DNA from: a virus | Taxonomy: Duplodnaviria > Caudoviricetes | Direction: 5' to 3' (one strand) | Virus record (IMG/VR): IMGVR_UViG_3300043395_001001 | Span: 1 to 32,745 of that record | DNA: 32,745 nt | Part shown: positions 1-32,745 of the stretch, in pieces | Layout: the number at the start of each line of letters is the position of its first letter | Numbering within the stretch: position 1 is the first letter of the stretch | The notes under the pieces: generated by a model | The model's input: only the letters and a program-made list of their open reading frames with translations | Told to the model about the DNA's origin: nothing | Databases searched by the model: none | Made by a program: the position numbers and the translations under genes

Positions 1-215
1 CGTTCAAGGGAGGAGATGCCGCTGACGCCGAACGAGGCGTGGAGAACTTCGTGACGGAGAGTTTCCCAGAACAGCGTCTCGTCGGTGACGAGAACGGAGT
101 TGATCCGGATTTCGTTGAGGTCGTGGTCATACTCACCGTAGGCGTCGCTGGCCAGTTTCTTGTAGCGGATGCGCATGCGCACGCCACCCACAACAACGGA
201 CTTCGGGACAACCAT
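1..215 (-). CDS. Truncated small zincin-like (HEXXH) phage protein, runs off the left edge
   Basis: Not in the ORF track. Manual translation from ATG 215 gives MVVPKSVVVGGVRMRIRYKKLASDAYGEYDHDLNEIRINSVLVTDETLFWETLRHEVLHASFGVSGISSLE..., with G.Y...I.I....TLRHEVLHA as in ImmA/IrrE-like minimal metallopeptidases. Confidence 0.8.
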   Translation of the reverse strand, partial: MVVPKSVVVGGVRMRIRYKKLASDAYGEYDHDLNEIRINSVLVTDETLFWETLRHEVLHASFGVSGISSLE

Positions 216-221
216 GGGGGC

Positions 222-250
222 AGACTTACCCTATCACGGAGATCCGTCAA
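222..250 (-). promoter_or_regulatory. Sigma70-like promoter, probably leaderless, for the 1..215 gene
   Basis: TTGACG (250-245), N17, AAGTCT (227-222), 6 nt, ATG (215). Confidence 0.55.
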
Positions 251-324
251 GCACAAAAACAAACCCAGAGCCAGAAAGCGTACCAGCCCAGAAGGGAGAT
301 CAGGGACAGCAGAGTGTGCCTCAC
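247..324 (-). CDS. Putative 25-aa membrane peptide (MRHTLLSLISLLGWYAFWLWVCFCA)
   Basis: GTG start overlaps the holin stop (GTGA); almost entirely hydrophobic; fills the gap between genes. Confidence 0.4.
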   Translation of the reverse strand: MRHTLLSLISLLGWYAFWLWVCFCA

Positions 325-515
325 TTGTTCTTGGCGACGTTGATCGCGCCGATCAAAAACAACCCAAGGGCGATGATCGCGTCCGCATGAGCTGGGTTGA
401 GGTAAACCCCCGATGCGGTGATGATGGCGAGAATGCCGCGCCACGTGGACTCCTGACTGAGACGGGTGAGAGCAGAGTCGGCGAGGATGAAGAAGAAGTT
501 TTGGAGCTTGCTCAT
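321..515 (-). CDS. Putative holin (64 aa, two hydrophobic segments)
   Basis: RLSQESTWRG motif followed by two hydrophobic helices and a basic C-terminus (AKNK); lies downstream of the tail genes. Confidence 0.7.
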   Translation of the reverse strand: MSKLQNFFFILADSALTRLSQESTWRGILAIITASGVYLNPAHADAIIALGLFLIGAINVAKNK

Positions 516-526
516 GGTGGTGTTCG

Positions 527-1129
527 TTAGGGTCGTTTGAAAATCGCACCCATCTGCTCAAGGTCAACCGGACGCTCTTTCGCAGTGGGGAGGGATGGAC
601 GGTGGGTGACAAACGCGGTGCAGTCTTGGAACGTGGCGGAGTGGACCTCGCCAGCGGGGATGACCCACACGTCCCCGGTGCGATATTGCTTCCCGGTCTC
701 CAGATGCGTGACGATCCCGGAGCGGATCTCCAGCGTCTCACAGGTGAAGGCGTGGTGGTGTGGTCCAATGTGGCCGAATCCATCACAACGGAGGAACAGG
801 AGAGTCACCTCGCTGTTGTGGTCGATGACCTCCAAGGTGATATTCTCCAGAACGTGGAGCGGCTTCCGTGGAATCATGGGCACCGTCATCGACATGCCGT
901 CCCGGAAGTTCACGTCCAAGGTGTAGAACTGCTGTGGGTCGAGGTCCTCGATGGTCGAGAGCATCCTGTCCCGGATCAGCCGTTGCACGGATGCCGTCGT
1001 CGCATCGGTCAGCTCCTTCTCCTTCTGCTTGAAGAAACGGTTGAACAGCCACAGCGTCACAGCCCAGATCGGGATGGCCGCTGCGGCTACTCCAGAGAGG
1101 AACGTGCCGATTTCGCTGAGGGAGGGCAT
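527..1129 (-). CDS. Membrane-anchored cupin-domain protein
   Basis: N-terminal TM helix (FLSGVAAAAIPIWAVTLWLF); cupin motif 1 GPHHHAFTCETLEIRSG and motif 2 GDVWVIPAGEVHSA. Confidence 0.75.
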   Translation of the reverse strand: MPSLSEIGTFLSGVAAAAIPIWAVTLWLFNRFFKQKEKELTDATTASVQRLIRDRMLSTIEDLDPQQFYTLDVNFRDGMSMTVPMIPRKPLHVLENITLEVIDHNSEVTLLFLRCDGFGHIGPHHHAFTCETLEIRSGIVTHLETGKQYRTGDVWVIPAGEVHSATFQDCTAFVTHRPSLPTAKERPVDLEQMGAIFKRP

Positions 1130-1132
1130 GTG

Positions 1133-3190
1133 TTACAGGAAGGAGTTGCTGATGAGACGACGGAATGAGAACTCTCGCATGCGGGCGGTCACGTATCCAG
1201 CGGTAGCAGTGGTTCCCCAGTAGAGGGCAGGCGCGGCGTTTTCCGAACGGAGAGTTCCGGAGTTCCGCTGGAGGGCTGCGGTAAACCCTGAGCCAGACGT
1301 GGGGTTGTTCCGAATCACACCGTAGATACCTTGCGGGGTCTTGCGGATGATGAACTCCCGAAGAGCGTTCATGGTCGTGGATGCGGCAACACCCATGTCA
1401 ACGCTAGTGATCGACCCGTTGTTGATGACCTCAAAGAAGATGTTTGTGCTTGCCGAACGGTCTACACGAAAGCCGACACCGTCGAGCGGCGTGATTGAAG
1501 CGTCGTGAGAGTAGACGCCGATGCGGCAGATGGACGCGCCGGATGTGGCATTCCCGTCAAGCAGAACGAATCTCATCTCAAAGTTCTCGCTGAGTGGAAG
1601 GATCTCACGCTCAAACGAGAATCGTCCGGCGAGGTTCGCTGTGGAGCCACCAGTGGAGTACCACTCAAAGAGACTTGACCCGCTGTCAACCCGACCTGCG
1701 AAAGAGCCGCTGATGTTGGTCGAAGTCCACCCAATGGCACCGAACGGGGATGCCGTGGAGCCACGGGTGAAGAAGTCCTGCACGTTCATGATGTCCAACT
1801 GGCGGCCGTATCGAAGCGAAGTAAGTTCCGCATCTTGCAGGGTGGCCAGCGTGTTGTCGGAATACCACGCCATCGCGTAGCCCTTTGGAAGGATGAGTGG
1901 CGACGGGTTGCCGGAAATTCCTTTCCACACGATGCTGGTAGCAGAAGCGGCCCCCCAGGTCTCTCCGTTGACTTCGGCGGAGTTGATGACCGTGTTTGCG
2001 GAAGTCCCGATGTCAGCAACAAGACCTTTGAGCCCGCTTAGAATTTTGATCGTGTCGATGACCAGTCGGCCATCGGTCTTCCGGATCACGTCACTGCCGG
2101 GTGCTTCCGCATTCGCCGTGGTGATGCAGACGTTGCTATTCTTCATCTCCACCAATCGGAGCATGTCGTTCGTTCCACTGGAGGAGTTGTAGTCGCCGCC
2201 GTTGATGACGGCGTTCTTGGACCCTTGGAAACGGAACACGGTCTCGACGCCGACGGACGTGCAGGACGTGATTGTGATGCCGTCCGTGTAGCGGAGCGTT
2301 TCAATGCTGTCGATCTCAGCCATGTTCCAGCCGTAGATACCCGTGGAGGCTTGGCAGAGTTCGTAGTGGATGTCAGCGACTCGGCTTGCAGAAAAGCAGT
2401 ATTTGAATCCTGACACCCACACCTGTTCGACCTTGATGGTCTGGCCAGCGAAAAACGAAATCGTCCCGTCGTCCAAACCAAGTCGGATTCCGTGACCCGT
2501 TTCAGCGGGAGATCCGAATACGACGAAGCGACGGAGGACACAACCACCGCAGGAGGTGGCATCGTTGGAGCCCGTGGCGTCGATGACGGGTGCCGTCCTG
2601 AGAGCTGGCATGAGAATCGAGACACCGCTGTAACTGGAAACGATGGAGCTGCCGCTCGGGAGGTTGCTCTGGTTGAGGCGCGGGTTGACGCCTTCGATGA
2701 TGATTCCGGGTTTCAGCAGCACGTTGCAGAGGAATACCCCGGCAGGAATGACGACCTTCTTCGTGGTGGTCGAGGATGCCGCAGCGTCGATGGCCGCTTG
2801 GAACGCCGTGGTTGAGTTTGTCCCCCAGAACGCCGTAGCACCAGACACCGTGGTCGATGCAGAAGCCGCGAGGACAACGGTCGTTGTGTTCGTGCGAGAC
2901 GCGATGGTCGTCACCAGGTCCGCTCCAGCAGCACCCGCGCCCACAACACGGATGAACTTGCCGACATGGCTCGTCTGAAAGTTCGCCGTTGCGGAAGTAA
3001 GCGTGGTTCCACCCGAACTGATCGCAGCATCGTCCACGCGGCGACCGTCGCCGACCGCTCCGTAGTCCGTGATGAGGAGATGCGGTGCCGCCTGTGTAGC
3101 AGCACTCCCCAACCCCAGTGCGGTGCGGGCGTCGGCGGCTACGTCGGCGAGTTCGGAGGAGTCAAGTGGGAAAGGTCCGGAAATGGCCAT
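1133..3190 (-). CDS. Tailspike / receptor-binding protein with pectate-lyase-like beta-helix
   Basis: ITDYGAVGDG...TTAFQAAIDAA...VVIPAGVFL signature of Pectate_lyase_3-type phage spikes; Gly/Ser/Thr-rich beta-strand pattern; N-terminal ARTALGLGSAAT fibre motif. Confidence 0.8.
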   Translation of the reverse strand: MAISGPFPLDSSELADVAADARTALGLGSAATQAAPHLLITDYGAVGDGRRVDDAAISSGGTTLTSATANFQTSHVGKFIRVVGAGAAGADLVTTIASRTNTTTVVLAASASTTVSGATAFWGTNSTTAFQAAIDAAASSTTTKKVVIPAGVFLCNVLLKPGIIIEGVNPRLNQSNLPSGSSIVSSYSGVSILMPALRTAPVIDATGSNDATSCGGCVLRRFVVFGSPAETGHGIRLGLDDGTISFFAGQTIKVEQVWVSGFKYCFSASRVADIHYELCQASTGIYGWNMAEIDSIETLRYTDGITITSCTSVGVETVFRFQGSKNAVINGGDYNSSSGTNDMLRLVEMKNSNVCITTANAEAPGSDVIRKTDGRLVIDTIKILSGLKGLVADIGTSANTVINSAEVNGETWGAASATSIVWKGISGNPSPLILPKGYAMAWYSDNTLATLQDAELTSLRYGRQLDIMNVQDFFTRGSTASPFGAIGWTSTNISGSFAGRVDSGSSLFEWYSTGGSTANLAGRFSFEREILPLSENFEMRFVLLDGNATSGASICRIGVYSHDASITPLDGVGFRVDRSASTNIFFEVINNGSITSVDMGVAASTTMNALREFIIRKTPQGIYGVIRNNPTSGSGFTAALQRNSGTLRSENAAPALYWGTTATAGYVTARMREFSFRRLISNSFL

Positions 3191-3196
3191 GGTGGT

Positions 3197-3313
3197 TTAC
3201 AGGGTTAGGACGTTGCCGTCGAGGGTCAGGATATACCCGTCGAGCATGAGCACGACGGAGCGGCCAATGCCGCTGCTGTTGGTTACGAGGTTGATGGAGA
3301 TTCCGAGTCTCAT
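3197..3313 (-). CDS. 38-aa small tail-associated protein (MRLGISINLVTNSSGIGRSVVLMLDGYILTLDGNVLTL)
   Basis: Below the ORF-track cutoff. ATG overlaps the upstream stop (ATGA at 3313-3310) and the ORF ends 6 nt before the tailspike ATG. Confidence 0.65.
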   Translation of the reverse strand: MRLGISINLVTNSSGIGRSVVLMLDGYILTLDGNVLTL

Positions 3314-3567
3314 CGGGTGGCAGACTTGTAGGCGCAGACCGCGCCGGAGGTGAGCGTGAACGCCGAGAACTTGCCGTAGAGCACCGTTCCGGCAGGGAGG
3401 GTCAACGAGGTGATGGCGTCACCCGAGCCAATGGTGTTGGTCAGGGCCGAGAACACCGTGTTGGTGAGACACTGCAACGCGCAGAAGTCACCAGTGACGG
3501 CGGTCGTTCCGGTTTCATAGACGCATCCGGCCTCGCCGAACGACTGTTTGTCTTGTGGGGTAATCAT
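3310..3567 (-). CDS. Small beta-rich virion protein (85 aa)
   Basis: Tightly packed in the operon; TGDFCALQCL...LPAGTVLYGKFSAFTLTSGAVCAY pattern resembles small phage structural proteins found before fibre genes. Confidence 0.7.
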   Translation of the reverse strand: MITPQDKQSFGEAGCVYETGTTAVTGDFCALQCLTNTVFSALTNTIGSGDAITSLTLPAGTVLYGKFSAFTLTSGAVCAYKSATR

Positions 3568-3569
3568 GG

Positions 3570-4550
3570 TCAGTAGGTGTTGAAGAGTTGACCCGTTCCG
3601 CCGAAGCTGAGGGTCGGGACAGGGATGGCACCGCCCATCGCGGCGGCGAGTTCGTCATCGAGAATGCGGCGGCACACGCCCCAGTGGTATTCAGCGTGCT
3701 CGACGTTGGCGTTGTCCTCCGCGACCTTGCCGAGCAGGGCGTGTTTCCACGCGGAGAAGCTGCCGAGGTGGACGATGTCTGTGGACGCGCTCACCGTCTC
3801 CCATGCTCGCTTGGCGAGGATGTGGACGTAGGTGTCATCGCGGGCACCCGACACACGGAAGCGGCGGTAGCGCGGAGTATCGGTGCCTGCGTTGAGGGTG
3901 GCGACCGAGGAGGCGGCGTCGCCCGTGGCGGTGCGGAGGTCCACCTTGAACGGCAGCCCGGTGGAGAGGATGCTGTCCACCCACGAGATCGGGGTGGAGA
4001 AAGTGACAGTGGCGTTCGTGCCTCCGGCCAGAGACCCGGTCACCGGGATTCCCGCAGCGGTGTATCCGACGACCGATACGGTGCTGCCCGTAATCGCGGA
4101 GTTGGTGGCAACGGTGCCATCGGTCTTGTAGAGGTAGAGCGTGGAGATCGGATCGACCTCGGACACGTCGGCCACCTCTTGGATGGAGTAGAGTTCGCGC
4201 TTCAGGGGGAAGTAACCCAAGTCGATCAGGCCCCACCGCTCCGGCAGGGTCGTCGCGTTGCCGAGGAAGCGCAGGTCGTGGGCCATGCCACGGACGCGCT
4301 GCGGACGGTCGTTGACCGTGGCCACGAGGATCGACTCGACATCGCGGTCAAGGCTGATGTAGCCGTCCGAGCCGAGGTAGGTGCGCTCCATGAGCAAGTC
4401 GCGCCACATGCCCATCTGGTACACACGGGGACCGACCTCGTTGAGATACGACGCCAGCGAGCCGCCAGGTTCAATGAAGAACGTGGACTGGTTGCTGGCA
4501 CTCGACGTGGCGAGGGCGCTCGTGAGTTGACCAACGGTCACGGCGGGCAT
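3570..4550 (-). CDS. Putative tail adaptor / tail tubular-like protein (326 aa)
   Basis: Good codon bias; N-terminal helix pattern (LASYLNEVGPRVYQMGMW) and helical C-terminus (AEYHWGVCRRILDDEL) resemble head-tail adaptors. Function inferred from position. Confidence 0.5.
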   Translation of the reverse strand: MPAVTVGQLTSALATSSASNQSTFFIEPGGSLASYLNEVGPRVYQMGMWRDLLMERTYLGSDGYISLDRDVESILVATVNDRPQRVRGMAHDLRFLGNATTLPERWGLIDLGYFPLKRELYSIQEVADVSEVDPISTLYLYKTDGTVATNSAITGSTVSVVGYTAAGIPVTGSLAGGTNATVTFSTPISWVDSILSTGLPFKVDLRTATGDAASSVATLNAGTDTPRYRRFRVSGARDDTYVHILAKRAWETVSASTDIVHLGSFSAWKHALLGKVAEDNANVEHAEYHWGVCRRILDDELAAAMGGAIPVPTLSFGGTGQLFNTY

Positions 4551-4556
4551 GCGGCC

Positions 4557-4585
4557 AGACTACAATCCTGTGGCGGTGAATGCAA
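4557..4585 (-). promoter_or_regulatory. Sigma70-like promoter, probably leaderless
   Basis: TTGCAT (4585-4580), N17, TAGTCT (4562-4557), 6 nt, ATG (4550). Confidence 0.6.
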
Positions 4586-4589
4586 GAGC

Positions 4590-4802
4590 CTACCTGAAAG
4601 GCACGGCCTCGTTCAAGCCAACTCTGCGCTTGGCACATCCGACGCAGTTTTTCAAGTCCGTCTTGAACACCTTGTCCACCGCGACAGCGACCGGATGGGC
4701 GACCGCGTGGACCACGTCGCCGAGGCCAACGAACTTGGCGGCCGACACCCTACGGAGGGGGGATGTCGTAGCCTTCTCCGGTGGTTTGGGGTCGGTATCC
4801 AT
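4590..4802 (-). CDS. Small phage protein with GLGDxV...CxxC motif (70 aa)
   Basis: Start re-called at ATG 4802: MDTDPKPP...FVGLGDVVHAVAHPVAVAVDKVFKTDLKNCVGCAKRRVGLNEAVPFR. Overlaps the 3' end of the upstream gene by 53 nt. Confidence 0.7.
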   Translation of the reverse strand: MDTDPKPPEKATTSPLRRVSAAKFVGLGDVVHAVAHPVAVAVDKVFKTDLKNCVGCAKRRVGLNEAVPFR

Positions 4803-5877
4803 AAGGTCCACGGTAACATGCGTAGCGCAGATTGACCATCCTCGTCTCTCCCTCCTCGGTCGGCAGCGGGATCTCGTGCCACCCACCGGGGAACTCCCAC
4901 GATGGGTCGTCCTGATCGCCCGTGCCGGGTCCGGTCCACTCGTCGGTCTGGTCTGCCGCGACCACCTCGGGCGTGCTGCCGTCAGCGGGGAAGAAGACAA
5001 GGTCCCAAGTGGCGAGGAACCATGTCCCGGTGTGGGTGTTGGGGACGCGGAGCTTGAAGCGTGCCGCCGTGGCCGTGGCCTCGACGTTGACGCTGAACGG
5101 TGGGTCGTTGCACGGTTCCCAATCTCCGACCTCGGCGATGGTCGGCCAGTCCGTCACGAGTGACGATGTGCAGAACGTCCCGTCCGGTGTGGTCCACCCC
5201 GCAGGAACGTCTGCGGCGGCGTCCACCAGAAGCTCGGCCTTGGTAACCGGATCGCTGAGACTCTGCCCATAGGTCACCTCCTGCTTCTCGTAATCCCACG
5301 ACATGGACTCCGATTCAGTGAACGGGCCGGGGCAGCCTTGGAGAAACGGCTCCGTCCCCGACTGCGCGGTCCACACGTCCGCTTCCCAGATCCGTGTCTC
5401 CGTGCATTCGCTGACGGGATCGGTGGAGACGTAGTTCAGCTCGGATTCGTCCTGTGGCCCGATGAACCCAAAGAGGCCGGAAGAACCAACGGGCTCAGCC
5501 GCACAGGAGTCGGCCACTTCGTCGTGGACGTTTCCGGTGTCCGTGAAAGTGGAGGTGTTCGGCTCACCGTCGATGTTCGACAGGTTGAAGACACCAACGG
5601 ATTTGAACTCGCCAGACAGCGGGTAGGTTCCGGGACCGGAGACGTAATACCACCCAGTTCCCGAGTAGCGTGTTCCGCTGAACGCCGTCAACGTATCATA
5701 GACCTCCGGCAGGTCGTCTGTGTCCAGTCCAGCGGGGCGGACGAACGGAGCGTATCCGTTGACCGTGGCTTCACCGCTCTTGCTCTCGCACTCAATGAGC
5801 GGCAACGGGCATGATGGCATCTCGCAGCAGCATGCCAGCAGCTTGTTCCAGTCAGCCAGTGTTTCAGGAGTGGCCAT
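4750..5877 (-). CDS. Acidic Cys-containing tail-region protein (375 aa)
   Basis: Start re-called at ATG 5877, 4 nt after the upstream stop; LLACCCEMPSCP N-terminal motif; very Asp/Glu/Thr/Pro-rich. Confidence 0.7.
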   Translation of the reverse strand: MATPETLADWNKLLACCCEMPSCPLPLIECESKSGEATVNGYAPFVRPAGLDTDDLPEVYDTLTAFSGTRYSGTGWYYVSGPGTYPLSGEFKSVGVFNLSNIDGEPNTSTFTDTGNVHDEVADSCAAEPVGSSGLFGFIGPQDESELNYVSTDPVSECTETRIWEADVWTAQSGTEPFLQGCPGPFTESESMSWDYEKQEVTYGQSLSDPVTKAELLVDAAADVPAGWTTPDGTFCTSSLVTDWPTIAEVGDWEPCNDPPFSVNVEATATAARFKLRVPNTHTGTWFLATWDLVFFPADGSTPEVVAADQTDEWTGPGTGDQDDPSWEFPGGWHEIPLPTEEGETRMVNLRYACYRGPYGYRPQTTGEGYDIPPP

Positions 5878-5881
5878 GGGG

Positions 5882-6388
5882 TCAGATCCTAGCGACGACG
5901 AATGATCCAATGCAGACCGCGACGGTGAACGATCCGATGTTGTCGGGATAGAACGCCTCGTTGAAGAACGTCCCCAGAGTCAGGATGCACGTCCCGGACG
6001 GGTCGTCCGCTGTCGGCGGAGTGGACGCGGGCGGAGTGCCAATCGTCGGTGTGATGCTGCTGATCTCAAAGCCGGGGAGCAGCACGCCATCTTCGACCAC
6101 GCCCGTCCCGACGACGGACAGATAGAGCTGCTGATCGTTGGTGCCCTGCCAGGTGCCGTCGGGCGACGGGGTGGAGTCGAACACCTTCAGGTCGCTTGTG
6201 TCCACGCCCACGCCGTTGACCGATCCGCCTTGGAGGAACTTGTCGCCGAACTCGTCTTCGATGATCGTGTAAAACGCGCCCGAGCTTGCCCCCGACAACG
6301 GCTTCAACTCCCGAGCCTCAATGACAATGTCAAAGGGCCTCGGGGTAATGATCGGATACTTCGGAAGCGTCGGGTCAGGTATCATCAT
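5882..6388 (-). CDS. Hypothetical tail-region protein (168 aa)
   Basis: Tightly packed in the minus-strand operon; beta-rich acidic composition. Confidence 0.7.
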   Translation of the reverse strand: MMIPDPTLPKYPIITPRPFDIVIEARELKPLSGASSGAFYTIIEDEFGDKFLQGGSVNGVGVDTSDLKVFDSTPSPDGTWQGTNDQQLYLSVVGTGVVEDGVLLPGFEISSITPTIGTPPASTPPTADDPSGTCILTLGTFFNEAFYPDNIGSFTVAVCIGSFVVARI

Positions 6389-6398
6389 TCGCTCGGTA

Positions 6399-6767
6399 TC
6401 ATTCGCTGGCTACCTCTTCCCCAGTGGTCGTGGTGAAGAACTGGTTGACGAAGTTGCGCGTCACCACGTCCGAAGAGTCGTTGATGGACGATGTCCTCGC
6501 GCACACCCACTTGGTCGGGGCGGTGCTGAGAGCCTGCTGCGCGACGTAGGACGCATAGACGGCGTCCTCAATGGCGAACATGATCTTGCGGAAGTCGCCC
6601 GTGCTCGGGTTGGCCTCTGTCCCGGTAAGCTCCGGAAGCGAGGACATCGGTATGCAGAGGTATTGCGTCGCGTTGGCGAACGAGCCAGTTGACGCCGCAC
6701 CCGACCCGTCACTGGTGACGAGCTTGAGTCCGGCGAGGTAGGAGGTGGGGGTGGTAGTTGCGGGCAT
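6399..6767 (-). CDS. Hypothetical virion protein (122 aa)
   Basis: Operon packing (3 nt after the upstream stop); strong GC3 bias. Confidence 0.75.
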   Translation of the reverse strand: MPATTTPTSYLAGLKLVTSDGSGAASTGSFANATQYLCIPMSSLPELTGTEANPSTGDFRKIMFAIEDAVYASYVAQQALSTAPTKWVCARTSSINDSSDVVTRNFVNQFFTTTTGEEVASE

Positions 6768-6770
6768 GGC

Positions 6771-9086
6771 TTAGGTGGGTGCTTGGAGTGTCCATTCGGT
6801 GACGAGGTATCCACCTCGGTCGGGCTTGCTCTCACGCCAGAATACGGACGTGGGCCAGTCGGTGTAGGTCGTGGCAGGGAAAGTCTCTGAATCGGTCGCG
6901 CTCTCCCAATCAGGATCGCTCGTGCCGATGGTGCATGAGAGCACGAAAGTCGAGTGGAGGCAAGGCGGGATGGAGATGCTGTAAAGCGGGCACTGATACT
7001 GGATGCCTGTCGCCACGAGGTTTGGCGGCGTGACGGTCGGCGGCTGGGTCGCTGACCAGTATTGTGTCGTGGTGGCGAGTTGCGGACCCGTGTAGCCCTG
7101 CTTGTAGCGTGGCACCGGGTAGATGACACTACCGCGACCGTTCTTCGCCTGCCACGTCTTGAAGGAGATTCCGAGCAGCACGTTGGGCCACTCGTAATTG
7201 ACGACCTCCGTCCACGTGCGCACCTCGGTCGAGGCGATGCGTGTCGTCGTCTTGGTCGAGAAGTTCGCGTCAACCGGGGAGAACGTAATCAGCGTGCCGT
7301 CGCTCTGCACACCCGTCTGAACGACCGTGTCCGACGACACAATCTCCGTGGTCTCGACGTAGCCGACGCCGACACGTGGCTCAAGGTTCGTCCCTTTGAG
7401 CGGAGACGGCGAGACGGTCTGCGACACACTGGTGGTCTTGCGCACCGCGCCCTTCTGCTCCACGGCCTGCGAGGCGAACAGGGCTGCGGTCGGATCGGTC
7501 GGCGGCGACACAACGCCAGTCTGCGTGGTCGTCGTGACGTTCTTCTGCAAGGTGCGGAAGAACTTGTCAGGGGCGAGCTTGTTGGTCTCCAGCGAGTAGG
7601 CGGGCTCCAGTGAGACGGCCTGCCCGGTGGTCTTGATGGCGAAGTTCGCATCGACCGGAGAGTAGCTGACGAAGCGGCCGTCGGTTTGGATCGACTGACG
7701 GATCAGTGGCACAGACGTAAGGTCCACGACCTCCTGGGTGACCGGGTAAAGGTAGCCGTCGTCGTTGCTGAGATCGGTGCCGGAGAGAGTCTTCAGCTCG
7801 CCGAGCTGGGTGTCGGTCTTCGTGGTGCGGATGGCACCCTTCTGGTCCACCGTGACCGCCGTGGCCGTGACTGCCGACGGTTGATCCGGCTCGGTCGAGA
7901 CTCCGGTCTCCGTCTCGGTGACGGACTTCATCAGGCCACCGAGGATGAACTTGTCGGGGCGCATCTTGCTCGCCGTCTTGAGGAATCGGTCCTCCAGAGA
8001 CACCGCTTGGCGCGTCACCTTGACAGCGTTGCACGCATCGACCGGGTCATACTCGATCACACGACCATTGGAGTCCACCGTGGTCCCCGACGTGGGAACG
8101 TCGGCGCGAACAACAAGCTCCTGAATCGTCGGGTAGGTCTTGCCGTCGTCGCTGTTGAGGTTCGTCCCGTTGAGTGCCAGCGGGCTGCCGGACTGCGTGA
8201 CAGTGGTCGTGCGTTGGACGCGGCCGTTCTTCTCAATCTCCACGGCAGACCCGGCAGACGGTGTCGGCGTGGACGGTGCGCCCTCAGTGGCGTTGGGGAC
8301 AACGACCGTGTTGGTGGTCTTGGACTGAGGGCAGAAGAACTTGTCTGGGCGCAGACGGTCCACCGAGGTCCGGTAGATCGGGGTGATGTCGATGATCTTT
8401 CCGAAGGTGACGGCGAACCAGTCTTCGGAGAGCTGCTCCCCGATCCGGCCAAAGCCGTCGGCATCCGTCAGCCAGTAGGCGTTGGTGGGTTCGGCGAACA
8501 ACGCCTCCACCGTGGACGAGCCCGTGACGACCTCCCCACGGTAGTAGAGAGTGGTCTCCTTCTTGTTCGGGATGCCGGACTCCTCGGGCTCAATCTCGGT
8601 GAGCGTGACCTTCTTCACGTAGGTCCGCTCCTCGACGACAAAAAGGCTGTCGATCTTCGGATCTTCGCTGCGGATCTGCTTCCGCTCGGCGAGTACGTGC
8701 GTGCCGGAGAACTTCCCTGTCGGCGTGTCGGGCATGGACGCACCCATCGCCGGAGTCGTCGAGCTGAAGCCGGATCTCAGCGTGATGTAGGTCCGCGTGA
8801 CGGCGTCAAACTTGGTTCCGCCGATGTCCGCATTGGAGAAGGCCCAGTTGTAGTCGTCCTGGTTGGCTCTTTCGGCGAGGTAGAAATACTTGTCGTGCTG
8901 ACCCTGTTCGTCGGCCTGCTCGACATGCACGAGCTTGTGGTTCGGCCAGCGGGTGGTGTCCGGATGCGCGGTGCCGAACTCGGGCGGATCTTTGGTGAAG
9001 CCCGGAACCAGCTCGTAGAACAGGAAGTCCGCCACCTTGGGGGTGAGGAACGTAAAGACTCGTTGACGCTTGGGAGCGGGTGCCAC
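6771..9086 (-). CDS. Thr-rich tail-region structural protein with three ~130-aa internal repeats (771 aa)
   Basis: GTG start; PDKF...KG.V..T...L.GT.L...Y....E.V...DG..+.Y.PVDA occurs three times. Confidence 0.75.
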   Translation of the reverse strand: MAPAPKRQRVFTFLTPKVADFLFYELVPGFTKDPPEFGTAHPDTTRWPNHKLVHVEQADEQGQHDKYFYLAERANQDDYNWAFSNADIGGTKFDAVTRTYITLRSGFSSTTPAMGASMPDTPTGKFSGTHVLAERKQIRSEDPKIDSLFVVEERTYVKKVTLTEIEPEESGIPNKKETTLYYRGEVVTGSSTVEALFAEPTNAYWLTDADGFGRIGEQLSEDWFAVTFGKIIDITPIYRTSVDRLRPDKFFCPQSKTTNTVVVPNATEGAPSTPTPSAGSAVEIEKNGRVQRTTTVTQSGSPLALNGTNLNSDDGKTYPTIQELVVRADVPTSGTTVDSNGRVIEYDPVDACNAVKVTRQAVSLEDRFLKTASKMRPDKFILGGLMKSVTETETGVSTEPDQPSAVTATAVTVDQKGAIRTTKTDTQLGELKTLSGTDLSNDDGYLYPVTQEVVDLTSVPLIRQSIQTDGRFVSYSPVDANFAIKTTGQAVSLEPAYSLETNKLAPDKFFRTLQKNVTTTTQTGVVSPPTDPTAALFASQAVEQKGAVRKTTSVSQTVSPSPLKGTNLEPRVGVGYVETTEIVSSDTVVQTGVQSDGTLITFSPVDANFSTKTTTRIASTEVRTWTEVVNYEWPNVLLGISFKTWQAKNGRGSVIYPVPRYKQGYTGPQLATTTQYWSATQPPTVTPPNLVATGIQYQCPLYSISIPPCLHSTFVLSCTIGTSDPDWESATDSETFPATTYTDWPTSVFWRESKPDRGGYLVTEWTLQAPT

Positions 9087-9092
9087 GGCGGT

Positions 9093-9121
9093 ATCCTACT
9101 TGGCGCAGGGGTAAGGGTCAA
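9093..9121 (-). promoter_or_regulatory. Sigma70-like promoter, probably leaderless
   Basis: TTGACC (9121-9116), N17, TAGGAT (9098-9093), 6 nt, GTG (9086). Confidence 0.65.
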
Positions 9122-9810
9122 GCGGGCGCGGGCACGAAGCCCAGCGCGTCCACCACGGATTGATAGCAGATTTCCCGATCCGGGGCGGCAAGGATCATCC
9201 CCGCACCCCCGGCTTTCTTAACCACCCAGCCGATGCGGATCACGTAGTTCGGCGCGGTGGGTGCGGTCTTCGTGATCGCTCCAGCGGTGGCAGCGGAGAG
9301 GTAGAGTGTGTCGCCTTCGTTGTAGGCGTTCGTGTTGATGTCGCGGACCAGTCCGAAGGTCGTCACGTAGCCGTCCTCCCCATGGAGCATCGTGTGGGTG
9401 GCCACACCGATGACGCTGCGCACGATGGACGCCGAGGAGGCGATGGCCTTCGACACGGATGCGCGTTGCCCGGTGGCCCCCGTGATGGCGACGACCTGCC
9501 CGTTGGTGATCGTCGAGCCGGAGTTGTTGTGGACGCGGATGAGGCTTTCCTGCCCCACTTGGATCGCCGTGTCGGGGATGTCCGTCTGGAGCTTCAACGT
9601 CCGGTCGGTCGCATCCCATGAGAGCGTGCCCTCGGTGGTCGGGACGTTCGTCGGCGACAGGTTGAACTGGAGATAGTCGAACTGAGTCTGCTGAAGACCG
9701 GAGAGCGTGATGGTGCGCACCGTGTTGGTGCTCACGTCATACGCGAAGAGCAGATCATCTGACGCGGGTGTCAGGCGAACAAGAACTCGTGCGTCTTCAA
9801 GTTGGGGCAT
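9118..9810 (-). CDS. Putative capsid fibre / decoration protein (230 aa)
   Basis: Start re-called at ATG 9810 (TGATG overlap); contains the common phage domain RVHNNSGSTITNGQVV...IGVAT...GYVTTFGLVRDINT...GDTLYLS...APNYVIRIGWV. Confidence 0.7.
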   Translation of the reverse strand: MPQLEDARVLVRLTPASDDLLFAYDVSTNTVRTITLSGLQQTQFDYLQFNLSPTNVPTTEGTLSWDATDRTLKLQTDIPDTAIQVGQESLIRVHNNSGSTITNGQVVAITGATGQRASVSKAIASSASIVRSVIGVATHTMLHGEDGYVTTFGLVRDINTNAYNEGDTLYLSAATAGAITKTAPTAPNYVIRIGWVVKKAGGAGMILAAPDREICYQSVVDALGFVPAPA

Positions 9811-10496
9811 CAGTAGATTTGTTTGACGACCCAACGGTTGCCGATGTAGGCGAAGTCGAGGGCCAGCGGGGAGTTGACGTTGTCGAACGGGTTTGCGTCC
9901 GTGTAGTCCGTGGTCGTCCCCGCAACGTCAACGAAGCGGATTCCGGATGAGCAGAAGATCACGATGTCCGTGCCGAGCCACTTGAATGACAGTGCCTTGG
10001 TCGGCGCGGCCGGAAGGTTGATCTGGTTGGCCTGCGCGATCATGGCACCGTCGTCGGCTTCGGTGATGGTGCGCGTCACGTAGCCAGTGAGCAGCTTGCC
10101 TTGGAGCGAAATTGTTCCAGACGCGGCAGGGCAGGTAACGTCGAAGTTGGAAGCGGAGCTGCTTGGCTTGATGGATGTTCCGGCCCCTAGTGTGTTCAAC
10201 ACTTTGACGTAGCCATCAGATCCGCCGTCCTCTTCCCCAACTTCAATGCCGACACCAGCGAACAATGTCCTCAGACCGAGGTAACCACCGACAGGGTGCG
10301 TCTTGAGAACCTTCCCGTAGTCGTCGGAGGTAAGGACGTTCGATACTGCGTCTACACCAAAAATCTCCGAAAGCTCCGCCTTCGTGATCGTCTTCACCGT
10401 GCTTGTGCTTTCGTCATAGACGTAGAACATGTCCCCGTCGGCGAGGTCGGAGCTGTTCATGGTTACAAAGTCTCGGGCGTCTTCGAGGCGGGCCAT
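9810..10496 (-). CDS. Putative capsid fibre / decoration protein (228 aa)
   Basis: Start re-called at ATG 10496 (MARLEDAR...) because a terminator-like hairpin lies in the 5' part of the track ORF; N-terminus is homologous to those of both neighbours. Confidence 0.7.
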   Translation of the reverse strand: MARLEDARDFVTMNSSDLADGDMFYVYDESTSTVKTITKAELSEIFGVDAVSNVLTSDDYGKVLKTHPVGGYLGLRTLFAGVGIEVGEEDGGSDGYVKVLNTLGAGTSIKPSSSASNFDVTCPAASGTISLQGKLLTGYVTRTITEADDGAMIAQANQINLPAAPTKALSFKWLGTDIVIFCSSGIRFVDVAGTTTDYTDANPFDNVNSPLALDFAYIGNRWVVKQIY

Positions 10497-10520
10497 TTCT
10501 GTGAAGGTGAGGGTTGTTGG

Positions 10521-10566
10521 AAACAAACGCGCTACCGACGGCAGGAACCGTGGGTAGCGCCTTTTT
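10521..10566. terminator. Probable bidirectional intrinsic terminator
   Basis: Stem GCGCTACC (10529-36) / GGTAGCGC (10553-60) with an inner stem; flanked by AAACAAAC on the left and CTTTTT on the right. Confidence 0.65.
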
Positions 10567-10594
10567 ACGATCCTGGCAGTGAACCGGGTGTTGC

Positions 10595-10819
10595 TCAAGA
10601 CATCTTGCGGGTGAGGACACCACTATTGAGCCACAGGTCTCCGATAGCAAGACCGGAGGAAGAAGTGGGCAGACTGGCGATGTATTTCTCGAACAGCTCC
10701 TCGACAGTGATGGACCGCTCCCCGTTGTTCTGGAGGGATACATCGTAGATCGGAATCCGGTCGGATGCAGAGATGGTCCCGAGGGACGGAATGGTAGGAA
10801 GTTCGCTGAGCTTGGCCAT
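10595..10819 (-). CDS. Small capsid-associated protein (74 aa)
   Basis: First gene after the capsid gene; MAKLSELP...DRIPIYDVS...SITVEEL plus LPTSSSGLAIGDLWLNSGVL fibre-like motif. Confidence 0.75.
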   Translation of the reverse strand: MAKLSELPTIPSLGTISASDRIPIYDVSLQNNGERSITVEELFEKYIASLPTSSSGLAIGDLWLNSGVLTRKMS

Positions 10820-10840
10820 GGTGGGATTCTACGGTTTGAG

Positions 10841-10880
10841 TTCAAAGAAGGGGCACCCCACTGGGAAAGCAGGGTGCCCC
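10841..10880 (-). terminator. Intrinsic terminator after major capsid gene
   Basis: GGGGCACCC (10850-58) / GGGTGCCCC (10872-80) stem followed by TTCTTT on the minus strand, starting 12 nt after the capsid stop. Confidence 0.75.
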
Positions 10881-10892
10881 GTGACATCCGGC

Positions 10893-12194
10893 TTAGGCAG
10901 CCGGGGTGGTGCTGGTGCGCTTGAACAGGATCACGTAGCCGCGCTCGATGTTCTTCGGCAAGCTGGCCGAGGCGAGAGTTCCCATGTAGAAACCGATGGT
11001 TCCGAGCGGGTTCTTGATCTCGTCCTTGATGTTCAGCCAGTTGAACTCGCCAGTGTGGTTGACGGGGTCGAAGCTGAAGCCAGCAGCGGAGACGTTCGGG
11101 GGCGGGATCTGCACCTCCATGACGGACTTCACGAGCACGTAGGCAGCCTCGTAGTCGGCGCTGTCGTAGGCCGAGTTGTAGTTGCCAGCGGCGTCGAGCG
11201 GCTCAACACGGGTCAGCACGTTGCTGACAATGTTGAAGCGCGGCATCGTGTCGTCGATGATGTGGTAGAAGCCACGGAACGAACGGCTCACACCAAGGGG
11301 CTTGATGAGGTCGTCCACCTTGGAGCTTTCGCGGAGGTCGTCGCGGTAACCGGACTCGGTGACGAGCTGGTAGCTGGCCTCAGCGGAGGTCATCAGCGCG
11401 AACACCGGGGCTCCGTCAACGGTGCCGTAGGCATCGGATTGAGGAGAGGTGATGCGCAGGCGGGTGCCGACACGGTCGAGGATCTTGTTGGAGATGTTCG
11501 TCGTCGGGATGACGTTGATGCCCGTGGCGTGACCGACCATGGCAAGACCAGCGAGGTTGACACCATAGAAGGCGTCGTCGATGGTGCCGTCCGCATCAGA
11601 GTCAACCAGAGTGGCGACGGTGGTACTGGAGGTGCAGGTCACGAGGTTGCCGCAGAGGCGCTCATACTCGGTCTGGTTCCGGCGTTCCCAGGACCAGCGG
11701 GTCGCACCACCAAGGGCGTTGGTGATCGCGGTGGCTTGCTTGGTCAGGTTCGCAGCGGAGCGCAGGTCGTTGATGTCCACGTAGGGCGAGCGAACGCGGG
11801 CGATTTCGAGGTAGTAGCTGCGCAGCTTCTTGGTCCACTTGACATAGGCAAGCGAAGCGGAAGCGGTGGAACCGATGGTCTCGTTGGCCGCATACTCGTT
11901 GGGCTGGGACTCAATGGAGCTGTTGAGCGACTGGGACGAGGTGATCTCGGTGCCGACGCGAGCCCAGTTCAGACCGACAGTCGAGCCACCAGCAGCGGTG
12001 GTCGGGATGGAGCGGTCGTAGATGAGCGAGGTCAGGTTGTCACCCATGCCAGTCGGGAGGGCCGACTTGGGCAGGACGTTGAACCAGGGGCTCATGTAGA
12101 GGTGGTTTTCATAGACGGCCTTGTCGATGACGAAGGCGTTTTGCGCCATCACCTGATCGATGTCGGCGGTACCGGAGTTGGTGTAATCAGACAT
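10893..12194 (-). CDS. Major capsid protein (433 aa)
   Basis: Position after portal and scaffold; very strong codon bias; own promoter and terminator; size and composition fit a capsid protein. Confidence 0.8.
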   Translation of the reverse strand: MSDYTNSGTADIDQVMAQNAFVIDKAVYENHLYMSPWFNVLPKSALPTGMGDNLTSLIYDRSIPTTAAGGSTVGLNWARVGTEITSSQSLNSSIESQPNEYAANETIGSTASASLAYVKWTKKLRSYYLEIARVRSPYVDINDLRSAANLTKQATAITNALGGATRWSWERRNQTEYERLCGNLVTCTSSTTVATLVDSDADGTIDDAFYGVNLAGLAMVGHATGINVIPTTNISNKILDRVGTRLRITSPQSDAYGTVDGAPVFALMTSAEASYQLVTESGYRDDLRESSKVDDLIKPLGVSRSFRGFYHIIDDTMPRFNIVSNVLTRVEPLDAAGNYNSAYDSADYEAAYVLVKSVMEVQIPPPNVSAAGFSFDPVNHTGEFNWLNIKDEIKNPLGTIGFYMGTLASASLPKNIERGYVILFKRTSTTPAA

Positions 12195-12227
12195 GGTAGT
12201 GTTCTACTAAGTTGAAGGAGGGTGCCT

Positions 12228-12244
12228 CGTGTCACCGTGACACG
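12228..12244. promoter_or_regulatory. Perfect palindrome CGTGTCAC-C-GTGACACG (candidate operator 2)
   Basis: 8-bp arms with a 1-nt centre, 33 nt upstream of the capsid ATG. Confidence 0.5.
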
Positions 12245-12277
12245 TTGGCGGATGGAACCGGGCTGAGCCGGATGTCC

Positions 12278-12378
12278 GAGACTAGAACCCTATTAGGCCG
12301 GGAGCTGGCGGTCTCTGAAGTGGACTGCTTCAACAACCTCGTTAGAACCCTACAATGCCGGGAGCTGGCAGGTCGTCG
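12278..12378 (-). repeat. Tandem 27-nt motif in the capsid leader, each copy enclosed by a different stem (candidate cis-regulatory RNA)
   Basis: 12283-12309 and 12343-12369 match at 24/27 positions, 60 nt apart; closing stems 12278-82/12311-15 and 12331-39/12370-78. Confidence 0.7.
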
Positions 12379-12387
12379 TTGCGAGCA

Positions 12388-12419
12388 CAGTATTACCGTA
12401 ATACTGGCTCGGCTGTCAA
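12388..12419 (-). promoter_or_regulatory. Capsid-gene promoter overlapped by palindrome CAGTATTAC-C-GTAATACTG (candidate operator 1)
   Basis: TTGACA (12419-14), N18, TAATAC; the palindrome with 9-bp arms (12388-12406) covers the -10 region. Confidence 0.6.
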
Positions 12420-12426
12420 CCGGGGC

Positions 12427-12467
12427 AAAAACAAACCCCCTGCCCCCACTCAGGGACAGAGGGTTTG
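12427..12467 (-). terminator. Intrinsic terminator after scaffold gene
   Basis: Minus strand reads CAAACCCTCTGTCCCT-GAGT-GGGGGCAGGGGGTTTG followed by TTTTT. Confidence 0.8.
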
Positions 12468-12488
12468 CGACACCATGAACAGAAACGA

Positions 12489-13610
12489 TTATGCCATCCC
12501 GAGTCCCGCCTTCAGAGCGGACGCGAGATCCTTCGGCGGCTCACCCTTGGCACGGGTGAAGTTGGTCACGCCGGGTTTGGCTTGGCGGTAGGCGAGCAGT
12601 TCCTCCAGTAGTTCGTCGCGCTCCTTGAGAATCGCGGCGTGCTGGGTGGCCAGTTTGGAGAACGTCTTGCGGGCGATGAGGTTGTAAACCTTCTCCTGCT
12701 CGGGGAGGGCGTCCGGGTCGATGTCGGCCACCTCCTGCGCAGCCTCTTCGGCCATGGTCTTCGCAAACGGGATGAACTTCCCGATCTGGCGGGTGATGAG
12801 CGGCACGGCGTCGCGGCGTTCCTCGGCACGGGCGGCGATCTGCTCCGCTGTCTCCCGTTCTCCACGGGCTTGCAGTTCCAGTAGGGCCTTGTCCGCGTTG
12901 GCATAAAGTTGCTCGCGCTTCTCCATGACGGGCTTCATCGCCGAGCGGGCGTTGGCCAGAGCGACCACGTCCATCGGGGAGACCTGGAGACCGGAGAGCA
13001 GGTCGTTGAGCTTCGACTCGTAGGCTTCGTCCTCGGGGTTCTCAATGGCGTCGGCGAGAGCGTCGTAGTCGATGTCGTAACGCTCGGCGATCTTGCCGAT
13101 CTTCGTGGCGATCTCGCGGGCGGGCTTGGCCACCTGATCTTGGAACGCCTGAGTCTTCTCCAGTTTGACCACGAGCATCTCGTTCTCGTATTCCTGGAGC
13201 TTCGCCTCGTATTCCTTGGCCTTGGTCGCGCTGACCTCCAGCTCCTTGAGCTTGGCCTCAAGCTGCGCCTTGGCATTGCGCTCGGCCTCGGTCTCGGTCT
13301 TGAGGCGTTTCACCTCCTCCTTGAGTTCCTTGAAGCGGTGTTCGACCTTGTCACCCTTGGCGTCCTCGGTCTTCTCCGGTTCGGCGATGCCGAGTTCTTT
13401 CTTCAGGAACTCGGGGGTCTCGTCGTCAGACAAGTCGGGGAGATCAGGAGTAGGTGTTTGCGGCGGCTCCGGTGCGGGAGTCGGCTCGGCGGCGGCAGCA
13501 GGAGTAGGTTCCGGTGCGGGCTCGGCAGCAGGTGTCGCGGGCTCTGCCGGGAAGAGCTGGCTCGCCAGTGCGGCGGCCAACGGGTTGTCATTGCTTTCGG
13601 TGGGGTCCAT
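12489..13610 (-). CDS. Capsid scaffolding protein (373 aa)
   Basis: Lies between portal and capsid; Pro/Ala/Glu-rich N-terminus followed by long acidic coiled coils. Confidence 0.75.
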   Translation of the reverse strand: MDPTESNDNPLAAALASQLFPAEPATPAAEPAPEPTPAAAAEPTPAPEPPQTPTPDLPDLSDDETPEFLKKELGIAEPEKTEDAKGDKVEHRFKELKEEVKRLKTETEAERNAKAQLEAKLKELEVSATKAKEYEAKLQEYENEMLVVKLEKTQAFQDQVAKPAREIATKIGKIAERYDIDYDALADAIENPEDEAYESKLNDLLSGLQVSPMDVVALANARSAMKPVMEKREQLYANADKALLELQARGERETAEQIAARAEERRDAVPLITRQIGKFIPFAKTMAEEAAQEVADIDPDALPEQEKVYNLIARKTFSKLATQHAAILKERDELLEELLAYRQAKPGVTNFTRAKGEPPKDLASALKAGLGMA

Positions 13611-13612
13611 GT

Positions 13613-13681
13613 CTTAGTCGTATTTGGGGTGAAGTCTGCACCGCCTCGGAGGGAGGTGGGCTTAGTCGTATTTGGGGTGAA
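13613..13681. repeat. Perfect 21-bp direct repeat CTTAGTCGTATTTGGGGTGAA x2 with a 27-bp spacer
   Basis: Copies at 13613-13633 and 13661-13681. Confidence 0.95.
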
Positions 13682-13994
13682 TGTGTTCCCACGGCTCAAG
13701 AGGAGCGGTGGCGGCGGGCTTCTGAATCAGGCCGATGAACAGGTCCGGGATCTGGGATGCGACCGAGTGCATGGCCGTCTTGCGTGCCAGCAGTTCGGCC
13801 GACTCGACGCGGATGGCGTCGGTTGAGACTTCAAACTTCTTCGCAATGAAGTGGCATGCGGCGAGGAACACCTCATCGGTGACAATCGCCTTGATGCGCT
13901 CCTGATGAATCTCGTTTTGAATCCACGACTCAAGCGTGGGGTAGGTTCGTGTCTGCCTCGGTTTGCGCGTGGGCTTCGCTGGGGTATCACTCAT
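13662..13994 (-). CDS. Hypothetical protein between portal and scaffold (110 aa)
   Basis: Starts 6 nt after the portal stop; helical; a typical position for a small head-assembly gene. Confidence 0.75.
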   Translation of the reverse strand: MSDTPAKPTRKPRQTRTYPTLESWIQNEIHQERIKAIVTDEVFLAACHFIAKKFEVSTDAIRVESAELLARKTAMHSVASQIPDLFIGLIQKPAATAPLEPWEHIHPKYD

Positions 13995-14000
13995 GTGGGG

Positions 14001-16241
14001 TTAGCGTCGTGACTGGTAGGCCGTCCTCGGGAAGGCGATCTGCTTGTTGACCATCTCGGCGGCCTTGAGATCGTTGAGGGCGAGGTTCTGCTGCGCCTTG
14101 GCTTGGAGTTCGGCGATCTTGAGCTGTCCGATCTGCTGGGCCAGTTCGAGTTTGAACTGCTCCTGTGCGAGCTTCAACTCGGCGAGAGCCTGCTCGTTGC
14201 CGGGTGCTTGACCCTCGGGCGCTCCGGCTTCCACGCCTTTGCGCTCGGCGGCCTTGATCTTCCGCTCCATGTTGGTCACCACCTGGTTCATGTTGTTGAC
14301 CGCCTCCTTGACCTGCGCGTAGATCGCCGCTTGAGACGGGTCTTGGGCCAGTGCGTCGCCGTGCTCGGCAACGTGGGTGAGGATCGCTTGGAGACCGGGG
14401 AGCATCTGCATCGGGTCCATCTCACCACGCTCGACCTTGTCGAGGATCTCCATGAGAAATGGGATGTGCTCCTGCACGTGGGCGGAGTGGATCTCCTGCG
14501 GGTGGACCGGGATGGTGACGCCTTGGAGGAGCTGGTTGTTCTCCAGCAGGGCCATCTTGGCGTCCACCGGGAGGCGCGGCTCCTCGGGTTCGGTAGCGTA
14601 GTAGTCGGCGTTCTGGTGCCCCATGATGTCCGACACGATCTGGAAGATGAGCCGCTTCTGGCCGATTGAGTCGAGGTTCGGCAGCAGCTCCAGCAGGCGC
14701 TTGTTGAACAGCGCACGGGTGGCGGGGCTGCCCGCTCCGTAGGCGCGGAAGGCATAGGTGTTGTCGTGGTCGATGGCGCGAAGCATCTGCGGGGTGATAC
14801 CTTTGGCCGTGATGCGGCGGTGGAACTCAGCGACGAGCGGGTCTCCGTGCTTCTTGCCCATGACGATCCGCTTGACCATGGTGCGGATGAGTCGGTCAAA
14901 TGAGCTGTAAAACAGGTCGATGGAGCCCGTGTCTCCGGCGCTCGCCTGCTCCAGTGAGGCTTCGACGTTGACCCTGTTCTGGTAGGCGTCGGACGACGGC
15001 GCGGAGAACTGGCTCGCGTTCTCGTCCATCATGTTCTGGGCGCGGTCGAGAAGCGGGTAGAGCGTCTGCTGCATGTTCGGCATCACCCGGCCTTGCACGA
15101 GGCTGAAGCCCTTGGGAAGGATGTCGTATTGGCCGACGCGGGTAATCGTCATGCCCTGAAGCGAGTTGGCCGCTTCGGACTCAAGCAGAGTCCCGGTCGA
15201 GGCGATGTCGAACGCGGTGTTGAGGGTGCGGTTGATGAGCTGCTCCTGTGGGTAGATCAGGTGGCCGAACCCACGGATGGAGTGATAGGTTCCGTTGCCG
15301 ATGCCGTAGGTGAAAAACACGAACGCCTCTTCGGGTGTCCTGTATTTATCCTTCTCAAAGAACAAGAATGGGCCTTCATTATCCTTTTCGACCATGGCGT
15401 AGCTGATCGAACCGTCGAACTCCCGGACGTAGGAGCACACCACTTTGACGTGCTTGAACTTCCGTAGGTTGGTCGTGTCACCGTTCTTGATCTGCCGTTG
15501 GAAGGTTTCGATCTGGTAGGCGTCGAGGCTGTTGCTCATCTCGGTGGCGCGGTGAATCGCGTCCTTGACGGCAGCGACGTTCCAGCCGAGCCGTGCGGCC
15601 TTCTCCTCGTCACGGATGAAGCTGTAAAGCTCCGTCACGGTCATGTGCTTCTCCGCCGTGGCGATGTCGATGCACTCCTCGGTGGCGGGCGTGTCTCGGG
15701 GGATCAGCATGTCGCCGAAGCCGCAGACCGAGAACCGGAAGTTCTCCGTGTCCGGCCAGAAGGCGATGCCGACGCCATGTGCGTTGAACTTGTCAACCAG
15801 TCGCATGAAGCTCGACACGAAGGCGGGCCACTTGCGGATCGTCCGGGTCAGCTCCTCGGACAAGATGCGGGTGATGCGCATCCGTTCGGCCGACTCGCCG
15901 TAGTCCACGGTCAAGGTCATCAGGTGCTTGACCGAGGTGACCATGTCGAGGTAGCCGTTGTTGAGACGGTTCAGACGGGAGCGGCCTTGGAGGAAGTTGG
16001 CGTTGGCCCGTGCTCCCTGACCGTTGGCGTTCAGCGACGCTTGGTTGTAGGGCGGCTCACCATCCAGCGACGCCTGCACGCGGGCTCGGTTCGTCGCATT
16101 GATTTCGTCGTCCCTGCGGTTCTGGGAATGCGCGGAACGGATCATCTCCGGGGAGGTGATCCGGGTTTCAGGGACGTTGCCGTCACTGTCGATATTCGCC
16201 AAGCCAAGGCTGGCGAGTTCCTCAAGACCGGAGAGACTCAT
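14001..16241 (-). CDS. Portal protein (746 aa)
   Basis: Size, position upstream of scaffold and capsid, and a long Gln/Ala-rich coiled-coil C-terminus as in podovirus-type portals. Confidence 0.8.
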   Translation of the reverse strand: MSLSGLEELASLGLANIDSDGNVPETRITSPEMIRSAHSQNRRDDEINATNRARVQASLDGEPPYNQASLNANGQGARANANFLQGRSRLNRLNNGYLDMVTSVKHLMTLTVDYGESAERMRITRILSEELTRTIRKWPAFVSSFMRLVDKFNAHGVGIAFWPDTENFRFSVCGFGDMLIPRDTPATEECIDIATAEKHMTVTELYSFIRDEEKAARLGWNVAAVKDAIHRATEMSNSLDAYQIETFQRQIKNGDTTNLRKFKHVKVVCSYVREFDGSISYAMVEKDNEGPFLFFEKDKYRTPEEAFVFFTYGIGNGTYHSIRGFGHLIYPQEQLINRTLNTAFDIASTGTLLESEAANSLQGMTITRVGQYDILPKGFSLVQGRVMPNMQQTLYPLLDRAQNMMDENASQFSAPSSDAYQNRVNVEASLEQASAGDTGSIDLFYSSFDRLIRTMVKRIVMGKKHGDPLVAEFHRRITAKGITPQMLRAIDHDNTYAFRAYGAGSPATRALFNKRLLELLPNLDSIGQKRLIFQIVSDIMGHQNADYYATEPEEPRLPVDAKMALLENNQLLQGVTIPVHPQEIHSAHVQEHIPFLMEILDKVERGEMDPMQMLPGLQAILTHVAEHGDALAQDPSQAAIYAQVKEAVNNMNQVVTNMERKIKAAERKGVEAGAPEGQAPGNEQALAELKLAQEQFKLELAQQIGQLKIAELQAKAQQNLALNDLKAAEMVNKQIAFPRTAYQSRR

Positions 16242-16254
16242 GCCGTTTTGTAAC

Positions 16255-16515
16255 TTAGTTGCATCTACTGGTCAAGATCGTGTCAAGAGCGCGGTTGGAG
16301 ATCAAGACACCGTCCCCGTCAGCGGGAGCGTATTTGTCGTAGTGGTGCTCCAGCATCGCCAGCAGGGCCACGTCGCGGCCGTTGCGGGGGAACACGCGCC
16401 ACCATTTCCCGGTGACGTGTTCGGTCCCGAACTTGATGTCGGAGAGATTTTCGGGGCGCGGGACGATGACTTCGGGGTCAATCTCCTGCCTGGCTGTCAG
16501 GTGCATCATGTTCAT
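16255..16515 (-). CDS. Hypothetical protein (~86 aa; start uncertain, 16515 or 16542)
   Basis: Fills the gap before the portal and overlaps the end of the upstream gene. Confidence 0.6.
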   Translation of the reverse strand: MNMMHLTARQEIDPEVIVPRPENLSDIKFGTEHVTGKWWRVFPRNGRDVALLAMLEHHYDKYAPADGDGVLISNRALDTILTSRCN

Positions 16516-17122
16516 CTTGGGTAGGCTTGAAAGGTTTGGCACGGAGCACGCTCATGTCGGCTCCCCGGGACTCGGGTGCTGCGGTCTTGGTTCCGGCGCT
16601 GCGGTCCTTGATGACGTTGAGGACACGGACCAGATCCGCGTAGTCCTTCAGCGGGGGACGGTCGGCCATGAAGGCCTTGACCTCGTCCAGAAGACCGAGC
16701 ACCACCAGCTTGTCGAGGATCTCAGCGGTGTCCTGCGAGTCCTTCACGTCCTCGGTGAGCTTCTGCTGATACGCCTCCAAGGCGTTGAGCACGGGGCGGG
16801 GTGCCGGGTTGAACGTCTTGCGGTTGACGATCTGGTCCTCGGTCCCGGCGAGCGGCTCCAGCATCGGCAGAGCGCTGTCGTCCACGTCGTCCTTGGCTTT
16901 TTTCCGAATCGCCTTGTCGATGTCGCCCTTCTTGCGGAGGACGAACTTCTTGCGCCACCGGGAGAGCGTCGGCGCGGAGATGCCGGAGTGGCAGGCAATC
17001 TGGTAGTCGGAGTAGCCCTGAACCATCAGCTCGCGGATGTGATCGACAAACGCCTGCGGGTATCGACCGCCCTTGCGGGGAGGTGCTCCGATGGGTTTGA
17101 GTGTCACCATTGCGTTTGCCAT
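16478..17122 (-). CDS. HTH protein, probable terminase small subunit (214 aa)
   Basis: Start re-called at ATG 17122; RYPQAFVDHIRELMVQGYSDYQIACHSGISAPTLSRWRKK HTH followed by helical segments; adjacent to terL. Confidence 0.65.
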   Translation of the reverse strand: MANAMVTLKPIGAPPRKGGRYPQAFVDHIRELMVQGYSDYQIACHSGISAPTLSRWRKKFVLRKKGDIDKAIRKKAKDDVDDSALPMLEPLAGTEDQIVNRKTFNPAPRPVLNALEAYQQKLTEDVKDSQDTAEILDKLVVLGLLDEVKAFMADRPPLKDYADLVRVLNVIKDRSAGTKTAAPESRGADMSVLRAKPFKPTQDEHDAPDSQAGD

Positions 17123-17206
17123 GTGGCGCGAGTATCCACGCTGTCGCGGGCATTGCAAGAACAATCGGCTTGCAAATGCAAGAAAATTGCGGTAAGGGTG
17201 CGGCGG
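17123..17206. promoter_or_regulatory. Divergent promoter region between the putative terS and terL
   Basis: Two self-complementary TTGCAA hexamers (17153-58, 17170-75), each followed on opposite strands by an imperfect -10 close to an ATG. Confidence 0.45.
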
Positions 17207-19054
17207 ATGACCACACGACGCAAGACCGCTTTGTTCAAGCGGTTCCACCCGAAACGCCTCGACACCGGGGCTTGGGAACTCCCGAACGGCCTCGGCATCA
17301 TTCCGGCCTGCAACGAGATCACCGCTGTTCTCAAGGCGGCTCGGCACACCGATGATCCCGAGGCATTGGAGTATTACTACTGGTGGTGCGCCGACTACTG
17401 GTGGAACCAAGACGCCGATGACATGCAGATGGCCCGCCACAAGTGGGCGCACCGGATGATCTACCACGCCTGCCGGGAGCAACACCTCGCGGTCGGCGGG
17501 TCCGCGTCGTCGGGGAAATCCCACACCATGGCAGGCTGGGCGCTGTTCCAGTTCATGCGGATGCCGGAGTCCACCACAGTTCTCGTCACCTCCACGGATC
17601 TGAAGGGCGCACGGAAGCGGATCTGGGGCTCCATCGTCAAGTTGATGACCTACATCGACTACCCGCCGTGGCGTGTCAAGGACGCCATCGGGAGCTTGTC
17701 CTACGAGAGCGGCAACAAGACCCCGGCCCGCGAAGGTATCCACATCGTCACGGCCGACAAGTCGTCCGACAAGAACAAGGTGGGTAAGCTCATCGGTATC
17801 AAGTCGAAGCGGGTCATCCTCATTGCTGACGAGCTTGGTGACATGGGGCCGAACATCCAGGAAGCGGCGTTCAACCTTCGCAAGAACCCGTCTTTCCAGA
17901 TGATCGGCATGTCCAACCCCGGCTCACGCTTCGACCCCTTCGGCGTCTTCGCCGAACCGGAACATGGTTGGGACAGCGTCAACGTCGAGGCCGACAACGA
18001 GTGGCGCACCCGTCTCAAGGGTCTCTTCATCCGGCTCGACGCGGAAGACTCGCCGAACCTTGACCCGGAAGATCCGGAGAAGGACTGGCTCACGGGCTTC
18101 CACTTCGACTACCTCCCCAGTCAGCGGTCGATTGAGGAAGACCTTGACGCCACGCTCGCTCCGACACGGGACGAGGCGCGGAAGTCGCGCAGCTACATGC
18201 GCTTCAACCGGGCGATCTTCTTCGACTCGGACGACGACGACACGATCTACTCCGAAGCCGACATCCGCAAGGCGCGGGCCGACACGGCGACCGAGCTGAA
18301 GAACGTGACGCTGGTTGCGGGCGTTGACCCGTCGTTCTCCAGTGGTGGGGACAAGACCGTGATGGCCGTCTGCGAGGTTGGCTGGGACGCCTACGCCCAG
18401 CTCTGTGTCCAGTTGAAGGAGTTGGTTTACCTCCACGAGGACATGACCAACAAGGCCGATCCCCGGACGCTCCAGATTGCCGAGGCCATCCGCCGCGAGT
18501 GCGTGAAGCGCAAGATCAAACCCGAGAACGTCGGCATCGACGCCACGGGTGGCGGCGGCGGTGGCCTGTGCGACATGCTCCAGCTCCAGTGGAACGACCA
18601 GTTTCTCCGCGTCCAGTTCGGCGGCAAGGCGTCGGATCGGAAGATCAAGAATGACAGCAAGGTCGTCGCATCGGATCGCTACTACAACCGGGCATCCGAG
18701 CTGTTCTTCGTCGGCAAGCAGTTCCTCCTCGGTCGCCAGATTTACGGTCTGCCCAACGTCATCATCAAGCAGATGTGCAACAGGTCCTACCTGACCAAGA
18801 AGACCAGCAGGGGTGTAGTGTTGCAGGTCGAGCCGAAGGAGAAATACAAGGGCCGCACCGGGTCATCGCCCGACGAGACCGATGCGTTCCTCGTCGCAGT
18901 CGAGACCGCCCGTGTCCGCCACGGGTTCCTCGCCGCCGACCCGGTGAAGGAGCGACCGGAGCCGAACGCACTAGCGCGGTGGCTCAAGAATCAGGAGTTC
19001 ATCCGCAATCCGTTCGACCCGTCGTTGCTCGGGCACCACGCTAACTTGGCGTGA
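17207..19054 (+). CDS. terL: Terminase large subunit (615 aa)
   Basis: Start re-called at ATG 17207. Walker A GGSASSGKS, Walker B VILIADE, coupling motif GMSNP, RNase H-like nuclease motifs AGVDPSFSSGGD, GIDATG and SSPDETDA. Confidence 0.92.
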   Translation: MTTRRKTALFKRFHPKRLDTGAWELPNGLGIIPACNEITAVLKAARHTDDPEALEYYYWWCADYWWNQDADDMQMARHKWAHRMIYHACREQHLAVGGSASSGKSHTMAGWALFQFMRMPESTTVLVTSTDLKGARKRIWGSIVKLMTYIDYPPWRVKDAIGSLSYESGNKTPAREGIHIVTADKSSDKNKVGKLIGIKSKRVILIADELGDMGPNIQEAAFNLRKNPSFQMIGMSNPGSRFDPFGVFAEPEHGWDSVNVEADNEWRTRLKGLFIRLDAEDSPNLDPEDPEKDWLTGFHFDYLPSQRSIEEDLDATLAPTRDEARKSRSYMRFNRAIFFDSDDDDTIYSEADIRKARADTATELKNVTLVAGVDPSFSSGGDKTVMAVCEVGWDAYAQLCVQLKELVYLHEDMTNKADPRTLQIAEAIRRECVKRKIKPENVGIDATGGGGGGLCDMLQLQWNDQFLRVQFGGKASDRKIKNDSKVVASDRYYNRASELFFVGKQFLLGRQIYGLPNVIIKQMCNRSYLTKKTSRGVVLQVEPKEKYKGRTGSSPDETDAFLVAVETARVRHGFLAADPVKERPEPNALARWLKNQEFIRNPFDPSLLGHHANLA

Positions 19055-19412
19055 CTAGAGTAGCCCGAGAACACCCGAAGCGGTGTCCGGTGCATGGGTC
19101 AACCCCCATCTCTCGCAGCGTGGCGAATGCTTCCGGCGCGAGTATCCCAGACGGTGCCTTGTATCCTTGCGTTTTCTGAAGGCACTCGGGGCATTTTCCT
19201 TCCTGCACCAGCCCCACCATGCGCTCCAGTCGCTCAATTCTCTTTTCCGGTATCTGGCTTTCTAGGTGGTCGCGGAGCCTCTCCACATCAGACCACCGGA
19301 CCCATTCGCCGTCAGGCTGTTCTTCCATCACGGAATCTATTAGCGCGGTACGCACCATTCGGTGCGGGGTCTGTTCGACAGTCACGTTGGATTTGAAGCT
19401 GTATCGTTGCAT
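19041..19412 (-). CDS. Hypothetical accessory protein with CxxC and C-terminal Cys/His (123 aa)
   Basis: Lower GC; EQPDGEWVRWSDV motif, CPEC and DPCTGHRFGC; converges on and overlaps the terL end. Confidence 0.65.
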   Translation of the reverse strand: MQRYSFKSNVTVEQTPHRMVRTALIDSVMEEQPDGEWVRWSDVERLRDHLESQIPEKRIERLERMVGLVQEGKCPECLQKTQGYKAPSGILAPEAFATLREMGVDPCTGHRFGCSRATLVTPS

Positions 19413-19414
19413 GG

Positions 19415-19612
19415 TTAGCTTGGCGTGATGACAAGGTCGTGAGATTGCGGCGTTTTCCCTTCCTCCCCAAGAGTTAAAAGAAGCGTGGCGTGTTCTTGCT
19501 CGCTCAGAACTTCGGATTGACCCCTCTTGAGGTAGATGCCTTTTCCTGGATTTGGACTATCTGTCCCTTGGAGAAACCAGAATGTTCCTTCCCCTTGGTA
19601 TGTGATCTTCAT
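19415..19612 (-). CDS. Hypothetical accessory protein (65 aa)
   Basis: Start re-called at ATG 19612 (MKITYQGEG...); lower GC; stop lies 2 nt before the next ATG. Confidence 0.6.
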   Translation of the reverse strand: MKITYQGEGTFWFLQGTDSPNPGKGIYLKRGQSEVLSEQEHATLLLTLGEEGKTPQSHDLVITPS

Positions 19613-19665
19613 GGCGTCGTTCCTCGCACGCGCCCCCACCGCCGTCAAGTGAAATCGTCCGCTAT

Positions 19666-19694
19666 TTGACAACCCTCTTGACAGCCGCTATCCT
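19666..19694 (+). promoter_or_regulatory. Sigma70-like promoter, probably leaderless
   Basis: TTGACA (19666-71), N17, TATCCT (19689-94), 6 nt, ATG (19701). Confidence 0.7.
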
Positions 19695-19700
19695 GCGCCC

Positions 19701-20636
19701 ATGGCTGAATCGCTGCTCAATCAACGCCGGATGCTCACGCGCTCGCTCCGGGACAAAGAGGGGAACCGCATCCGGGGCATGGGGATCAGGTCGGCAGAGA
19801 ACGCACGAGTTGAGCAGGACTACATGGAGCGAGCACAGCGCGGCGTCGCCAACATGCAGATGCAGCAGCTCCGGAGTCAAGCGAGAGATGCCGCCCCGGA
19901 TACGGGTGCCACTGATGCCGCTGCCCCGACGATGTCCGCAAGCGAGCAGCTCGCCGCCGACCGAAAGAGCCGCATGGACTACTACGCCCGGATCAACGGA
20001 AGACCTGCTGCCCCGGCTGCTGGCGCTCCGGCCACGGGTGGGGCTCCTGCGACTACTCCCGCTGCGGGCGCTCCGGCTACCACCCCGACTCCGGCCACGG
20101 GCACCCCGAACCTCGTCAGCGCGAACACCGATCTCTACCGTCGCAGCCTTCTCCGACAGAAACAGGACGAACTCGATACCGCGAACGCTGCCAAGTCCCG
20201 TGAACAGGGTCTCGCCGCAACGCAGAACCGGATTCTCGCAGGGGGCCCCAGTGCTCTTCAGGCCGAGCGTCAGCGTATGGACGAGGAGCGCACTCAGCGG
20301 CAGGCCGGGATCGACGAGAACAAGCGACGCCAGATGGAGCTTGAACAGTCTCGCCTGCCCACTGGGTCGGCCACCGTGGGCTCACCCAAACCCACTGAGC
20401 CGTTCGCTGCCGACCGGGCCGCCATCGCCGAGGCCCGGTCGTCCACCCAGTCGCTCCTGCGCATGCCGCGTCCGAAGGAGCCGATTGACTCGACAAACAC
20501 GGGGTACCCGAGCCTCCCTCCCCCGGTCAAAGACTCCTCCCGTAACGTAGCCGGGGCCAAGCAGGAGCTATCCAACTGGATGAACAAAACCTATGCCTCC
20601 AGGCGGCCAAGCCTTCTCCAGCGTCCCACTCTCTAA
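19701..20636 (+). CDS. Putative internal virion / ejection protein (311 aa)
   Basis: Ala/Gln/Arg-rich, helical and disordered with PAAGAPAT repeats; no Cys; function inferred from composition. Confidence 0.55.
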   Translation: MAESLLNQRRMLTRSLRDKEGNRIRGMGIRSAENARVEQDYMERAQRGVANMQMQQLRSQARDAAPDTGATDAAAPTMSASEQLAADRKSRMDYYARINGRPAAPAAGAPATGGAPATTPAAGAPATTPTPATGTPNLVSANTDLYRRSLLRQKQDELDTANAAKSREQGLAATQNRILAGGPSALQAERQRMDEERTQRQAGIDENKRRQMELEQSRLPTGSATVGSPKPTEPFAADRAAIAEARSSTQSLLRMPRPKEPIDSTNTGYPSLPPPVKDSSRNVAGAKQELSNWMNKTYASRRPSLLQRPTL

Positions 20637-20642
20637 CCTACC

Positions 20643-21575
20643 ATGGCCGAGTTCTCCTACGAAAGAAATGTTGCTCCCTACACGTCGAAGTTCTTCGGAG
20701 CGATGGCGGCGGACAGGCGGCTTAGCCCCGAGTCCCGGCTGCGCATCCAGACCGAGGTGCTGTCGGGCGTCAACGCCATAGAGGAGCAGCGGCTCAAGCT
20801 CCAAGAAGAGCGCGAGCAGGGTGTCCTGCGCAAGCAACGCATGGACTACGGGCTTCTCCAGATGGAGGAGACCCGGCGTCAGATGCGTGACCGCCAAGCG
20901 AAGGTCGAGAGGTCCACCATGCTCAACCAGTCGCTCCGGAGTGTCCTTGACGATCCGAGCCTCAGCCCCGAGGAGAAGCGTCAGCGCGTTGCCAAGACCG
21001 CACTGGAGAACGCCGACGATGACGACGTGCGCACCCAGGCGATGTTCGCCATGGAGTCTCTGCCGACGGTGCAGAGGGAGAAGCGCGAAGGCATGACAAT
21101 GGCGCAGACTCTTGAGGTCGCCGCAAGTGGCATCGACCCGGAGATCATCGCCTCCGGTGACCCGATTCTCATCGGCCGCGCCATGGCACAGAAGGCCCAA
21201 GAGAAGGACGCCGCCGACGCGGAAGCGAAACGCGCCTCCGAGAACAAGGAACTTCGTAAGCAACTTCTGACGAAACCGATGAAGTTCAAGGACAAATACA
21301 AGCAGGACGACCCGGACTACTTGGAAGACGAGAGCCACAATGCCGCCAAGGTCATCATCCAGTTTGGCACGCCCGAGGAGCAGAAAGCCTTTGAGGCAGC
21401 GGGTCGGAGCAACAACGACACCGAGAGAGCACGCATCGCGCAGGCCATCCAAGTCCGCGAGATCAGCAAGCTGCTGTCGGAGCAAGCCACACCCCGTGGC
21501 CAAGCCACACCCCGTGGCCAAGCCCCGTCCTCCGTTGACAAGAAACGTCAGACTTTTGACAGCGTCCTTCGGTGA
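20643..21575 (+). CDS. Putative internal virion / ejection protein (310 aa)
   Basis: Coiled-coil and Glu/Gln/Arg-rich; starts 6 nt after the previous gene; ends with an 18-bp tandem repeat (21483-21518, QATPRG x2). Confidence 0.55.
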   Translation: MAEFSYERNVAPYTSKFFGAMAADRRLSPESRLRIQTEVLSGVNAIEEQRLKLQEEREQGVLRKQRMDYGLLQMEETRRQMRDRQAKVERSTMLNQSLRSVLDDPSLSPEEKRQRVAKTALENADDDDVRTQAMFAMESLPTVQREKREGMTMAQTLEVAASGIDPEIIASGDPILIGRAMAQKAQEKDAADAEAKRASENKELRKQLLTKPMKFKDKYKQDDPDYLEDESHNAAKVIIQFGTPEEQKAFEAAGRSNNDTERARIAQAIQVREISKLLSEQATPRGQATPRGQAPSSVDKKRQTFDSVLR

Positions 21576-21618
21576 TGCTACCCTGACCCTGTTCCGGAGA
21601 TGGGGTCTCTGAGAATAG

Positions 21619-21653
21619 GCCCCTGCCCGGTCGCTACCTTAACGGGCAGGGGC
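21619..21653. terminator. Hairpin terminator between convergent genes
   Basis: GCCCCTGCCCG (21619-29) / CGGGCAGGGGC (21643-53), followed by TTT on plus and CTATTCT on minus. Confidence 0.75.
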
Positions 21654-21661
21654 TTTACTGC

Positions 21662-24600
21662 TTAGTCCCGGAGTTGCAGATACCTCGGGTGCATCCGGTA
21701 GGCAGCGTCGAGCTGGCGCAGGCGTTCAGGTGAGATCCGGTAGATGTCCTGACGCTCCTCCTCGCCCATGACAGGCAGGTCGGTGACGTGGCCGTTCAGG
21801 ACCAGTGTCGTCCTGCGGCGGGACAGTCCGGTGTCCACCATGGACCGGGCGATCTCGTTCTTGTCCGAACCGAGACCCTCGAACCCACTGGCGAGGCGGT
21901 CGATCTTCTGCCAGACGCGGCGGGTGGCATCGACACGGTCGGCGTAGATGTCCTCAACGCTGGCGTCCAGGGGTGCCGGGGACTTGAGGCTGCTTGTGAT
22001 CTGCCACAGTTCCGAGTTGGCCTTGCGCTGGTTGTTGAACGCCCGGAAGCGCATGTCCTCGATGCGGTAGTTGCGCGGGCGGAAGATGGCGACCATGGAG
22101 AATGTGATCCCTGCTGGCGAATACCACCAGTTGTCCCGTCCGGTGTCGCCGTCGTTGAGCGAGTCCTTCAGGTCTGCGAGCTTCTTGATCGTCGCAGGGG
22201 TGTAGGCACCCGCTACCACGTGCATCAGCGACTTCCTCAGCTTCTCAGCGTCGGTGTCAGACTCAAGGTAGATCGGGAGTCCGGTCGTCTCGTTGATGTT
22301 CCGCTTCACGTCGATCAGCTTGCTTACAGCCACCTGCTCGCCGAACATGCCGTCCGCGAGGAAGCGATACCACGTGTTCGGGATGTCCTCCGGCTTGCCG
22401 TTGAGCAGGTTCCGCATGGTGGACGTGAACGGGTCAATCGGGAACGAGTAGGGGTTGGCGAAGGTCAGGTCAATCAGCGTGATCGTCTTGTCATCCCTGT
22501 TGATGAGCGGGATAAACGAGGAGTTCTGCGAGTAGGACGGTAAGGCCGCACGGATCGCCTCGTCCTCATCGTCACCGATGCCCGCCGATGCGGCGAGAGC
22601 CAGTGGCGCGATCATCGTCAGGCCACCGTGAACCGTGGCTGCGATAGCCGCCCGTTGGTGGGCGCTCCTGCGGAGAACATCGTTGCCAGACTTGTAGTCC
22701 TCTTGGATGAGGCGGTAAATCTCAAAGGTCGAGCGGATCATTTCGGACTTGAACCCGATGAACGGTGCGATCAAAGCGGAGATGCCGTTCTGCGAAAAGG
22801 TCTCGACCGCCTGCGACCGCATGGAGTGAGTCGGCGTCACGCGCTTGGTGCGGCGTGCGGCCTCTTGTTTGATCTCTTCTTCGGTGCCGAACTTGGCCTT
22901 GGTGAGCAGGTCTTTCCAGTAGTAGTAAACGATGGGGCTGACCACGCCTTCGGTGAAGTCGGCCATCTTGGTGAGGAACTCAAGCGCCTTGGAGGCTTTG
23001 CCCTTAATCGTCCCGAGCGCGTCGATGGACGCCTTGTTGACGTATTTCTCAGCCAGTGCGACAGCTTGGCTCGGCGTCTTGGATCCGGCTTCGATCAGCT
23101 CGTTCAGGTAGCTGACCTGATTGGAATCCTTGAGAACACCGGACGAGACGAGTTCAAGCATCTGGTTGCGGAATGTCTCTGGATCTTTGACGAAGGTGTC
23201 GAACCAGCGGGTGTCTTCACCGAGAACCGACGAGAACAACGACATGCGGTAGCCTTTCTTGTAGGCCCCTCCCGATGCAAACGGGATCGCCCCGACGGCG
23301 ATTGCCGTGATGTGCGATCCGGCGAAACCACGGGTGAAGTAGGCCAGGTTACCGAGCGTTACCACACCCATCGACACACCTGCCAAGTTGCGCAGACGGT
23401 TGTTGAGCCCGGTGAGCACGGCCTGACTCGTGTTCGTCGAGGAACGTCCACCCGTGCCGTAGGCCGAGTCGAACGCCTTCTTGCCCTCGGGCGAGGTGTA
23501 GAGTCCAGCGAGGTGCGGGTAGGATCGGTGCTCTGGGTTGGCCGACACGATGGGCACCCACTTGTCGTAGAGGTTGCGGTTCGCGTCCTTCTGCGCCTTG
23601 GTGATGAGCCAGCCCTCGGCGGTCCCGATGGCCGCAAGCTCGGCCGTCTGGCGGTTGCTGGTGATGAGCTTCGACAGCGCCTCCAGTGTGCGGAGGCTGT
23701 TGAACAGCGGGTCGGTCACCTCCTGCAACGCCTCACGGATCGCCGGGTCGATGTCCTTCTTCTGGCGCAGACGATCAATCGGGAGACGCAGACCGTGGGT
23801 CGCGGACTCGACGGTATCTTGGATGTCGTGACCCATGATGAAGTCCTCGAAAGCGAGGCGGGCTCGTTCGGCGACGTTGACCTTGGCGATGCTCATCAGC
23901 TCTTCCGGATCGGCCTCGGGGCCTGCTTTGCGCTGAAGACGAGCGACCTCGCGGCCGATGGAGAACTGCTCCTGTGCGGCGGCGAGCTGCTCGTCGGTGA
24001 GTCCCTGATACTTGTTCAGGTTGCGCATCAGCTCGATCTCCTGCTCGGCGAAGCTCTTGCGGAACGTCTCGATGGCCGACTGGCGGATCTGCTCGAACTT
24101 GGGATCGTTGAGCATCTGCTGCGCCAAAGCCGGGTTGTGGTGGATGGCGTAGCTGCGGACGAGATAGAGGTCTTCCGAGCGGGTCAGCTTGGCGTGGAAG
24201 TCCGGTGCCTCGGATGCCGGGTAGAGCTTGATGAACTCCTTCTGCAAGGCGAGGCGCTGACTGCGGAACCTGCGGACCCAGGTGCCAACCTTCGGCGCGT
24301 TGGTGTCGAGCCACTGTTGCGAGAGGTCACGCTGACGGGCGAACTCGCGCATGTTCGCTTCCATGGCTCGGTTCTCCATGTCACGTTGAAAATCCATGAC
24401 GGTATTTTCACCACTGGCACGCTTCTCTTTGGCCTGATCGTAGGCTTTCTGCCGGGTCTCGCGGATGCGCTTGTAGGCTTTCTCGTAGTCCGAGATCGCC
24501 GCCTTGCGGGCTTGGGTCTTCAGGCGTCCTTCCTCTTCGATCTCTTCAGCGAGACGCAGGTCGGACTGCACCTGACGCTTGGCTGCGGCGATGGCGTTGC

Positions 24601-27600
24601 GTGCCACGCGCTGAGCCTCCTTGCGCTCGGCATCCTCCGTCTCGGCGAGAACGACCTGACGCCGCTTCACCTCCTCGTTGATGCGCTGCGTGTCGCTGCG
24701 GGTGAGCTGAGGCTCGGTCGTCCCGATGGCACGGTTGAGGTTGTCGCGCACCTCGTCAGTGACCACGGTGCCCTTGATGGCCTTGTCGTAATCGACAGCG
24801 ACGAGACGGCCAAGCTCCTTCTGCGCGTTCTCAAGATACTTGTAGCTCCGGCGCACGTTCTCCGAAGCGAGGGACATGTCCGTCTGACGGATGAACATGC
24901 GCTTCAGGAATCCCGAGACACCTTTGAGATCCCCGCCCTGATTGGCACGGTGGGCGATGTTACCCTCCTGCGCGTTGATCCAGTTCTGCGGGGAGTATTC
25001 CTCGATTGTTTCAGAGACGGTGGTGGAGGGCTGGAACCGGATGTCGGGTGGGGTGGTCTTTACTACGGAGAGAGCATTCCGTGGCGGGACAAATATCTGG
25101 TTCTGCACATCGGACAGACTAAACAATGCCTCTAAAGGCATCCCTGCCACCTCTTGAGAAATTCTCTCCCCAACGGCATTGCGCTCTTCCCCGTTTACGA
25201 ATCTCCCTTCTGTTCTCCCTGCTTCAAATTGAGGAACGAACTCTTCGCTAATCCTGTCCTCTACCTCCAGCTGCAATGCCTGCGTTTGTCTCCAATCAAA
25301 TCCTCGGATGATAATCGCGTCGTGACCGCCCGATTCCATGCGTTGCTGTATGGTGTAATTTACAGCGGTTCTAGCGTACCCCCGTTCCTTCTTTTGCTTT
25401 TCTGCCTCTACATACAGCTCAAGATATGAATCAGGGGTGATGATTAGCGGGTTTTTAGCGTCAATGATAACATCGTTCCTAAACTCGCCAGGCTCCCACC
25501 GGCCCATGTTTGTCCACATTTCCTCATCCTGTGGCTCCATTGCATAGAACCCGTTTCCGAACACGTTGTCTCTATCATCTTGGTCAATCTGATCTGTGAT
25601 GGAAAGCGGCTCTCGTGAGAAATGGACCGCACGGATGGGATTCAACGGCCCTGTTTCGGAGACGGTGGTGGAGGGCTTCTCCCTCGGCTCGTTCTCATCG
25701 AACACCCGAGTCGTCGGTTCGGACTGCCATCCGGTCTTGGCGCGGTGATACTCACGGCCAATGCGGTCGATCATGACGGCGGTGCGCTTGTCGCCCATGC
25801 CGAGCTTGACGCGCTCGACGAGCGACTTGAACGCTGCGGCGAGGTAGCGCATCAGGCGTTGCAGGGCGTCCGGGTTGGACCTGTGGAACACAATGTCCGC
25901 GTCGGTCGTGTTGCCCGTCGTGATGCGCGTGAACAGGTCCTTGAGCCGTGCCTTCTCGTCCGCATCGACCGAGTCACCGAGCGCGTCTTCCGCCGCCTTG
26001 ACCGCGACCGCGTGATTGACGTGAGCGCGAATCACCGCTTCCGCGTTGACCGGGTCGATGTCATCCACCTGCTGACTGATGAGGTCGATGTCGAACTCAT
26101 CCGGCGTCATGCCGTCCGGCAGGAACCCGGTGAGGGTGTTGCGGATGGACTGAACAGGGTCGGACTGGAGTGGAGTTTGTTGGGTTTCACCGGATGGTTG
26201 AAAACGGATGTCGGGTGAAACGGTTTGGAACCGTTGGCTCAGAGGGATGACATTGCCTTGGTCATCGTAGGTGACGGGGTCGGCGGATTTGATTTGGGAG
26301 GGGTCATACGCCACCATCTCGGTGTCGTATGTCTCGCTCTCAGCGATCACCCCGTCAAAACCCGCTCGCCGAAGTCTTTTTTGAAGGGCCTCGCCGCGAA
26401 CCCCCACTCCTGTTTTTCTGATCGTCTCGACCTGCTGCGAAGTAGCCGGATTTTGCAACTTCAAATAAAACATCTTCGGAGGCCCAAACTGTGAGGCATA
26501 TCTTTCCGAGCCAAAGTAAAAACCTTTCCCAAACACCCCTTCGTCGGTGCGCTGCTTGGCATTTTTGCTAAACTCTGTGAATTCTCGGTTTGTCCCATGC
26601 CACACCGGGCCAATGCTATACCCCGCAGCCCGAGCCGCCTCGTCCACCATCCGCTGCGCCGTCTCCATGTCTCCGGCCTCGACGGCGGCGAGGTAGGTAG
26701 CGTCGTTGTCACTGGCGTCGGTGTCACTCGGCTGATAGCGAATATCCGGCGACCCGGTATCCGCCCACTCGTCGGGAAGGATACGCGGTCCCGGTGAGAT
26801 CGGGTCGGCGGATTTGATTTGGGCGGGGTTGAAGACTGCAACAATGTCAGCCGGGTATCGAGCGTCCCAATCAGCGATCCCTGGGTCTTCAAGATTCTCA
26901 AAGATCACGCCATCGTCGCCATCTTTCATGGCGCGACGGAGAACCTTTTTCATCTTGCCTTTGACATCCTCATGGTATGCCCCTTCCATATCGACGATGG
27001 TTCTCTTTTTGAGATCCACAGCGAGCTTCATAACCCTCTCCCCGTGAGATGCCGCAACATCTTCCTGATCGACAAGCCAGATAGCCATCCCTTGAAGAGG
27101 ATCGTCTGTCTTGGTTCCGGTCTTTGTTCTATCAAATTTATTGAACTCAGGGGCGTTTGTCCCGTGGAATACGATTCGCATTCCGGCATCCGTGAGAACC
27201 TTCTCCCGCATCGCCGACAGCTCCTCCCACTTGCCGGGGTTGGCCTCACGCCATGCGGCGATCTGTTCTGCGGTGGCTTCGTCGCTGTCCCGATACAGGT
27301 CTTCGGTGAGTTCAATGAAGCGGGCGGTGTCCGTCGCTTGTCCCGGCATGGCCAGATACACGTCGCTCTTCGACGGTCCCCATGGGCGGGCGGCTGCCGT
27401 CTCAAGGAGACTGGTCATGTCGGCCACCACCTCTGCGCTGATGCGCTCGGACTCGGTGCGGACCCTGCCGTTGAGCAGGTCGCGGATCGTGTCCATGATG
27501 ACGCGCAGCCAGTTCTTCTCGCCCTTGGGTGTCAGCTCTCCGACCGCCTTGCGGAAGTCGGGGTCCGTCCAGAAGTGTGTCACGAACTCGTCGATGCTGC

Positions 27601-30600
27601 TGGTGCCGTAGCGCAGGTTGGCGAGCTTGTCATCCTTGAGTGCCCGACGCTGGACCGACTGGCGGACACGTTCAAGACGGTTGAGAATCTTCTGCTGTGC
27701 GGCCGTCGGGTTTTTGATGCTCTCGACCGTAGCGGCGTGGAGAAGCTCGTGGAGCACGGTGTCCACCGCGCCACGGGGGCCGACGCGGCGGCTGTTGATG
27801 ACGACCTGCCCCGACTTCGGGAGATACATGCCCGCGAAGTTCTCATCGGGCAGGTTCGACAGCGTGACAGGGATGCGTGCCAGCATGTCGCCGAAGTGCT
27901 TCACCAGCAGCGAGGCGATCTGCCGCTCGTGCGGCTTCTTCGACTTGGACGCCACGGACTGAAGGAACCCGGTGACGTTGTTCGGGTTGAAGCCGTATTG
28001 CTCCAGCTCCGAGACTACGGTCGTCCGGGGTGCGGGTTGGCCTTGTTGTTCCGGGCCTTGAGGGCGATAGACGTAGAGATCGCCTTGCTTGACGTATCCT
28101 TCGGGGAGAACAACTCCGTATCTGTCAACAGACTCGACGCCCACCGGAGCTTTTTTGTCAACACGACCCTGTGTCCATCCGTGCCAATAGGCAGGTATGG
28201 TGTAATCTTTTGTCACCTGTCCAATGCCCTTAGACGCTTGGTTTGCCTTCCGGATGTTCCCAAGAATCATGCTGTCAAACATGTTGGGTGTTACCCCCTC
28301 AACCGAAGCATTCTCAGACGATCCATTCTCTACACCCGCCTCATACTCCGTCTTTACTTTACCTTTGTAAGGAACGGGCTGTCTTTGTTGCTCCAACCCC
28401 GCCGTGGCCGTTGGCGCACTTGCTACCGTAGCCACCTGTGCAGCCTCGACAGCGTCCATGCCGTCGAGGTTGATACCCGCCTCAGTGGCGATCATTTCCA
28501 TGGACTGCGGGTGGTCGATCACGTAGGCGGGACCGTTGGCCACCGTCTCCTTGACCGCCACCTCGGACGGTGTGTCGAACACGTCGTCGAAGTTGGGAGC
28601 TACGGCTTCGACCGGGGCAGCACCTTGACCTTGCCCGAGTGCAGCTCCTTGAGGAGCTTCTCCTTCTGGGCTTCCTTCAACGGGCTGACCTTGCTCAGCA
28701 GGTAGCGGACTTGCTTGTTGGTTTTGGTTTTCATCTGGCAGCGGAACTTCGGTGGGACGATAGACAAACAGATCACCTTCGCGGACGTAACCGTCGGGGA
28801 GCTTGATTTTGTAGGTTTCGACGGCTTCGGCGGAAAGAGGATATTGTGGTCCGAGGAAACCCAAGTCTGCTTCCGCATTAACCCTTGTGGTGTCAAGCTC
28901 TTCACGGATGAGATCCTCAATGTCTGCCTTGTGGAGCTTGGCAAGCTGCTTACCCTTCTCTTTCTCCCTTCCGTTCTCACGAGACCATGTGACATACTCA
29001 GCGGGCGTCATCTGACTCACCTTCGCGGGGTTGCGGGTGATCGGCTCGTTTCCGAGAGTGGTCACTTCAACGCCAGCCACGCCTGCATCGCTTGGTGCCT
29101 GCTCAACCCCTCCTTCTGCTTCAGCTTGAGGAAGGTCTTCTTGGGGGGCTTCTTGGATTCGTTCTTCGACGGTGGCATCTGGCGGTGCGGTGTTGGTGAG
29201 TCTTCCACGAACGGGGGCAGGCGCGGACGGGGCGGGCTCAGGCGCGGGCTCAGGCGCGGGCTCTGGTGTGGCCACTACCGCACCTTCACCTTGCGCTTCG
29301 GCAGGCGCAGCAGCTTCCGGAACGCCGCCATCAGGGACAAGGTTCTCTTGCTGCGTCGCCCCCTCTGGCACCGATGGTGCAGCGGCTTGTTCTTCTTGGT
29401 TCTGGACATCCTGGGTAGGTATTGGACCCGCCGCCAACCGACGCAGGGCGCGGGCGGTCTCGGGGGCGTTGGCCTTGTCGAGCTTGGTGGCTACGGACAG
29501 CAGGGTCTCGCGGCGGACACGGGCGGCCTCGGCTTCGGGGGTCTCGTTGCCAATCACGCCGGAGCGGATAGCAGCCACGCCGCCACCGAGGGCACCGCCG
29601 ATCATGCCCGCATACACACCCTCCTTGATCGCCGCACCCACGTCGATCTTCTCACCGCGTCCGATCTGCTCGTTGACAGCGTTGAGCGCGGAGTCGGTGG
29701 CTTCTTCAAGAGCTTCCGCTGCCGCGTCAGCCGGGACGCCGCGCAGGACGGACGACTGGATGCCCTTGCGGATGGTGGACCGCAGGAACGTGTCCGCGCT
29801 GGCCATGTCGATGCCCTCCTTGAAGGACGCCGGGAGCGAGGCCCACTCGTTGCGCAGCTTGGCGTAGATGCCGCTGACCTGGCCACGGGTGAGGTCGCCT
29901 GTCAGGACACGCTCAAGACCCTTGGCACCGAGCATCTGGAACGCATTGGTCACGCCGAGGGTGATCGCACCTGCGACCATGGCATGCGGTAGCGCGATCT
30001 CACGCGCCTGCTCCGGCGTCTTGCCCTGTGCCTCCAATGCGGAGGTGAGCCCGACGTAGGTCGAGGACGCGCTGCGGTTGAACCAGACGGCGTTCATCCC
30101 GACGTTGCTGCCGACGCTGGTCAGGTTCTTGACCATGTCGCGTCCGGCGAGTGTGATGACCTCGTCCGCTGTGGTGGCCGTGCCTTCGCGGGCTGCCGAG
30201 CGGGACAGGAACCGGGTAACCATGGAGTTCGCCTCCTCGGTGAGAGCAGTGCGCAGCGTGGCCCTGAGTCCGGCCTTCAGCGAGGTCTTGACCGCTGCGC
30301 CTGCGGTGGCGCGGACAGCGGCACCGATGCCGAACGAGGTGGCGAGGTCAGCCGCCACGGGGGCGAGGGTGTTCTGGAGGTCGAACTGCCACCCGAGGTT
30401 CTGGCCGTAGAGCTGGGAATATGCCTTGCGGGATGCCTGATCCTTCTGAAGTCGTTGTAAAGTATCCGTTGCGGATGTATTCCCCATCAGGGCGAGAGGT
30501 CCGAGGAACAGAGTCCCGGCCGCATCGGCGACCGACATGGCCGCGCCACCCACGTAGCGGTCCCATGCGTTCGGGTCGTTCTCCTTGTCGTTCATCCACG

Positions 30601-31807
30601 ACTCAAGGATCTGGCCGTCGGTCTTGCCTGCGGCCTTCTGCTCGTCACGGAACTTGATGAACTCGCTGCCCTTGCGACTGGCGATGGTGGCGAACGCCGA
30701 CGGGGCGACCGTTTCGAGGTGGCTGTCCCGTTGCGCGATGATGCGGTCCCGTTGCTCGGCGGGGATCTTCGTGCTCTGGGAAAGCGTCTTGTTGAACAGC
30801 TCCTTGTTGAACAGCACCGCGTCAGGAAGACGCACCTCGCCCGTGGACAGGGCGATGACGTTGTTGTCCACGTTCTCGGTGTCCACTTTCGGCGCGACCT
30901 GGAGCTTGACCATGTCGCTGAGGAAGTTCATCCGCTCCTCCGCGTCGGTGAACTCCGCGTGGAGCCCCGCGTTGGCGAGGTAGGTGTCGAGCTGCTCAAG
31001 CTGTGGGGTGAGGTTCTCGCCACCCGCGCTGGCGGCGTCGATGACCTGCTTCATCTTGGCCGAGGATGCCTGATCTTGCATCATGGCGTTGGCCGCAGCC
31101 GCCGTGAACTCCTGCTGCCGCTCCATCCGGTAGAGCGGGGAAGAGTATCCCGGCAGCACTTGTGCCTTCTGCTTGATGAGCGGCACCACGTCTGGACTGA
31201 TACTGGGGTCGGCCTCAAGGTAGCGGGCCATGGCCTCGTCGTCGTTGGCCAGCTCCTCGATTCTCGGGCTGGCGTAGAGCCGCTGCGAGCCATCGGACTC
31301 GGTGAGGAATGCGAACGCCTTGTCGCCACGGTCCACGGCTGCCTTGCGGGCGGCGTTGCGCGGGTCGTCGTAGGTCGTCTTGACCGGACGGGATGAGATC
31401 ACGCCGTCGAGGTTGGCCTTCGCCTCCTCCAGTTTGCCCAGGTAGCTCTCCTGATCGGGGAAGTACGACTTAACCCGGTCGCTGCGCAACGCGGAGTAGG
31501 TGCGTGCGGCGTCGGCGAGCGGGGCGTCACCCGCCTCGGTGGCGTAGCGGTAGAGCAGGTCCGAGTCGTCGTCTTCCGCTTTGGCGTAGAACGTCGCAGC
31601 CGGGTCTTCCCCGAGGTCGATGCCCTCCTCAGCCGCCTTGGTCATCAGCGCCTCGTCGATGTATCCCGCCGTCTCAGGGTCGTATTGTCCGGATCGAAGC
31701 AGGTTGATCTTCGTCTCGCGGCTGTATTTCCGCATCAGGTCGAGGCGGTCTTGATCCTGTGGCTGGGTCGAAACCCACTGGCTGAAGGGCGTGATACTGT
31801 CTGGCAT
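21662..31807 (-). CDS. Large polyvalent protein (3381 aa): N-terminal ejection-like/hydrophobic region, zincin metallopeptidase, three ART-PolyVal-like domains, C-terminal LPD-like helical region
   Basis: HELLH zincin motif (27737-27751) with downstream SSIDEFVT; FHGT...DGVIF...FNPAQIKS, WHGT...GKGFYF...FDGVI...YDPSQIKS and VHFS...GNGFYA...HDAIII modules; Gly/Ala-rich hydrophobic helices in the N-terminal quarter. Confidence 0.85.
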   Translation of the reverse strand: MPDSITPFSQWVSTQPQDQDRLDLMRKYSRETKINLLRSGQYDPETAGYIDEALMTKAAEEGIDLGEDPAATFYAKAEDDDSDLLYRYATEAGDAPLADAARTYSALRSDRVKSYFPDQESYLGKLEEAKANLDGVISSRPVKTTYDDPRNAARKAAVDRGDKAFAFLTESDGSQRLYASPRIEELANDDEAMARYLEADPSISPDVVPLIKQKAQVLPGYSSPLYRMERQQEFTAAAANAMMQDQASSAKMKQVIDAASAGGENLTPQLEQLDTYLANAGLHAEFTDAEERMNFLSDMVKLQVAPKVDTENVDNNVIALSTGEVRLPDAVLFNKELFNKTLSQSTKIPAEQRDRIIAQRDSHLETVAPSAFATIASRKGSEFIKFRDEQKAAGKTDGQILESWMNDKENDPNAWDRYVGGAAMSVADAAGTLFLGPLALMGNTSATDTLQRLQKDQASRKAYSQLYGQNLGWQFDLQNTLAPVAADLATSFGIGAAVRATAGAAVKTSLKAGLRATLRTALTEEANSMVTRFLSRSAAREGTATTADEVITLAGRDMVKNLTSVGSNVGMNAVWFNRSASSTYVGLTSALEAQGKTPEQAREIALPHAMVAGAITLGVTNAFQMLGAKGLERVLTGDLTRGQVSGIYAKLRNEWASLPASFKEGIDMASADTFLRSTIRKGIQSSVLRGVPADAAAEALEEATDSALNAVNEQIGRGEKIDVGAAIKEGVYAGMIGGALGGGVAAIRSGVIGNETPEAEAARVRRETLLSVATKLDKANAPETARALRRLAAGPIPTQDVQNQEEQAAAPSVPEGATQQENLVPDGGVPEAAAPAEAQGEGAVVATPEPAPEPAPEPAPSAPAPVRGRLTNTAPPDATVEERIQEAPQEDLPQAEAEGGVEQAPSDAGVAGVEVTTLGNEPITRNPAKVSQMTPAEYVTWSRENGREKEKGKQLAKLHKADIEDLIREELDTTRVNAEADLGFLGPQYPLSAEAVETYKIKLPDGYVREGDLFVYRPTEVPLPDENQNQQASPLPAEQGQPVEGSPEGEAPQGAALGQGQGAAPVEAVAPNFDDVFDTPSEVAVKETVANGPAYVIDHPQSMEMIATEAGINLDGMDAVEAAQVATVASAPTATAGLEQQRQPVPYKGKVKTEYEAGVENGSSENASVEGVTPNMFDSMILGNIRKANQASKGIGQVTKDYTIPAYWHGWTQGRVDKKAPVGVESVDRYGVVLPEGYVKQGDLYVYRPQGPEQQGQPAPRTTVVSELEQYGFNPNNVTGFLQSVASKSKKPHERQIASLLVKHFGDMLARIPVTLSNLPDENFAGMYLPKSGQVVINSRRVGPRGAVDTVLHELLHAATVESIKNPTAAQQKILNRLERVRQSVQRRALKDDKLANLRYGTSSIDEFVTHFWTDPDFRKAVGELTPKGEKNWLRVIMDTIRDLLNGRVRTESERISAEVVADMTSLLETAAARPWGPSKSDVYLAMPGQATDTARFIELTEDLYRDSDEATAEQIAAWREANPGKWEELSAMREKVLTDAGMRIVFHGTNAPEFNKFDRTKTGTKTDDPLQGMAIWLVDQEDVAASHGERVMKLAVDLKKRTIVDMEGAYHEDVKGKMKKVLRRAMKDGDDGVIFENLEDPGIADWDARYPADIVAVFNPAQIKSADPISPGPRILPDEWADTGSPDIRYQPSDTDASDNDATYLAAVEAGDMETAQRMVDEAARAAGYSIGPVWHGTNREFTEFSKNAKQRTDEGVFGKGFYFGSERYASQFGPPKMFYLKLQNPATSQQVETIRKTGVGVRGEALQKRLRRAGFDGVIAESETYDTEMVAYDPSQIKSADPVTYDDQGNVIPLSQRFQTVSPDIRFQPSGETQQTPLQSDPVQSIRNTLTGFLPDGMTPDEFDIDLISQQVDDIDPVNAEAVIRAHVNHAVAVKAAEDALGDSVDADEKARLKDLFTRITTGNTTDADIVFHRSNPDALQRLMRYLAAAFKSLVERVKLGMGDKRTAVMIDRIGREYHRAKTGWQSEPTTRVFDENEPREKPSTTVSETGPLNPIRAVHFSREPLSITDQIDQDDRDNVFGNGFYAMEPQDEEMWTNMGRWEPGEFRNDVIIDAKNPLIITPDSYLELYVEAEKQKKERGYARTAVNYTIQQRMESGGHDAIIIRGFDWRQTQALQLEVEDRISEEFVPQFEAGRTEGRFVNGEERNAVGERISQEVAGMPLEALFSLSDVQNQIFVPPRNALSVVKTTPPDIRFQPSTTVSETIEEYSPQNWINAQEGNIAHRANQGGDLKGVSGFLKRMFIRQTDMSLASENVRRSYKYLENAQKELGRLVAVDYDKAIKGTVVTDEVRDNLNRAIGTTEPQLTRSDTQRINEEVKRRQVVLAETEDAERKEAQRVARNAIAAAKRQVQSDLRLAEEIEEEGRLKTQARKAAISDYEKAYKRIRETRQKAYDQAKEKRASGENTVMDFQRDMENRAMEANMREFARQRDLSQQWLDTNAPKVGTWVRRFRSQRLALQKEFIKLYPASEAPDFHAKLTRSEDLYLVRSYAIHHNPALAQQMLNDPKFEQIRQSAIETFRKSFAEQEIELMRNLNKYQGLTDEQLAAAQEQFSIGREVARLQRKAGPEADPEELMSIAKVNVAERARLAFEDFIMGHDIQDTVESATHGLRLPIDRLRQKKDIDPAIREALQEVTDPLFNSLRTLEALSKLITSNRQTAELAAIGTAEGWLITKAQKDANRNLYDKWVPIVSANPEHRSYPHLAGLYTSPEGKKAFDSAYGTGGRSSTNTSQAVLTGLNNRLRNLAGVSMGVVTLGNLAYFTRGFAGSHITAIAVGAIPFASGGAYKKGYRMSLFSSVLGEDTRWFDTFVKDPETFRNQMLELVSSGVLKDSNQVSYLNELIEAGSKTPSQAVALAEKYVNKASIDALGTIKGKASKALEFLTKMADFTEGVVSPIVYYYWKDLLTKAKFGTEEEIKQEAARRTKRVTPTHSMRSQAVETFSQNGISALIAPFIGFKSEMIRSTFEIYRLIQEDYKSGNDVLRRSAHQRAAIAATVHGGLTMIAPLALAASAGIGDDEDEAIRAALPSYSQNSSFIPLINRDDKTITLIDLTFANPYSFPIDPFTSTMRNLLNGKPEDIPNTWYRFLADGMFGEQVAVSKLIDVKRNINETTGLPIYLESDTDAEKLRKSLMHVVAGAYTPATIKKLADLKDSLNDGDTGRDNWWYSPAGITFSMVAIFRPRNYRIEDMRFRAFNNQRKANSELWQITSSLKSPAPLDASVEDIYADRVDATRRVWQKIDRLASGFEGLGSDKNEIARSMVDTGLSRRRTTLVLNGHVTDLPVMGEEERQDIYRISPERLRQLDAAYRMHPRYLQLRD
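25007..25677 (-). repeat. 26-bp direct repeat (25/26 identical) flanking a low-GC in-frame ART-like cassette
   Basis: TGTTTCAGAGACGGTGGTGGAGGGCT (25007-25032) and TGTTTCGGAGACGGTGGTGGAGGGCT (25652-25677); offset 645 nt = 215 codons; both encode PSTTVSET. Confidence 0.9.
26277..26829 (-). repeat. 28-bp direct repeat (27/28) at the ends of ART-like modules 1 and 2
   Basis: GGGTCGGCGGATTTGATTTGGG(A/C)GGGGT at 26277-26304 and 26802-26829; offset 525 nt = 175 codons; encodes P(S/A)QIKSADP. Confidence 0.9.
28600..28734 (-). CDS. Nested +1-frame basic peptide C (44 aa): MKTKTNKQVRYLLSKVSPLKEAQKEKLLKELHSGKVKVLPRSKP
   Basis: ATG..TAG inside the giant ORF; G/C at third position in 41/45 codons in this frame versus 13/45 in the giant-ORF frame. 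Confidence 0.65.
   Translation of the reverse strand: MKTKTNKQVRYLLSKVSPLKEAQKEKLLKELHSGKVKVLPRSKP
29062..29178 (-). CDS. Nested +1-frame basic peptide B (38 aa): MPPSKNESKKPPKKTFLKLKQKEGLSRHQAMQAWLALK
   Basis: ATG..TGA; GC3 35/39 in this frame versus 15/39 in the giant-ORF frame; C/A-rich leader CACCAACACCGCACCGCCAG. Confidence 0.5.
   Translation of the reverse strand: MPPSKNESKKPPKKTFLKLKQKEGLSRHQAMQAWLALK
29275..29409 (-). CDS. Nested +1-frame basic peptide A (44 aa): MSRTKKNKPLHHRCQRGRRSKRTLSLMAAFRKLLRLPKRKVKVR
   Basis: ATG..TAG; GC3 41/45 in this frame versus 21/45 in the giant-ORF frame; leader CCAATACCTACCCAGG. Confidence 0.5.
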   Translation of the reverse strand: MSRTKKNKPLHHRCQRGRRSKRTLSLMAAFRKLLRLPKRKVKVR

Positions 31808-31829
31808 AGCAGGCGTCTGGGTATGTGGA

Positions 31830-31861
31830 CGGATAGTGCGCTATCCGGGGGTGGGTGTCAA
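31830..31861 (-). promoter_or_regulatory. Promoter of the giant gene, overlapped by inverted repeat CGGATAG-TGCG-CTATCCG
   Basis: TTGACA (31861-56), N17, CACTAT; inverted repeat 31830-31847 spans the -10. Confidence 0.5.
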
Positions 31862-31865
31862 CCCG

Positions 31866-32303
31866 CTAATCACCAAAAGTGACATCCCACGCGATCATCC
31901 CGATGAACCACAGGAGTATGGCTGGCGAAAGCACGGATACCACCAATGCGGTGAGAAGCCCAGCCAATGGTCGCGCCCAAGGTGGGGTCTTCTGGATCTG
32001 TCTGCGGAGGTTGTCTGCGATGCTCCTGGCGTTGTGGTGGTCAGGTGGCGCGGGCGGGGTAGGCGCGTCCATCCACAGTATGCCTTCCTTGGTGGCTGTC
32101 GCCTCTGACACGATCTGCATCGTCTCGTGGTCACAGATGTGACCCCACGGGCTCCGGCAGTTGAACTCCTTGGCCCAAGCAAATCGGTTCTTCTCGTAGA
32201 GCTTCTTCAGTTCTTCGACTGTTCCGAAGCCACGGAACTCGTGCGCTCCACCTTCAGGGTAGTATGCCGCTCCTGCAAAGAGGATGTATCGCTTGGTGGT
32301 CAT
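31866..32303 (-). CDS. Hypothetical protein, paralog 1, with C-terminal TM segment (145 aa)
   Basis: KRYILFAGAAYYPEGG.HEFRGFGTVEELKKLY N-terminal domain; hydrophobic C-terminus. Confidence 0.75.
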   Translation of the reverse strand: MTTKRYILFAGAAYYPEGGAHEFRGFGTVEELKKLYEKNRFAWAKEFNCRSPWGHICDHETMQIVSEATATKEGILWMDAPTPPAPPDHHNARSIADNLRRQIQKTPPWARPLAGLLTALVVSVLSPAILLWFIGMIAWDVTFGD

Positions 32304-32304
32304 G

Positions 32305-32643
32305 CTATTCTGATTGGGGTGTCAACGGGTTACCGCGAGGTGTGTTCACATACTCGACCCCGCTGCCCACGCAAGGGATGTTCTTGAGGTCCTTTTTACT
32401 CGGCATCTCCACCCAGCGAATACCATCCGGTCCGTGGACAGCTACGGAGACTACCTTCATCGTGTCGTGGTCACACACGTGACCCCACGACCCGCAGAAA
32501 GAATACTCCTTTACCCACAGAGGGTAGCTCGTCTCGTAGAGCTTCTTCAGTTCTTCGACTGTTCCGAAACCACGGAACTCTTGTGACCCGCCATCAGGGT
32601 AAAAAACCCTTCCGGCGAAGAGGCTGTATCGCTTGGTGCTCAT
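32305..32643 (-). CDS. Hypothetical protein, paralog 2, soluble (112 aa)
   Basis: Shares the first ~78 aa domain with 31866..32303. Confidence 0.75.
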   Translation of the reverse strand: MSTKRYSLFAGRVFYPDGGSQEFRGFGTVEELKKLYETSYPLWVKEYSFCGSWGHVCDHDTMKVVSVAVHGPDGIRWVEMPSKKDLKNIPCVGSGVEYVNTPRGNPLTPQSE

Positions 32644-32745
32644 GATTCTTTCCCCATCAGTTTGAACCTCTCCGCAGGTGGGAGTTGCATCAATGCCTTG
32701 TGGTTGGCCGCACGCTCTTCGTCGGTCGGGACGGGTGGGTCGTCG
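32640..32745 (-). CDS. 3' end of a gene entering from the right edge (...DDPPVPTDEERAANHKALMQLPPAERFKLMGKES)
   Basis: Open frame from the edge, ending in a TGA that overlaps the next ATG (ATGA). Confidence 0.5.
   Translation of the reverse strand, partial: DDPPVPTDEERAANHKALMQLPPAERFKLMGKES

Follow-up and report, generated by a model that had tools for sequence, protein, structure and literature searches.

Tandem predicted H-type pseudoknots ahead of an HK97-fold capsid gene form an uncatalogued cis-acting RNA family in uncultured phages, with a putative role in capsid production

PreQ1-I and other H-type riboswitch aptamers are small pseudoknots in which an A-rich strand runs along stem 1, an arrangement also predicted for the RNA described here. 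In the Escherichia coli tisB mRNA, a pseudoknot at the 5' end, some 100 nt ahead of the start codon, is reported to bind S1/30S and to be needed for translation, and the same source describes tight binding of H-type pseudoknots by S1 (PMC7708055). The gene 32 operator of phage T4 contains one pseudoknot, at which binding by the single-strand nucleic-acid-binding product of the gene is nucleated before it continues along an unstructured leader (PMC3014915), while the put RNAs of phage HK022 are described as acting without a phage factor (PMC9378689). Autoregulation of the P22 scaffold is covered by work cited in PMC2115188. How tailed phages produce capsid subunits by the hundreds and set their ratio to scaffold, especially in hosts where Shine-Dalgarno sequences are scarce, has been little studied. 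Here we describe a tandem pseudoknot element in the leader of a phage capsid gene, located in a 32,745-nt stretch of viral DNA that is referred to below as the window.

The repeats sit in a 294-nt gap between a putative scaffold gene (12489..13610, minus strand, 373 aa) and the major capsid protein gene (10893..12194, minus strand, 433 aa). The initial annotation placed them in a capsid 5' leader, and the gene behind them is indeed an HK97-fold capsid gene as judged from a structure model. Searches with the capsid sequence against PHROGs, Pfam, PDB sequences and INPHARED phages gave no match, and the identification rests on fold: the AlphaFold model (pLDDT 77.5) has N4-like HK97-fold capsids as its best Foldseek matches (E 8e-12, 12–14% identity). 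The upstream gene is assigned as a putative scaffold from its acidic coiled-coil-like sequence and its position between a portal-sized gene and the capsid. Family searches with it gave no match, and a homolog with 26–32% identity occupies the same place in 5/5 relatives. Both proteins are net acidic. An intrinsic-terminator-like hairpin at 12432..12467 (minus strand), recognized by an inverted repeat and a terminator scan, would end the upstream transcript, and the same scan placed another directly 3' of the capsid gene (10850..10880, minus strand). Genomes of the relatives, which are uncultured phages, measure about 60 kb and encode terminase, DNA polymerase, primase and helicase. A set of 31 shared proteins, of which 16 lack a family, includes none that was recognized as an RNA polymerase, sigma factor or RNA-binding regulator.

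Other genes in the window include a 3381-aa virion-type protein (21662-31807, minus strand) with an ART-PolyVal ADP-ribosyltransferase domain (E 3.5e-23) and homologs in 5/5 relatives, a pectin-lyase-like tail protein (1133-3190, minus strand) and a phage cement-like protein (9118-9834, minus strand). The terminase large subunit (16382-19054, plus strand) is 44% identical to that of a relative and is encoded opposite to the structural genes. Its open frame begins about 260 codons ahead of the aligned part, and the true start is probably later.

On the minus strand a 27-nt core occurs twice, at 12369-12343 and 12309-12283, with the two copies 60 nt apart and identical at 24/27 bases. Both copies and their closing stems were found as first described, and a search allowing up to three mismatches returned these two and no others in the window, and nothing in 100 shuffles. 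Unit 1 (12331..12378) is closed by a 9-bp stem (12378-12370/12339-12331) that includes two G-U pairs. It contains a GCC/GGC hairpin (12369-12367 and 12359-12357) with the loop A-GCU-CCC (12366-12360), followed by a spacer (12356-12351), GGG (12350-12348) and UUCUA (12347-12343). In unit 2 (12278..12315) a 5-bp stem (12315-12311/12282-12278) encloses the core at 12309-12283. The proposed combination of a GCC/GGC hairpin with a CCC/GGG pseudoknot is thus present in the sequence, and covariation in relatives backs it. Folding also predicts, on the same strand, a linker hairpin between the units (12316..12332; 5 bp, 7-nt loop), for which no conservation is shown, and a 7-bp hairpin ahead of the initiation region (12228..12244) that varies among relatives. 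Single-sequence folding energies are ordinary (z of -0.30 for the leader, -1.79 and +0.12 for the two units); the case for a structured RNA is a comparative one.

To follow the element in other phages, we gathered loci through the capsid at 40–51% identity. This yielded 185 loci with a capsid match, 159 of which had enough upstream DNA, leaving 109 distinct leaders. With the window added, a lenient parser detected at least one unit in 105/110. A stricter parser was run on 157 distinct leaders, a set that also takes in loci found by the motif first, and detected units in 150 (two in 122 leaders, one in 28), compared with 0/157 reverse complements, 0/150 capsid coding stretches, 0/143 upstream stretches and 6/785 shuffles. 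When the search started from the commonest motif, 99/102 loci had this capsid 70–206 nt behind the last match; the other three were one truncated locus and two single matches in cellular genomes, in coding-like sequence. Strong covariance-model matches in 49 phage records formed one adjacent pair per genome. No model match was obtained in 13 of these records, mostly owing to long-spacer or variant knots lost by the filters. Candidate second sites in the same 49 records amounted to eight single matches (E 0.003–0.45), the two best of which lie in coding-like sequence, and were rejected. The exact core of the window has no match in viral contigs. A pattern fitted to its clade matched 26 loci in these contigs, of which 25 were single with no capsid behind and were taken as chance, 10 of these being one repeated coding sequence; the sole tandem, capsid-linked locus belongs to the record of L034.

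Across these leaders the 5' part of a unit consists of a closing stem and a 2–4 bp hairpin whose loop is made of 1–2 nt, GCU and a triplet, ending with the 3' strand of the hairpin. The 3' part begins with an A/U-rich spacer (4–9 nt, or else another hairpin) and goes on with the complementary triplet, UUCUA and the closing stem. GCU is found in 264/272 units and UUCUA in 237/272, words that the parser itself demanded in degenerate form. Spacers contain 700 A, 416 U, 93 G and 77 C, and variable linkers give a unit period of 50–92 nt. The triplet occurs in 13 types, all paired as selected by the parser, which made 0–6 false calls in controls; they include CUA/UAG, CUG/CAG, CCG/CGG, CCA/UGG, CGC/GCG, UCG/CGA, GGG/CCC and the CCC/GGG of the window. 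The hairpin changes from GG/CC to CC/GG in the clade of the window, and compensatory swaps on different branches affect each of the three pseudoknot pairs. In a MAFFT alignment of 83/143 distinct short-spacer units (all 43 variant and 40/100 common ones), which was not fitted to structure, 96.8% of cells pair and 50 two-sided changes are seen versus 8.6 in shuffles. Slid controls of this alignment scored far lower, while two of five whole-structure measures, those counting pairs or types, were no better than shuffles (272 and 220 of 500). A capsid tree with 106 rows indicates that the compensatory swaps arose in many different branches. The closing stems differ freely in sequence but remain paired, with 94% of 209 units at or below -4 kcal/mol as opposed to 31% after swapping. 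Two units with unlike triplets are found in 14 leaders, and each triplet is complementary to its own partner, which indicates pairing within a unit and speaks against ring-forming swaps between units. A DNA repeat serving as a protein site was rejected, as G-U pairs and compensation are found on one strand only. Taken together, these sequence comparisons lead us to conclude that the repeat exists and is under selection as RNA, and that the family, which spans a large group of aquatic phages, is linked to a single structural gene in phages with capsids 32–45% alike.

Each unit is predicted to form an H-type pseudoknot. Stem 2 appears to continue past the triplet via U-U and C-U mismatches to a G-C pair, which is present in 81/83 alignment rows. 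The C-U mismatch becomes U-C in all 8 units with GUU (8/272 units), and in one clade (L104, L107, L079, L293) the mismatches are replaced by Watson-Crick pairs. A clade comprising L104, L107, L079 and L290-L296 carries a single variant knot about 95–170 nt before the capsid start, with a nearly fully paired stem 2 and a different tail. Separately, the tail is one base shorter in 20 units; in the tree this affects only the first unit and is scattered over several branches (L023, L025, L087, L093, L098, L187, L201, L202, L204, L220, L250, L260, L263, L273 and L274), a distribution that may reflect recombination or repeated convergence.

The initial annotation also described a degenerate third unit. 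Its sequence is present as written at 12277-12250, but it is a separate hairpin module and not a knot: a 4-bp hairpin (12271-12258) with the hexaloop CUCAGC lies inside a short GGA/UCC stem (12250..12277, minus strand), and the knot covariance model misses the region among six matches with E up to 10. Hairpins with a CUNNGY hexaloop occur in 70/157 leaders, versus 0 reverse complements, 3.6 shuffled and 5 coding controls, and their stems covary. A looser pattern finds 95/157 leaders against 11, 13.8 and 23 in the respective controls. The hairpin is usually located between the knots, whereas in the clade of the window it follows both. Triloops that are closed by a C-G pair and have a flipped base are a common shape for protein binding.

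A sigma-70-like promoter with a perfect -35 (12419-12414) and a -10-like hexamer 18–19 nt further on lies at 12389..12419 (minus strand); a strict promoter scan did not call it because of its spacing. Among the relatives and the window, the -35 word precedes unit 1 by 30–110 nt in 147/150 leaders, and A and T are enriched at the -10 positions. We infer that a capsid-only mRNA starts near 12385. In the 147 leaders the first paired base falls at the predicted +1, at a median of 32 nt from the start of the -35, and unit 1 is anchored to the promoter (53.5 ± 6.6 nt) while the last unit is only loosely tied to the AUG (96 ± 25 nt). The element begins at the predicted +1, and it ends 50–232 nt ahead of the start codon. 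A perfect 9-bp inverted repeat (12406-12388) overlaps the -10 region in the window, and perfect inverted repeats of at least 7 bp are found in 57/124 distinct promoters of relatives versus 12 in shuffles; some of these are upstream terminators, and others could be operators for a late regulator.

The initial annotation had named three observations as contrary to its claim of a new structured RNA, and all three were looked at. A lack of conservation or covariation in homologous leaders is contradicted by the presence of both, and a transcription start downstream of the motif is not indicated, the predicted promoter lying upstream of it in relatives. As for membership of a known Rfam family, a search of Rfam 15 gave no match in the window and, in 1 + 11 + 8 loci searched by E-value, nothing beyond weak unrelated hits that lie off the knot. 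The claim of a structured RNA stands.

A Shine-Dalgarno-like word was found in 0/150 leaders, and G makes up 4.7% of their last 30 nt. In the window the initiation region with its AUG (12192..12206, minus strand), which lacks a Shine-Dalgarno sequence, is complementary to the 3' strand of knot 1. Prompted by an inverted repeat found in the window, we tested this pairing: 12357-12343 and 12206-12192 form 13/15 pairs over the AUG (-11.6 kcal/mol), better than with all swapped start regions. The pairing is also found, in different letters, in L034 and L109 and is absent in the close relative L110; in the single-knot clade the closing strand pairs with positions -15 to -4. Across 109 leaders, start-region pairing reaches p ≤ 0.05 in 18 when the knot tail plus 8 nt is considered, mostly in three lineages, and in 7 for the tail alone (about 5 expected), so that a switch would be lineage-limited at best. 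The start region of the window is 0.29 unpaired when folded freely versus 0.58 with the knots and closing stems forced. Mean values are 0.73 for 92 main-clade leaders and 0.70 over all 109, with values below 0.5 in 8/16 single-knot-clade and 10/92 main-clade leaders. Terminator-like hairpins are found in 25/150 leaders by a lenient test. A 348-nt contig from a freshwater metatranscriptome is 100% identical to 12001-12348, and nothing comparable was found elsewhere in 10000-14500 (one run, contigs only; a second contig of 30 nt, gapped, was left out). This contig, which shows neither strand nor ends, is weakly consistent with a leader that is continuous with the capsid message.

The layout is likewise promoter-proximal in a sister clade whose capsid is 32% identical. 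Counts here refer to 13 distinct leaders with the promoter pattern, with 21 loci lacking the pattern left out. A fully paired H-type knot at +1 is present in 10/13 of these leaders versus 8/260 shuffles, which indicates that the knot shape itself is selected; with a narrower promoter pattern it is found in 3/8. The generic pseudoknot finder used has a high background (28/37 leaders versus 19 reverse complements, 13.7 shuffled and 10 coding) and was counted only when tied to +1. A GCU/UUCUA knot with a new triplet occurs in 4/13 leaders and a Shine-Dalgarno sequence in 8/13. In leaders L392-L453, a hairpin loop GGCUC matches an upstream GAGC in 15/37 (1 reverse complement, 0 shuffled), and knots of other kinds are also present in this sister clade. 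In the L421 group the conserved leader is a different one.

Five phage-like contigs with tandem motif and capsid (L188, L189, L191, L192 and L194) sit in bins labeled Opitutae (two), Verrucomicrobiales, Blastopirellula and Acidimicrobiaceae. Since bins are unreliable, Verrucomicrobiota as the host is only a guess; this phylum is reported to include members scarce in Shine-Dalgarno sequences (PMC10783764). The motif was present in two of 121 genomes from the candidate host phylum, once in the binned phage contig and once as a weak match in coding-like DNA.

We consider it likely that the leader RNA raises or gates capsid production. Our leading explanation, to which we give a probability of about 0.4, is that the knots bind a conserved host factor, most likely S1 or 30S, and thereby raise capsid translation. 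The promoter just upstream would yield a capsid-only mRNA on which each unit would fold as an H-type knot inside its closing stem, with a 3-bp stem 1, a loop 1 of 1–2 nt, an A-rich loop 3, and a stem 2 in which the covarying triplet is followed by two pyrimidine mismatches and a G-C pair. Knots and single-stranded C/A/U-rich linkers would together provide a standby site, giving 30S access to a start codon that has no Shine-Dalgarno sequence. In the window and some other lineages the folded knot would in addition keep its 3' strand off the start codon, and knot formation or binding would then turn translation on. That the core is kept at 32% capsid identity, with the scaffold only 26–32% identical within the family, suggests a conserved partner, and such a partner, together with the 5' anchoring, the A/U-rich linkers and the missing Shine-Dalgarno sequence, makes an enhancer that recruits S1/30S our best guess. 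A multivalent binding RNA controlling capsid translation is the best fitting of the functions suggested initially, with its partner still putative. Several observations sit poorly with S1/30S. Recognition by S1 is of the knot shape, which leaves the fixed GCU/UUCUA core and the CUNNGY loop unexplained; the start region is mostly open here but sequestered in tisB, so that a standby site is less needed; Shine-Dalgarno sequences in 8/13 sister-clade leaders mean that the knots are not simply a substitute for them; and the host-type chromosomes searched offer no cellular copy of the motif that would name the partner.

The fixed core and tandem copies would also suit multivalent binding by free scaffold or capsid subunits, or by a late regulator, acting on the knots and the hairpin loop to set capsid translation. 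Such a feedback operator would fit the restriction of the motif to one phage gene, the alternative pairing over the AUG in the lineage of the window, and the succession of a knot and an unstructured, G-poor leader, which resembles T4 gene 32 as described in PMC3014915. We nevertheless hold it to be rather unlikely, as the core is unchanged while the scaffold drifts to 26–32% and the capsid to 32–45% identity, both proteins are net acidic, and the 31 shared proteins (16 without a family) include no recognized RNA-binding regulator. If instead the knots sensed a ligand, either a host metabolite or free scaffold, and released the capsid start codon, head assembly would be coupled to host state or scaffold supply; this translational ON switch seems to us a little less probable still. 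Its stricter form, a tandem riboswitch in which each knot would serve as an aptamer for a small molecule or an ion and would free the start codon when bound, so that capsid synthesis follows host state, is clearly improbable. An H-type knot with an A-rich loop 3 and a fixed non-canonical core would suit an aptamer, the U-C for C-U swap in 8/272 units suggests direct contact, and mutually exclusive start-region pairing is found in the window, L034, L109 and the single-knot clade. Set against this, the family shares no expression platform (terminators in 25/150, start pairing in 18/109), the motif never precedes metabolic genes and has about eight fixed bases, and the clade of L104, L107, L079 and L293 swaps the mismatches for Watson-Crick pairs. 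We know of no earlier case of riboswitch-like control of a virion structural gene.

Stacked knots at +1 might alternatively shield the capsid mRNA from 5'-end-dependent decay, which we rate as no more probable than the aptamer. The first paired base at the predicted +1 in 147 leaders, the fully paired knot at +1 in the sister clade and the redundancy of tandem copies agree with such a stabilizer, but it leaves the fixed core and the internal copies unexplained. A simple 5' hairpin would suffice to stabilize an mRNA, and RNase J (TIGR00649) scored above cut-off in 0/61 genomes of the candidate host phylum, the host itself being uncertain. By analogy with put, the nascent RNA might bind host RNA polymerase and let transcription continue past the terminator that follows the capsid gene and on into the tail genes. 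Two promoter-proximal modules, a terminator directly behind the capsid gene, and the lack of a recognized phage RNA polymerase or sigma factor among the 31 shared proteins agree with this reading, and a conserved host partner would fit it; the identical modules, the variable linkers (50–92 nt) and the single site per genome fit it poorly, and we regard it as slightly more remote again. Least probable is a trans-acting or catalytic RNA, be it a self-cleaving ribozyme, a packaging RNA or a mimic of a type III antitoxin. The strand order does resemble an HDV-like P2-P3-L3-P1.1 core, and the arrangement of tandem knots behind a promoter is reminiscent of type III antitoxins. The ribozyme reading failed the test for an HDV-type P1: the spacer pairs upstream no better than swapped sequences (0.38 versus 0.39 kcal/mol, 180 units). 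For P1.1, fixed C-G pairs on the 5' side of L3 would be expected, whereas the triplet lies on the 3' side and covaries freely. For a type III antitoxin, abutting repeats ahead of a toxin gene or, for a phage mimic, a matching host antitoxin would be expected; both were rejected, as 99/102 loci precede the capsid and 120 further genomes gave no host copy beyond one weak coding match. A trans-acting RNA in general is disfavored by the absence of a host copy and by the metatranscriptome contig, which runs from the knots into coding sequence. A boxA antitermination site, which would call for a constant, single-stranded, pyrimidine-rich word after GCU, was also considered and rejected, as compensated variants, GGG and CGC among them, occur at the three positions that follow GCU; we take the likeness of the commonest variant to be chance.

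The natural compensatory variants of the 27-nt core define mutations with which these readings can be tested. Recruitment of S1/30S would make the element a portable translation enhancer, and ligand binding would make it a new switch class. No description of the motif was found in the literature searched. Fremin et al. 2023 (PMC10690425) mined similar IMG/VR intergenic DNA for phage structured RNAs; the motif may be listed there without annotation, and it is not named in the portions of the text and supplements that were searched.

Compared with the described systems, the capsid leader differs from preQ1-I-type aptamers in its capsid context, in having no Rfam match and in lacking an unpaired ligand-pairing loop between the stems. 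HK022 putL and putR share with it a structured RNA right behind a phage promoter and ahead of terminators, but as described in PMC9378689 put is a single V of about 70 nt, formed of two unlike stems with a triplex and no pseudoknot, and is found at two sites, behind early promoters. The gene 32 operator of T4, T2 and RB69 shares a leader pseudoknot at least about 70 nt upstream followed by an unstructured leader (PMC3014915), whereas here two knots and a hairpin precede an acidic HK97-fold capsid. The closest likeness in placement is to the E. coli tisB +42 mRNA: in both, an H-type knot lies at the 5' end about 100 nt before the start, flanked by single-stranded RNA, and the start is sequestered in tisB and can be in the window (PMC7708055). 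In the account given by that source, tisB has a single knot without an enclosing stem or tandem copy, a stably sequestered Shine-Dalgarno sequence and antisense control; S1 binding is shown for tisB and putative for the capsid leader, and we claim no homology. On the strength of the comparative evidence, the capsid leader element is a real and uncatalogued cis-acting RNA family, of the general type of leader pseudoknots and of putative function.

Follow-up and report, generated by a model that had tools for sequence, protein, structure and literature searches.

Conserved small basic frames nested out of frame in a giant polyvalent-type phage gene

Within a phage gene of more than 10 kb, three short Lys/Arg-rich frames run from start to stop in the +1 frame, raising the question of whether they are genes in their own right or a by-product of the way in which the large protein is encoded. 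The stretch of DNA analysed here (the window) is a complete virus record of 32,745 bases. The features on which the analysis turns are the following:

21662..31807, minus strand: giant host gene, an ORF of 3381 aa, polyvalent-type, likely a virion protein
16382..19054, plus strand: terminase large subunit (PHROG 2, E 7.3e-13)
26279..26605, minus strand: best-scoring ART-PolyVal stretch (Pfam), aa 1735-1843 of the giant protein
27737..27751, minus strand: HExxH motif (HELLH), aa 1353-1357 of the giant protein, from the translation
29275..29409, minus strand: nested gene A, +1 frame, 44 aa, pI 12 (ORF, family alignment)
29062..29178, minus strand: nested gene B, +1 frame, 38 aa (ORF; could also start at the in-frame GTG at 29208)
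28600..28734, minus strand: nested gene C, +1 frame, 44 aa (ORF, widespread phage family; predicted strand-helix-helix-strand mini-fold)

The terminase large subunit places the window in the packaging and virion region of a phage. The giant protein contains two ART-PolyVal stretches (Pfam, E 3.5e-23; 83.4 bits against a cut-off of 31.2) and matches the virion structural protein PHROG 22602 (E 4.8e-9). The HELLH motif is presumably a metallopeptidase site, a label that no family match backs. With characteristic domains within one polypeptide, the giant is of the polyvalent type, and it resembles the giant modular ART-PolyVal proteins encoded near virion genes that are described in the available text of PMC5512222. 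According to the same text, polyvalent proteins adjoin late virion genes and have been proposed to be packaged and injected (PMC5512222).

Frames A, B and C are complete start-to-stop frames within this longer open gene, overlapping codons ~800-845, 877-916 and 1025-1070, respectively. Their coordinates, lengths and frame, as given in the original prediction, were reproduced exactly, as were its six GC3 counts: main-frame GC3 is 21/45, 15/39 and 13/45 over A, B and C, and +1 GC3 is 41/45, 35/39 and 41/45. The latter is not independent evidence, since it is the identical number to the main-frame GC1. The fall of main-frame GC3, which had been put forward as the informative signal, is present but not specific on its own, because it drops to 21/40 or less in seven of 78 other 40-codon blocks as well. 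The GC1-minus-GC3 contrast singles out C, B and A as the top windows of the gene (26, 22 and 19; the next has 11) and could serve as a cheap screen for further nested genes. A start-open-stop +1 frame over the spans of A, B and C appears in 2.0%, 7.3% and 1.6% of synonymous recodings, respectively. Such frames are thus not rare by chance, and the case rests on comparison with other phages.

Compared with one copy in another giant gene, A is identical at 24/32 positions, B at 22/27 and C at 29/39, and none of 20,000 synonymous recodings of each reached these values (means about 7; maxima 15, 17 and 18); the homologues in this null had been found with A, B and C as queries, which favours high identity but cannot create an asymmetry between frames. 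Comparative sequence analysis supports A, B and C as real small genes selected in the +1 frame. They belong to mutually unrelated families when profiles are compared with profiles. The KVKV motif near the C-terminus is indeed present in A and C; as a shared feature it is probably coincidental, since the three profiles do not recognise one another (E 0.085-0.28) and KPK takes its place in most A copies. Neither Pfam nor PHROG contained a family matching A, B, C or a 131-aa ORF that ends in C.

C is almost certainly a real gene. Thirteen protein homologues (71-90% identity) were found, and the family comprises 183 clusters at 50% identity. DNA scans gave 324 viral candidate stretches, of which 297 were confirmed, and 240 from metagenomes, of which 191 were confirmed. 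From these, 160 loci (80 of the 297 viral and 80 of the 191 metagenome stretches) were fetched without nesting bias, yielding 120 distinct copies: 80 free (that is, with a stop present in the -1 frame), 12 overlapped by the 3' end of the gene before them, 5 whose -1 frame is open for a short length and 23 nested. The resemblance of C to stand-alone phage proteins, suggested earlier, is thereby borne out. A nested-enriched pattern supplied 45 additional loci, and in the set so enriched nested C is represented by 39 distinct copies (window included) in 17 host clusters, at depths of 91 to 1165 codons in the host frame as stored.

Selection on the nested copies acts on the small frame. For 55 within-clade pairs from eight host clades, pN/pS is 0.13 for +1 and 2.87 for the host reading; positions 1/2/3 of the +1 codons differ 120/73/419 times, and amino-acid identity is 0.95 versus 0.74. 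In the host flanks (seven of the eight clades) the ordinary pattern is found at the main positions (3970/2502/10828; pN/pS 0.22), all pN/pS figures being summed over non-independent pairs. That the host frame exceeds 1 is a side effect to be expected from constraint on the +1 frame and not a sign of adaptation. Judged from these substitutions, the pattern is unambiguously reversed, a change that came after nesting, and the concentration of within-clade changes at +1 third positions (419 of 612) indicates that selection on C continued once the gene had been engulfed. Purifying selection in +1 is also seen for A (0.46), and B, with one informative pair, is better conserved in +1 (22/27) than in the host frame (9/27).

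The family C alignment (97 sequences) yielded a confident AlphaFold2 model, a strand-helix-helix-strand arrangement with pLDDT 89 and a conserved hydrophobic core. For a query of 44 residues, which is a weak one, Foldseek returned no structural match at E 0.001 or better, and VIA-align gave a best Z of 3.6 (rmsd 3.9, 44 aligned). The best E in a PDB profile search was 0.56, the ESM Atlas contained no usable match to C or A, and Pfam/PHROG-type family searches with the C and A alignments gave nothing useful. Isolate phage records showed no match to C, to a C relative or to an A relative. A genome scan for C found a nested copy on a short MAG contig, an overlapped copy in a Gemmatimonadota chromosome and one partial false match.

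In the window, C forms the 3' end of a 131-codon ATG ORF (28995-28600), and its start at 28734 was set by the family alignment. The remainder of this ORF is listed as follows:

28735..28995, minus strand: open +1 frame upstream of C (131-aa ORF), candidate coding stretch, unsupported

As coding sequence in +1 this stretch is not supported, the variants being silent in three of six cases in the main frame and in two of six in +1. Its main frame contains motifs shared with another giant.

Peptide B is probably a real gene as well. Homologues of A and B came from six-frame searches of the fetched loci and from DNA scans. For B they were found in locus L129 (E 6.5e-6) and in L219/L220, which are mutually identical over the core, so that three distinct copies are known, every one of them nested. 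The window and L219 copies share 22/27 residues in +1 versus 9/27 in the host frame, with differences at codon positions of 7/6/13; with L129 the values are 15/27 versus 9/27 and 9/9/11, without a third-position excess. The stop of B varies from TGA to TAA in relatives. A first viral scan for B confirmed none of 147 candidates, and a word-indexed protein search retrieved the identical copy only. Separately, a B-like +1 stretch was seen by eye in L049/L067; the B profile misses it, and it was left uncounted.

Family A is probably, with slightly greater assurance than B, a real gene. The first homologue was detected in L129 by six-frame search of the fetched loci and ten further loci came from two scans; a word-indexed protein search with A gave no match. 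All 12 copies are nested with an open -1 frame, 10 in giant genes and 2 in genes of ~200 aa. One of the latter lies between genes which, by eye and with no family match, we take to be terminase-like and portal-like. In 10 distinct copies, compared along their last 32 codons, pN/pS is 0.46 in +1 versus 1.79 in the host frame, and identity 0.65 versus 0.32. The family carries an H-x-C-x-C-x2-C motif, a Cys/His arrangement likely to bind zinc; the A model reaches a pLDDT of 69. The copy in the window is on balance probably a real gene, with less certainty than the family as a whole. It lacks the CxC part of the motif, two to three family cysteines being missing, and two of three variants in relatives change the peptide (K>E, A>T); against the remaining copies its +1 pN/pS is 0.50. 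This copy may be under relaxed selection and decaying.

The sets of nested genes vary among hosts. Their order is A-B-C in the window, B-A-C in L129 (at codons 617, 681 and 1155 of its giant), B-C in L219 and D-E-C in 12 distinct hosts. Similar +1 arrays thus exist in other giant genes. The giant of L129 has no BLAST match to that of the window at E 1e-8. Families D and E emerged when nested frames from 233 long ORFs were compared all against all, and for E the +1 pN/pS is 0.37 versus 2.25 for the host. The combination A, B and C is not obligatory, since L207, a distant orthologue of the window's giant, has A and its genome is without C. Among 220 loci no free-standing copy of A, B, D or E was found. 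As A and B were never free-standing, capture is shown for C only.

How could such frames be translated? The upstream regions are the following:

29410..29429, minus strand: leader of A, without a Shine-Dalgarno site; its start context is weaker than those of B and C
29179..29208, minus strand: leader of B, A/C-rich and weakly folding
28735..28764, minus strand: leader of C, weakly folding

The CCAG(G)ATG start context noticed earlier was reproduced, as CCAGGATG for A and CCAGATG for B and C. As a specific signal it was rejected, because other nested copies have CAATG, CGATG, AAATG or CAGTG; the start feature that they have in common is an A/C-rich, G-poor leader. Nested C leaders contain 15% G and fold with -3.5 kcal/mol, versus -3.4 for free C and -8.5 for background +1 ATGs. 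Ranked by weak folding among the 46 +1 ATGs of the giant, B is third, C fifth and A sixteenth. Shine-Dalgarno sites are absent at A, B and C, as they are at most of the 20 window gene starts listed. Among families D and E, Shine-Dalgarno-like sites precede all 13 nested D and 9 of 11 nested E, and the two nested E without one begin at most 6 nt from the stop of D. The start of nested C is ATG in 27, GTG in 9 and missing in 1 of 37 copies, compared with 52% of random 16-codon +1 windows having a start, and A has an ATG at the same place in 11 of 12 copies. Conservation of starts therefore holds for 36/37 C and 11/12 A copies but not in L129, where the equivalent place has no ATG for either A (ATA there) or B. 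No sigma-70-type promoter was found in 28300-30200 (0.2 expected).

The reading that we favour, with a probability of about 0.8, is that A, B and C are unrelated, conserved basic-peptide frames, likely translated from their own starts, and that the giant gene, one base back, reads this DNA as what is probably a flexible linker. Within the mRNA of the giant gene, ribosomes would start at leaders that are rich in A/C and fold weakly. Leaders of this kind also precede the ordinary genes of the phage, most of which have no Shine-Dalgarno site. A Lys/Arg-rich gene opened in its -1 frame by silent changes would read as a Glu/Gln/Gly/Ala/Pro-rich sequence there. A small basic gene would thus be a ready-made linker, since the silently opened frame is hydrophilic. 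The host frame appears to be selected only for staying open and hydrophilic.

Several observations on C bear on this and show a host frame tuned in its composition. In the nested host frame, T before AA, AG or GA is found at 0 of 436 positions. At +1 third positions that are not needed for stop avoidance, T occupies 41 of 742 in nested versus 280 of 1592 in free copies, T3 of ordinary genes being equal in the two sets (0.27 and 0.28). The host frame has 1.3 hydrophobic residues per core in nested versus 4.6 in free copies, and more acidic residues in the nested ones. Stops interrupt the third frame in 36 of 38 nested C cores and in 57 of 77 free ones, which is the likely reason for nesting in +1. 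In relatives of the window phage, changes at main position 3 number 3 of 12 inside A, B and C versus 18 of 28 outside (p 0.038; 2 further differences are omitted from the table).

The nested arrangement probably came about when the modular giant gene acquired or exchanged segments next to small late genes. In one phage group, which shares a giant and a small terminase, C is free (L074), overlapped (L009, L025, L029) or engulfed (L055, L204 and others). In the three overlapped cases the giant overlaps C by 4-14 codons, and a small-terminase gene downstream is common to the group. Up to C, the giants of L009 and L204 share 91% identity. L029 has additional modules ahead of C, and L204 has them behind it. 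The series fits, at the level of gene arrangement, a gain or loss of modules beside a small late gene. In a 96-column DNA tree, which is confounded by base composition, nested C alleles cluster, three label changes suffice and the free and nested alleles of this phage group are split; this pattern would fit an old nested C lineage spread by recombination, which may even be the source of free copies. Relatives of the window phage are mosaic in this region: their contigs cease matching at the ATG of A (29409, one contig), at the ATG of C (28734, two contigs from one run), at 29209 and at 28613, and one contig continues with 828 other letters directly after C. Of the two origins first proposed, classical overprinting does not suit C: it is the nested frame that is found widely, while little of the host reading is conserved, so de novo overprinting is unlikely. 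The other proposal, small genes read through as linker, fits.

Conservation could also reflect common descent alone, if the genes had been engulfed recently, were no longer translated and were kept as linker DNA. For the nested genes as a whole this is improbable; for the window's A it is less so, although still unlikely. In its favour are the lost part of the Cys motif and the non-silent variants of that copy, the L129 frames A and B that are without an ATG at the equivalent places, and a contig in one run in which the first codons of C are replaced. Within-clade changes at +1 third positions (419/612) nevertheless point to continued constraint, as do C starts that swap ATG for GTG while 36/37 keep one, the Shine-Dalgarno sites retained by D and E, and the exchange of TGA for TAA at the stop of B.

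With respect to function, no Pfam, PHROG or structure match assigns one to the nested peptides. Inspected neighbours of free C include a small terminase, endolysins and other small basic genes. Given charges of +8 to +18, nucleic-acid binding is the likeliest role, and it is tentatively suggested that the peptides bind nucleic acid in virion assembly or packaging. They may also enter the head with the giant protein. This functional step as a whole is the weakest of the proposal. More doubtful is the wider idea that giant polyvalent genes of uncultured phages build their linkers from entire small genes, in the form of hidden +1 mini-operons for three or more unrelated basic proteins. These would be exchanged as cassettes with a hidden start codon at their beginning, be translated from within the giant gene and yield core proteins that travel, packaged and delivered, with the giant protein.

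The original prediction had instead proposed protamine-like condensers of DNA, or charge-complementary chaperones or partners of the acidic linker. Either role is improbable. The net charges of the peptides (+18, +8 and +10 for A, B and C) do oppose those of the matching linkers (-9, -10 and -7), and C is more basic when nested than when free (7.6 vs 5.8), with a more acidic host frame. A chaperone of the linker is nevertheless unlikely because most C genes have none: 80 of 120 distinct copies are without an open linker frame. Moreover, linker sequences are 32-42% identical across hosts, that is, not conserved, and their acidity is largely that of Lys codons read one base back. Protamines are dominated by Arg and have no folded core. 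B and C are poor in Arg (3% and 5%; A has 23%), C has a conserved core in a confidently predicted fold, and family A has its Cys/His motif. Protamines and the T4 internal proteins (IPs) are alike in being small, strongly basic and plausible binders of nucleic acid in the capsid; they differ from A, B and C in that there is no sequence or fold match, and B and C are Lys-rich and Arg-poor.

Programmed +1 frameshifting, whose products would be truncated giant proteins ending in basic tails and not free peptides, is very improbable. Upstream of the ATGs of A, B and C the +1 frame stays open for 27, 32 and 91 codons, and at the protein level C also appears in frame inside the large predicted proteins P0018, P0091, P0109, P0112 and P0117; yet start codons stand at a fixed place, in several nested C copies an in-frame stop precedes the ATG by 1-5 codons, the Shine-Dalgarno sites of D and E are at initiation spacing and the free copies are stand-alone genes of equal length. 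That the +1 frame of any E/Q/A/G-rich linker looks basic and rich in GC3 can be dismissed as an explanation: chance yields such frames in 1.6-7.3% of recodings and low main-frame GC3 in 7/78 blocks, but identities of 24, 22 and 29 exceed the recoding maxima of 15, 17 and 18, and this explanation is refuted for A, for C, which exists as free-standing genes, and, by the frame contrast of 22/27 vs 9/27, for B.

Nested phage genes are already known, and arrays of several unrelated families in giant genes are the new aspect. Searches of the open-access literature found no description of such arrays, and in the available text of the polyvalent-protein paper the words 'overlap' and 'linker' occur 0 times, with nothing on nested genes (PMC5512222). 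The best-known case is that of the lambda Rz/Rz1 spanins, in which a small gene lies wholly inside a larger one, often in +1, and which exist in embedded, overlapped and separated forms; embedded ones are usually missed by annotation, 196 o-spanins having been unannotated in one survey (PMC6139136, available text). They resemble A, B and C as small phage genes embedded out of frame, but spanins are one fixed, interacting membrane pair, while A, B and C are three unrelated and presumably soluble basic peptides in a 10-kb gene, in sets and orders that vary. That survey found no spanin family in which embedded members mix with overlapped or separated forms (PMC6139136), whereas family C has all three forms in one phage group. 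As spanins themselves A, B and C were rejected: an embedded pair would carry a lipoprotein signal in the inner gene and a membrane anchor in an outer gene that is short, but their N-termini are basic without a hydrophobic signal stretch, and the host has 3381 aa.

ShiLan is an HNH gene inserted out of frame into phage methylases; it brings a start and a stop of its own, and the host gene continues across it, tolerating it as a loop (PMC11855218). The read-through is alike; ShiLan, however, is a single homing endonuclease, whereas the genes in question form arrays and C is commonly free. At 38-44 aa, with no Pfam/PHROG nuclease match, A, B and C were rejected as ShiLan-type HNH endonucleases. 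In E. coli, out-of-frame remodelled families have gene parts taken from the alternative frame of another gene, which are short and disordered (PMC8788219, available text); in the window, by contrast, the donor frame is intact and selected, and several donors contribute to one linker.

If the nested genes are translated, abundant uncultured phages would carry a further layer of small genes, overlooked by gene callers on account of the giant ORF lying over them, five families having come from one window. Free, overlapped and engulfed C would represent natural stages in the origin of overlapping genes. The usual direction would be reversed, the frame of the large gene being the unconstrained one. 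A simple rule for +1 nesting would follow, namely that Lys/Arg-rich genes can be silently opened in -1 and then serve as hydrophilic linker.

Some observations on the window phage itself may be added. Two single-protein queries of viral contigs found no orthologue close to the giant, and variation within the clade of the window was represented by 40 contig variants. The RNA run X24 yielded one piece, unrelated and 37 nt long, and nothing from the region. The C-terminal third of the giant has a 23% match to one marine Pseudoalteromonas phage. Among the runs that contain at least one fifth of the region's words, 12 of 24 rows are freshwater, aquatic or riverine, three of them possibly the source.

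The surroundings of C, the basic-peptide frame nested +1 within the giant ART-PolyVal gene, are marked in the main frame by a duplicated motif, LP[DE]GYV..GDL.VYRP, whose two copies bracket C in the window:

28807-28750, minus strand: first copy, giant residues ~1001-1018
28110-28060, minus strand: second copy, giant residues ~1232-1248

The giant proteins of two other loci, L134 and L207, hold a stretch similar to this motif. One contig of the matched sequencing run X6 carries 828 other letters at window positions 28597-28613, and other runs diverge from the window at 28613, indicating that the segment directly after C is exchangeable. A single 130-kb contig, the source of both L099 and L100, holds two copies of one nested C region ~51 kb apart, either through duplication or as an assembly artefact.

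At the protein level, a C-like unit lies in frame within the large predicted proteins P0018, P0091, P0109, P0112, P0117, P0085 and P0098, in several of which it is flanked by two M-x-x-G-G motifs. One gene downstream of free C, two loci carry another small gene for a basic product, in which a YLL motif like that of C occurs; it is possibly a diverged paralogue:

L026:6347-6472
L073:6786-6911

Two further nested families, D (~60 residues) and E (~33 residues), occupy the +1 frame close to the start of other giant genes:

L152:3574-3900, and loci L160, L162, L145, L199, L205, L123, L172, L157, L180, L203, L189 and L198

AGGAGG-type sites are found at most of these nested frames. In L152 and L157, E starts directly beyond the D stop, an order that, judged from sequence, would resemble a hidden two-gene operon.

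By eye, the end of another +1 frame is similar to B (LSR..A...WL.LK), and the B profile does not recover it:

L049:4873-5250
L067:5152-5499

Family A is also nested in genes of ~200 residues, and therefore its hosts are not limited to giant genes:

L212:3411-4022, and locus L215

The L212 host gene is flanked by terminase-like and portal-like genes, and the stop of A in this locus is overlapped by an ATG.

Two other features belong to the window itself:

25687-25090, minus strand: low-GC3 block, giant residues ~2040-2240, resembling ART stretches by eye
31866-32303 and 32305-32745: tandem gene pair, each member matched by PHROG 1411

The block, for which no Pfam match was found, is possibly a third, diverged ART-like module of the giant protein. 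The tandem genes have similar first residues and probably represent a duplication.
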